Positions 1 through 64,000 of a stretch of DNA of 64,000 bases are shown here, one piece after another. The notes beneath the pieces are model-generated. The model had not been told where the DNA came from. It made no database searches and was given only the letters and a program-made list of their open reading frames with translations. The position numbers and the translations under genes were made by a program. Numbering within the stretch: position 1 is the first letter of the stretch; each line of letters begins with the position of its first letter. The DNA comes from Guillardia theta CCMP2712 (Eukaryota > Protista > Cryptophyta): assembly GCF_000315625.1 (NCBI RefSeq), contig NW_005434673.1:124001-188000 (forward strand), written 5' to 3'.

Positions 1-2160
1 CCGACCCCTGGATGACAAGTCCATCAGACCCAGGCCCGATCCCCAGATCGTCACTTGCATCGACCCTGATCCAGCTGTATTCATCCTCTCTGCTGCCGTC
101 AGCGTGACCCTATCGCTCGATACAGCCCCTGTCAAGGACCCTCCCTGCCCTCCCGTCGTCACCGATGCTCGGAGGCTCGAGCCCGTGCTGGCTGATGCCA
201 AGCATACGACGCTTGTCACTCCTACCCAGTCTGTGGCTGAGCAAGCAGATGCCTGTATATGGCCGACCGACGATGCCTGTCCGCTCCCAAGCCCTGCACC
301 GTGTAGGGTGACGCTTGCACTCCCTGTGCTGGCCCTGTTGCCCGGCTCGGCTGTGCTCATGGTTGCGAGGTCGGTCGAGTACATGGCAGTGCTGCTTGCG
401 GCTGTCTCCAGTATTGTCAAGGTGACCTGCGCGCTGGAGCCACTTGATTGTCCTGCTCTACAGATGACGGCCGAGTCTGATAGCCACTCCGATCCCTCGC
501 ATGAGCTGTGCCCTGCTCGCACCGTCGGGCTTCTGTCTGAGCTCCCAAGCTGTCCTCCGACTACAGTGACGTGTGCCGACCCTGTGACTGCTTGGTTTGA
601 TCTGCCCAGCCATGAGCTCACCGCCCCCTCGTCCCACGACAGTTGCTCCGTCACGCTTCCGACAGACCCTACGGATGTCAAGGAGACATGGTGACTTCTG
701 CTCGCCCCCGCCGTGCCCCTGCATCGTATCGAGGTCTCTGATTCCCAGTCAGTGCTTGTACATGCGGTCACGCCTAGCCTCCCTTGCGGTGATGCATTTC
801 GCGGAAGACAGCCCTGATCCTTGTACCGTCATGCTCACAAGATCCTGTACCTGCGCCGTTGTGTACACGCACCGAGCTCGTCTGGGCTAGCTCCTGAGCT
901 CCAAGCTTCTGNNNNNNNNNNNNNNNNNNNNNNNNNNNNNNNNNNNNNNNNNNNNNNNNNNNNNNNNNNNNNNNNNNNNNNNNNNNNNNNNNNNNNNNNN
1001 NNNNNNNNNNNCAAGCTACCGCACTCTCCGACATCCATGATGTGCTCTCTGCGGCTGTTGACCCGGACTGTCCCCTCCCTGTCAGGGACACTGTCCCAAG
1101 CCCTAGTCCCGTCACAGTCACAAGCCCCGAGCCAGTGCTGCCTGCGTTGACGCTCGCCCTCCGCAAGCTTCCTCCGTCCCAGGTGATCGCCTCGGAGACG
1201 CTTCCTCCTGCTACCCCGCCTACGGTCAACGTAGCCCCGGATGATCTTGCCGGGCCAAGACCGCTCGCATGACACGTCAGGCTCGACTCCGACTGCCATG
1301 CTGTAGCTTGACAAGCCGTCATGACCGACGCCGACAAGCTCTGGCTTGACAACCCGTATCCCTTGCCTAGCAACCTAACCGTAACATAAGCTGAGGGCTG
1401 ATTGGACACGACAGCGCCTGAAACATCCGCACGATCATACGACACCAGGTCCGAGCCCGTCCCGACCAGACTAGTGACAGTCAGCACGATCTGACCGCTT
1501 CCCAAACCACTCACACGCCACGACCCGACACACACCACACCCGTCTCCGACGTCCACGCCGTGCTCTCGCTCCCCGTGCCCCCGCCCCGCCCTTGACCTG
1601 ACCCCTCGTACCTCCCCAGCCCTGCCCCGTACACCGTCACTCCCGTCGACCCCGTCCCGGCCCTGTTCCCGCCCTCCCTTACCCCGCTCGCCCCCGCCCC
1701 GTCTGCCGAGATCGCCTCCGTCCCCGTGCCTCCGCTCCCGCCCCCTCCTGCCGTCACCCCTACCCGCATGCTCCTCCCCTCTCCTGCTGCCTGCTGGCAT
1801 GATAGGGACGTGTCGCTTTGCCAAGTTGTCACTTGATTTTCGGTTCCTCCTCGCCTTGTTCCTAATGTGTTATCATAAGTTCCATAATTGTTTCCCACGT
1901 AAATTATTTGTATGGCTGGAGTTGCAGGATTGTTTGAATTGATTGTTGTTGTGATGGTTGGCTGGTCGTAGGAGACTGAGAGGACCCTCGTTATTTCAGC
2001 GTTGCTGACTGTTAAGGTGATCTCAAGGTTGCTTTGTATTCCGCTTGCTATACTGCAAAGGATTGAGGACTGCGACAGCCATATGGACGAAGAACATGCT
2101 GTATTGCCTAACCTCAATGCTGCAGGATCAGATATGTTGCTTGAAATTACTGTGATTGAA
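1..2160 (-). CDS. Large Gly/Ser/Thr-rich tandem-domain (IPT/TIG-like repeat) protein, partial; runs off the window start and crosses an N gap
   Basis: ORF 774-2117 has ~100-aa repeats, each with a (C)xxTxWxSxSxLxC motif (TACSSSIWLSQSSILC, QVTTWQSDTSLSC, ESTAWTSETGVVC, CQATAWQSESSLTC, AESTSWMSESAV). The same motifs continue in 1-900. No clear start codon is visible. Confidence 0.65.
912..1011. other. Assembly gap (100 N). Other gaps: 27744-27843, 30542-31191, 33461-33560, 35188-35287
   Basis: Runs of n in the sequence. Confidence 1.
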
Positions 2161-3615
2161 AGGCCCCAACAGATGGAAAGTTAGACTGTCCATCAATGAA
2201 AATATCTTGCCCAACGACCACAAAAAAATAGAGAGAGAGCGTCAAACCAATGATGAATAATTGCAATGGTCGTCTTTTCCGACCCTTCCTTGTTGTCATT
2301 TGTTGAATTCCTTCTACACCCACTTTGTACTTGATTCAGGTTGCACTTTGAGATCTGAGCATTGTGTCATTCTTCATTTCTTTGCTCCTCAAGTATCCTG
2401 CTTGATTTGAATTTGCTTTCTAATCGATCCGATCACCTGATCATTCGTCCTCATAATACGAGATTTATTCTCTAAAGTTTTTGTCCTCTCCCCTCTTAAT
2501 CATTTATATTGACTCCCATCCCCTCCGCTATCAGATTTTCCTAATTTGTCTGGGCGCTGATATCGCGGCCCCACTAAAATATATACTTCTCTCATATTGC
2601 ATCTTCCCCACCTTTCCTTCCCATACCCTTTTCCCACTCATCCCTTCCTGCTCATTCCAACTTTGCTTCTATTTACTTCGTTCTCCCTCCTCCCAGCGTA
2701 CTCCGCTTCAACTTTTCTTTGCACCTTGTTGAGTCACATTGCGATAGAACCTACCTGCTACTCCATCGAGTCCATGCCCTCAATCTAACTCTTTCACCAC
2801 CTCTTCTGACTTTTCTCATTCTCCTTCGCGCCATTCATCACCGGACGCTATCTCCACTACCCACCCACCCACCAATTACTGTATCTAGGTAGAAATATTA
2901 TGTGGGGGGTGATGAGGGTCATCCGTTTATCCAGTAGTCCGACGGATAGCAAAAAAATGTCAAAAGAACAAAAGAACTTTGACTGCTGAAACCACCTTCA
3001 ACACACACCAAACCTCAACGATGCCGCTGCCTTGTTCTGTCCGCTTTGTCCCACAACTTTCATCAGATGAGAAAGCGATCACTCGATATGGGTGATCAAA
3101 TCCTGCTCCTTGCCATCGCGACGTAGAACATATTTGAAGATCTTGTTCATATGCTCCATAACTAAAGGTTGTGATCAAAATAGGTTGTGATCACATGCAA
3201 GACCGTCCCGACGGACAACTCGACAACATCGATTGTCACAATCTTTCCAAATATGATTTAATGAATTGACGAGTCCTTTGACTTCGTTAGAGATGGACTC
3301 CTTCAATCTGAGAGAACTTTATCTGGTGTAAACCTACCTGTTTCGAACAACAATGTATTGCCCGACAAACTGGACTTCGTAGTAAATTCCTTGATTCTTT
3401 GAACCTATCTCGCCTCGGAAAAGCCTTGACAGCAGTACGAGGAAATCGCTGGGAGTGTGAGGCTTATGGAGATAACCTTTCTTAGCGTCCGTCTGCCATG
3501 AGCATGAGTTGCTGGATCTGATGATCCAGATAGGCAGCTAGGGAAGGATTTAGACTCTTCCACAGATTTATGTATGAAGGATTAACTCTAATCAAGCTCA
3601 TTCTTGTCAACGTAA

Positions 3616-4791
3616 CTATTCTTTTGCATTAAGAATTCTAGATTTATCCTCGACCAGAACAAGGTGCCCATCCACCCGCTCAAGGCGGACACTGACGGAA
3701 TTTCCCCGTGACATAGCAGCCTTCATCGCGGCCTCTTCTTCAGTCTGGTTGTTGACGGCTCTAAAGATATCACAGGCATGACCATATGGAATGTTGAAGA
3801 TGTTGCGAATGTCCTGGGGAGAAAGGTCTTTCAGATGCTCAACTGAGATCTTCTCCTGTTTCATGGTTGCAGCATACTTGTCACAAGCTTCCGCATCGGA
3901 CTTGATGGCGATTTGAAGGAGCCCCATCAGATCTGAAGGATCCTCGGCTTTGATGTCGCTCTTCTCCACAGTCTCTTCATCATCCTGGCTTCGACGATAG
4001 CGGAGAAATATGTAGACGAGAAGTATGATCGCTCCCCAGAAGACAATGGTGTTGACAGGAACTGCAATGTACAGCAGACTTCTGAGCATGAAGAATGAGT
4101 CGAAGGCGGTGGGGTATCGAATGTAAACCATCGAGACCAGCGCAGACAGGCCGAAGATAACCCCGATAGCAAGGCAGAGGTAGCAGATGCCAATGAGCGG
4201 AAGTCCGTAAACTAGCCAACGCTTTAGCGCCTCGTCGTTGGTACGCGTGGGTGATAATGAAAGTGAACAGAGCAAGAACATAGCACCAGCCAGAGCGACC
4301 CCCAACATGCATGTGCTTGGAAATCCGAACATAGAAAGATTCTTTGAGACGAAGTTGTCATCCCCGTAAAATGCATACATGTATTGTAGCGGAAACACCT
4401 TCGACGCGAACCGGGCTGCGCTCATGATTTCTCGACAAGAATCACTCAGAATCAAGGAATCGCATTTTTCACTTCTGTTCAAGATAGCCAGTAAATCGAA
4501 CTTGTTAGACAGGTCAGTTGGTATTTGCACCGAGGTTTTCTCTGCGATAAGAGTGCTGCGTACAAACTTTCTGAAGTTGGGATCGAAGAATATGGAATAC
4601 TTCAGGTTTGCGTTGTCAAACTCCAGTTCCTCAATGGTAAAGAAGAGTCCAATAGCAATGGAGAAGACTAAGGCGGAAACCACTCCTAGCAGCTCAAGCA
4701 ACGTGTCTATGTCCTCGAAGGTCGCGTGTCCTAGTGACTGCTCTATCTCCTCTGTTGGTTTACCTCGACCAACTTTCTTGGGTCGTATCAT
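3616..4791 (-). CDS. Multi-pass membrane protein with a C-terminal SAM-like domain
   Basis: 391-aa ATG-started ORF with about four hydrophobic segments. The C-terminal KYAATMKQEKISVEHLKDLSPQDIRNIFNIPYGHACDIFRAV fits the SAM pattern. Confidence 0.7.
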   Translation of the reverse strand: MIRPKKVGRGKPTEEIEQSLGHATFEDIDTLLELLGVVSALVFSIAIGLFFTIEELEFDNANLKYSIFFDPNFRKFVRSTLIAEKTSVQIPTDLSNKFDLLAILNRSEKCDSLILSDSCREIMSAARFASKVFPLQYMYAFYGDDNFVSKNLSMFGFPSTCMLGVALAGAMFLLCSLSLSPTRTNDEALKRWLVYGLPLIGICYLCLAIGVIFGLSALVSMVYIRYPTAFDSFFMLRSLLYIAVPVNTIVFWGAIILLVYIFLRYRRSQDDEETVEKSDIKAEDPSDLMGLLQIAIKSDAEACDKYAATMKQEKISVEHLKDLSPQDIRNIFNIPYGHACDIFRAVNNQTEEEAAMKAAMSRGNSVSVRLERVDGHLVLVEDKSRILNAKE

Positions 4792-4990
4792 TACGTCAAA
4801 GTGACTAGCGTACCTGCAAACTAAGAAATCAGCCGTTGCGGCATCAGACGATCAAGATGAAGGTTAGGGGGAAATAGGACGAGACAAGAACCATCATCGA
4901 AAATCACAGAAGAAATCTAGAGGGAGAACAAGATGTAGTGACATTAAACATTTCTTCTTCACTATGTTCCTATTAGCCGAAGGCGAGAAG

Positions 4991-4993
<3 letters not shown>

Positions 4994-5047
<54 letters not shown>
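4994..5047. repeat. (CAG)18 microsatellite
   Basis: Pure cag run. Confidence 0.98.
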
Positions 5048-5050
<3 letters not shown>

Positions 5051-5596
5051 AATATGGCTGGCAATCCAGGGATGGTGGATGGACTCATGAGGGAGGAGGG
5101 GGGAGGGAGGGAGGCTGACGAACAGCGGCAACTGCTTTTAGTAGTGGTTTAGCAAGAGTACAGGTATTAGAATGTGTATGTGGTGGAACAAGAGTAGGAG
5201 GGAAGAGGGAGGAGGGAGGTTGGGAAGGGAAGAAGGGAAATGAAGAAGGAAATGGAAGCATGAAACAAAGCCGACGAGCAGGAATAGGAACACCAGGAGC
5301 ACCAGGAGCGAGAGCGAGAGCAGGAGCAAGAGCAGGAGGAGTGGGTAAGTTGGGGGTGGGGGCTGAATAGTCCCGGGTGAACCCGGCGGAACTTCAAACA
5401 CGAGCCTTGAAGTTAACCATTGCGAAACTCTTATATTACAATACTATGAATAATTACACTGCAAAATTCAAATTTGAGAATGGCCTTTCGATAAAAAGCT
5501 CTCGGAGAGGACTCAAGGATTGAAAATTCAAAACTGAAAGGCGCCTGCCGTACTCCGAAACGAGTACAGTATCTGAATATGGTACCAATGACCAGG

Positions 5597-5805
5597 GTGG
5601 TACCTATGGGTGGTAGCCTAATAATGTGGTAGCCTATGGGTGGGCCTAATAATGTGGTAGCCTATGGGTGGGCCTAATAATGTGGTAGCCTATGGGTGGT
5701 AGCCTAATAATGTGGTAGCCTATGGGTGGGCCTAATAATGTGGTAGCCTATGGGTGGGCCTAATAATGTGGTAGCCTATGGGTGGTAGCCTAATAATGTG
5801 GTAGC
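5597..5805. repeat. Minisatellite of 28/30-bp units with higher-order periodicity
   Basis: Units gtggtagcctatgggtgggcctaataat (28 bp, B) and gtggtagcctatgggtggtagcctaataat (30 bp, A), ordered A-B-B-A-B-B-A. The first A lacks one base. Confidence 0.95.
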
Positions 5806-5829
5806 GCTGTAAAGGAAGTCACAAGTCCC

Positions 5830-6665
5830 TGGTTGAAGTCCGAACTGGCAACTGAACATGTCAGTGTACCGTACTACAGTTGGACCGGGCCGGCCCGGAG
5901 CCGCGGCGGCCCGGCCTGGCATCACCCGAGTCGTCGGATCACGGTCCGGGGCGGCACTGCCCGGCCGGCAGTGAATTACCGGGAGTCGCCGGCGTACCCG
6001 TACCGTGGCCCTGACCGTCGCGACCCGGCTCTAAAGTTTGTCCGGGCCCGGGCAATGAGTTGTTTAAGTCAAGTTCAACGGTTGGTTGCCATTCAATCAT
6101 GGCAGTAATCGGACTCACTGAGTCGGCGAGTTTCACCGATCACCGGCGGACGGTCACTTTGCACTAGCTGAGTGCTTATCGGTGTTCAACCGTGTGAGTG
6201 CTTGTCGGTGTCATACAGCGGCCAACTTGGCAAGTTACAAGTTACGTACCCGGGCCCCGGCAGTGACTCAGCGGGGGCCCACACTCAGCCTGGCAGGTTC
6301 GGACTGTGCCGGGGCCGACCGTCGACCGGGTCACCGTCCGAGACCGGCACTGAGTCCCGAGTCCGGCCCGGGACTCGGGAGACGCCGTCCCGGAACGCGG
6401 CGCCGCAGTGCAGTGCAGTGCAGTCACGCGGCGTGCCGGACTCATCTGGCGGCTGCGCGGCCGCAGACCGTGACCGTGCCTCAGCCTGGCAGCCCGAGAC
6501 TCGGACGGCGTGGCGCCAGCCCGGGCCGCTGTACTCCGAGGCTCGCCGGCCCATCCCCCCCCCCCCCGGGGGGCCGGGCCGCCCATGCGCCGCGGCCAGT
6601 GACTGAACTTCCAAGTTCGGGGCCCGATCCCCTAGTATCCGGGAGTATCCGGGAGTATCCGGGAG
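5830..6665. other. GC/CpG-rich, palindrome-dense intergenic block between divergent genes
   Basis: Dense ccgg, gccggc, actgagt and gactcgg words; no credible protein in any frame. Confidence 0.6.
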
Positions 6666-6693
6666 GATCCGACTTGAGTTTTCAGTTGACAAA

Positions 6694-8445
6694 ATGCCGA
6701 AGGTGCGCTTCTGATGCTGGTTGGGAAGAGAAGGAGGTTGTTGGGTGGCGGATAGAGATGGAGGAAGGGGATGTAGAGCAAGATTGTAGAGGTGTAGAGC
6801 AGAGAGAGTCAAGTTGAGATGTTGTTTGTAAGGATGGATCATGTCATGGTACATCTAAACCAGGAGAGCAGCTGGGTGGGATCAATGTATTGTAGTCGAA
6901 TTGAGATTGAAAGTATATCAGAATGATATGTGAAAAATCTTTATGAATTATTGAAATGTGGAAGCCTCTGGGATGAGAGAGAGAGAGAGGAGGGAGGGAG
7001 GGAGGGAGGGAGGGAGGGAGGGAGGGAGAGTTGTAGTCGATGGTGAACAACTTGTTTCCTGTGAAAGATTGGAGGGCAGGGGCATACTAGAACGAGGTTT
7101 GCTTGCATTCAAGTCACATACAGAAGAGTACGGAGTGAGGGAGTGAGTGAGTGAGTGAGGGAGGGAGGTAGAGAGGGAGGGAGGGGTTTGCTGGTCCGCA
7201 AAGATCCAATTCTTTCGAATTGCACTTACAATTTCTTCAGAAGGGTGGCAAGGGAAAACCGAAAGCCAAAGGCGGAGCGTCGGAGGAGGTTAGGGAGTCT
7301 CCTGACAGATCTGGCTGACATACTGTGTCCGAAGGGAGCTGAGCTTACAGCGGAAGAACGGGAGCAGAAGGCCAAACTTCGTATCGAAGCGCTGGAAAGA
7401 GAACTTGGTCCATCTCCCTGGGAAGTCGTTAGTGTGGTGACTTGCTGCTGCAGTTCAACGTACAGATGTGATGAATCGAGCTCTGCAAGCGCACAATGAA
7501 ATGCGTCAAAAACAGGTAAGAGAGAGCAGACCCCGATCTCAATGCCATGCTCCTGGTTGAATCTTTATGCTGCAGAAAGAGCTCCTGCAGGATTTCGAAA
7601 ATGAGAAGAACAACACGTTCGCCATCACCGCTGATATGGTCACTGAGGGTGTGTTGTATGCCTCTTTGACCTTGAGGGCAGACAAGACAATACAAGAGCA
7701 TGCAGGAGGAGCTCTTGCGGCGGATCAACACCTTAGAGGTCTCGTCGGTGGTCGACTTTGTTTGTATACCTCACACGTCAGTGACAGAATAGCATCCAAG
7801 AGCTGAAAGATCAGCTGGAACTCGCCCGTCAGGTTGACTTGGCCTGTCAGCACGGCCAGTAATGACTCCTGTGCTTTCAGGCCAACGAAGATCTGCGAAA
7901 ACAGAAGGACCAAGTCTGTTGTCCTCCATTGTCGTCCCAGGACACTGACGCCGTTTGGCCTCAGGAGCTGGCGCTGAAAGATGCACAGATAGCAGATCTC
8001 AAACAGAAGATGGAAGATATGGGTGAGAACTGCTCTGTCTATCTTTATCATCGTTCCTCCGTGCATGCTCTTGTCATTGGTTTATGTGATTTTGGTGCTA
8101 TTTTTCTTCGTGTGTTTGATTGTTTATGTGTGTTTGCGTGTGTTTTGTGTGTGTGTTTTTGTATGTATTTGTGTTTGTATGTGTACTGGTCTTCCGTCTT
8201 TCTCGGTTCCTCCGTGGCTCTGATGGAATGTCACGATGTTCGCAGCCATCGAGTTCGGCGACATGCTCAAGGAGACTCTCGACAAGATGAGCGAGAAGAT
8301 AGAGGCGACGAGGTGAGAGGAGGAGGAAGCGGAGGCAACGTCTCTGAGCATGACCTCCCTGTGCAGCAACGAATGGGATCATGATGCGGGGGGGGACGTG
8401 CAGAAGAAGCTGGAAGAGTTTAACATCGGACCCATCGGGATGTGA
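6694..8445 (+). CDS. CCDC153: Coiled-coil protein CCDC153 / dynein regulatory complex subunit DRC12 homolog (multi-exon)
   Basis: Spliced reading: MPK|KGGKGKPKAKGGASEE...KAKLRIEALEREL...QKELLQDFENEKNNTFAITADM|TRQYKSMQEELL...ELALKDAQIADLKQKMEDM|AIEFGDMLKETLDKMSEKIE...KKLEEFNIGPIGM*. First intron 6703-7240 is GT-AG. The motif order matches CCDC153 as I recall it. Confidence 0.72.
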
Positions 8446-8469
8446 AGATTTCTCTCTCTCGTGAATCTC

Positions 8470-10628
8470 TCGTGTAATATTCAAGTGCTTTAATTTTTCA
8501 TTACAATCTGTCGAAACCCCTACTGAGGTGACTCTGAGAGGTACAAGGGTAAAAGATTGCAGCGCTGAGTTTGACTTGGACATCAGCACGTGCTCAGCCC
8601 GAAGAATATCGAGGAGACGATCATAACAAGCATCAGAATGCATCCTGAACCTGCAGGGCCTTATTAGCGAGGCGAAGTCGACAGATTGCTTACCACAGCA
8701 CATCACTAACACCTTGGCTGCAACTTTGGCACCGTGATCTGCACGGGAGCGTGTTCAGTCGTCTAGCAGGAGAAGCTGCATGTGATGTCGTACATTTCTT
8801 CAGCACGAAGGAGGAGAACGTAGAGAGGCCGAGCATCAGGTCTAGGCCATCGATGCACCTTCGTGCTGCGTGAGGGAGTACGAGCGCCTTGCAAGACTTC
8901 AAGACCTGTTGGGGAAGAAGAGAGTCTTGAAGTAAGTCCAGCAGCAGGCCAAGAGGAAGAAAGCCGTGATCTGGCCGAGCAAGCATCAACGTCATCGCCG
9001 CAAGTTTCTAGCAGAGCTGACCCAGACAAGAGCGGGGAACTTGTTGGAGTTGAAGAAGTAGGTGAAGTGTAAGGAAGCGAGAGATATCATCGTCTCCCAT
9101 GCCACCCAGGGCATCCTGTACATGCTCAGCCGTTGGTACATGTAGTAGGATCCAGCCCCGACGAGAGCGAGGAGGACTAGAAACGTTGTGTCGACCCTGG
9201 TCACCGACGAACACTTCCTGGAGTGCCGCATGAAAGTCCGCTGGCGATTTCGCACCAACAGAATGATGGAGAGTAGGAGGGCTGCAGGAAGTTCACCATG
9301 ACAGCAAACAAGCAATATCAGCAGACCCAGGGAGACTGAGGTGATCACGACGGAGATTTCTCCATGGTATCTCGAGGGTGTGCAAACGTAAGGGATCAAG
9401 CATCGGAGGGAGTCCTGCACATTCCAAGGTTTCACAGACTGGAGGAAAGAAACATTCATATCTGCCTGTAGTGGTTGAAGATTCTCAATGATGGGATCAG
9501 CGTGCAGGGGAGGATCTTCGCCCTGCAGCGAGGATTCAGCAGCACCGAGCACATGCCATGCGTTGCTGACCTGCGTGCTCCCAAAGTGGAGGGTGAGATA
9601 ACCGATCAGCGGAGCTCGCTCAAAGCAGTTGGTCTCTGTTGACGTGACGTAGCATCTGAACAGCAGCAGACCGATCACTCCAACGCATAGGGGTGGGACT
9701 TTGACATGCCGGCAGACGGTGGCGAACGCCTTGTAGCCGATCCACCTCCTCGCGTACTCGTTGGCAGAGCTGGCAGACGAATAAACGAGCCTTGAGCCGG
9801 CGGGTTTGATCGCGACAGATCTTGACAAGCGTCAGACGGAAGCAGCACCCCTCCACTGACCTTGAGATCAACGGGTGGTGGTAGCGATCAGCTGGAAGAA
9901 ACTGTGGAGCAGCATGGAAATTCAGAGGAGTGGAGTTTGGCCCCAAGGTCAATCCCTCACATCCATGATGATCGAGTACTCGGGCATGTCTCGCTGCCGC
10001 ATCTTGAAACCTTGAGATCCACGACAGTCAGAGGCTGGAGAAGGGGGAGGGGGAGGGGAAGGGGGAACAGAAGGAGAAATAGCAGGAATTTACGATAGAG
10101 TCCAGGAATAGATCGCGAGTCTGAAGTCATGAAGATCTCATAAGGTGTTTGTCGGACAAGTTCGCCGAGCTGTTTCTCTAGCCCTCGGATTGACAGGTGG
10201 GGCGTGTACACAACGTAGATCGTGTACGTGTAAGTCCAACTGGGACGGTGCTGGTACGAAGCCCGAAGGGTCTCTCCCTTCAAAGTGTAGAGCAAACCAA
10301 ACCGCTGGAAGAAGACGCTGTCAATGAAGAACAGCATGTCGTCAACGCTCGTCCTCGATGACTCGGATGGTCCTGATGACCACGAGCAGTTCAAGCTCTG
10401 AAACGACGTCATCAAGGCTGTCGGGTAATCCGCCTGAATGCGCTTGACCCCCTTTGAGGATGAGAACTCGTTCCAAAGCACAAGGATGGAGACAGCAAAC
10501 ACGATACGAATCAACCAGCGATACCTCGCCTTGTCCAACTCGCTAAAATTTCCTCTTCTAACTCCGTATCGCTCCGATCCTTCAGATTCCTCGAAATCCC
10601 CGGAAGGGGAAGCGTCGGGATGTACCAT
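8470..10628 (-). CDS. Hypothetical multi-exon membrane protein
   Basis: ORFs 9957-10628 and 8992-9828 carry hydrophobic helices (WLIRIVFAVSILVLW; VSLGLLILLVCC; FLVLLALVGAGSYYMY). No family recognised; ends are approximate. Confidence 0.5.
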
Positions 10629-11552
10629 TTATGTCCCTTTGCTACCCCTCGACACGGGATCCGAGCCTTTCAGCCAGCCAGCACGAGCGTGTGGACATTC
10701 ATCTCTGCGCTCGTCATGAAGGGATCACCCAACTCAAACCTCCTCACGCCTTCCAGAAAGGACAGGTCAAAGTTCCATCACAATTATCAATGGATCCTCA
10801 TCAGGTAGATCCACACTCGTCCGTGTTATCATCATCATCCTCGTCCTCCTTATCCTCGTCCTCCTTACCGCACTCGTCATCGTCGTCTTCCTCCTTGACC
10901 CCGTCCTCGTCCTTGTCCGCGCTTGTTGGCTCCTGCCATGCTCTCTCCGACAGCAGCTCCGACAGGGTCTGCGACAGGGTCTTCCTGTAGCATTGAAAGG
11001 TAAGAAGGGGTAGGTAGGGTACCACCTTTGGTGGCTGCTTGGTTGTTTTAGTGATTAAAGGGTGGGTGGTATTGCAAAGGTGTGGGTGAGGTACTTGTCT
11101 TTCTGTGGATGGGGGGTGGGGGTGGGGGTTATATTTGAATGAACATGGCGGGAGAGGTGAGGCAGAGGAGGAGGGGAGGTTAGAGGAAGAAGAGGAGGGG
11201 ACAGACTTTGCTTGAGAGATTGGAAGACAGGAGGGAGGAGGGAGGAGGGAGGAGGGAGGAGGGAGGAGAGTGAGGAGGAGAGGGCAGGGACCAGTGGGGA
11301 AAGGGCGAGGGAATGGGAGATCAGAGACAGCGAGGATAGTAATCCAAACGTAGTTGGGCAGGAAGAGAGAAGTGGGAAGTCATGAGTAGCTCGATATCAT
11401 TCCGTCTGAACTCATGGTTGTCTTCACCGAAAGACCGTCAGTGAGATTTGAGGTTACATGACCGTTCTCTCAACCAGGTGAAATTTGAATGCGTGCTGAG
11501 AGGACCTCGTCTGTAACATTCTCTTGGGCACAACAGTTCTTTTTGCATTTTG

Positions 11553-14114
11553 ATGGATACCATGGCAAGCATGAACTCGCCTGAAGAAATTCGCTCCAAG
11601 TGCGCGAGTGAAAATGAGAAGATTAAGATCGACATCTGTCAAGAAATAGTGTTTGAGGACGATAACAGCGACGATGAAAGGTTTCTCCTGATGGCAAAAC
11701 CTCAGCAGAATGAGACAGTGATGATACCATCGGTGAAGGTAACAGAGAGGGTTGACCAACACTTGGATGCAAGTCAGTCACTGTTTCGGCGTGGCAAGAG
11801 CTACATCAAGTTCTCTCCCAAGACGATGGAGGAGCAGGACGAGCTTGTAGATTACGACCTCGACTCGGATGATGAAGAGTTTGTCAGCCAGCACAAGGGA
11901 AGTTTGACCGAAGATGACATGGAAGCCGCAATGCACGCGCTTGAAATCTCTTCTTTCCGCTTCATGATGTCCAACGTGCGAGTTCCCGAGCCTTTGTCTC
12001 CCTCAGATGGCTATGCTCCGGACTTTCTCTTGGCAAACGATCAAGAGGCAGAGAACCTTGATCCGATGAGCCAACCGAGGAAGCTGGACAAGCCTATGAA
12101 AGAAGGCTCTCTAATCTCTAAGTGTAAAAAGAAACACAGCGGTGGAAGGCGTCGGAATCTGAAATGCCTGCAAAGTCCTCGCTCAGATGCTGATTCGAAC
12201 CTAGAGCTTATCTCCACTAAGGTGAGCCCGAAGATTAAATGCATTGCAAACTTGTGACAGGTGGTTCAGGAAAGCGACGATCCCTTTCAAGATGAATCCG
12301 ACGCCAGGTGTGCGGTATGTCTGAACGATGGGGCCGAAGAGGGAAACATTCTTGTCTTTTGTGATGGTGAGTCAAATCTAACAGCTGGAACGCGAGGACT
12401 GAATTGTTTGTACCTAGGTTGTGGAATAGCTGTACATCAGGTTTGCTACGGGATCATGAAAGTGCCCGATGAAGACGAGTGCTGGTTCTGCTGCAAGTGC
12501 CGAGAACAGAAGGGGGCGCCGGGCGCTGCATGTGACTTGTGCAGCATGCCTGGCGGAGCCTTGAAGATGACTGACGACGGCCGCTTCGCTCACCTGTCCT
12601 GTGCTCTCTGGGTGCCTGAAACGTCGTTGGAGGATGGCTTTCTGCTGGAGCCTGTGATGGGCATGCGGGACATCAACAAGGCAAGGTGGAAGCTAAGGTG
12701 CAGCATCTGCAAGGAGAGGAGGGGAGCGTGCATCCAGTGCTCGAACCGTCGGTGTGCGGTTGCCTTCCACGTGACCTGTGCTCAGTACGCTCAGCTCTAC
12801 ATGTGGTGGGGGGAGAAACCCGGCAAGGACGAAGTCATCCGCAGTGTTTTCTGCCCAAAGCATCCCCCGTCTGACGTCCTCCCCAACTTCTCCTACTGCC
12901 CCGAGCTGAAGCCGTTTGCTCCCGAACTCCTCCAGGCGCTCTGCGGCTCCGAGGTGGACCCGCCCAAGTCCCTGACGAGGCTCTGGAAGAAGCCGGGCAA
13001 GGGAACCCCTTTCAAGTCCAGCGGCTCGGAGCATCCGGAGGACCTTCTCTTTAGCGTCAGCCCGGTTTGCAACTTGCGGGAGGAGGACGACTTCGAGGTG
13101 CCTTACCAGCACAAGCTCAGCTGCAGCCCGGTGGCAAACAGGAAGGCAAACGGCCTGGGAGCCAATCACGCGAGGATCCAGGCGGAGGTTGTCAATGACA
13201 AGTTCTCGATGGTCTTTCCTGGGGTCTGCTGCGTCTGCCTCAACGACCTCGACGACGCTGAGAACCCTCTGCTGGAGTGCTCGGGCTGCAAGCTGACGGT
13301 CCATCAGTTCTGCTGCGGTGAGGCGGTGAAGAAGAAATCAGCTTTCTCCTGCTCCAGATGCTCTTTGCTGGCTCCGTCGGAGACCCAGTCTGCCCGCTGT
13401 TACTTGTGCCCGGTGGAAGGAGGATTCCTCAAGAGAGCGGTGACGGGCGAGTGGCTTCACTTGCAGTGCGCGTTGTGGATCGACGAGATCAGGTTCGACC
13501 AGCCGGAGAAGCTCGACGAGATTACTGGGGTTCAGGATGTGAGCAAGGACAGGCTGAAGCTCGTCTGCCAGATCTGCAAGCAGGAGGGACGGGGAGCATG
13601 CATCCAGTGCAAGAAGGGCGGCTGCTTCGCTGCCTTCCACGTCACCTGCGCTCAGCTCGCCGGCTGTCACCTCGCGATCCTCCCGGACGAGGACGATGCT
13701 GACACGACCTTCCACTCCTTCTGCTGCCGCCACAGGCCCAAGTACATCTGGAAGGGACGGTACGTCGACAGCCTCAAGTTCCTCCAAGTGAAGGACTTGC
13801 TCCCCCTCTCCATGTTGACCGCCGACGATGCCAACCTGACCCTCTCGGAGCTTCACAACAGAAGGATTGACAAGCTCCGGTCGCCCATCTTTGCGCACTG
13901 GAAGGCGAAGAGGGAGAGGAGAAACCATTTCCTCATGCCCCGTCACGTAGTGGCCCTCCAGGACTTGGTCGCCTTCCTACCGGGGGAGCTGCAGCTGCAC
14001 AAGGACCCCTTCTACATGCCTCCTGCCCTGGTCCAGCCACGGAAGCGGAGGGGCCCCAGGCTGTCTTCGAGCGGGAAGAGGAAGCAGAGCAAGCTCAAGA
14101 CGAAGATGCGATGA
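11553..14114 (+). CDS. BRPF/JADE/NTO1-like chromatin reader: EPc-like N-terminal motif plus two PZP (PHD-Zn knuckle-PHD) modules
   Basis: VDYDLDSDDEEFV (EPc/EPL1 motif). PZP1: CAVC...VFCDG|CGIAVHQVCYG...AHLSCALWVPE...CSIC...GACIQC...FHVTCA. PZP2: CCVC...LECSGCKLTVHQFC...LHLQCALWIDE...GACIQC...FHVTCA. Short introns near 12221-12260 and 12367-12417. Confidence 0.88.
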
Positions 14115-14188
14115 CAGCAAGGGCAGCCTCGTCTCACGCGGCCTCTCGCTCTCCTCCTCTGATATTCATCTAATTAAAATGAGTTTAA

Positions 14189-15958
14189 CTAGCTCAGTCT
14201 ACTACTACTACCCCTGCTGAGAATTCCTCCGTCCTCCCTCTTCGCTTCGCCCTCCACGCAAAAACTTCCTTCACCCCTCCTGCGATCACTTCTTCGGTTT
14301 GAAGATGTTGTGTAGCACCTCCGCATTCTTCGCCTCATCCTGCCAGGAGTGTCAGCGGGAAACCAGCGGCAGTTGCTCAAGACCTCGGCCTTGCGCAGGG
14401 CAGCTTCTGCCTTGGCCCTCATCATGGTGCACTTGGAGCGATACGTCATGGTCTTGAGCCGGTGGGAAACTGCTCTCCTCTCAAATTTCTCCCCCAGCTG
14501 CATGACAGCCTGAGCCGCCTTCGACGTTCGATCCGCCTCGGCCTTGCAGAGATAGAGTGAGCTGGGGCAGAGGGTTGTATGGGGAGGGAGCGAGGGCGAC
14601 CAAGACACAGGGACGCAAGAAGGAGGGGGAGGGAGAGAGGCAAGGAGAAGGAGAAAGAGAGGGAGAGGGAGAGGGAGAGTGACAAGGGAGATGGAGGGAG
14701 AGAGGGAGAACGAGAAGGGAGAGTGAGAGTGGGAGTGGGAGTGAGAGTGGGAGTGGGATTGAGAGTGGGAGTGGGAGTGGGAGTGGGAGGAGGGAAAGGG
14801 GGGAGGGAGTGGGAGGGAGGGAGTGGGAGGGAGGGAGGGAGGGAGGGAGTGGGAGGGAGGGAGTGGGAGGGAGGGCTGATTTCACCCGTAGCTCATCCGC
14901 CTTGTTCTTATGCAGTGTGGCCTTCGAGAGGATGACGTGGGCCTGAGCGAGGATCTTCTTGGCCTTGTCCTCCTTCTCTGTAGCCTCGCGTCAGACCCTC
15001 TCACATCACAAGCACAAGGTCAAAGTAGCGCTCACTATCTCCCTCTGTCTTCTCCTTCTCCTTCTCCTTGCCGTGCGTAGTGGCATTGAGCTGACAAACA
15101 GCAGCAGGTCAGCAGAGGCGTCAGCGGAGGAGGATGAGTACCGCCTTCCCCTTGGAGAGCAACTTTGTGCCGGAGGTCATGAGATTTTGACCTGCTTCCT
15201 TGAGAGAAGATCCTTTCTTGTGAAGAGCTTCAAACCTGCCCGAAGCTCGTCAACCTCCTCTTTCCCCCTTCTATCCTCGTCACGTTTTCTGCTCGATGTT
15301 GGCGGCCCCGAGAAGCTCAGCTGCTCTCCCCTCCAGTGACGTCGCGGCTTCTTTCTGCGTTCTCGCGCGATTCTCCAGCCCATCGTCAGTATTCTGAAGA
15401 ACTTCCGCTATCTTGCAAGTTCTTTTCGCTTTCGTGTCAAGGGACAACCCTTCATGGCTCTCCTCATCTGAAAGACTAATCACCAACGAGACATGACAAC
15501 AGTCCTCAAGTGACATGTGTATGTTGTAATGAGTGCATTTGTGAGGACCCACCTGCATTCGCCTCCTCCTTCTTCGCGCGTTTCATGAGCTGCCGCATCT
15601 GTCGTGAGATTCTGTCTTGGAACTGGCTGTCTTCCTTGTCTAACATCTGCACATCCTGCGTTGACAAGACAACATCTGAGCCAGTGATCATGTCGGCATC
15701 GTTGAACGCCACAAGCGCAACTCCAAAGAGGAGCGCGACAAGCACAGCCCCGCAGACTCGGAGGGCGGAGCTGTCGCCTCGCAGAAAGGAACGACATGCT
15801 CTCTGCGCTGGCCTTGACGAGTCGTCTGAAGTCTGAATAAGAGAGGCTTGAGATGAGCAAGAGGAGGAGGAAGGGGAGGAGGAGGAAGAGGGGGAGGAAG
15901 AGGGGGATGATGATGGGGAGGACGCTGAAACCCCAGCGACTTGCTCCTGCATGGTCAT
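14189..15958 (-). CDS. Hypothetical single-TM, charged coiled-coil protein (multi-exon)
   Basis: MTMQEQVAG..., a TM helix (VCGAVLVALLFGVALVAF), then charged helical exons at 15180-15480 and 14190-14550. Confidence 0.55.
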
Positions 15959-15967
15959 CAGGAATAG

Positions 15968-16038
15968 ACACCCCACGTGACACCCCACGTGATGAGAGAA
16001 TGAGGTCATGTGATAAGTCACATGTTATATCACGTGAT
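15968..16038. promoter_or_regulatory. E-box/G-box cluster in a ~140-bp bidirectional promoter
   Basis: CACGTG at 15974, 15986 and 16031; CATGTG at 16007; CACATG at 16019. They lie between the divergent ATGs at 15958(-) and 16098(+). Confidence 0.55.
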
Positions 16039-16097
16039 GGACCTTGCAAATTCCAGGGGGGATGAGGCCCACGGGACGCACAAAAAGAAAGCATCGC

Positions 16098-18694
16098 ATG
16101 GCGCTCCTGCAGCTGCTCCTGCTCATGCTGGGATCAGAAGCAGCGATGTCCTCCCTTTCCTCCTCCTCCTCCTCCTCCTCCTCCTTGTCCTTGTCCTCCT
16201 CTCCCACATCTCATCCCTACTCTCCTTCTTTTTGTAATTTGGCCTTTGCATTGCCATCGGGTCGATCCCTGCTCCCTGCTCCTTGTGCAGCTGGCAGGTC
16301 TGGTTCAACAACATTCATGCCAGCTGCTCGATTCCTCACGCGGCATCAACATGTCTTGAGACCATGCATCTGCCGAACAAGGAGAGGATCGTTGATTCTC
16401 CCCGCCATGTCGGCAGCTCGTGGCGACGCGAACTTGGCAGAAGCAGCCAAGGCGCTAACAACGTCAAGGTACATTGATGCTCATAATCTGCTTGAAGAAG
16501 CAAGGTTCGAGTATCTCAAGGCCGGAGTGACAGACAGGGACGAGCTCATCAAAGCCATCAGAAAGAGAATAGACGATGCTCTCAACGTCATGTGCTCTTC
16601 CAGTGACGCCAAACCAGCACAGCCGTCAGCATCTCAAGCTGCGCCACAGGCCGGGCCTCCCGGCATGGAGTTGAGTCAGAGATTGAGATTAGCGAAGCAA
16701 GAGGGCGACGATCTGATTAACCAGGCATCAAAGGCTCTCGGCAATCGCGAGTTCCTCAAAGCAAGGTCCCTTGCAGAGAAGGCCAGGGCATCCTTTCAAG
16801 CAGCTGGGTCGAGTGTTGCCCGCGAGAGGGAGAATATCGTTGGGAATCTGCTGTCGTATATTCAAGTGGAGGAGGAGAGAGTCGAAGCAAATCGAAGGAG
16901 AAAGCTGAAGCAGCAGAAGCAAGAAGAAGAGGTGTGATGATATTCTTGAAATGACCGGACCGGTTCCACTGATGCCTTGACGCCCTTTCTCAAGGTCAAG
17001 CAAATGGCGAAGAGGGTTGAGGATGCCCTGGACTCATCACTGGCATTTCCCACAGATGGCGAGCAAGCCAAGACGGAGGAGCCAACGATTGAAAGTTCCC
17101 CAAAGCCAGACCTTTGCATCTTGGTGGACAACGGTTCCTCGAGGTGACGTTTGCAGTGAAAGTCACGTGGAGACTGAGAAGACTACAACTGAAACAGGGC
17201 TTCCTCCACGAAGCTGTTGCGCTCGATCGCAGAGAGATTGTCAAAGAGAACAGGTTGGTAGACAGATGTATTTCTTCATTTCTGATAACATTTCTAACTA
17301 CATGTACAGGTGTTGATGTCACTGCGGTGTCTCTTGCACATGCAGATAAAACACCAGCTGAGGTATGAAGATGATATTCACTCCTCGACTTCCTTGCCTT
17401 TGTGTCTTTCATGATTATGCGGCACATAGGAACTTGATGGGACTCCTGCCAGAGTTTTTTCGACGTTCTTGCGGGAGGAAGTTCGGTAAGTGTGCTTGAC
17501 CATTTATGGTTTTAGTTCAAGTATGACAAGGTATTCAGAGACCGAGACATCAAGACTATTCTTGTGTTGCCGTTGTTTCTTGGGCCGAGCAAGGTAGAGT
17601 CCAAGATAGCAGCGGTGTACGTTTGCCCCCCCTGACGCGTCAAAAGGCCGTCACGAAGCGAATACCCGATATCCTCCAAGGGGTCAACGACGGTATTGCA
17701 TGGCACTGGCAGAATCTTTTGTCCCGACTGATCGTTCCCCAAGAGATCAGCGAAATCAAGTGGTTCGTTGCGCCCCCTCTATGTCAAGACAACAGATTGG
17801 TAAGTCTTGAGCTCAACCCACGTCGGTTTTTACTGACGAGGCAAAAAGGTCTCCCTCATGGAAACTGAAGTGCGTCGAACAATCGAGGAGAACTCGCTGG
17901 ATAAGGAAAATCCCTACATCATACGCCCAAGTCTGACGTGCTTCACAGCCTCACGTGATCGTTGTCGATCACGGATCCCCCTCGCCAGAAGTCGTCGCTG
18001 TCAGAGATTCTCTGGCTGATCGTCTTCGGTGCCACACTCTCTCTCCCTGCTGCTCCCTCCTCACCAAACTTACCAGAACTAGCATGATCACTGACGATTG
18101 TGTGTCCCAAGTTCACGCTGCGAGCATGGAAAGGTGACCGGAGCTCTACAAATCTTCCGATTCTCACGCCATTGCAGGAGACCGGGACCCGAGTATGCAT
18201 TTTGCGATCCTCTCTTGATCGATTGTATCCCTCAGGTGTAAGCTCCTCTTCTCCCTCGTCCCGTCACCCCCTTGCTCTCTGCTCCTTTTCCTCCCTCGTC
18301 TCCGTCTCGCCATCTTCTGTTTCTTCCTCTCCCTTACAACTTCAAACTCTTCACCCTGCTCCTGTCTCGTCTCTGTGTGAGCTCCGCATGCAGGTCGGCG
18401 GTGGGGACGGCGACATCGTGCTTTCCATGGCGTTCTTGCTGCCAGGCACACACGCAGGAGAAGGAGGAGACATCGACGAGATCTGCGAGAAGGCACTGAT
18501 GGAGAGCGGGAGCAGGTGATCACTTCTCGAGCCAACTCACCATGATCAGTCACCCGTGCTCTGATATCAACGTTGGTAGGAGGAGAGTTTTCAAGACACG
18601 TCTGATGGGCGAGAGTGAGCTTCTCCTTGACATCTTGCATCGGCAGTATGAGATGGGCCTTCCCAAGCTCTTCCCTCTGAGAAATAAGTTGTGA
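16098..18694 (+). CDS. Probably plastid-targeted CbiX-like (class II chelatase fold) protein with an N-terminal helical/TPR-like region (multi-exon)
   Basis: Signal peptide MALLQLLLLMLGSEAA followed by a Ser/Arg-rich transit-like stretch. Later exons: LVDNGSSR, VTAVSLAHADKTP, LVLPLFLGPS, VIVVDHGSPSPEVVAVRD, ASMER/RPGPEYAFCDPLL, MAFLLPGTHAGEGGDI, i.e. two CbiX-type lobes. Confidence 0.72.
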
Positions 18695-19700
18695 ATGAAG
18701 TTCTCTCTACCCCTCGCCCTCTCTATCTCAGAATTACATCCAGGGCACTCCATTACAACCCATACCAGGCGTGGGATGGCAGTCCCGGTCGTGCAGAGCC
18801 TCTGCTCTCTTTACGTGATCCCTTGCAAAATATTCCTTCTCTCTACTCTCCGCTTCTCACTGCTTCGCTCTCGTCTTTCACTCAACCTCCTCCCTCCTCC
18901 CTCCTCCTCCTCCCTCCTCCTCCTCCCCCCTCCCCCTTCCTCCTCCTCCTCCCTCCTCCTCCTCCCTCCTCGCTCGATGCTGCGAGTGGGGGGAACAAGG
19001 AAAGTTCTCTTGCGAGCTCGACGACGCGGGATGGCTGACCAGCAGCGTGCAAGGGAGTTGTCGACTGACGAGAGGAGGAAGAGCTCCATTGCCAATGCAC
19101 CTCATCTACCATCTCTACCCCCTTGAACACTAATACAGTACCCCACCGTCATAACCCCTCCTTGTACTCACCCCCGTTGGACATGAGGAATGGACCCCTG
19201 TGTCCATCACCTACCCATCATAAACATGAAATCACTCTCAATAACCCCCACCCCCTGATAAATACAAGTACCCCCCAAATTTGATCAGAGGATACCAATC
19301 CGACAACTTTTTCCTATTGATATGTTGGTAAAAGACCGGTACATTTCACACATTATGTGACCCACCCATCTTTCTCTGGCTCCACCCCCGAAAAAGTACC
19401 CCACCCTGTTTCCAAAAACTTGTTGGAGATCGCTATGCGGCCAAGATGGGAAAGAAAGAGACTCTTTACTCAAAGAAAGGATGATGTGATGTGATGTGAT
19501 GTGATATGATGTGATATGATGTGATATATGATATGAAGTTGGTAATGAAAGCTGCAGAATATGTCGCGAACTATGCAGATCTTCGAGACGATAGGTCACG
19601 ATGGGAGGTGCACAATAGAATTATTTGCTTTCAACATGTTGCACTTGCTCTCACAAGCACTTGGTTGGGTATGTGACTCTGCATCTTGACGCAGCACACC

Positions 19701-20984
19701 ATGACCACTCGTCGAGTTCTGCTTCTCGATGGAATTTCTGTCTGCTTACTGGGTCAGCCTTCCGTCAAGTCCTTGTCAGATGCTAACTCCCGTTGAACTC
19801 TCAGCCCTCTCTCTAGGGTCAGGGTCAGCAAACATCTTCCTGTGTAATGATGGGAATGTTTGGAATAAGCAAGCATGCGACAAAGTTCTTCGGCTGAGAG
19901 GAGGAGTGATGTGGGTTGGCGGAGGAAAGACTTTCAACAGGTGTCCTCCCTCACTTTTTCTCGCCCTCCTCTCTTTCCTGACCCCCTCCATCCTCCCTCC
20001 TCGCCACCTCCCTCCCGTATCCTCTGCTTGTGGCCCTTCTTGCTGCCAGCCCCCTGTAGCCAGTTATGTTGGTCTCACTTGCTCATGTTGATGTGCAGGA
20101 CTCACGACCCATCGGCAAGTCCGGAAGACGTCGAAGACACGTTTGCTCCTCTGAGATCGAGGTCAGTAGAGCTCTGCTTCTGACGTGTCTTGAAGTTGTG
20201 TCGACGAGGTTCGACCTCTGATGCAAGTTTGCTAGGTCCGAGAGCGCGAATCGTATCAAGCAGCTGGTGCAGAAGTATGGATCAAAATATCGAACGAATG
20301 AGGTAGCGAGAGGCAGAGCGATGGATAGGGGAGAAAGCGCGAGAAGGGGAGGTCAAGGAGGGAGGGAGGGAGGGAGGGAGGGAGGGAGGGAGGGACAGCA
20401 TGCAGTAAGTGCTTGTTTGTCTCAGATTGTCAGTCTTGAAGAAGAAGCAAAATATCTGATCCGAGCACAAAAGCTTCTGCGAGTGCAGGTGAGTTTGTTT
20501 GTATTTCCGTCTCGTTCTCACTTTGAGAGGGTGCGACAACCATGACCATTGTTGTCTACAGTCGCTTTCTGTGGAGTTCAGTGCTGCGAGCCAGTTTCAG
20601 GTGAGAGAGGAAATGAAGAGTGCGGGGAAGGGTACCTGGGCAGGATCTGGTGGAGGAGGGGAAGGGAGTGGTGGGGAGAAAATACGTCAAATGCAAATGA
20701 TGCTGTGATTCTGCAATGCATTCCAGAGTTATGTGGTTGGAGATCTGTCTTTCAAGAGTCACAGGTAGGCTACAAATATGGAATTGCAGAGAGAATATGA
20801 GTTTTGTGCGATGAAGGGTTGGATACATGTTTGGGCATGTCGACAAGAACAGGAACGGTGAGGCACTCGCTCAAATGGTTGCTGAGAATCTAATTGGTTT
20901 CCTTCAAGTGTTCTGCGATGTCATCTATGAGCCTCCACAGCGAGGAGACGAGGAAGCTTACAACCTGACGGAGGTGACGGCGAT

Positions 20985-21019
<35 letters not shown>

Positions 21020-22844
21020 TGACGATGGTGGTGGTGGTGGTGGTGGTGGTGGTGGTGGTGGTGGTGGTGGTGATGATGATGATGATAGAGATCTGATTTG
21101 GATCGTGCTTTCATTTTAGTTCAAGCTGAGAGAAATTTGTTCAGGTGGATCCCGATGAAGAAAAAGTTGAGCGTCTTGCGTCATTGCTGGGGATGCGGAT
21201 GGTGAGAAGATGACACTATGAAGAGGAGAGGGGAGGAGGGGAGAAGGAGGAGGAATCTTGGCAAGCGAAGAAGAGAATTTGACGATGATGATACCAGGTT
21301 GGGATGGTTTTCTCTGTCAAACCTCGCAAGTCAATTTTTAGTAGTCAGGTACTTCGACCTTCCTTCCCTCCTAACTTCCCCTCTCTCCCCTCACCTCCCC
21401 AATTGCCTTGCTGCTCCTGCCTCCTCCTATCCTTTCTGGTGCTCTGACCATTACACTCCTCCGATGTCTTTGCGTCCTTCCTTGAATCTACTTCTCCTTC
21501 TGTTTGACACGCTTGTGATACTCCAGGACGTCATGCTGGCATGCTCGCTACAACACAAGGTGACGTTGACAGGGAAAACAAGGGCGAGAAGGAGGAAAGG
21601 AGGTGGAGAGCGGAGGTGGGGGTGGATTGGGCGTTAGGCGATAGCGGATAAACTTCAGGGGAAGGAGGAGGAAGGTTATGAAGTCTGCCTCACATTGATA
21701 TAGATGGAGAAGAAACATGGATACGACTTTGCGAGCTCCATGGTGTCGGCGGTGATCACTCGAAATGGTGCGAGGAGGAGGAGGAGGAGGAGGAGGAGGA
21801 GGAGGAGGAGGAGGAGGAGGAGGAGGGGGGGGGGATGATGGTGGGGGTGGTGGTGGTGGAGGAGGAGGAGTGAAGCGCGTGCAGAGACAACGGACTCTAT
21901 CGTCTTCGAAGCATATCAGATCAGCGATCTCTGTCTAGACATGTACCGCAGGGACATCTTGGTCCCTCCCAACAACCCCAACAGAGGATACACAAGTATG
22001 ATTTGTGGAGCTACTTGTTATGCGTGAGACGTCAACATGTTCAAACATGTCACTGTGTTGATGCTTTCTGTGTTGTCGTTCTTCCTTGATATGAAATGCC
22101 CCAGGAACTGTCCAAGATGTGCTTGTAGAGCGGAAAGACACACAGAAGGTGATGCCGACGACGATGATAGACTTCTACTCATCTTCTATCAGGTCGACAA
22201 CGACTTCTTTATCAACACCGGTGACTTGTCTTGCATTTCTTGCTCCTTTCTGAACATGATCCTGCCAACAGTTCCAATCAAGACGCACAATTCTGAGATT
22301 TGGGGAAACCGTGAAGTGAGTCACTACTCATTTTCTATCCCCTTTCATCTTCCTTCCATCTTCCTCCTGTCGTTGCTATCACTCTCCCCCTCTCCCCTCC
22401 CCCCTCCCAGTCTCCGTCACTGATCTCGAGCTCACGTTTCGCTTCCAGGCTTTCTTCCCTGTCAAGAACCGACCGGGACAAGTACCTTGACATGTCTCAA
22501 TGCAACATGCACCTGTGACGAGCTGGCAGGATCAGAACAGGATGGAAGTGAAACACATCCTGCTGTCCCACGAGGAGGTGCCCTTCTGCATCAGAGTAAG
22601 AACGCAACGCTACTCCGTCGTGCTCATGCTAACTCCGTCTGCAGATGCGCGACTTTCACATGCTCCTCTACCTGTCGAACATGTTGGATCCTCTTACAGA
22701 CCTTCCTATCATCTGCAAGGTGAGGGTTAACCTCTGACATCTTGTCCCGCTTTCCCCCTGACTTGTTCATAGTCGGTCAGGGAGGACGTTGAGCTGCAGC
22801 AAGGACATATCGAGCTAGTCAAATCCATTGCCTACATGAAGTGA
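19701..22844 (+). CDS. NPL4: NPL4-like protein (Cdc48/p97 cofactor) with an N-terminal signal peptide and leader; many exons; possible alternative 3' exon to 22957
   Basis: Exons read SLSVEFSAASQFQ, RVGYMFG, CDVIYEPPQRG, VERLASLLGMRMVGW, VFEAYQISDLC, VDNDFFINTVPI, FPVKNR, MRDFHMLLYL, matching NPL4. The leader is spliced over the 52-nt intron 19753-19804. Confidence 0.85.
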
Positions 22845-23140
22845 AACTGACGAGGTTCTGCGCTATGTGTCCTTCGCTCCTCCTCAGGTCGGGAAGGAAT
22901 GTGGAGGACTTGCCAATGAAAAAGCAGGGAGGACCCACGAGGGTTCTCATGTGTTAAAAAACACATGAGAACCTACGCCCGATGCCTAGTGCAAGCAACG
23001 GAGCTGATCGCTACACTTCAACGTCGTTCAAAGTTCTCAACCATTTACAAAGAGTAGACGGGATAGCCTGAACAAGCTGAGCTATAGACTTGTGACTGAC
23101 TAACGGATCTTCCACTGTTCTACATGTCTGGAAAATTTGA

Positions 23141-23788
23141 TCACTGCAAACAACTTGTTAAACCCACAACCAAGCTTGTATGCAAACGAGATTACCTCAG
23201 TATTCGAAGCAGCCTTCTCTCCATCCTCTTCCTCCTCTTCCTTCTTTCCATCCAGTCCCTCGATGGCTGGCAAACAAATCACCATCCCCAGATTGCAAGG
23301 GCAGTCACTTACGTCCATCATCCTCATCCTCGTCGTCAGAGTCAAACCCTCCTGCTCCTGCTCCTCCGAAGTCAAACTTATCAAATCCGCTCATATCCAG
23401 ATCGCCCTGTCACCACCCGCAGACGGTCAAATGGAAGCGCAAGATTACAATACATTACATCGCGAGCCTCATCTTCGTCTTTCCACTTGTCCCAGTCGAC
23501 TTTGAGCGTATGGATCTTTTTCCCCTTGTGCAAGGTGTCCCAATAATCCCCAACTTCCTTCCTCATGAAGACGAAAGCAACGTCACGAGCTCCAACCTTC
23601 CATGAGCTCTGCTTTGGATCAACTGTACCGAAGAAATCCAAACTCAACTCATGATCTTCACTCTTGAATGTGAACGAAGTCTCGGTAACATTGATGGTTG
23701 TCTTATTTGGATCAAGGTTTGGAATGTTGATAGTGAACAAAATCTTATCGTTTCTCTGGGCCCATTTGCAATCTGGCAATTTGGACAT
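23141..23788 (-). CDS. Hsp90 co-chaperone p23 (Sba1/PTGES3 family)
   Basis: PDCKWAQRNDKILFTI...YWDTLHKGKKIHTLKVDWDKWKDEDE, then a Gly/acidic tail GDLDMSGFDKFDFGGAGAGGFDSDDEDEDD. The 3' end is approximate. Confidence 0.92.
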
Positions 23789-26331
23789 GATGTAGCTGAG
23801 GAAAGAGTAGTCAGAGCATTATCCAATCAGGGCCTTCTCCATTATATCGCCACTTTTCAGGTAAATGAATTCTTCAAACATCAAGGTTCTATGATTACTG
23901 CTATTCCTCCTCATCTTTTGAATTCTTCCAACATAATTCAACTCGGTTAATTCCCACTGATCCATTATCACAGCTTCACAACCACTTCAAAGAGTTGCAA
24001 CATTTCCTCTAAATCCTGCACAACCTCCAAGTATCCTTCAAAGAACCAAATAATCTTGTGTAATATCACTGTGGTACATCAGATCAATCCTGCTGTTTCA
24101 ATATGGTGATTCATATTCTGTACGATAAAAATACATCATTCTACTCTTCTTCACGATGGACCTCCTAATCCCACGTTCTTTCGAAAATTCCACGTCCCTT
24201 CGAGAGCTAGCTACCTTGTAAACAAATCATGAATCTTCCCATGATCCGTCCGCCAGTAAAATTTCCCTCAAGACATAATCCTGCAACATCTCGTCTCCAT
24301 CTAAACAAAGCAATGTGCTCGCATCAACTTCCATCTGTTGTGAAGATGCCTCAATTCTGTACGTTTCGTTCTGTCTTCTGTTTTCTACCACTGACCATCA
24401 AACTGTTTCTGATTCTCAACACATTAAATCTCCAGGCCTTCTTATCTCTGGTCAAGTCTCGCCTCATTTTTTCACTCATGCATCAACTGCCGTGCATTGT
24501 CCCGCTATCCCTATGACACAAATTGCCCACCACAACTCTCTGAATCTCACGGGAAGATTGAAGTAGCACTCATCCGATGTCAAAAGGTTCAAGAGTCTTC
24601 ATGGTCAGATCGAGTCCTCCTCCTCCTCATCCCTTTCCTCAGTCCCCTTCCATCCCACGCTCCCTCCCCTGCGCCATTCCAAAGGAATTTCGCCGCCCAT
24701 ACACCCGTACTACCCCACCACACTAAGAAACTTGTACCGTACCCCCTCACGTCTTTATCACCCCTACCCACCCCTTTTTAGGACATGTGGTCATTCCTTC
24801 AGAACATTCTTATATCCACCCTACGTATCATCATTCTCATATGATCTTAAGACTCTAATGCACCTTCCAGGCTCAAAAAGGTACCACCCCTCGAAAATAT
24901 TCATTTTTCCTTTCTATCCCCTCATTTGTGTACCCCCACCCCCTTTTCCAATGACACTGACCAACCCCACCCTCATACATCCGGTTGGAAGACACCTGTT
25001 TCTAAAATACACATTTTAGTCCTCGTACAGAAAAACCTAGAACATCAATACACTTTAAAACAATTTTAGATATCTCTCGTACATGATTTGGTCACTGAAC
25101 TTTTAGATTTGTACTCAGATTGAGCGAGATAAATTTTTACAATGGGTGTTCTCAAGTCGATAAGACCGGGTCATAGCATCATTCGACGGACCTAAACCCA
25201 TATATAGGACTCCGATATGACCCTACTTTGGACACTAGAAGAATAATGTTATGAGCCTCGAAAGTCTCGGTCACTGAGTCACTTCACTTCCTTTTGAGTT
25301 TCAGGCCCCGATGGACCTCCGATTTTACCCTCATCCCCTCTCGTAATTTTTAGTTAAGTGTGAGTCAGCGTGCGCCCTCCTAAAAGTGGCGAAAATGTTG
25401 GCAAAAAGCGAGGGGAGAGGAGAGGAAGGAAGGGAGGAGAGGAGGAGAGCATGGCAAGATAGGAGAGGATAGCAGTGAGAGGGAAGGAAGTCAAGGAAAG
25501 AGGGGTGGATGAGAGAATGGTAAGCGATAATGAGACGAGAGGAGGAAAGGAGGAGAGGAGAGGAGAGGAGAGGAGGACAGGATGAAGGAGAGGATAGAAG
25601 GATGAAGAGCGGGGATGAGGTTAGGGTGATTAAATTATGGAAAGAGAATGAGGTGAAGAGGATATTTGAGACGGACATGAAAAGTGCAATCAAAGGCGAT
25701 TAGCTCGCGAAGAGAGACGTAGAGAGCAAGAACCTGCTCCCTCTCTTTCGCATCCGCAAGGAAGGGAATGGATGCGCAAGGAAGGGAATGATGAGAGCAG
25801 GAGATGGATTGAATGTGGAGGGATACTGGTAGATAAAGAGACAGGGTGGTTGCAAGTTGATATTGGCTAGATAATCCATTCCCTCTTATTTGTCGCCCCC
25901 TTTGCGTCTCGTTTCTTATTCTTCCGTTTCTTTGCTGTCAGGACACCACAAGGCTATGCACAAAGATAGGAAAGTGGGGGAAAGACAGTTGTGCTCGTGA
26001 GTACTTGGACAACCCTCGCGTTCAGAATGTCCGCTTCACCGTGCATCAAAGGTAACTTCAGCTATTCAACTACTTCCAGTTTGATCCCATGGGCAGCTTC
26101 TTTGAAATGCCTTGTTCTCTTTCATCTGATGGTCAACTTGGGGGCAGTACATGATGAGATGGTAAGTGACGACTCTTGCTTCTTCTGTCTTCCGATTTTC
26201 AACTCGCTGCATTTGTGTCTGAACATTCCTTGCTCCACTTGCTGAGCTTCGTCCACAGTTCCCGCTGTTATGATATGTCTATTGCCTTGTCTCTTAACTG
26301 ATTTCAACTCCTCGCGTGACAACAGGCCTCC

Positions 26332-29300
26332 GTGTTGCAGCAACGGCGAATCTCTGCCAGCCTGCGAGTGGATGAAGCGATGAGGCCGGGGGACAAGGGA
26401 GAGCAGGGGCGGGGCACGTGGGGATTCAACCTGATCAAGGATCTGACGAGCACGGAACGATGGAGGAGACAAGTCGGCAAGAGATCGCTCTTGCAGGTTG
26501 GCATCGACCTCAGCCTCGAGCTTGATGAGCTGACGTATGTCTTGAGCAGGTCAGGGGCCAGAACTTCCTTCCGCAGTCTCCAATCAGCGAAGACGGGCTG
26601 TCGGATGCTACTACAGCTTCCCTTCCCGACACGTCGTCCTCATCAGCCAACAGTGGTGCCTCGGGCTCGCCAGGAGGATCCTTGACCCTTCCGAAGACAC
26701 TCGGAGGAGCAGTGCTGTACCCCCGCACGCTGAATCTTGGCAGTCAGGCTGCTGCTGTGGACAGTCGGGACGGGACTTCGCTGAAAGGCAACGGACCCAT
26801 GGAAACAGCAGCAACGGAGTCATCGCTCAGCGGGGGAAAGAATTCGGATTCAGTCCTCACAGGAACTGGAACGAGCGAAGCTCAAAGTCTTCAAGCTGAC
26901 TCTCCGACGAATCCTATCACGTCGCAGTCTTCGACTCCCTCCGAGTCCAGCCTTCCCGCCCAAGGAACCTCACTCTCTGGATCCAAGGCAAGTAGTGCAA
27001 GTCCTTCCCTGCTCCCTGGTCGTTTGGAGTTTCACGACGGTGTCCCGACGTCCAGCCAGCAGGTCACCAGCTCCCGCCCAGCTCAGTCGAGACCTTCGCA
27101 GCAGTCGTCAGGCTCTGCTCTTCCTACCCTTGATGATACCGATTCTCAGCTGCAGCAGGCACCGAGTCAGAAGCCAGCTGGAGGCGTGCAAGATCAGAGG
27201 AACGAGAGGTCGGGGCAAGAGGACGCAGGGCCTTCGCTGTCATCCGGCGACCCGGCGGGGATGAAGTCGTCGCAGTCAAGTGCTGGCACGATGACAGCAG
27301 CTGCTCGCCAAACACTTGGAGGGACTGCACAGGAGCTTGTGAGACCGCAACAAGTTGCGCAAGGAGTCGATGGAGCTGGAGCCGCCCGACCTGCTCGTTC
27401 TGTGGCGAACTCAGCAATGGATGTGGCCTCCTCCTCCTCTCCTCCTCCCCCTCAGCCTCCTCCTCCTCCTCCTCATTCCCAGCGCCTGCGCGACAGAGCA
27501 GAAACTCAGCTCAGCTTCCTGGAAATTCAATCCAACAAGCTCCCATGTTTCAAGCTGGCTCCTCTTACTCGCTGGCTCCCTCTCCCTCCTCTCCTTCACC
27601 TTCCTCGCGCCCGACTTCCTTCGACTCATCGTCAACCTCATCCTTCCCTTCCAACACTGCTTCTTCTCCCTCTTCTCCTTCCTCCTCCTCCTCCTCCCCC
27701 CCCCCCTCCTCCTGGTCAATTCCGCACGGGTATGGGTCTCTCANNNNNNNNNNNNNNNNNNNNNNNNNNNNNNNNNNNNNNNNNNNNNNNNNNNNNNNNN
27801 NNNNNNNNNNNNNNNNNNNNNNNNNNNNNNNNNNNNNNNNNNNTCCCCCCCCCCTCCCTCCTCCTCCCCCCCCCTCCCTTTCTCCTCCTCCTCCTCCCTT
27901 TCTCCTCCTCCCCCTCCTCCTCCTCCTCATCGTACTCTTCCCGTCCCTCTTCTTACTCCTCCCGTCCCTCACCTCAAATCACCATCCTCCTTTCTTCCCC
28001 CCCCCCCCTCTCGCTCCTCCTCGTTCTCCCCTTCTCCTCCTTCATCAAACTCTTACAGCGGGATGCAACGGGACGCTCGGACGCAAGGATCGGACGGCAA
28101 GGTGCAGGGCGATTCTCCTTCAATGCCTGCTCAGGGCTACTCGCAACCGATTGCTGCTCCTTCCGCCCCTCCTCTCTCTAGTCCTCCAAGAGTCTCCTCC
28201 CCGACAACCAACCCCCCAGCCCCTCGTTCTCCTTCCTCTTTCCTCTCGCCCACTTCTCCCTCACCAGCTCCGCCCAGGGCTCCAACCTCCTCTTCCTCCT
28301 CTTCCTCCTCCACAGCTTCCTTTGCCTCTCCTCTTGTCCCACCCACCCCTCCCACATCTGGGAGTTCGGACAACAGAGGGCTCGCCTCCCCGGACCAGCA
28401 GCAGGCGACGGGATCCCGTGGTCCTCTGATCAGCTCCTTGCCTCCAATTCCTCAGGGTGGGACCGGCAGAGGCGGCAACATCGGTCGACCCCCAGCAGCA
28501 AGCGGAGGATATCAGCTTCCTGCTCAAGCTCCTCTCATTTCGACGCAAGAGGCTTCGCAACCATGTGGAGCGGAAGGGGCGTGCTCGGGCAAGGGCCGGT
28601 GTGTCGGGGAAGGAGAGGAGGAGCGATGCCTCTGCGAGCCGGGCTGGGCGGGGAAGCAGTGTGAGCTCGCTTGCCCTGGCCTGACGCAGGAGGGGATGTA
28701 TTGCAGCGGTGCTGGGTCTTGCTCGCCTAGTGGGGTCTGCCGCTGCGACAGCGGGAGATGGGGGGAGGCGTGCGAGAAGCAATGCCCCGGAGGAGACGTG
28801 AACCCTTGCGGAGGGCATGGCGTGTGCAGCATGCACGGGACTTGCTCGTGCGAGGAGGGATGGACGGGACGAGACTGCAGGCGGCTGGTCGGATCCCTCG
28901 GTGCTGCCGTCCTGTCCCGCGTGGAGGGTCTGTGCGTGGGATCTCAGGTGAACCTGCCCGAGGGATGGAGCTTGTCGGAGCAGGTGAGGAGCATGAGAGA
29001 GAGAGCACGAGGAGAGGGGGGTGGTTGAAGGGAGGTCTGCAGGTGTCGTCCAACGGCATCGCTTCCACCCCCCAGGGAGCTGACGGGACGGAGGCGCTGC
29101 AGCGAGTGGTGGAAGGCTCCTCCCCCTTCCCCTCCCAGCTGCCAAGCAGAGCGCAGCTGAGGTTCTCGCGGGAAAGCAACCAGCTGCAGCTGCGGCTGGG
29201 GGACCGGATGGCGTCGGGGACTTTCTACATCTGGCATCCTGCTGATGATGGAGATCATGGCATGGGCCTCAACGACTCCCCGGCCTCCATCGACCTCGTC

Positions 29301-30509
29301 CTCACTCAGGTTCCCTCCTCTCACTGCTCCCGCCGCGTCTTCTCCCCCCCCCCCCCTTATCCCTCCTCCTCCTCTTCCTCCTCGTCCTCCTCATCTTGTT
29401 CCCGTCTTGCCTTTCCCATCCTCTGAATGTCCTTTCTGCCTGCTTCCCTCCCTCCTCCTCCCCCCTCCTGATCTTCCCCAGGGCTCCATCGTCGGTACCA
29501 TGCATGGACTGCTCTACTCTAACTCACACGGCAAGCTTGTCCTCGTCCTCGGTGACCCCGGCGCTCCTCGTCCTCGCCCTACAGCCTCGGGCTTTGACGA
29601 GCGCGTCCTCCTCCTCATGCTCACCAAGTCCAACGCTCTCCTCACCTCTCGCTGGCCATGGCCGAAGCCAAACAGTATCCCTTCCTTCCGCCAGCCCGTC
29701 CCCCTCCAGCTGGACCCCAGCCCGTGGCCCCCTCTCAGCCTCCCAGGGGCAGTTTGACCCCCTCGGACCAGCTGGGAGAAGGGCAGGGGACGCAGTCACC
29801 ATCTAGAGCTTCTCAGCTGGGGTCGAGCTCGGGTCAAGACCTCGCGGCACCCCAGCAACCGATGGAGGCCGAGCGTGTCCAGAGCCCAGTAGAAGCTCAG
29901 CAGGACGAGGCCAACAAGCCGAGCGAGACGGATAACCAGCTTGTGCTGCGAACCTGCTCATGCTGCATGCAACAGGGTGACGGGTATAAGGTCAGCACTG
30001 ACATCCACCTCCTCCCTCCTCCCCCTCCTCTTCCCTCTCTCCGTCCTCCGTCCTCCCTCCTTCTGGTGTACCTCGTACCTCGTACCTCCTCTCTTCTCTC
30101 CCCTTGCACCCTTCCGCTGCTTCCCTCCCCCTTCGATATCCCTTCCTTTTTCTTCCTCGTCTCCTTTCTCCTCCTTCCCCTCCCCCTCCTCACCGAGACT
30201 GCTAGGAATGCTGCGACAAAATCGACCGCAACCTCGTCGAAGCCTTCGCGCTCTGCAGGCGTTTTGTATCCGCATTCGGACCCTCCTCCTCCTCCTCCTC
30301 CTCCTCCTCCTCCTCCTCCTCCTCCTCGAAGGGGAGGCAGAGCTTCGGAGGCTCTGCGATAGCAGAAGAGGCTCAGAGGATGCCAGGAGGGCAGCTGGAC
30401 GTAGGTCGGAGCAGGCAGGAAGAAGCTGGGGAGCGAGGAGGAAGGCACAGGAACGGAACGGACAACGTCATCTCGTCCGTGTACGAAATCCTTCGCAACC
30501 AGAGCACGG
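26332..30509 (+). CDS. Ser/Pro-rich extracellular-type protein with three tenascin/teneurin-type EGF repeats (multi-exon, crosses a gap, ends uncertain)
   Basis: About 28560-28880: CSGKGRC...CLCEPGWAGKQC, CSGAGSC...CRCDSGRWGEAC, CGGHGVC...CSCEEGWTGRDC. Long low-complexity Ser/Pro/Gln exons precede them. Confidence 0.7.
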
Positions 30510-31694
30510 TGAGCTTGTTGTTACTGTTCCCCTCCTCCTCCNNNNNNNNNNNNNNNNNNNNNNNNNNNNNNNNNNNNNNNNNNNNNNNNNNNNNNNNNNN
30601 NNNNNNNNNNNNNNNNNNNNNNNNNNNNNNNNNNNNNNNNNNNNNNNNNNNNNNNNNNNNNNNNNNNNNNNNNNNNNNNNNNNNNNNNNNNNNNNNNNNN
30701 NNNNNNNNNNNNNNNNNNNNNNNNNNNNNNNNNNNNNNNNNNNNNNNNNNNNNNNNNNNNNNNNNNNNNNNNNNNNNNNNNNNNNNNNNNNNNNNNNNNN
30801 NNNNNNNNNNNNNNNNNNNNNNNNNNNNNNNNNNNNNNNNNNNNNNNNNNNNNNNNNNNNNNNNNNNNNNNNNNNNNNNNNNNNNNNNNNNNNNNNNNNN
30901 NNNNNNNNNNNNNNNNNNNNNNNNNNNNNNNNNNNNNNNNNNNNNNNNNNNNNNNNNNNNNNNNNNNNNNNNNNNNNNNNNNNNNNNNNNNNNNNNNNNN
31001 NNNNNNNNNNNNNNNNNNNNNNNNNNNNNNNNNNNNNNNNNNNNNNNNNNNNNNNNNNNNNNNNNNNNNNNNNNNNNNNNNNNNNNNNNNNNNNNNNNNN
31101 NNNNNNNNNNNNNNNNNNNNNNNNNNNNNNNNNNNNNNNNNNNNNNNNNNNNNNNNNNNNNNNNNNNNNNNNNNNNNNNNNNNNNNNNNNNCTGCGTCTA
31201 CCCGGGGGCTGGTTGTTCTTGGAGATGTAGTTGGGGTTGACAAGGCAGGTGAAGTTGTTGCGGCTGGTGCCGGACCCCTGGGGTCGGCAGGCGGCAGCTT
31301 ATACCCGCGTGAGCTAGTCGGGCAGCGCCCCCCGGTGTCGCAGGCCTCGTACAGAATGGCCGCTCCAACAAAGGAAAGCGACTCTAGTAGTCTAGTCAAG
31401 TCGCTCAGTCTGAACTTGGCATTCTCTCGAAATGCTACTAATCTCCTGCCAAGGAATTCATTGAAGTGCTTTGAAGAGCAATTCGATCGGAAGCCCATTT
31501 ACCTTCATTGCAATTCTATACTTGTTTGAGTTCTGGTAACGATTATGCAAACTCTGGTCATGAATTCATTCTGGTCTCAGTTCATGTTGTAATGTGCACG
31601 GGCTCGATGATCAAGTGACTGATTAGAGAACTGACGCATCGTTATAACGGATGAAGATAACGACCGTAACGGATACGGAGGTCAAACTGACACA

Positions 31695-31860
31695 ATGCGG
31701 GGGCGAGCGGGCAGTGTCAACATGACGGCGATGCGCGAGAGGGCGGAGGAGGCCAGCAAGAGAGAGACAAGCCTGGCAAGCCAGGTACGATGTCCTGCTG
31801 CTGCTGCTCCCGCTCCCGCTCCTGATGCTGCTCCCGCTCCCGCTCCTGATGCTGCTCCTA

Positions 31861-31895
<35 letters not shown>

Positions 31896-34800
31896 CGGTC
31901 TAATGATACTGGCAGCTCGATCACTACCTTGGGTTAAGGAAAGATGGGTATGGGACCAACACAGAAGGATTCTTTCACATCATATTCTTGATAGGTTCCC
32001 TTCCCTTCCCTCTCCTCGGTTGTTGTTGTGATCGTTTGTGTGCATCCTCAGTTTTCACCGCTGTGGTGATGGATCAAGCCGTTCCCAATGAAGAGTTCCA
32101 CAGCTTTTGTGATAGCTTGAGCACTTTGTTTGTGATAGATAGCATTCCAGGTTGACTAGAAGTCGATTCTCACCCCTGATGTGACATGCTTTCAGAGAAC
32201 GACGCAAGGAACGCAACATTGCGATGGTTCAATCAATCCATCGCAACCAAGGTCTCCTCCCCCTCATTCTGACGTTCTTACCTCTCATTCACACACACAG
32301 ATCCTCCCTCCTGACGCTCAAGCTGTCGGATACTTTGGAGGAGGAAGCCTGCTTCTCGTCTCTCACATCCAGGTAGCCGCACTCGCTGCCCTCCCTCACT
32401 CCCTGACTTGACGAGCAGGTTCGACAGCTGCGGGTGGTTGCGACCCCCTGCAACAGCCTCGTGCAGACGATGACAACGAGCAGTCTGCCCTGCTACGGGG
32501 GATACACACAGAGCAACGAGTTCCGGTCTCCGCTCACCCTGAGAGCTCCGGGGTCAAACTCATCCATCGCCTCCTACTGGGAGCTCGGGGACGGGACGTG
32601 GACGCGAGGAAAGTCTGGGACGGCCTACCCGAGCTCAGGGAACATGCTGTACCTCCCGTTGAACAGAACGGATGCGATGGCAATGCTGAGGTTGATGAGC
32701 AGCGGCTGGATGGCGCCTGGGACGCGGGCGATGCTGGTCGACTACCTTGTGATCTGCCCATCCCTTCGGCTGTTGGGCACTGTGAGACAGATCGTGGAGT
32801 TCCTCCCCTCCGGGAAGGTGGAGACAGACGTGCGGGTGGAGGGGGCGAGGATGGAGCACGTGCTGCCGACAGGAGACAAGCTGCAGTCAGCCGGGGTAGC
32901 AGGGGAGATCGTCGTGCTCACGTGGATCTGTCTCCTCACTGTGCGGGAGCTCTACATCCTCTTTCGCATCAGGTGGTGGTACGTGCTGGGAAAGGGGAGG
33001 CTGTGGAGGTTGTGGAGCTGGACCGTCTTTGCGCTGGGAGCAGCGAGCATGGCGTACCGCCTTCAGCCCATTCAGCTGATGAACTCGCAGAAGTATGTAT
33101 TCCCTCCTACTACCAACAGGTACTTTCCCAGCTTCCAGTCCGTCCTCCTCCTCCTGCAGACGTGGAGGACGCTACTGGGGGTGAACCTTGCGCTGTGCTG
33201 GCTGAGGAGCCTGCAGTTCATGCACAACATCTCTGTGCTCAGACCGACCCTCGAGGCCATGGAGCGCGCTATGCTCGCTGTCATCTCCATCGTGCTCGTC
33301 TGCTTCATCCCGTTCCTCGCGCTTGCCATGGTCCACCAGCTGGTTCTCGGGGTTGGGAATCGCTCGTTCAGGACGTTTCGAGACACTTGCCTGTCTATCT
33401 ACGTCTCCATCCTCGGGGGGAAGATCATATACCTGGACTCCTCCTCCTCCTCCTCCTCCTNNNNNNNNNNNNNNNNNNNNNNNNNNNNNNNNNNNNNNNN
33501 NNNNNNNNNNNNNNNNNNNNNNNNNNNNNNNNNNNNNNNNNNNNNNNNNNNNNNNNNNNNAAAAGGCAGAAGAGAAGATTTTTGCATTATCTGAAATGAT
33601 TTCGTTGGTAAGTCTTGGGTCGCGCAGACTTTCGATACGTTAAGATCGCCGGCTTGTTGAGAGTCGAGGGTCTTCTTGCATGGAGACAGGAAGACACGGC
33701 CAGCAAAGTTGTCAACACAAACGAAGATCGAGTCGTAATGAGAACGAGTAGACGGGAAGCCGGAAACAACATCGATGGAGATTGTAGCAATACGATCAGA
33801 CGGAGCTGCTTGACTGTGCGACGGTCCCATCTGTGGCTTGCGATAAGATTTGTATTGGATGCAAGATTGACAGGAAAGGATATAACGTTCGACTTGTTGA
33901 CGCATAGAGGGCCAATAAACAACAGGAACAAGAGCCAAATATGTTCGAGAGAAGCCGCGGTGACTGTGAAGGTCATGGGCACGGTATAGAAGTTCTTTGC
34001 GAACAGATTGAGGAATGCAAATGCGTTGTCGGTGAAGACTATCTGTTAGAATCAGGAGATGATTTTCAATGTGAAAATACTTGTACGATGGGTTGTTTTG
34101 AACTGCTTGATAGATTGTAGAAAAGTATAGAGGGAGGTAACATGTTGGCAGTCGATCAGAAGTTTATTGATGAAGAAGTCGGAGACCTGGAAAGGAGCAT
34201 GGAAGAAGTAAGACGCAGTTGCTGCTGCTAGTCAAGATCTGATTATGCTTTGCAGGCTGGATGAGGAGATTTTAGATGAGAAGCTGAAGGTGATGGAGAT
34301 AAAGATGTTTGGGGGAGAGGACGGAAAGGAGGATTTCCCAGAGAGATGTAGTGCAGCAGCAGCAGCAGCATTTCTTCTGTTTGGTCTCAATGCTTCTTCA
34401 GGTGGAGATGGTCGAGAGGAAGCGGATCGACAAGATCGAGAGCAGCATTGCATTCCTGGTTGTGAACCTGCGAGCGCTGGCGAGAAACCTTCTTAAGGTG
34501 AGGAGGAAGCGACGAGGAGAGGGCGGGGAATTGACGACGATGCGCAGGAGGAGAGGAGCAACAAGCTGCTGCAGGAACAGTCGTTGCTCCTGCTGGGGAT
34601 GAAACAAGGAAGCAGCTACCAGAGTCTGAGAGAGATGAGCTCCTTGAAAAGTGAGTGGAGGAAGCAGGAGGAGGAGGTGAAGGTGGTGGTGGTGGAGGAG
34701 GAGGACAGGGAAGCAGGAGAGGGAAGGAGGGGGAAGGGGGTGGGGAAGATGGAAAGGAGGAGGGGAAGGAGGGAAAAGGCACAAGCTGGCAATGAAGAGC

Positions 34801-35187
34801 AGCATTGGGAGGGAACAGGGAGAAAGATACAAGAAAAGGAGGAACAGGACGACAGTCGTGGTCGGGTAGCGAATGGGGAAGCTAAGTTGTAAGAGGAGCT
34901 GAGAGAGCCAGGGAGCCAGGGAGCCAGGGAGCCAGGGAGCCGAGGGGCGAGGAGGAGAGGCAAAGAAGGAAGCAGCGAGGGGCACTAGGGAGAGGAAGTG
35001 ACGGCTGACAGCGAGAATCGCAGGCGGGAGATGTTGAAGATGGAGGAGGAGGAGAAACAAGACCTGAAGAAAATGAAGTCGATCAGAGTCCGGGCAGAGG
35101 CAGCAGACGCGTACAACATGTGGAAGAACGGCGCGCTCGACGACCTGCTGCTGACCGACAGGACGAACAAGTCCAGCAAGGTACATC
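31695..35187 (+). CDS. Polycystin-2 (PKD2/TRPP)-like cation channel (multi-exon, interrupted by a gap and a retroelement relic)
   Basis: Polycystin/TOP domain: VRQLRV...PCYGGY...YPSSGNMLYLPLNRTDAMAMLRLMSSGWMAPGTRAMLVDY...VEFLPSG. Then TM helices, LCWLRSLQFM and the pore helix FRTFRDTCLSIYVSILG. Coiled-coil C-terminal exons at 34400-35180. Confidence 0.85.
33561..34200 (-). mobile_element. Degenerate Ty3/Gypsy-type LTR retrotransposon pol fragment (integrase H2C2 zinc finger plus start of the rve core)
   Basis: AHDLHSHRGFSRTYLAL...YWPSMRQQVERYILSCQSCIQYK...ISIDVVSGFPSTRSHYDSIFVCVDNFAGRVFLSPC. The EIISDNAKIFSSAF motif follows in a shifted frame. Confidence 0.88.
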
Positions 35188-35487
35188 NNNNNNNNNNNNN
35201 NNNNNNNNNNNNNNNNNNNNNNNNNNNNNNNNNNNNNNNNNNNNNNNNNNNNNNNNNNNNNNNNNNNNNNNNNNNNNNNNNNNNNNNGCCTGACCAAGAA
35301 ACGAAAATACCAGGAATAAAAATAGAGGAGGAGGAGGAGGAGGATCTTCACATGTATATCTTCATATGTTTCATAATGTCAAGGTGTAAAATCGTTCGAA
35401 AGAAACCAGACAAGAAGTAACTACAGGGTTATTTACAACCTATGTACATGAGCATCTCACTCAAAGAATAATGCAACCCTCTCGTCC

Positions 35488-37010
35488 TCACAAGCATCGG
35501 AACCCTGTCCTCAGCCCGATCGGCGAGCTGAAGGTTGAGGGGAGTTTCGCCGCCATATCCGATGACATAAACGTCTGCTTCCTCCTCAGCCTCCCGCCGT
35601 AAGGGGGGACAGGCAGACTCTCAATGCTACGGATGGATCGCAGTAGACGCTCCCCGCTGAAGGAGGGAACGAGACGTCCCTTGCTGACCTCCTGCTCGAT
35701 GCTTTCCTTCAGCTCCTTCCTTGCCTCGTGGCTCGAGTCCAGCTGGGCATGCAAGTCGTCGGCGGGTCGGTGAGGAGGAGACGGATGGTCTACGGACAGA
35801 CGGAGGGCAAGCCTGTGGGAATGAGATAAGAGACGGGAGGGGAGAGGGGAGGAACAGGAAAGAAGATAGAGGGCGTTGGGAAGGAGGGTGAGGGAGGAGG
35901 AGGGTGAGGAGGACGAGAAAACGAGGGAGGGGTGAGACGGTCACTTACATCACGTTGAAAATCAAACCAGCAAGGTTGATGACGACCACTCGCAGCCCGA
36001 GAGGCACGATGGTGAAGTTTGCTAAGTGAATCTGAAGGTGAACACGTTAGGAGGACAGACGGGAGGGAGAGAGGGGCAGAGAGGAAATTCGAAGAAGAGA
36101 GGAGGACGATGCAGATCAGAGAGGAGGGAGGCGAGAGGCTGCAGGGAGGAGCAGAGGGCAGGGGGAGGAGGGAAAGGAAGCAGAAATGAGAAGAGAAGGC
36201 AACTCACAGGTAACCAGAACATCATTCCGTTGCGATGGGTGGGGAGGACTTGCTCCATGAACAACTTCTTGAAGTTGAGAAACTTGAGGTCCTTCCCTTG
36301 CGTCACAAAGTCGTAGAACCCGACGAAGGTGAAGAACAGAGTCAGGAAGCAGGGGCCAAAGAAAACCTCCAAACAGGTTCAGAAATCTCTCTCCCTCCCT
36401 CATCGGGTCTACCTGATCGACTAGGAGTTTCTGCGCAACCACGAGCATATTGGATCCTCCACCAAACACTCGATCGAGTTGGGTGAGCCTGGCGGCAACA
36501 ATCAAAACTTGCACTCGAACTGGACGCAACAGACAGCAGGAGGCGGGGTCGTGGCGGAACAGCAACGAGCTACTCACCAAGCGTCGATGATGGGAGTGCA
36601 GACCAGCGCCCACAGCGCAAACCTCATCGTCGAGAGAGCATCCCAACTCCACTTTTGCTCTGCGGATCTTCCCGTCACTCCCGATATTCTCTACCTCATC
36701 CTCCTTCAACTCATTCCATCCATCTTCCATTTCCCCATCCTCCCCCTTCCTCTCCTCGCCCCCCCTCTCCTCCCTCGCTCTCCTCCCTCGCTTTCCGTCT
36801 CCCTTCCTCCTCTCTTGCTACTTGCAAAGTTGAATCTGACCTTTGCTCCGTACAGATCTCAGATTCTGTGCAGCAAGATCCGCTGCTACACTCATCATGG
36901 ATGCCGAGAGCATCTGGATATGAGGTGAGCATGGAGACAAGTTGATGAGGAAGATGTACCTTTGCCTCCAATGGTCTTTCTTGCATCCAATTTGAAACTA
37001 TCAATCCCAA
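35488..37010 (-). CDS. Mpv17/PMP22 family membrane protein (multi-exon)
   Basis: ERPLEAK|MLSASMMSVAADLAAQ, RFALWALVCTPIIDAW, LDRVFGG...VAQKLLVDQ, FFGPCFLTLFF, NGMMFWLP|ANFTIVPLGLRVVVINLAGLIFNV. Confidence 0.85.
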
Positions 37011-38278
37011 ACGTCATGATCATGAAAACACCCAGACTTGCAAACCTGAATTCACTATGAGCGCTCGAAGAGGTATACTACTGGTCCCCAGTGCGTCGTA
37101 CTGAACAAGATTGAGAGAGAAAAGACACATAGTTTCTGGAAGATATCTGCAAATCATTGTCAAATTATGAAACGATATCACATCATGCGATGTTTCATAA
37201 GCTCGATCAAGAAGAACTCAAATGTGAATGGTATAGAGGGTGTAACGACTGCATGGCGTCAGGTACAGCATTTGAATCATGGTAAGGGGAAGGGGATTTC
37301 GGTGTTTTGTTGTCACTTCATCTTCCATTCACATCTCAAGTTTAGAATATCAGCATGTCTTGAGCATGGCGCGCTCACAACAGGTTGGGATCCAAGGGAT
37401 ACAGACTGACACGCCAAGACAGGACGGGGGCGCAAGAAGCGGAGCAGTCAACATGAATGGTGAAAGTCGGAGCGGTGTGCGGAGGATGAGGAGAGGAAAG
37501 TAGGGTGGCTATGAAGAGATGTCACAGGATCATGAAGGGGAAGGGAAATGGGGAGTTGCGGCATGGCGGCATGGCGACAAGCGACAAGCGGCCATACCGG
37601 TTTGTCGTGGGACTTCTCTGATGCGCGGTTGGGGTATCTTTTTGGAATGGTTTGAAATGTATAGTGTATAAGTCTTTCTTAATATGAAATATAGAGGATA
37701 ATTGTAAAGTATTTTCTCAAAATACGAAAAGTTTGAACGGGTACGGAAAGCCATCTAAGGGGAAGGTTCTGGACTTCTGGTCAAATGTTATAAAGAAGTT
37801 TTAATTTTATAAAACCGCATAAAACGGTAAGTACCAATTTTTGGCTATACTCTTTGTAGAACAGTAAATCAACAATAATTATTAATAAGATACAGCAAAC
37901 AAATTCGTTGACGAGAGCAAGTTTTCATTACCAGGTTTTCAAGCCAGTACCAAGTTCGGAGGGCCATACAGTACAAAGGAATACTTATCTTCTTTTTAGA
38001 TTCTACACACGGCCCCTTACAAAAATCTAAATTTATTATTGTTTGACCTCTAGCTAGGAGTGTGAACAGGTGGTCAAATTTAATAAAGTTTTAAATCTGT
38101 ACTAGTATTCGCTGTTGTATAACGCTTTATAGAAATCATCTCCTTCATAACACTTTGTAGCCTCATCACCCATACTACCCAATAATACCCACCCTCATCC
38201 AGACCCTCATCCCCGCTCACAACATTGCGCCTACAGCAATGCTCTGACATGCCGCACTGTGACCACGAAGCTCCTGCA

Positions 38279-39172
38279 ATGGCGGGGAGAGGATGCCTTG
38301 ATGATGGAGAGGTGCATCAGCATAGAGGAATCAGGATCAGGATCAGGATCAGCATCAGGATCAGAACCTGGATCAGTATCAGGATCGGAGTGGAAGAGAA
38401 GAGATGTTTGCGAAAACCTTCACTCACAATCATACAGGTGGAAAAGTTCTTGGGATGGCGACGCTGGCAAGAAAACGTATACGCTCATTGGAATTCTTCA
38501 CCACGACTGGTGAGACTCAGTGGGATAATGTAAGGAGGAGCATGGAGGCTTTGGATCGCTCGCGATTTTCGTCTTGGATCAAGAACCTCTATTGCTTTTT
38601 TACCTGCTATTTGACATGCTGTGCAGCAATAGTTTCCTTCCTTGCCCAGTTGGCCGCAGCCGAGCCTTTAGATACAGAAAACAAGACCCAGCCAGCTGTC
38701 GATGCCCTAAAGAAGTTCACGATAGAAGAGTGATGATGATCTTGGTCATGCTCGCCCTGTACTCACTGGCCCTGCAGATTGCATGATTACAATGGCCAGG
38801 ACAAGAGCAAGCCCGTGCTCGTTGCACTCAAGGGGAAAGTGTTCGATGTCACCTCAGAAACCCGTTTTTATGTCCCAGGAAAACCATACGCACAGTTCTC
38901 TGGAAGGGACATAACAAGGTCCACGGCCATGTGAGCGAGGTGACACCTTGAAGGCCCATGTGGTGACGTGGTTGGAAGGTTCTCAACAGCTGTTGAGGAT
39001 CTGGATCGGGTGGACTATCCTAAGGAGAAGGAGGAATATCTTGAGAGTGAGCACATTACCCTCAAGTCTGTGCTGTGCCTTTATTATCTGTCTAGAAATA
39101 TTCCAAAGCACTTATGTACGGAAGTATCCCATAGTCGGGGAACTGCTGCCGTACGAAAGCAAAATGCCGTAA
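38279..39172 (+). CDS. Cytochrome b5-like heme/steroid-binding (MAPR family) protein (multi-exon; 5' structure uncertain)
   Basis: KKFTIEE|...YNGQDKSKPVLVALKGKVFDVTSETRFYVPGKPYAQFSGRDITRSTA...YVRKYPIVGELL. Confidence 0.85.
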
Positions 39173-39499
39173 GAAGCAGTTTGATTAGCCTGCAGGATGT
39201 GACAATACATCGCAGAGAGCCTTCAACCAGCAGTGAGCGGCATGAAGTGCCATCGCGTGCAAGAGGTGAAACTTTGGGTGAAGAAACTTGGGAGTGATGA
39301 CGATCGCTATGGCAGAGTTGGGATCTGATGTAATCAAGAGTTGGCTCACTTCTCTTTTTCAATACGTCGGGATCATGAGCTCTGGGGATACAAAGCGTGA
39401 GCTTAGACGATAGGCTTGCTATGATCAGATGTAAACAACAGTTGTACATGTTCAATACACTTCCACACAAGGGTAATCGGTTATCAACAAAGGAATTTT

Positions 39500-40968
39500 T
39501 ATATCGCTTTTGACTATTCACATTTTCTAGTGTTGCAAATACAATACCCTGAGCATTCTTTGACTCTGGGTGGCTGGATACCTTCATATGGCACGACTGA
39601 CAGATGCTATGTGCAAGCTGCATTTCTGTCCTCCTCCAACAACACTCGTCGTTTCGTAGAGGCGGCAGATCTGTCCGTCTCACTCGTTCGTTTTCTGTGA
39701 CTTTCGGAGGTGGTTCGACTCGATTCTTCCGGCAACAGTCTGAAAGTCAACTATGTCAGCAAAGTGACAGCACAGACGTTTGCAGCGTACCTGCAAGCCT
39801 TGGAGTGACAATTGCACAAAACTTTCTCTGCTACTGAGTCTTCACTCCTATTGCGAGATCTCATGCAAGGTGCTTCATCCCAGTCTGCTGCGTCCAAGCT
39901 GGAGCGGCAGAAACGCAATCTTGGTATAGCTGGTGCGAAGGAAGGCTTGCTTGAGCTTGCCTCCTTGACAAGCAGCGGAATGTCGTCGATTCGGGAGCAG
40001 AGATCCAAGATACAACTTGCATCTCTGCACATGAGATACTCATGCGAGAACAGCTCAGACAGAGATGGCCGCTCGCATGGGTTGCTGCAGAGACATTGCA
40101 GTAAAAAATCTATGCACGCAAACGAAACCCCAAGAGGCATCAACGGAGATGACCGGTCGACATCATACAACAACCCGATGCAATCTCCACTTCCTCTTGT
40201 GCAACAAACTCTGCCCGTAAGCATCTGTATCAGCAGACAACCTACGCTCCAAGCATCCGACGAAGGCGAGCATGATGAAGCTCTGTGCGTTTCCGGAACG
40301 CAGCAACAACTACGTTCGCGACGACAAGGTGATGAGTTTTCTAATTCTGTGCCAACGTGCATAGAGCCCCGATTTTGCCCCATTGTCTGAATGTAGACAT
40401 TATCAAGTCCTAATCTTCCATGGGGTTGACCTAAATCATGTAACTTGACCAAATGGCATATCAGAGTCCTTGTAAGAAATGAAGCTTGAAACTCTGGAAT
40501 GCATTTGTTTTGTTCAACGACTTTCAACAGAGATATGTATTGGTCATCGTTTTCGCAATCCATCTTGAAAACCTAAAACAATGGTGAGACAGAATATATA
40601 CGTGTGGCAGTGTCATGATAAAACAATTCACCCCGCGAGGAAGGCGTAAGGGAATTAATGCAGAGCACATAACCTCGACTCGACTCTAAAACATCAATTC
40701 AACTTGCTCAAAGAGACATTGAAGCCGATCGTGTGTATATCTCAATATCCAGACCCGGAGAATCAAATGCTGAAATATCCTCTACAAGCATCCTCTGCCT
40801 GACAGCCAAAGAATCGCTATTTCTATGACACAGATCTGTTCTATGTTTTGAAGCCAACATGCTATATTCTTCGCCATAACAAACTAGGGATATTTCAGCC
40901 ATCACATCTTGTAGAAAGATGACACCCTTTCGGTATCCATCTACTGCCACACCTCGCTTTCCCTCCAT
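39500..40968 (-). CDS. Protein kinase-fold protein, probably a pseudokinase
   Basis: C-lobe motifs CVPE, SDAWSVGCLLIQMLTG and FLLQCLCSNPCERPSLSELFSHEYL are present. The catalytic loop reads HGRLGLDNVYI (no HRD Asp) and no DFG is seen. The 3' end is approximate. Confidence 0.72.
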
Positions 40969-42611
40969 AATCTGATTCCTCGTCTATGGCCATGGCCGCT
41001 CCCCTTCGCTCAATCCCAACTCCAATCTATCCCCACCCCTACCCAAATGTACCCCACCCACAATAGTTTTTTCTACTACCCACCCAGCCCGGTCGATTTT
41101 CGGGGTACACCCGTCATATCTGCTAACCCTACCCTTCGTTGCAACATCGAATTCAATGATCCCCCTATAATCCATGCACCCTTGCAACAACTCCCACCCT
41201 ACCCCTCGGCCTCATTAAAAAATCATGACCAGATCCGATAATACTACCCCACCATCCCGAAATTTGACTACCCACCTATCATGAATATGTGTTCCCACAA
41301 AGGATCTCTCATTCCCCTGCAGGAAACTACCCCTTGCACTGTTCACCCCCTGACTCAACTACCCCTACCCACATGTGTTCGTTAAGATTCCTAGGTGAAT
41401 GAACCCATCCAACATACCTCACCCCTTGCTGTGAAACTCCTCACTATTCCCCCACCCCTCTTTTCCCCAGGGGATGTCCCCTAACGCAGAGCACCCCTAC
41501 CCACATATGAAGCCACAAACTACCCACCAGTTTCAAATTCACCCCCACCTCTACCACAGAATTTCATCACCCTACCACTTGCTTATAATCATAATTTTTT
41601 TCCTTCCCCCTTTCCCAAAACATGGTACCAAACAGTGTTGAATCGGACGGGGTACTATTGTACCCCTACCCTTTCATTAGATGTACCCTACCCCCCTCGA
41701 AGGGATGCCATTCACTGTTGTCCTCCAATTTGGATTCAATCTCAATTCATAGTACCCACCCCCTTATCTGATGAGTTTTCGGTATGAAAGTACCGGTGAA
41801 GCGAGAAGAAATTGAGTGAAATTGAGCCTCTTATTGTCCATGACCTATCCCCTGATGCACACCCACCCCCTTCAATACCAATGCACCCCGTTGGATGACC
41901 TCTTCGTTGATCTGGTATGACCACCCCACCCATAATATCACCACCCCCTCATTTGTCTGGAATGGACCGTTCCAAACAAGGCTATAAGCACCAACAACAA
42001 CCACCCCACCCTATGGACTACCCCACCGGTTGCTGACAGCCTGAGCTGATGACATCAGCAAGTAAAACGAAGAGATGGTAACTTGACTGGATTATGGTAT
42101 CCTAGCTGGCCATAGTTATTACTCAACTTGCTGGTTCGGGTGCCGTGCCCGGGCCCCGGCATGCCGGTGATTTATTGTGCGTAACGTAACGTAACGGTGG
42201 AATTCCCGCGCTCACAATGAGGGCGAAGCTCTGCGAAACATGTTCCATCCAGCGAGGCTGACAGTGAGGAGGGGGAGACGAGAGGGAAGAGAGAGGCGAG
42301 GGAGGGAGGTAGTGTAGAAGGAGGCAGGGAGGGAGGATTCAACGAGTGGAAGGGTGGTAGATCGGTGGGGGAGAAGAAGGAAGGGTTCAGTAATCGGGAT
42401 GGAAGATGGTGGGAGGGGGAGTGACAGCTATAGGTCAACGGGCAGCAGGAAAGCTAGATTAGCATTTGTTACTTCCCAGGAGACCACAAGAAGCCCCATG
42501 AGAGGATGAAATTGGCACGGCCAATAACAGAATTACGCATGTTATCCTTTCACCTAAAAATGTCGTTCACATTCTTTGTGCTATTGCAGTTGATTGGGAG
42601 AATATTTGGAC

Positions 42612-44357
42612 ATGAGCACGGCGCAGTCAGAGCTCGCGGACCCGCCACAAGATGGGATATCAGCCATTCAGTTTGCTCCCTCCCACAATTTACTGCTGGT
42701 CTCTTCGTGGAATACCGAAGTAAGGATGTATGATGTGGTGCAGAATGCCAAACGTGCACAATACAATCATCAGGTTTCTCATCGAGCTTCATCACCGGGC
42801 TCTGATTCAATCTTTTCAGGCAGCAGCACTGGACTGTTGCTGGGGCACAGACCAAAATCGATGTTTTTCAGGGGGTGTGGACAAATGTGTCAAGACATAC
42901 GATTTCGCATCAGAAACAGAATCTGTTAGCTCTGACATGGAATTCATAGATTTTCTCTGAAGCATGGAACCAGGTGTTGGGGAACCATGACAAGGCAGTC
43001 AAGGCTGTATGTTGGCAAAAGGAGTTGGGGTGTTGCGTTTCTGGTAGTTGGGACAAACAATTACGAGTGTGGGATCTCCGCCAGACTGCTTGCGTTAATA
43101 CTACACTCTTGCCAGACAAGGTAACGATCTTCTCCCTGCTTTTCCATCAGTTTGAACCACTGCAGGTATTCACGATGTCAGTATCAAGCAACCGGTAGAT
43201 ATCGCTGTCCTCGATCATTGAATTGCAATCTGTGAACTGCATTGGCAGTATTGTAGTCGGAACAGCTTCGAGGCACGTGTGGATCTACGACGTTCGCAAC
43301 CTCTCAGAACCCGAACAGAAGGCAGGTGACCTTGCGCATGTGCAGAGACGCTAATAAGTAATCCAGCGAGAATCTTCCCTCAAATTTCAAACGCGCTGCA
43401 TTCGGTACGCTCATTGCACAGTCTCCTCACGGAGAGAAATCTTTCATTCGGCTGACTTGGATAAAAGATGCTATCCTGATGGTACAGGGTATGCCTTGAG
43501 CTCGATCGAGGGTCGTGTTGCCATGGTTGGTTTGACTTTGGTCAAACTTTGTTTTATCGACATGACGACAATCCTGAACAGGAGTACTTCGACCCAGACG
43601 CTGCATCTCAGGTAGGCCTTTCAAGTATTATCTACAGGGTGAGCACTGACCAAGAATACAAGGCCAAGAAATATGCTTTCAAATGTCATCGTGCGCAGGT
43701 GTGACATGTATAACAAATGGCAGTCTCTGGATTCCAAAATTCAGACAGCAACAATGTGCTGAATTTCGTGTTTTCCTGTAGGATGAAAAAGGGATCGACA
43801 CAGTGTATCCCGTCAATGCTCTTGCATTTCATCCAACGTGAGCCCTCACTATTTCAGTTTTAACTCCGTCCTGATCGTATATGTAGCTATGGAACGTTCG
43901 CAACGGGTGGCTGTGACGGCAAGGTACCTAGATTTCTCCAGGACGAGACCATTCATAACGGGGTACTGTCTGCTTCCTGATTGTCAGGTGATCATGTGGG
44001 ATGGTCAGAACAAGAAGAGGCTCCAGGTACAATGTCTCTGCATATGCAGCATGCAGCATTGTTGAGGGTCAAATCGCAGGCACCCTGGTCATATCCAACA
44101 AGCATCGGTTCCCCCTCATCGTTGCCTCCTTCTGCACCTCAGTAACGACTTTCCTCAGCTTCCCTGGCCTTCAACCCTACAGGCGCTATGCTTGCCGTTG
44201 CGTCATCCTACACCTTCGAGGAAGGAGAGAAGGTTCTTCCTCCCTACCCCCTCCATCGGTCTCATTGCAATCTCCACAGGATGCTCCGCCGGATCAGATC
44301 TTCTTCCGTTCAGTGAACGAGTCAGATGTTCGTCCTCGTGCCAAACAGGCGCAGTGA
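42612..44357 (+). CDS. BUB3: Mitotic checkpoint WD40 protein BUB3 (many short exons)
   Basis: [43 protein letters not shown]|[57 protein letters not shown]. The KKRL and YTFEEGE motifs favour BUB3 over RAE1. Confidence 0.93.
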
Positions 44358-45524
44358 AGCGAAGCTGATGCTCGTGCTCAAGTCTCTTGCGCTGTGACTC
44401 TTTTCTTTATCAACTGTTTACCGACTTACTCTCCCTCCGCACAAGTCACCTCCTTCTTCTATTCAATCTCCCCAGTCCTTCGCTTCTGTCATTTCACGCT
44501 GGTCTTCTCAGCCACGTATCCGTTTATTCGCATGCATGCATCAGCGCCCGACAGGCTCCTTCCCTTGCGCTCGGCACTCTCAGCTCACTTCACGGACCCT
44601 TGCATCTCCTGAATCTCAGCTCCACTCAGTACCTTCATCTACAAAATTACTCAGACTGAAACGTACTTTCTCGTTTCTTCCCCATCTTCATGCTTCTCGC
44701 CGCCGCCCCTACTCCTCTCTCCCTCCCTCCCTCCCTCCCTCCCTCCCTCCCTCCCTCCCTCCGCCTCTCCTTCGTATCTTTCCTCCCTGTGACCAGATGC
44801 CTGGCTCTACCTAGTGTAGGTCACTGGTGTTTCTTTCGAAAGGGGGAAAGGGTAGGGGTATAATACTACCCCTTCTTTGAACTCATTCTTGTTGAATAAA
44901 CTTGGGGTAGTCGATGAGTTGCACTCGAATGGGGGTGGGGTTATTTTAGGACATAATTGGAGTTTGGGACCCTACCCTCCTTTTGTATTCAATTGGGGGG
45001 TATGGAATGGGGCCCATTCTTGGGGGTTACGTGAATCCGATTTATACCGGGTCCTTTTAGTGAAGATTCGCCCTCAAATATGTGGGTGGGTCCTTTATGA
45101 AGGGGTGGGGTACAGGGGGAGTTGAGGACATGAGAGTGGAGTTGGTAGCAGCAACGCGGCAATGGCAGGGCAGGAGGAGGAGGAGGAGGAAGACGACGAC
45201 GAGGAGGAGGGGAGTATCAAGAAGAGCCCTGGGGAGAAAGGAGGAAGTGATAGGACATGATGTAAATGAGTTGCATATCCGAATATGAAAACTTGAAATT
45301 TTCCTTGAGCACCATCACGTACCTGTCCAGTGATGGGTAGGGGACAGGAGCGGAAAGAGAGAAGGAGATGTGACGAAGGTGGAGATGATGACGATAGTGT
45401 TTGCAAATGAGTAGCAACTGCACGTTTGTAGAAGATTGGAAATTATCATCCAATTGCTCATGTTGTGTATGGACAGGTCTTTGAAAAACTAGTTCTCCTG
45501 CGGGGACATCTTGGAGAAGCGAGG

Positions 45525-47723
45525 ATGAAATGTCTATCAACTCTCTCCCTCCTCCTCATCCTCTTCATCGTTATCCTCAACATGGCGTCAACCTCCGCGT
45601 TTCTTCAGTCGGCGCTCCCCATGAATCTGCATCGAGCGGGAGCCATGAGCACGCTTGAGGTCAAGGGTCGGACGGCTGTCCCGCGTTATGCACCTTTCCA
45701 AAGATGCTTGTCGAGAAATACATTCTGTGTTGAGATGAAGCAAACAAGCGTCAAGGAGGCCGAAACACGAGCAAGCGTGCTGCAAGATCTCATTGAGAAG
45801 AAGGACATTGACATCTATGTCCGTGATGCCAAAGGTTTGGATGGTACCTTCGTGGCTCAATTGAGGTGTATGGCGTTTGATCTGGTAAGCCTCTTGATGA
45901 TGATAATGATGATATGAGGAGGAGGAGGAGGAGGAGGAGGAGACGGAGGAGGAGGAGGAGGAGGAGGAGGAGGAGAAAGATCAGGCTGAGGATGGAGGAT
46001 GGAGAAGATGAGAAAACAATTATCGTTGTGTTAACATTGATGATGATTCTCATACAGTAATGATGAGAGTGGAGACGATGTCAATGTGATCGCAACTGAG
46101 AGAATGATTGATGGTAAAGGATGGGACCATGTTTCGATCGCAAAGGCGGAAGTTGAAATGCTGCCCTCACTACTTCCTTGCGGGTATCTATCATACGACA
46201 TTCCTGGTAACAGGCGCTCTGCGGGGATGCGAGCAAGTGATGATGATGATGTTCCAGGTCGCCGTGGCAAGAGCTGTGACAGACAGAGGACAGTTGTTCT
46301 GCAAGGTTGGTGTATGATGTGATGTGACGTGACGTGATGGGTCTTGTTTCCCCTCAGAACATGATGCTGGATGATCTCAACGAATTGTTGAGGAGAGATT
46401 GGATCACGAGCGTCGATCACGAGATGATGAAAGCAGCTTGCCTGGTATTTCCTCCAATGCCCTCCCCGTCGCTCCGGGAATCCCTCCCCACCTACTCTCC
46501 GCTCCTCTCCGCTCCCTCCTCCTCTCCTCTCCTCTCCCCTCCTGATATCCTCAATATTCACGCATCGCGTCTTCAGGATAGTTGGAGTCGAAACCCTGAG
46601 CTCGTCGTTGGCTCCGTCGATTGTTCGCTCCATGAGTCCATCGGTAGGAGGGAGCGGAGGAAAGAGGTGGAACATGAACGTTTTGCAGACACGGATCTGA
46701 TGATCCGCCATTGGATCTACATCTCCTCCATGGCGGTAAGACTCAAATTTGCCGTCCACCTCCAATCATCATCATCTCCATCATCTCCTCCCCTCGAGCT
46801 CGTCGTCGTCGTCGTCGTCGTCGTCGTCTTCACCATCATCATCATCTCCATCATCGTCATCATCTCCACCACCACCATCATCATCTCCACCACCACCATC
46901 ATCGTCTCATTATTCGTTTCAGGTGCGCGAAGAGTTCAGGAGGAGGGGATGTGGTCAACTTCTTCTCGAGGGCTGCGAGGGGATTGCGAGACGAGTGAGA
47001 AGAGCAGAGAAGAAGTTCGATTGTCAGCTGAGCCCTGATGCGCAGAATTATGGAGTCAGCGAGATCTACTTGCATGTTGAGGTGAGGCGATGAATCGATT
47101 GGGGAGGAGGAGAGGGAGGGAGGGAGGGAGGGAGGGAGGGAGGAAGAAGGTGACGATGACTGACAGGAGGAGAACGCTGGAGCGCTGAAGATGTACAAGC
47201 AAAGTGGCTTCACATCATCAGACATGCGCAACCCAACGATCAACAGGATGGACAGGTAGAGAAGTGTCACATGGAGCGAGAAAGAGAGAGCAAGATGAAA
47301 CGAGCAGGGTGGGGGAGAGGGAGGGAGGGAGGGAGGGAGGGAGGGAGGGGCAGGCAGGTAAGCATCAAGGCAGGAGGAGAGGTTTTCATTTACATGAGGT
47401 CCATTCAATCTTGTACCATCAGACGTTCTCGTGTTCCACTTGCTCCTCACTTTCTTCTTGTCTCAGACTTCTCCGACTTGTTCTGCGGGTCCCAAAGGCT
47501 GCCACGTTGTACAGTAGAAGGTGAGAGGTGCGGGCATGTTTCTTGCCTGATGCCCCCAAAGGATTTTCAAGGACTTGCTCGAGGAGGAGGACGTGGAATT
47601 CCAGTTGGCAGAAGCTATGCTCCCTTGATACACTTGACTTGTAATATACATCATGGCTGCATGCTCAAGGGCTGGAAGTTTCGGCGCGCAGCAGACTACA
47701 CGATAGCAGATTTGACGAGTTGA
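45525..47723 (+). CDS. Plastid-targeted GNAT acetyltransferase (multi-exon)
   Basis: Bipartite leader MKCLSTLSLLLILFIVILNMASTSA-FLQ (ASAF-type cleavage). GNAT motifs: LVVGSVDC, IYISSMA|VREEFRRRGCGQLLL, IYLHVE|EENAGALKMYKQSGF. The 3' end is approximate. Confidence 0.82.
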
Positions 47724-48204
47724 GAACAGTCAGGAGAGGAGGGAGGAGAGGAACCTGACAGGGAAGCTGGAGTGAAGAAGAAGGGAGCAAGAGAACAGCC
47801 TCCGACGTCATGAGAGAGCGAAGGCATGATGATGAAGTAGCAGGGAGGGGAAACTGGACCGAAGCAAGAGCATTCCGGATGAAACAACCAATCCAGCACA
47901 ACAGGAAAGGAATAGGAACAGGGGAAGGTATGCAGCGATGGCAAGAGAGACAACAGAACAGCTTAAAAAAACAACACAACATACCAGGAGAGTGAAGAGG
48001 GTGGCGGGGTGGCAACTTGTCATCCGAATTTCAATCCAAATGTTTGAAAAAAATTTACAAGTGAAGGCTTGTAGGAAAAGCATGAGATCCTCGCCGACGT
48101 CTCCTCCTCTCCCCCTGGCCATCCCTTGCTTCCTCCTCCTCCTCCTCCTCCTCCTCCTCCAGTCAAAATCCTTGCGCCTACAGCACAAGTCCACCTATTC
48201 ACAC

Positions 48205-48588
48205 TCACTGCCCCTCCATCACGCCCCTCTGCCGCGTCCTCATCACATCCCGTACGTCTCTGCCCCTGACGTGCATCCTCTGCCTCCCCCCCCTGTCATG
48301 GTGCCGCCACTCCGGTCGAGCAGGAGGATGATACCCCGGGTAGCTCATCGACTTGAGCGCCCACACAAACCCGATGACGGTCGCAAGGAGAATCATGATG
48401 CAGCAGCAGCAGGCGCTGAGCATGAAGCGGTTCTCCTGCTTGCCCTTCTTCTTCTTCAGGAGGGACGCATGCTCGTCCTCGTCCTCCCCGGAGAATGCCT
48501 TCGACACCATGGAGACCATGTAGCCTAGCGCCTTGGTGGCGCTGCCATAGGACACGGGAGTGCGTGATGAAGGATTGTTGAACGCCAT
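48205..48588 (-). CDS. Small single-TM protein with a poly-Cys motif (possible upstream exon to 48822)
   Basis: KKKKGKQENRFMLSACCCCIMILLATVIGFVWAL. Confidence 0.5.
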   Translation of the reverse strand: MAFNNPSSRTPVSYGSATKALGYMVSMVSKAFSGEDEDEHASLLKKKKGKQENRFMLSACCCCIMILLATVIGFVWALKSMSYPGYHPPARPEWRHHDRGGRQRMHVRGRDVRDVMRTRQRGVMEGQ

Positions 48589-49419
48589 GCCGGTGATGCT
48601 TCACCTTGTTGTTACCTCGTTCGCATCAACCTGATCGTTCATGTTCAGCATGTTGGCAACGTGAGCAGAGAGCGCGACTGCAGTTTCTCCATCTCTGACG
48701 GAACATGTCTGGTTACTAGTGGCTGCTCTAATCCCCTGCGGGGCGTCTGCTGAAACCTTCAACTTATCCTCCTCCACGTCAAACACAAGACTGAGGTAAC
48801 ACAACAATACACCCTTCTTCACTCTGATGTGCTTCCTTTCCCACTTGACTTCACTTTCACATACATCCGCTCTGCCAGATTCCCATTCCTCTCATTCTCC
48901 TCTCTCCCTGGAATCTCCGAAATATCATCCTCCCTCCCCTCCCTCCCCTCCCTCCCCTCCCTCCCCTCCCTCTCCTCTCCTCCCTCCCTCCCCTCCCTCC
49001 CCTCCCTCCCCTCCCTCCCCTCCCTCTCCTCTCCTCCCTTCCCCCCCTCCCCTCCCTCCTTCTACGTCCCTCCTCTTCCTGCTTCTTCTCCTCCCCTCCC
49101 TCGTCCCTCCTCCTCTCCTCTCATCTTCCTATTCCCCATCTTCTGCCATGCCGCGTCAGCGTCCTCGCCGGACTGTCAAGTTGAGAATGAGGGGGATGAG
49201 GACGGGCTCGGCCCTGCCCGGCCGGGCCCCGCGGCGCGGCGCGGGCGCGGGCCCGGCCGCGGCCCGACTGATGCATGCCAGGGACAAAGTTCACTCAGGA
49301 GTCCGAGTCTGATGTGATATTGCCAGTGCCCCGAAGCATTCAGGAGCCAAAGCATTCAATGTTGCACGGTAATGAGTTAATGAAAAGTGTTGGTAATGAA
49401 ATGAATAGATTTGAAGCAG

Positions 49420-50509
49420 AAGTCACAGTAAACATCCGCCGTCTTTACCCTTGGGCGCTGGTATCAGACGAGTGCTGCCGGCAGCGCAGTCAGTCAGCAT
49501 GAGATGAGTTGAAAAGAACGAAAATCTTCGTGATATCACCGCCAGCTCGTCGACAGACATGTCTGCATTCTGTACCGGCCCTCTGCCATGTAACATCGTT
49601 ATCACCAAGGATCAAAACAAGCAGCTCAACCTGAAGAGGAGGATTGGGTTCTCAAAGCAATTCTTCCAGCAGAGCCGAACTACCCAGTTCCCCGCATGCA
49701 GGATCCAGACCATTGACTTGTCGGGGAAGTGAACAGTTACACCTGGCACCCCATCGTGTCAAAACGTCCTCAACTGACTCCCCAGCTCCTCCCTGACCTG
49801 TCGTAAACTTCAAGCCCTTCAGCACTGATACGGTTGGGATGGCGACAGAGCAGACTCGTAGGACGAGGCAATCCCTCAGGTACACCCGGACGCGGTCCAG
49901 GCACCAGTTCATGCTCACCGCACAGATGAGGACGTAGAGACAAGCAGCGGCTACGAAGACCTGAAGAAACGCTAGTCAAGCCATGCGCCTGAGTTGAGAA
50001 GAAGAGTCAAGTCATTACAGAGCAGAAAGCCAGGCCGAGAAACAACCCTGAGACCCAAAAGAGAAGCGTCATGCTCGCAATGAGAGCCCCGAGCTCAAGA
50101 AATCCGGAGAACCTGTCGTCAAGTATCATTTGACATTCGTCCAGCAACAAATAACAACTCACAAGTCACCGAACGCTCCGAACAATTTCTTTGCCATCTG
50201 AAACTCCAAGGACCCAGACATCGATTTACTCGCTGATCTGCATGAAGCATGGTCACACATTCGAAGCTCCAGTGTCGACACAGAAGGCTACCTGATCCCC
50301 TTGGCAGACTCCGAGACCATGCTCGAGACGGCTTGAGGAGCATGATAAACCGCAGAGAATGCTGCCCAGGGCATGCGAGCTAGAGACGTTGTCATCCTTC
50401 TCGCTCCCTTGGAGGCAGATCCGTCGGAGGCCTTCCTCTGCGACGGGTTTGATGCTGCGTTTGATCGCGATGCATGCGCATGGACAGGTCTTTCCGTGTT
50501 TGCCGCCAT
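49420..50509 (-). CDS. Hypothetical multi-exon membrane protein
   Basis: Several short minus-strand ORFs with hydrophobic segments, separated by GT-AG-like introns. No family recognised. Confidence 0.4.
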
Positions 50510-51073
50510 GTGATGAGTACAGCTCGATGTCTCCTCCTAGAAGCGAATGATGAGTGAGGGTGGCTATGACAAGAAATGAGCTGTTTCAATGGGTACACAC
50601 ATTTCCTTCAATGACAAGATTACGTGAAAGGAGGTAAAACAATTCAAGAAGTCAAGAAGTCAGAGATCGAAAGTGAGGACAAGTACACCAAGGAAACAAT
50701 CCAAGCATTAAAATTGTGTGGCTTAGCATGACCAAGATCATACAGGACAAAGGCAGGAAAATCAGCAAGGATACCAAGGAGAAATTGAAAGAAGGAAGAA
50801 AAGATGAAAAGAGAACAGGGGAGGAAATCCTAGGATCCTTGTGAGGTGAGCGTTCAGAGGTTTCCATTGGAGGAGGAGGTGCGTAACTTGCTGTTAATAG
50901 AATGTACATCGGGCTAGTGCAGCAGGTAGGACAATGCGGCAAGGTGGAGCAAGAGCAAATGGGAAGGAGAGGAGGTGAGAGATATGACAGAGAAGGAGGC
51001 AACGAGGAGGAGGAGGAGGAGGAGCTGCGACAGTAGCGACATTGAAAGAGGTACGTAAAAGGATAAGCCGCCA

Positions 51074-51250
51074 TAGCTATTAGCTAAACGACACAAAACA
51101 TAAAATTTCAAAATTCTAAATTTTCCGTCGAAATTATGGATCATTGAAGACCCACACGCCAATATTTCCTTGTGTCTGACTCGTACTTCATCCTTTCTAT
51201 GAAGAACAGGTTGAAGTATAACCAGACCCATGTGTGATTCAAGGCCGTTT
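51074..51250 (-). ncRNA. Candidate Fanzor omegaRNA (scaffold plus 3' guide from flanking DNA)
   Basis: Immediately 3' of the Fanzor stop. The minus strand forms a long stem-loop gtctggtt-a-tacttca-a-cct-g-ttct[tcat]agaa-agg-a-tgaagta-cg-agtcagac (51227-51174), enclosed by cacac/gtgtg, followed by the gggtc/gatcc and aaaattt/aaatttt stems. This is the known position of omegaRNAs. Exact ends are inferred. Confidence 0.72.
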
Positions 51251-53167
51251 CAGAAAATCTGGTCGTGCTGGTAGAGACATGTAGCACAATAGAATATTCA
51301 TAGCAGCATTGACATCACGAGACTTGATACGGTTTTGAACACAATTGGTGGATCTGCACCATTTCAAACCCCGCACCACTGACACTTCGTCAGCAAGTAT
51401 ACCATTCTTGTTGATTTGTTTGCGTCTCAAATCATACAATTCTTGATGACATTGATTGCAACATTTTGTCGTTCTGTATTCATCAACTGCCGTCACCTCG
51501 AAGAAGTTCTGACATCGCCTTTTGATCCATTTTACAGGCACTGACTTCTCTCCACGCCCAGTACAACCGAATGATGCATCACCGTATGCAATTATTGGAT
51601 TTTGATCTGTCCCATTAAATTTCATCTTCTTGAAGAACGTATCAATCGCCTTGTGTTTGTGGATGTAGTTATCCATCTTCAGGCGTGCGAACTTGTTTTG
51701 ACAATTGTGTTCGAACAGGATCTCGCTTAGTCTCACCACGGTGTCGATGTATCTTTCAAAGTGATCCAACCGAGACGTTTTTGCTGACACTCTTGCAATA
51801 TCGTTTGATTCTTCTGTTATGCCTTGTCTCCATTTTTCTAACTTGGCGTTATTCCGAGTAATATGAGACTCATGATAGTACTGCCTTCGAGTATATCGAT
51901 ACTGCTTTGGTTTTTCTTGACCAGGTATTTGCTCGACACCGCATATCAGTACATTGCGACCAGGATCGATTGCAATAACTCGTCTTGATGACACATCACA
52001 ATCTCTTGTTTTGCTTTTCTTTGTAGTAGTATTGTCTGTCTCATTGTGTATTCTCTTCTTGAACGTCACACAGAGTGCGACTCCGTCAGTCTGTATGCTA
52101 TCAACTGTCCCTTTCTTTCTCAAATTTGATTGTAGCTTCAACACCGACAAGAATCGCTTATGTTTTTGTTGTATGAACTTTTTCATGCATTTGCTTTTCC
52201 CACCCTTTGAATATTGCAACAGACCAGATTGATCCATAATGTAGAATAAACCCCAAATGTCTACGCGAATAAATTGTTTGCGTATCTGAAAAATCGGAGC
52301 GATCGTGTATCGATCAGATATATCATGAATCTCCAAAAACCTCAGAACCGAAAAATGGTACTTGACAAGATTTGGCATGTGTAATTGCATCCATTTTTGC
52401 TGTTCAGGGTTTTTCTTGATTTTGTCACGGGCCCATGACAAGTTATAATGATTGTCCCATCCAATGATCTCTTTTTGTTCCCTTATGAAATCAATGACAT
52501 CCTGTCTTTCGAGAACACGAGTTTTTGGTGGAAAGCTCCATCCGTTTACTGTATTCCGTATATCCTGTATCTCCTTTTCTGAAGAAATCCCATTGAGCTT
52601 TCCCCATTCCTTTATGTATCTAGTCTGTTTTTGTCCCATCGTATAGAATATGTAATTTTGGAAATTTGTTGCATATTGATCAGCAGAATAGTACAGTACT
52701 CGAATATCCCCTTCTTTCCTGCGTTGTATTGGTAGATACTTGTTCCCTTTTTCTTGCCAAAACTCGTCTAAAATATCAAACTGAATTGCATTACCTCTGC
52801 GTTTTTCACCCATCAGAAAACAGGTCCGAAAGAAAACTTTCTCTCCACCATTGGTCTTGACCGTTTCTTCTTGCATCCCTTCTTCTTTTTCTTTGTCTGT
52901 TACTTTTCTAGTACGATTGTATATCTGATCAAACAGCCTTGTAATGTACGTATCATCACCTTGCATTGAATCCTTCTCAAAACACCATAACAATAGATGA
53001 TTGAAGATGATGCTACCTCGATGGCTTATTTTGCTTATGTGTTTCACCCAATCATCAATCACACCGATCATTGTGTGATGTTTGAGATGTTTTTTCAAAC
53101 ACATCTTGACAGTCGTCTGTGAATCAGAACAAGACTTTCTTTGTTTTCCTCTTTTCCTTTTCCCCAT
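51239..53167 (-). CDS. Fanzor (Fanzor1-type) RNA-guided DNA endonuclease, TnpB/Cas12 superfamily, 642 aa, intronless
   Basis: RuvC-I RVIAIDPGRNVLI. The canonical RuvC-II site reads IIAYGDASFG, with the relocated Glu in VTAVDEYRTTKCC. Zn finger CNQC...CRSTNC; RuvC-III KSRDVNAAMNIL; NLS-like N terminus MGKRKRGKQRK. Visibly AT-richer than host genes. Confidence 0.93.
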   Translation of the reverse strand: MGKRKRGKQRKSCSDSQTTVKMCLKKHLKHHTMIGVIDDWVKHISKISHRGSIIFNHLLLWCFEKDSMQGDDTYITRLFDQIYNRTRKVTDKEKEEGMQEETVKTNGGEKVFFRTCFLMGEKRRGNAIQFDILDEFWQEKGNKYLPIQRRKEGDIRVLYYSADQYATNFQNYIFYTMGQKQTRYIKEWGKLNGISSEKEIQDIRNTVNGWSFPPKTRVLERQDVIDFIREQKEIIGWDNHYNLSWARDKIKKNPEQQKWMQLHMPNLVKYHFSVLRFLEIHDISDRYTIAPIFQIRKQFIRVDIWGLFYIMDQSGLLQYSKGGKSKCMKKFIQQKHKRFLSVLKLQSNLRKKGTVDSIQTDGVALCVTFKKRIHNETDNTTTKKSKTRDCDVSSRRVIAIDPGRNVLICGVEQIPGQEKPKQYRYTRRQYYHESHITRNNAKLEKWRQGITEESNDIARVSAKTSRLDHFERYIDTVVRLSEILFEHNCQNKFARLKMDNYIHKHKAIDTFFKKMKFNGTDQNPIIAYGDASFGCTGRGEKSVPVKWIKRRCQNFFEVTAVDEYRTTKCCNQCHQELYDLRRKQINKNGILADEVSVVRGLKWCRSTNCVQNRIKSRDVNAAMNILLCYMSLPARPDFLKRP

Positions 53168-53309
53168 ATTTGATCAGGGTGAACGCGGGAGCTTCGGAAG
53201 GCGGGAATGAGGGAGGGAGGGAGGGAGGGCGGGAAGAAGGGAGTGATGGAAGGCGGGAGGGAGGATGGGAGGGAGGGAGAGAAGGCGGGAGGGCGGGGAA
53301 ATCTTTACA

Positions 53310-53492
53310 GAGCCACAAACCTGGTACCCACCCCTACTCAAGTTCGACAGATAAACAAACGGGTAGTTAGACTTCGGATGAAGGCGGGAAGGCGGGAAGG
53401 CGGGAAATATTCGAAGTTTGTTGAGCCACAAACCTGGTACCCACCCCTACTTCTACTTTGATAGATAAACAGACGGGTGTTTAGACTTCGGA
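53310..53492. repeat. Two ~70-bp direct repeats upstream of Fanzor
   Basis: 53310-53378 and 53423-53492 share the identical 29-mer gagccacaaacctggtacccacccctact and end in agataaacaRacgggtRKttagacttcgga. Confidence 0.92.
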
Positions 53493-53929
53493 AGAATTGA
53501 TTTGTACCGGTGGATTTGCAGGGATGTTCTTTTTTTTTAATCACAACATTCTATATTCTCGTTGCTCCTTTGTTGTTTTACCGTTCGGGGTTTGCACCAC
53601 ACCGCGATTTCGACTTTTTTTTTGAGATTCTAATTTTTGGGTCACCATTGGTCATAGTGTGTCACTTAACCACTATGTAAAACGTCACAACCCTACCCGG
53701 TCTCCACAATGCTAGGGAAGATTGAGGGTAGGGTCTGATTGTATGAGAGGCCATCGGCATGAATGTTAGTACCAATTAAATCAATATGTATGGTACATAT
53801 ATTATTTTAAAATATCTCTATCAATTAAAGTACAATTTGTGATGTGGTACAAAGGGTTATACTCTGTAAATGATAAAACATTTAATAAAACTTGCTTGCA
53901 AAATAATAATATGAATAATTATTTATACA

Positions 53930-53954
53930 ATATATATATATATATATATATATA
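53930..53954. repeat. (TA)n microsatellite in an AT-rich island
   Basis: Run of tatatata. Confidence 0.9.
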
Positions 53955-54083
53955 TTCCTAAAAATTGGCAATCAATCTGATCAGGAACAAACATAAAAAT
54001 AATATGTTTTTGGAGTACATAATTTAAAAACAAATATTTCTCGAAAATACTTGTACGTTTTTAAAAATTCCAACCCAGTGCCC

Positions 54084-54953
54084 ATGCCCCACTCTTCCCA
54101 GCCAGTGGAGGCGATGGCGGTAGCGGCTGGAGATGCAGCTGATCCTCTTCCTCCTCCCGAGGACTCAGTATGCGACGATGTGAATCCGAAGAAGAAGGCA
54201 CGGCTGAGGACCATAGGGACGGGCAAGGGTAGGAAGATGTTCAGGCCTCAGGAGCTGGATGTCCTGGCAAACGTCGTACACGAGGTCCGGCCGCTGCTGG
54301 CCATTCACTGGGACCGTGTTGGGGATGTGTACAACTCCCATCCCTCCATATGCTTTCCTAGGGATGCACATTCGCTCAGGACCAAGTACATCTCAGTGCT
54401 GAGGGACGCGAAGAAGGGTGTCGAGGACGACGAAGCGAAGTCGGCAGTGTACGAGAAGTTTCTTGCAGCTGAGAAGGCCATTGAAGCGCGAGCAGCTGCA
54501 GGTGATATCCGAGACTTGCAGGACGATGATAGCGCCCTCGATAAGGAGCATGCTAGAGCTTCCGCCGCAATTAAGGGCTGCATGAAGAGTGATGCAGAGG
54601 GCGTTTGGGCCATCCTTCAAGCGATCAAGGCCGAGCGGGAAACATGGAAAATTCTTGACGAAGCCAGGGAGGAAGAAAGGAAAAAGAGGGAAGATGCAAG
54701 GGAGGAAGAGCGCAAGAAGAGAGAGGAGGAAAGGGAGGCAGAGAGGAGAAGACGAGAGGACGAGAGAGAAGAGCTGAGAAAGAAGCGAGAAGAAGAGCGC
54801 GAGGCACAGAAAAGAAAAGAGCGTATGATCAGAGATGAGGAACGGAGAAAGGATCGGGAGCTTGAGAGACAGGAGAGACAAGCTCTCTTGAACGTTATGA
54901 TGCGTCTGATCGGCGAAGATGCGTCAAAACTGGAGTTTGCTAAGCAGAAATGA
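54084..54953 (+). CDS. Intronless Myb/SANT-like DNA-binding protein with a charged E/R/K single-helix tail
   Basis: KMFRPQELDVLANVVHEVRPLLAIHWDRVGDVYNS...RDAHSLRTKY (Myb/SANT-like three-helix pattern); NLS PKKKAR; REEERKKRE repeats. Confidence 0.7.
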   Translation: MPHSSQPVEAMAVAAGDAADPLPPPEDSVCDDVNPKKKARLRTIGTGKGRKMFRPQELDVLANVVHEVRPLLAIHWDRVGDVYNSHPSICFPRDAHSLRTKYISVLRDAKKGVEDDEAKSAVYEKFLAAEKAIEARAAAGDIRDLQDDDSALDKEHARASAAIKGCMKSDAEGVWAILQAIKAERETWKILDEAREEERKKREDAREEERKKREEEREAERRRREDEREELRKKREEEREAQKRKERMIRDEERRKDRELERQERQALLNVMMRLIGEDASKLEFAKQK

Positions 54954-55298
54954 TGTTGTGTACAAATTTTGGGATTCAGAACGATCAAAGCGAGTCAGAT
55001 TGCGTGAAAGATTAATGCATGATGAATGGAACACCTCATGAAAAATCGTGCAGTGCTATTAGAAGTCGACTGAGAGTCATCGGATCTGCCGTGGAAGAAC
55101 GCTACAGGTTATCACTTAGGAGCTGAGCAGCTTCTACTTGATGGTGCGCATGACTCGACGGAGAGGAGTTGTATGAAGGTGCCAGTGACATGATAGAATG
55201 CTTCAAGACTTGTGAAAAGAATAATCTTCTTCCTACATTCTAGACCTTACATGAACGTTAACACATGAACAAAATGCCTTTCTCGATCGACATGTCCA

Positions 55299-57170
55299 TC
55301 AGGAATCCTCTAATCCAGACTCTTGCAGACTCTCGTTCTTGATGTAATGTTTCCGGAAGAACAGCGAGCCGTTGGGTTTGAAATCTTCCCGGAAGGGCCC
55401 GCTCCTCGTCATTGTTGTGTACCGCACCCCCCGTGGCGCTGTGAAAGGTTGCTCCACGGACTTCAAGACCAACCTTCCATGCCTCACGGACATTGCGGAC
55501 TTGCTTCTTTTCGGAGATGAGCTGTTATGTTTCTCTGCAGCCTGTTCAGGCGTCTGCTCATGCTGCTCAAGTCAGGCAAAGTCAGTAGCACTCGCAAGAA
55601 GATCTTGCTAGCTACTCACTTTCTCCTCCCTTCGGTGTAACACGTTGTTGGTCTTTTCCTTGCTCTCAAGGATCTTCATGGCTAGCGATACCTCGTCAGA
55701 AAAGGTAACAAGGTTCTCTCAGCTACCTGAAGCCGTCATCGTGAGGTCCATGAAGGAAGAGGGTGTCGATTCCTTATCTGTGATTCGAGTTTAGCATAGT
55801 AGCGTGCAGACATGCTGCAAACCAAAGAAATCCCTTGCGACTCGGCGATCAGGTCTTAACGCAATGGTCTTGGGACGAGAAGCCTTGTGAGGAGATGCGT
55901 GTTCTAGAGAATCCATGCTGAACAATCCGCTGCATCAAGCATGAGCAAGCACAGAGAGGAGGGTGAAGGTTGTAACCAGCTCGATATGCCCGCATTTCGA
56001 TGGCTCTGAACCACTCCTGATCCCTGGGCTTCAAGAGCGCCAGAGCTCTGAGCTGGTTGGCAGGGAATGACCCACAACGCATCATCGAGTTCAGATTCCT
56101 CACCTGACGAGGAACGAAAGTGATCGCGATTGCTCACAGCGAGAAAATCACTTTCCCTGATCAAGACTTAATACTTCTTCGATCCTCCCTCCAGGACTCA
56201 CTGGACGGAAGCTGAGGGGCTGTTGTCCTTGGGCACTCCCGTCCGCGGATACGAAAACTTCTTGGGAGTTGGGAGGCATCCCCATGAGCTGCAGTGAATC
56301 TCTCAGTCAAAGATTCATATGAAGCTCGAACAGTTAATCTGAAAAAAAAACATCCTAGTCCTCATCATTCCCCTTCTCCCTTCCCCCGCCCCCGCCCGCC
56401 CCCGCCCCTACCTTCCCCCTTCCCCTCCATATCGTCTAAATTGCTATCATAATCTTTCAGCAAATGGATGTAATCCTCGCATCATCCTCACAACATCGAC
56501 CACACGCTCAACTTCCACATCATGGCATATTCAGTCCTACCTGTACTGAATCGATTCATACCCTTGGGCACCTGCATGCAGCTCGTCAAGATGGTCGAGA
56601 TCAACCTGTCTGGACCTTGGATGTAGTAAATCGCACGAAAATCCGGAATTTCTGCATAGCTGGACTGCACACTCACAGCTGAATGCCTCGAGTGCCTGGA
56701 GGCTTTTGGGCAAGTTACAACAAACAAGGAGTAGAGTTCGAGAGCATGATGATCGTCACAACGTGAATTACCTGTCCTGGGTTCTTCCTGAAATCAGCTT
56801 GTCAAGGGATGAACAAAGCAAAACAGACTTGAACCTTTTCAACCATGTCGAAGGATCTATCAGGCTCATGCAGCCATCTGCAAACAGACATTTAAGGCAT
56901 ACAAGTCAATTCGTCCTCTTAATGTGGGAATCATTTCCTTTTCAGCCAGTTTTTCCTTTTCAGCTAATTGTACATTCCATTCTCATAGTTGAACCACCCA
57001 AATCACAGATTATGCTACTTCACGGCCGACATCCCCAACAGTCATGGCTCACAGTGAGAAATGAGGAATGATAGGATGAGATGACATCTCCATCTCCATC
57101 ATCGTCTCCGTCTCCATCATCACCTCAACATCTTAGCTCCACAACATTTACCATCATTGCATCGTTCATG
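55299..57170 (-). CDS. Hypothetical multi-exon protein
   Basis: Chain of short minus-strand ORFs (55299-55493, 55849-56164, 56488-56727) with splice-like boundaries. No family recognised; ends uncertain. Confidence 0.35.
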
Positions 57171-57904
57171 ACCATCATCTTGTCATCTCCTTCTCGCTCT
57201 GTCACACTACTTCCACGCCATTGCGACGGTCAACTGATCGGACAAGAGAGATGCGCCGGTTGTGAGCGGGGAAGAGGGCAAAAGCTGTCAAAGGATTGCT
57301 GTCAAGTTTGAAGTACTAATGATTACCGTGAGTGACTTGAAGGAGTATCGGATGATCAGTTATCGCGGCCGGGCCGGGCCTAGTGCAATCACGGTGAATG
57401 ATCGGACAGGCTCCGAGCAGTGCGGTAGTAGTGTGTCAGGGTCAAGCCTCCTGAAAGTTTACCGTGACGGAGTCTCCTGATTGTCCGTGTACTGATTTTA
57501 ACTTAACTTTCAGTAAACCTCACATGATTGGGAGGAGCGGGGATGAGGCTGTACTTCCGAGTAACTCGAAAGGCCCGGCGGCCGCACCCGGATTTCCCGG
57601 GGCCTGCCGACTCGGATCCTGGCAGGGTGGTCTGAGCGGGGACGAGGCTCTCATCATGTTCCTAGCTATTCCAGCCACGAACCATCCCACTACCCACCCA
57701 TGAACAAAAGCATCTTTCAGCCGTACCCCCGCATCAAAATGTACCCCTGCTTGGAAGAAGCTTTTCTTCTTAATTTCCCGGGTGTATTCGGTCACATGTG
57801 AAAAGAAGTAGGGTGGACATAAGGACCCCTTCATGTGTATACCCCCTGCTTCGTACCCACAAACTCTGCCCTCATATGAGGCTCCATCGCTGAAGCTCCT
57901 TCTC

Positions 57905-57932
57905 CTCCTCCTCCTCCTCCTCCTCCTCCTCC

Positions 57933-57996
<64 letters not shown>
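57905..57996. repeat. Compound (CTC)n(ATC)n microsatellite
   Basis: A ctc run followed by an atc run. Confidence 0.95.
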
Positions 57997-57999
<3 letters not shown>

Positions 58000-58126
58000 C
58001 ATCCTCCACATCCTCCACATCCTACTCCTTCTCCTTCTCGTCCTCCTCTATTCCACTCAGTAATATATTGCTCCTCTTCAAGCTCATCCTGTTTTGATCA
58101 ACCCCTCTGATCACCTACGCAGAAAG

Positions 58127-58303
58127 ATGCATCGATATGCTGGAAATACACCACCTTATTTGCCTTCAGAGGAAGAGGACGAGGAAGAGGAAGAGGAAGA
58201 GGGAGAGGAAGAGGGAGAGGAAGAGGAAGAGGAAGAGGAAGAGGAAGAGGAAGAGGAAGAGGAAGAGGAAGAGGAAGAGGAAGAGGAAGAGGAAGAGGAA
58301 GTG

Positions 58304-58339
<36 letters not shown>

Positions 58340-59522
58340 TACGAAGTCAATGTGAATGTAGTAAGCAAAGATGAAGAAGACAAAGATGAAAGCGATGGAG
58401 AGAGCACAGAAGATCCAAGGTGAAGAATCTCAAAAGATAGATTTGATGTGACATCTAACAACTGAATGCAGCAAAGTAGTAGATGTTCAAGAAATCAAGA
58501 GCAGACTTGGCAACTGCATGGGATGCCAGGACGAGATGTCAAGAGACTCGAAGGGCATTGTATGCATGCAGGGTCATCTTATCTGCAAAAGCTGCAGCGA
58601 AGGGTTCCTTGGAGGCATTTGGGAAAACCCAGGGAAGAACTTGCCACCAAAATGTCCCATTTGCTCCATAGAGCTCAATGTTGAGGTACCTGCTCGTGAA
58701 TTTGTTTGTTGGTGTGATGTTGTTTGCCTGCAGATGGTGGAGAAATGTCTTTCTGCAGAAAAGAAAGAAGAGTTCCAACATCTCATGCTCGTTCACGTAT
58801 TTTCATCTCAACTTACATCGGAAGGGGAAAAGATCTTCCGCTGCCCTTTCTGTCCATACTTTGAGATTCGAGCTTCTACACATGGAAACATGTTCATTGA
58901 GTGCAAGTCTATGAATTGCAAGAGAGTGTCTTGCTCCACTTGCATGCTAGAATGCCCTCGACTGGAAGATGGATACGAAGAAGACGAGGAGAGTCTGGAA
59001 GACATCCAGAAGCATTTCAAGTGTGCCGAGCTCGGTGTACAGAAGGAGCGAGTTGAGAAAGCCCTGGAGCTTGGAATGAAGGTGTCTTGCCCGTCCTGCG
59101 GGGTATCTGGCATGAAGGACCACAACTGTACCCATATGGTCTGTCTCCAGTGCAGGCAGGTCTGGTGCTACTTTTGCGGCAAGAAGGAGGAGGACGCAAA
59201 CAAGAGTAGGAGCCAGAGAGGAATTTACGGTCACAATGTTAGCTGGCAGACTAAGATTGGAACTCGCTGTCCCATGTACCTGAGCCAGCTGTCAGAGACG
59301 CATCGGTGGCCTGGTGATGAAGACGAGTGCCTGGCCATGTTTCATAGGATACGAACCGCGACTTTGCTCAAAAAGGTGATGGACGACTTGGGAGAGGACG
59401 TCTGCAAGCAGCTAGACGAGCAGTTTTCTGTGTTCAAAGCAAGTGGGTTTGCACCTCAGGAAATTGAACAGCTATCGTCAAGCCCACTGAGCTCAATCTT
59501 GACACATGGCATCAAAATTTGA
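58127..59522 (+). CDS. RBR (RING1-IBR-RING2) E3 ubiquitin ligase with an acidic N terminus
   Basis: RING1 CMGC...CMQGHLICKSC...KCPIC; IBR CPFC...ECKSMNCKRVSCSTC; RING2 CPSCGVSGMKDHNCTHMVCLQCRQVWCYFCG. The poly-Glu tract is encoded by (GAGGAA)n. Confidence 0.9.
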
Positions 59523-59927
59523 TCTCTTCTCAGCCTCCGATTCCAAGAAGTCAATCCTTGGCGAATAGATTGTCGGTGAAGCTTGTTGGTCTGTGAAGCT
59601 ATTTGTCTGTGAAGCTTGTTTGTTGATGCCGTTTGTTGATTGTCTATCCTTGTTTTGTCATGGAGCATTCAATGCTCTGATGAATGGAGCGGCAATGCTC
59701 TATCAGTCTTGATAACTAGCGACTGATCTAATTACACACCGCCAGGACTGGAACTTCATTCTGGGCAATCCCTCACTATATGAGGGAGGCTGGCCTGATG
59801 CGCTTCTTCTCTCGCCTCAGTTTCAGTGAAGGCCAGTGAAGTTAAGTGAACAATAAAATTCAATGTTTGTAGAAAATTATGATGGATCGCATGCTAGCCG
59901 CGGCCCGGCAGTCAGATGGTGCCGAGT

Positions 59928-60014
59928 TAACAAAAACCTCCTGTGAACTAACTCGGACGACTCTTACGTGTTGTGAGGCGGCACAGGAGGTTTTTGTTAC
60001 AAATACCTCCTGTC
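59928..60014. repeat. Perfect 18-bp inverted repeat plus a third, direct copy
   Basis: taacaaaaacctcctgtg (59928-59945) and cacaggaggtttttgtta (59982-59999), with a 36-nt spacer. acaaatacctcctgt follows at 59999-60013. Confidence 0.92.
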
Positions 60015-61375
60015 AGACGGCGAACATCCTAGCATACTGAGTCCGAGCTATCTCTCCTGAGTCAGGCTCGGATTGGCTCCTCAATCCTTCCGGCTTTGGG
60101 CCGATGTGCCCGGCAGTGTTCACTGAGGCAACTTGACTCGGACTTAGAAAAAACTTCATCTTTTACTTTGGCATCGAAAAGCGAGTTTTACTTACAAACT
60201 AGGCCTTCCGTCAACTTGATACGATCGGACTACTAGTGACACCCGGTGACCGGAGGCTGGGCCCGGGGCCGGGCCGGGCCGCCGGGGTGCTGTACAAGTA
60301 TGAACGAAGTTTGTTCGAAGTTAGTTGAGGGGGTGGGGTGGTTTCAGTACACGGTGGGGGTGCTGGGTGGGGTGGAGTGAAGGGGTCTTTTTGATGGATC
60401 TTTCAAGGGTAGAGGTACCATCAGCTTGAAAAGTGTTGTGAACACGTAACAGGGGTACATGATTGAAACCAGGTGATGGTCAGTTCTATGGATGGGGGTA
60501 GGGGTGGATAACGGTGGTAGAATCTTCTCAATAATTTGTAGGAAATGAGGGGTTCTTGTAGAAGAAGAAGGGTGGGGGTGCAGGGTGCAGGGGTGGTGAA
60601 CGGATGGGGTAGTTTCTCCCGCCCGGCATGTCGGAATACATGGACAGGATACGGCATGCGATGCGAAGCAGAGAAGAAGAGAGGAGAAGACAGGATGGCT
60701 GTAGAGGAAAGAAGAGAGGAGAGAGAGGAGAGAAGAGATGGGGGAGCAGTCAAGAAGAAAGTAGAGATTCGAAAGATAGCAAGAGACAGGACCAGACTGT
60801 GAAAGGGACACACGAAGATGAGCAGGAGAAAGCGAAGAGAGAATGCAAGAAGTCAGGATCGACAGAACAACGAAGAGGAGTATGAGGTGAACAGGAGAGA
60901 GGTAGAGGACGAGGAGGAAAGATCGAGATAGACACTGTCAGCGATTGGCAGAATTTAGGGTGCTCGGGGTGGAGCAAGGAACGTACAAGATGAGCTAGCC
61001 AGCGAGACAGGATCGCAAGGGATGAGTTGGAAAGACGGAGAAGAAATAAGAAAACGTTGCATTTGGAAGATTGATCATGAATTTCAAACTCATGGGATGT
61101 GATAGGCTCAAGCTGTCAATCGCCAGGGACATGAGCTTACAGTTTCTTGGTGGCAGAAATTGAAGGGACGATGATTTGAACATCAACAGCAACTTCTTCG
61201 GGGAAAGGCACTATGCAGGTGATTTGACTCTCCCTCCTTTTTGGAAAGTTTTGAACTTGTACATAAAGGCTGGTATGGCGGTGGAACATAGTACAGTATC
61301 TGCACAGACAGCTGCATTGCCAGCGAGTGTGCAAAATGAAGGACAATGGTGATTTGATTTCTCTCACATATCAGC

Positions 61376-64000
61376 TGCTGATTGGGGACAAAGGTTTCAC
61401 AGCGGAAGTGTTTATATCGGGCAAAAGGTTCGCGTCAATTTGGAAGGGGAGGGAAACAGCAACCGGGAAGTCGATGGGGTTGTTGTTGCTTGGAAACCTG
61501 GAAGACCTCTAGTTAAAGAGAATCAAGAGAACCCAGAAGACTCTCCAGTGTGGAAAGTAGAGATCGACGATTACAAGATCAAGTGCACAGAGATAGGGGA
61601 GTTTGACCTTATTCAAGCGATGGAATCATACCTGCGAAGTCAGCGAGAGAGCTATGTTCGCAAGCTGAAGTCCCTCAAACAGACCTTCTCGACCGCCAAC
61701 AGCGAAGTCAAGGAAACAACCAGACCTACTAGAGGCTTTGGCGGGCAGTCACGAAACAGGAGTAATGCTTTGGAATTGAAAGATCTCTTTGGGATCAAAA
61801 TCCCTGAGAACGCAAACCTAGTCTGCAAGAATCAAGTGGGAACTGTTCGCGATGGCAAAATCATCTGCCGGTATTCCTTGGAGATTTTCTTTTTTCATTG
61901 TAATTTTTGTGCAGAGGAAAGACATATGAGACCATAACTGCATTTGCGCATAAATGTGGGGTTTCCATCGAATTGAACGGATGGGATGCGGTTTGGTGTG
62001 GAACTAGGAAAATGTCAGATATTAGAGAAGAGTTTTTCAAGGAGCTCCACTCAGAGTCGAACATTGAAAAGATTCTGACAGTCAAGACTGAGGCCTCCGC
62101 ACAATCTCTCTTGAACAAGCTGCAGACTGAGAAATCAAAGGACGAGTCGTCGCTCAAAAGAATTGCTTCCCCATTCGAATACGACAAAGGCATGAAAGAG
62201 TTCAAGAAGCTGAAACGCTCCATGCAAAAGATCAACCCTTGCAACTCTGCTTTCAACACACAAGGGGCCAAATCTGATGGGAAGGGGAAGTTCTCTTCAC
62301 TAGACACACACGAAAAGAAGTCATCAAGGAGCAATGGAGACTGTAAGGAAAATCCTGCAAGCAATCCGTCCAATGGCTCGGAAGACTCAGAAGAGGATTG
62401 GCTGTGCACAGGAAGCATCTACTTGGGGCTGAGGATCAGTCGATTCGCCTACTCTGAAGGCGTTCAGACAACAAATCTCCTGAATGCCACAGTGATCAAG
62501 TGGCTTCCAGAACACCTTGCGGATTTCACCTCGTCCATGACAGGAAAGTCTGCAGCCCTCTGGAAGATCCGATTTGACGATGACGCATACTTTCAAGAAG
62601 ACCTTGAGGAGTATGAGCTCATCGAGGCTCTGATCTTGTTCCGCAAGAAGTACTGCCAAGACTGGCTGGGGCATAGGATACTGCGGACTTTGCACGGTTA
62701 TGGAGATCTTGTTGGGGAGGTGGTTGACTTCGAGAGGAACGAGGAGGTCTGGCAACTTGAGATCGACCCGGAGGACATCGACGTAACCAAGCTGCAAGGG
62801 ATCCCACACATTGGTCTTTTCCGTGTTACCTATGAGAATGGTGTGTTAGAAGAGCACCTGACGTGGGATGAAGTTGTGTCTTGCTGCATGAAGGGCCCAT
62901 TCGCGCACAAGGATGGGTGCGATTCATCTGCAATCGCCAAGGGATTAGTAGCAACATTCGATGCAAAGAAGCAATCAGTAGAGAAGGAAAAGTTCAACAC
63001 TTACAAACTCGTAGAGCAAACCTCGAACAAAGTAAGTTCTTTCCTCGTCCTCCTTCATCTCTTGTAAAGGAGATGCTCCTTACAGGTTGTCTGCAATCTG
63101 ATACCCGACATTTTCTCAACCGCTTTCAAGAAGGTGACGTCTTGCTGTATCCTTGAGAGAGGCTGATGTAATGTCGGCCAGCCACAGGAAGACACACTAC
63201 TTTCCTCTCCTTCCCTGACCTCGACTGTCACCGACATTGGAGAGCAACTCAGTCAGGAAAGGTCTCATGAAACAGCGAATTCTTTGGAATCAGGAGACGA
63301 GCTTGATGACGAAGCGAAGTTCAAAAAGGGGGAGGAGAAGCAAGATGAGGATGAGGACGAGGACGAGATCTCACTACAGAAAGTCAACGAGCTCATCCTA
63401 CTTCAACCCACTCCTCCCATGATCGTGGAGAACAATCAGCTCATTGAATGTGAGGACAACGGAAGCTTCCTCCCGGCCCGCATCGCGCAGATCGACGAAG
63501 CAGAGGAGAGAGTGAAAGTTCACTTCCTCGGTTGGAACTCCAGGCACGACCAGTGGGTCCCCATGAGGACCAGACGCATCCGTCTCCCTCCTGCCCTAGG
63601 GGGAGGCGATCCCAACGATGGAGTTTTGGAGGCTCCTTCCATGCTCCCCCCGGACCTCCAGACTATCGCGGACATTCAGCGCTTCAAACGTCAGGCAGAC
63701 GCACTGGGAGGGTATGGGACGAGAAAGTCCAAGAGGCTGGCGAGCAGCTCGGCCCCAGCTGAGAGGAGCGACGAGTTGCACACGTACCTCAACTCGGGAG
63801 GTTGCCGCATCCCCGCAGCAAAGAAGGTAGCGCTCCCAGCCCTCCTCCTCTCTTCCATTGGTCTTCCTCGCAGCGCCATGGCGGCTACTCAGCGCATGCT
63901 AGCAAGGACCAGCGACTTGAGCTTAATGCCCATCATGGCAGGAGAAGTATTTGAAAGCAGTGGAAAGGAGGACAACGCTCCGGTGGGCAGGGGAAGCGAG
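61376..64000 (+). CDS. Chromatin-associated protein with several Tudor-like domains, a RAMA domain and a Tudor-knot/chromo-barrel; partial at both ends
   Basis: RAMA-like: LKDLFG...GTVRDGKIICR|GKTYETITAFAHKCGVSIELNGWDAVWCGTRKMSDIR (intron 61871-61914). Tudor-like: YLGLRISRF...ATVIKW...LWKIRFDD...EDLEEYEL and WLGHRILR...GEVVDF...FRVTYENGVLEEHLTWDEV. Tudor-knot: ARIAQIDEAEERVKVHFLGWNSRHDQWV. Confidence 0.78.

What the first reader, a model, noticed from the sequence alone, without database searches (positions are those of the whole stretch)
19701..19940. NPL4 with a signal peptide and a ubiquitin-tail LRLRGG motif in its leader: candidate periplastid SELMA component
Seen: splicing the 52-nt intron 19753-19804 gives MTTRRVLLLDGISVCLLALSLGSGSA-NIFLCNDGNVWNKQACDKV-LRLRGG-VMWV..., in front of an NPL4 that lacks a visible N-terminal UBL domain. 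LRLRGG (19888-19905) is exactly the C terminus of ubiquitin. Established: cytosolic Npl4 has no signal peptide; algae with red secondary plastids use a symbiont-derived ERAD-like machinery (SELMA) in the periplastid compartment; leaders without Phe at +1 target that compartment; deubiquitinases cut after LRLRGG. Inference: this is a periplastid Npl4 whose leader may be removed by a ubiquitin-type protease.
Basis: partly seen in the sequence, partly recalled or inferred. Interest (0 to 1): 0.7.

Follow-up and report, generated by a model that had tools for sequence, protein, structure and literature searches.

The report
Periplastid Npl4 with ubiquitin-tail leader
This is the alga Guillardia theta's already known plastid-side copy of the protein-extraction cofactor Npl4, and its import leader ends in the last six residues of ubiquitin. 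That ending recurs on roughly a hundred or more imported proteins in this genome and is probably where the leader is cut off.

Summary
Window 19701-22844 (+) is a single-copy, 21-exon gene of Guillardia theta. Every exon matches a transcript-derived ORF (P0016, 413 aa) and the NCBI model GUITHDRAFT_98945. This includes Met 19701, the 52-nt intron 19753-19804 and LRLRGG at 19888-19905.

The protein is a red-alga/plant-type Npl4 with no zinc fingers. Its ancestral N-terminal ubiquitin-like domain has been replaced by a signal peptide, a spacer of about 20 aa, and LRLRGG. A separate host Npl4 with zinc fingers lies on contig C8.

Twelve cryptophyte orthologues keep (L/M)RLRGG followed by (V/I)MWVGGG, while the leader in front of it varies freely.

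The motif is not special to Npl4. Of 71 LRLRGG sites I sampled, 34 follow a signal-peptide-like start, against 5 of 355 control frames. The proteins behind them are nucleo-cytosolic housekeeping proteins (EF-1alpha-like GTPase, eL22, Hat1, a tRNA synthetase).

The scan had already found this motif on other DNA of this genome (at least 20 notes). I found no paper describing it.

- Periplastid sNpl4 itself is already published.
- Cutting after GG by a ubiquitin-type protease fits the data but is untested; I put it at about 0.55.
- A USP-type deubiquitinase gene carries the same kind of leader.

The parts
19701..22844 (+). Whole coding region of sNpl4 (GUITHDRAFT_98945): 21 exons, 413 codons plus stop. 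Exon limits: 19701-19752, 19805-19940, 20099-20161, 20236-20302, 20426-20488, 20562-20600, 20727-20764, 20817-20857, 20909-20973, 21145-21201, 21298-21348, 21527-21559, 21704-21767, 21885-21995, 22105-22148, 22193-22220, 22272-22315, 22449-22481, 22530-22595, 22645-22719, 22773-22844.
   Evidence: Exon-by-exon identity to P0016. All 20 introns have GT..AG ends and are 44-178 nt long. It is the only locus in the genome that matches P0016.
19701..19752 (+). Exon 1: start codon, basic n-region and the first part of the hydrophobic core of the signal peptide.
   Evidence: The best 11-residue hydropathy window is residues 11-21, mean Kyte-Doolittle 2.38.
19753..19804 (+). Intron 1, 52 nt, phase 1, GT..AG; it splits the signal peptide.
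   Evidence: The junction is present in three independent database ORFs, P0016, P0032 and P0033.
19805..19887 (+). End of the signal peptide (small-residue -3,-1 sites at residues 22-26) and a spacer of about 20 aa, the transit-peptide-like part. It is not conserved between species.
19888..19905 (+). LRLRGG box (residues 46-51), identical to ubiquitin residues 71-76. It marks the end of the leader and is the proposed cleavage site after GG.
   Evidence: Read directly. Conserved as (L/M)RLRGG in 12 cryptophyte orthologues. It is a genome-wide leader-end motif.
19906..19940 (+). Conserved first residues of the presumed mature protein, (V/I)MWVGGG(R/K)xFN. W-V-G-G-G-K-T-F at 19912-19935 fits the SHP-box pattern F-x-G-x-G-x-x-h, except that W replaces F.
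   Evidence: Alignment A2. SHP consensus from PMC8181520. Predicted disordered. Binding was not tested.
20426..22841 (+). Helical linker, MPN domain and C-terminal domain of Npl4 (residues about 107-413).
   Evidence: phmmer alignment of residues 118-410 to Arabidopsis NPL4-like 2. Foldseek hits to Npl4 structures. pLDDT is mostly 80-95.
19561..19689 (+). Upstream 42-codon ORF whose fifth codon starts M-Q-I-F. It is not part of the protein.
   Evidence: It lies in a different frame, an in-frame stop at 19674 separates the two, and it has no Pfam match.

Best explanation
The gene encodes the symbiont-type Npl4 (sNpl4) of Guillardia theta. This is the cofactor of the periplastid Cdc48 motor of the SELMA import machine.

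It descends from a red-alga/plant-type Npl4, which has a ubiquitin-like domain, a helical linker, MPN and CTD domains, and no zinc fingers. Here the N-terminal ubiquitin-like domain has been replaced by a bipartite leader:
- a signal peptide (about residues 1-26) for entry into the ER;
- a variable spacer of about 20 residues;
- the box LRLRGG (residues 46-51).

The box is the common ending of the leaders of proteins sent to the periplastid compartment and nucleomorph in this alga.

Most likely mechanism (inferred): once the precursor has crossed the periplastid membrane, a ubiquitin-specific cysteine protease in that compartment binds the box as it would the ubiquitin tail and cuts after GG. 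This removes the leader, together with any ubiquitin attached to it during SELMA transport. Mature sNpl4 would then start with V-M-W-V-G-G-G. This SHP-box-like peptide may dock on the N domain of periplastid Cdc48 in place of the lost ubiquitin-like domain.

Shown here: the gene model, the family, loss of the ubiquitin-like domain and zinc fingers, conservation of the box, and its genome-wide link to signal peptides and nucleo-cytosolic cargo.

Inferred: the compartment, the cleavage, the enzyme class, and the SHP function.
For: - Gene model: matches the transcript ORF exactly.
- Family: NPL4 fold and sequence family.
- Paralogues: a host copy with zf-NPL4 lies elsewhere, and the window gene is single-copy.
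- Ancestry: red-algal Npl4 are the closest outsiders. They have an N-terminal ubiquitin-like domain, no signal peptide and no box. Published phylogeny derives cryptophyte s_npl4 from red algae (PMC12412216).
- Conservation: it switches on exactly at the box in 12 orthologues. All 11 complete N-termini have a hydrophobic core plus (-3,-1) sites and a 15-30 aa spacer.
- Genome-wide counts: the LRLRGG pattern gives 353 hits, against 255 for the backwards control and 193 for the reverse-order peptide.
- Link to signal peptides: 34 of 71 sampled true sites follow a signal-peptide-like start 28-82 aa upstream, against 5 of 355 control frames.
- Cargo: proteins behind the box include an EF-Tu/EF-1alpha GTPase whose profile starts 4 residues after GG, ribosomal eL22, Hat1, an aminoacyl-tRNA synthetase OB fold and a GT4/GT1 glycosyltransferase. 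With an ER signal peptide, such proteins make sense only for the relict cytoplasm and nucleus.
- Residue after the box: no Pro at +1 in the 34 leader sites.
- Structure: the box region is disordered in the model, as expected for a linear site.
- Candidate enzymes: a USP-family deubiquitinase gene (G000:C13, L136) carries a signal peptide and a leader ending L-S-L-R-G-G. A conserved nucleomorph-encoded peptidase of the ZUFSP/UfSP type is reported as a putative deubiquitinase of unknown role (PMC6559170). ptDUP is reported absent from cryptophytes (PMC12412216).
Against: - No mature N-terminus has been measured, and no localisation was done here.
- Cellular deubiquitinases usually also need the folded body of ubiquitin, which these leaders lack (own knowledge).
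- In Toxoplasma PUBL, a GG just before the ubiquitin-like domain is not processed and is dispensable (PMC5487736).
- The signal peptide was judged only by hydropathy and the (-3,-1) rule, because SignalP/ASAFind were not available.
- RNA reads laid on the window covered only the 3' end, so the splice evidence rests on database ORFs.
- One database ORF (P0033) carries a 31-residue extension in front of Met 19701. If real, it would give an unusually long n-region.
Confidence: 0.55

Rival explanations
1. The box is a recognition or sorting signal, not a cut site. It would be read by a ubiquitin-binding part of the import machine (E1/E2/E3, Ufd1/Npl4, or a receptor), or it would keep cargo in the periplastid compartment. 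The leader would then be trimmed elsewhere or kept.
For: It explains the same conservation and genome-wide pattern. The motif is the only constant element in otherwise free leaders. In sNpl4 it abuts another conserved peptide. The GG in front of the Toxoplasma PUBL domain is not processed.
Against: In several genes the box sits directly on the native first residues of the mature protein, for example the EF-1alpha-like GTPase and a protein whose own Met follows GG. That placement is what a junction or cut site predicts. Six tail residues are not known to bind ubiquitin receptors, which contact the ubiquitin body (own knowledge).
Confidence: 0.2
2. The leader is cut at or near the box by a peptidase unrelated to deubiquitinases, such as a dedicated periplastid processing peptidase. 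On this reading the likeness to the ubiquitin tail is convergent.
For: Deubiquitinases normally need the ubiquitin fold (own knowledge). A nucleomorph-encoded tail-specific protease of unknown site of action is reported (PMC6559170).
Against: A six-of-six identity to ubiquitin residues 71-76, in a compartment that runs on a ubiquitin system, is hard to get by convergence. The variants seen (M for the first L, L-S-L-R-G-G) keep the L-R-G-G core.
Confidence: 0.15
3. The gene is mis-modelled. The 'signal peptide' would be an inner hydrophobic strand of a ubiquitin-like domain that starts at the upstream M-Q-I-F (19573) and ends in LRLRGG, making this a cytosolic UBL-Npl4.
For: M-Q-I-F lies 128 nt upstream, and the stretch R-R-V-L-L-L-D-G resembles ubiquitin's third strand. 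A real acceptor exists at 19693-94.
Against: - Joining would need a 26-nt intron, while the gene's 20 introns are 44-178 nt.
- The frames differ, and a TGA at 19674 precedes the ATG.
- The transcript ORF starts at 19701.
- Orthologues start with the hydrophobic segment and have only 15-30 variable residues before the box.
- There is no Pfam ubiquitin match even at E 10.
- Residues 1-73 are disordered in the model.
Confidence: 0.02
4. It is an ER or secretory-pathway protein that never reaches the periplastid compartment.
For: Only a signal peptide is inferred, and no localisation was done.
Against: Npl4 works with Cdc48 in a cytoplasm-like compartment. The same leader type fronts ribosomal, translation and chromatin proteins. 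Published work counts cryptophyte nuclear s_npl4 as part of SELMA.
Confidence: 0.03

Closest known systems
Symbiont-specific Npl4 (s_Npl4) of the SELMA translocon in algae with red complex plastids (Stork et al. 2012; PMC12412216)
   Same: It is an Npl4 paralogue beside the host ERAD copy, nuclear-encoded in cryptophytes, red-alga-related, and has an N-terminal targeting leader.
   Different: Nothing in the papers I could search mentions the LRLRGG box, the conserved W-x-G-x-G-x-x-F peptide behind it, or the loss of the ubiquitin-like domain.
Plant/red-algal Npl4 (e.g. Arabidopsis NPL4-like 2, PDB 9m3z chain G; red-algal P0027, P0053, P0075)
   Same: The MPN plus C-terminal domain core and helical linker are shared, and there are no Npl4 zinc fingers of the fungal/animal type. 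Sequence identity is 30-35%.
   Different: Those proteins begin with a ubiquitin-like domain that binds Cdc48. Here that domain is gone, replaced by a cleavable-looking leader and a short linear motif.
Ubiquitin precursors and ubiquitin-ribosomal protein fusions, cut after LRLRGG by deubiquitinases
   Same: The same six residues sit directly in front of the first residue of the released protein, and no Pro occurs at +1.
   Different: There is no ubiquitin fold in front of the tail, only a signal peptide and a disordered spacer. Processing is unproven.
Bipartite targeting signals of cryptophyte and diatom periplastid proteins (signal peptide plus transit-peptide-like part without aromatic +1)
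   Same: Same architecture, and a non-aromatic +1.
   Different: A fixed six-residue ending is not part of the described signal. The enzyme that trims periplastid residents is unknown (own knowledge; literature searches).
SHP box (F-x-G-x-G-x-x-h) of Ufd1, p47/Shp1 and Derlins
   Same: W-V-G-G-G-(R/K)-x-F right after the box fits the spacing and the glycines. It lies in a disordered stretch of a Cdc48 cofactor.
   Different: The first position is W, not F. Binding to Cdc48 was not tested.

Membership tests
NPL4 family (Pfam PF05021; MPN plus CTD core) | Sequence match to the NPL4 profile | tested here: met
   Precomputed PF05021 on P0016 and all orthologues. Exon 21887-21994 alone scores E 0.008. 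phmmer finds Arabidopsis NPL4-like 2 at E 3.9e-37 over residues 118-410.
NPL4 family (Pfam PF05021; MPN plus CTD core) | Npl4 fold | tested here: met
   AlphaFold model: pTM 0.73, residues 74-413 confident. The top 15 Foldseek hits are all Npl4 structures, E 3.6e-28 to 2.4e-14.
Fungal/animal-type Npl4 | zf-NPL4 zinc-finger domain (PF05020) | tested here: not met
   In the genome, PF05020 matches only the host copy on C8 and a weak site on C49. The window protein has about 65 residues between the box and the MPN region, with no Cys/His cluster.
Canonical Npl4 of any type | N-terminal ubiquitin-like (UBXL) domain | tested here: not met
   Residues 1-73 are disordered. No Pfam match on the N-terminal exons. 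Red-algal relatives have the domain.
SELMA component sNpl4 | Separate paralogue beside the host ERAD Npl4 | tested here: met
   Host copy at G000:C8:747057-748522. The window gene is single-copy.
SELMA component sNpl4 | Signal peptide followed by a transit-peptide-like stretch with a non-aromatic +1 | tested here: inconclusive
   Hydropathy and the (-3,-1) rule fit in G. theta and in 10 orthologues, and candidate +1 residues are S, A or N. SignalP/ASAFind were not available.
SELMA component sNpl4 | Red-algal ancestry | tested here: inconclusive
   The nearest outsiders are red-algal. Cryptophyte sNpl4 is monophyletic (100/100) next to red algae when rooted on green plants. I included no host-type outgroup. 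Published trees support the ancestry.
SELMA component sNpl4 | Location in the periplastid compartment and binding to sCdc48/sUfd1 | not testable with these tools
   Needs microscopy or biochemistry.
Ubiquitin / ubiquitin-like proteins | Beta-grasp fold in front of the GG tail | tested here: not met
   No Pfam ubiquitin match on exons 19573-19668 or 19807-19938 even at E 10. The model is disordered there. Only 15-30 variable residues precede the box in orthologues.
Deubiquitinase substrates | Cleavage of the peptide bond after GG | not testable with these tools
   Only positional evidence is available.
SHP box | F-x-G-x-G-x-x-h consensus and binding to the Cdc48 N domain | tested here: inconclusive
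   The pattern fits with W at position 1, in all 14 orthologues that cover the site. Consensus from PMC8181520. No binding test was done.

The most novel reading that the evidence does not exclude
In cryptophytes, a ubiquitin-specific protease of the periplastid compartment would act as the presequence peptidase. It would cut every imported resident after a built-in ubiquitin tail. One stroke would then remove both the leader and the ubiquitin put on it by SELMA, which would explain why cryptophytes lack ptDUP. sNpl4 itself would mature in this way, and the cut would expose an N-terminal SHP-like peptide that replaces its lost ubiquitin-like domain for docking on Cdc48.
Probability: 0.35. Interest if true: 0.85.

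Novelty: new variant of a known kind. Interest (0 to 1): 0.68.

Why it matters
How proteins that stay in the periplastid compartment lose their targeting leader is an open point in the biology of complex plastids. A fixed ubiquitin-tail ending offers three things:
- a sequence rule for predicting the periplastid and nucleomorph proteome of cryptophytes;
- a precise prediction of mature N-termini;
- a short list of candidate enzymes.

All three can be tested directly by N-terminal proteomics, GG-to-AA leader-GFP fusions and in vitro cleavage.

For Npl4 itself, the case shows how a Cdc48 cofactor was remodelled after endosymbiotic gene transfer. A folded docking domain was traded for a leader plus a short linear motif.

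The gene as such, and its role in SELMA, are not new.

Tried and rejected
- **RNA reads.** The one read-laying run gave no coverage of the 5' exons. Twelve probable RNA runs hold 0.21-0.26 of the words, as spliced mRNA would, but that is indirect.
- **Pfam on single exons.** Only one weak NPL4 hit. One call failed on a frame error.
- I redid the step from coordinates only.
- **Joined model.** Exons were searched by reference, and full-length work used database proteins returned by the tools (P0016 and others).
- **The big HMMER search.** With one 36-aa exon it returned orthologues at 54-66% identity, not the G. theta protein itself. The word search with their alignment then found it.
- **Ubiquitin-like domain starting at the upstream M-Q-I-F.** Considered and rejected; see rival 3.
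- **The 31-residue extension of P0033.** It is not encoded in the 19.7 kb upstream. Its first 18 residues are 89% identical to a repeat with at least 8 identical copies. I treat it as a chimeric assembly or a rare transcript, unresolved.
- **Second LRLRGG-coding site in the window (12941-12958).** It has no leader and looks like chance.
- **UCH-family (C12) genes on C19, C274 and C8.** No leader-plus-box within about 2-3 kb upstream.
- **Not attempted.** A complex prediction of the SHP-like peptide with periplastid Cdc48, because the nucleomorph-encoded Cdc48 was not available as a session sequence. sNpl4 of diatoms and haptophytes was not retrieved, so I cannot say whether the box is confined to cryptophytes.
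- **Stork et al. 2012 (PMC3536273).** Not held.

Full report
**Organism and locus.** The window is G000:C1:124001-188000 of an 87.1-Mb, 669-contig assembly. I confirmed this: the protein encoded here is, exon for exon, a member of a cluster that holds EKX55164.1/XP_005842144.1, 'hypothetical protein GUITHDRAFT_98945 [Guillardia theta CCMP2712]'.

**Observation.** Reading the DNA gives the following:
- ATG at 19701;
- exon 1 to 19752;
- a 52-nt GT..AG intron (19753-19804);
- exon 2 from 19805 to 19940, with L-R-L-R-G-G at 19888-19905.

I mapped 21 exons ending at the stop codon 22842-22844. Their lengths add up to 1242 nt, which is 413 codons plus stop. All 20 introns are GT..AG and 44-178 nt long.

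Instead I searched one 36-aa exon by reference against the representative library. That gave orthologues, and their alignment (A1) retrieved 30 relatives. One of them is P0016, an MMETSP transcript ORF marked complete. Each of the 21 exon translations is found in P0016 in order, with only the split codons between them.

The NCBI model P0032 and the UniRef entry P0033 share the exon 1/exon 2 junction. An in-frame TGA lies at 19674.

**What the protein is.** Pfam PF05021 is precomputed on P0016 and all its relatives. phmmer against PDB sequences gives Arabidopsis NPL4-like protein 2 at E 3.9e-37, aligned over residues 118-410.

An AlphaFold model built on alignment A2 has pTM 0.73. Residues 74-413 are confident and residues 1-73 are below pLDDT 50. 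Its 15 best Foldseek matches in the PDB are all Npl4 structures, led by the Arabidopsis CDC48A-NPL4-UFD1B complex.

The genome holds a second, canonical Npl4 on contig C8, with a zf-NPL4 match directly upstream of the NPL4 domain. The window gene is the only match to P0016.

The nearest relatives outside cryptophytes are red-algal Npl4 (Agarophyton, Rhodochaete, Porphyridium, Rhodosorus). These begin with a ubiquitin-like domain and have no signal peptide and no LRLRGG.

In a maximum-likelihood tree, the seven cryptophyte sequences form one group (100/100) beside the red algae when rooted on green plants. I had no host-type outgroup, so this only agrees with, and does not replace, the published result. 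That result states that cryptophyte s_npl4 is nuclear-encoded and derived from red algae (PMC12412216). The gene is thus the known periplastid sNpl4.

**The leader and its conservation.** Eleven orthologues with complete N-termini, from Baffinella, Rhodomonas-like and unnamed cryptophyte assemblies, all share these features:
- a hydrophobic core (mean Kyte-Doolittle 2.1-2.8 over 11 residues) within the first 40 residues;
- small-residue (-3,-1) sites behind it;
- 15-30 poorly conserved residues;
- then RLRGG.

In alignment A2, conservation switches on exactly at (L/M)RLRGG. It continues as (V/I)MWVGGG(R/K)xFN(R/K)(T/S). Candidate +1 residues after the signal peptide are S, A, N or T, never aromatic.

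**The motif is genome-wide.** The degenerate DNA pattern for LRLRGG occurs 353 times. The same pattern read backwards occurs 255 times, and the reverse-order peptide GGRLRL 193 times.

I fetched the 71 true L-R-L-R-G-G sites among the first 100 listed (contigs C1-C22) and translated upstream in frame. None has a ubiquitin body.

With a simple rule, 34 of 71 sites are positive, against 5 of 355 control frames at the same places (odds ratio 64, p 3e-25). The rule requires:
- a Met 20-95 residues upstream;
- a 12-residue window with at least 9 hydrophobic and no charged residues;
- at least 8 residues of spacer.

This is a lower bound, because leaders split by an intron, like the one in this window, are missed.

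Flanks are S/P/R/G-rich upstream, free downstream, and never Pro at +1. First exons behind the box contain:
- an EF-Tu/EF-1alpha GTPase domain whose profile starts four residues after GG;
- ribosomal protein eL22;
- the Hat1 N-terminal domain;
- an aminoacyl-tRNA-synthetase OB fold;
- a GT4/GT1 glycosyltransferase;
- a methyltransferase;
- a RETICULATA-like protein.

Cytosolic-type translation and chromatin proteins behind an ER signal peptide are what one expects for the relict cytoplasm and nucleus of the endosymbiont.

The scan had noted this motif at least 20 times on other DNA of this genome. My counts are independent of those notes and agree with them.

**Mechanism.** The box equals ubiquitin residues 71-76, the part that lies in the active-site cleft of deubiquitinases (own knowledge). 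Three observations bear on its role:
- it marks the leader/mature junction in unrelated proteins;
- the compartment runs a ubiquitin-dependent import machine;
- cryptophytes are reported to lack ptDUP.

I therefore favour cleavage after GG by a ubiquitin-type protease, at about 0.55.

Two candidate enzymes emerged:
- **A USP gene.** Its continuous 456-codon open frame (L136:1600-2967) starts with a signal-peptide-like segment and a leader ending L-S-L-R-G-G. It runs into the USP Cys-box exon (PF00443, E 3.7e-7). A stretch after the box looks ubiquitin-like by eye, but Pfam did not confirm it.
- **A nucleomorph-encoded ZUFSP/UfSP-type peptidase.** It is conserved in four cryptophytes and is described as a putative deubiquitinase of unknown role (PMC6559170).

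Against this reading: most deubiquitinases also need the ubiquitin fold, and the GG in front of Toxoplasma PUBL is not processed.

**A point specific to sNpl4.** The conserved W-V-G-G-G-(R/K)-x-F directly after the box fits the SHP-box consensus F-x-G-x-G-x-x-h (PMC8181520), apart from W for F. It lies in a disordered segment. Since the ubiquitin-like domain that normally docks Npl4 on the Cdc48 N domain is missing, this peptide may take over that role. This is inference only.

**Rejected reading.** An upstream ORF (19561-19689) contains M-Q-I-F, and the hydrophobic segment resembles ubiquitin's third strand. I therefore tested whether the 'signal peptide' is part of a mis-modelled ubiquitin-like domain. 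It is not, for these reasons:
- the frames differ;
- a stop at 19674 intervenes;
- the join would need a 26-nt intron;
- the transcript ORF starts at 19701;
- orthologues lack any such domain;
- Pfam finds nothing;
- the region is disordered in the model.

**Literature.** No held paper combines LRLRGG with 'transit peptide', or LRGG with 'nucleomorph' or 'Guillardia'. The SELMA phylogeny paper and the nucleomorph proteome paper do not mention the motif. Subscription papers, Stork et al. 2012 among them, could not be read.

**Verdict.**
- The gene and its periplastid role are already known.
- The ubiquitin-tail ending of the leader is real, conserved and general, and appears undescribed.
- Its cleavage by a deubiquitinase is the best but unproven explanation.

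Noticed in passing
G000:C13:~4750-7975 (+); L136:1654-3199: A USP-family deubiquitinase gene has a signal-peptide-like start and a leader ending L-S-L-R-G-G. A ubiquitin-like-looking stretch follows, and after about 380 residues of open frame comes the USP Cys box (PF00443, E 3.7e-7). It is a predicted periplastid deubiquitinase and a candidate for the leader-cutting enzyme.
   Followed up: partly
window 19561-19689 (+): A 42-codon upstream ORF in another frame has M-Q-I-F, the first four residues of ubiquitin, starting at its fifth codon, 128 nt before the real start. There is no Pfam match. It may be chance or a uORF.
   Followed up: partly
window 19693-19695; P0033:1-31; L005-L012: UniRef A0A7S4P317 (444 aa) carries a 31-residue N-terminal extension joined exactly at the AG at 19693-94. 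Its first 18 residues are 89% identical to a repeat present in at least 8 identical copies, several near contig ends. It is not encoded in the 19.7 kb upstream. It is probably a chimeric assembly or a transcript driven by a mobile element.
   Followed up: partly
window 21298-21348 (+): The NCBI model XP_005842144 (396 aa) skips this 17-codon exon. The exon is present in the transcript ORF and conserved in all orthologues, so the public annotation is one exon short.
   Followed up: yes
G000:C3:1063750-1065350 (-); L090:1366-1533: An EF-1alpha-like GTPase has a signal peptide, a spacer and LRLRGG placed directly on the native G-K-E-K start. This is a clean example of the box at the mature N-terminus.
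   Followed up: partly
window 12941-12958 (+): A second LRLRGG-coding 18-mer in the window has no Met or hydrophobic start upstream and has Pro at +1. It looks like a chance occurrence.
   Followed up: yes
window 20345-20390, 20966-21085, 21775-21870: Introns of the gene carry long simple repeats of (GGGA)n, (GATGAC)n/(GGT)n and (GAG)n type. The read tool skipped them.
   Followed up: no
window 23381-23788 (-): The neighbouring gene on the minus strand appears to be a p23/CS-domain co-chaperone (by eye; no domain search was run). It has no leader and is well covered by 3'-end RNA reads with a poly(A) signature near 23027.
   Followed up: no
G000:C8:747057-748522 (-): The host-type Npl4, with zf-NPL4 followed by the NPL4 domain, is the ERAD counterpart of the window gene.
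   Followed up: partly
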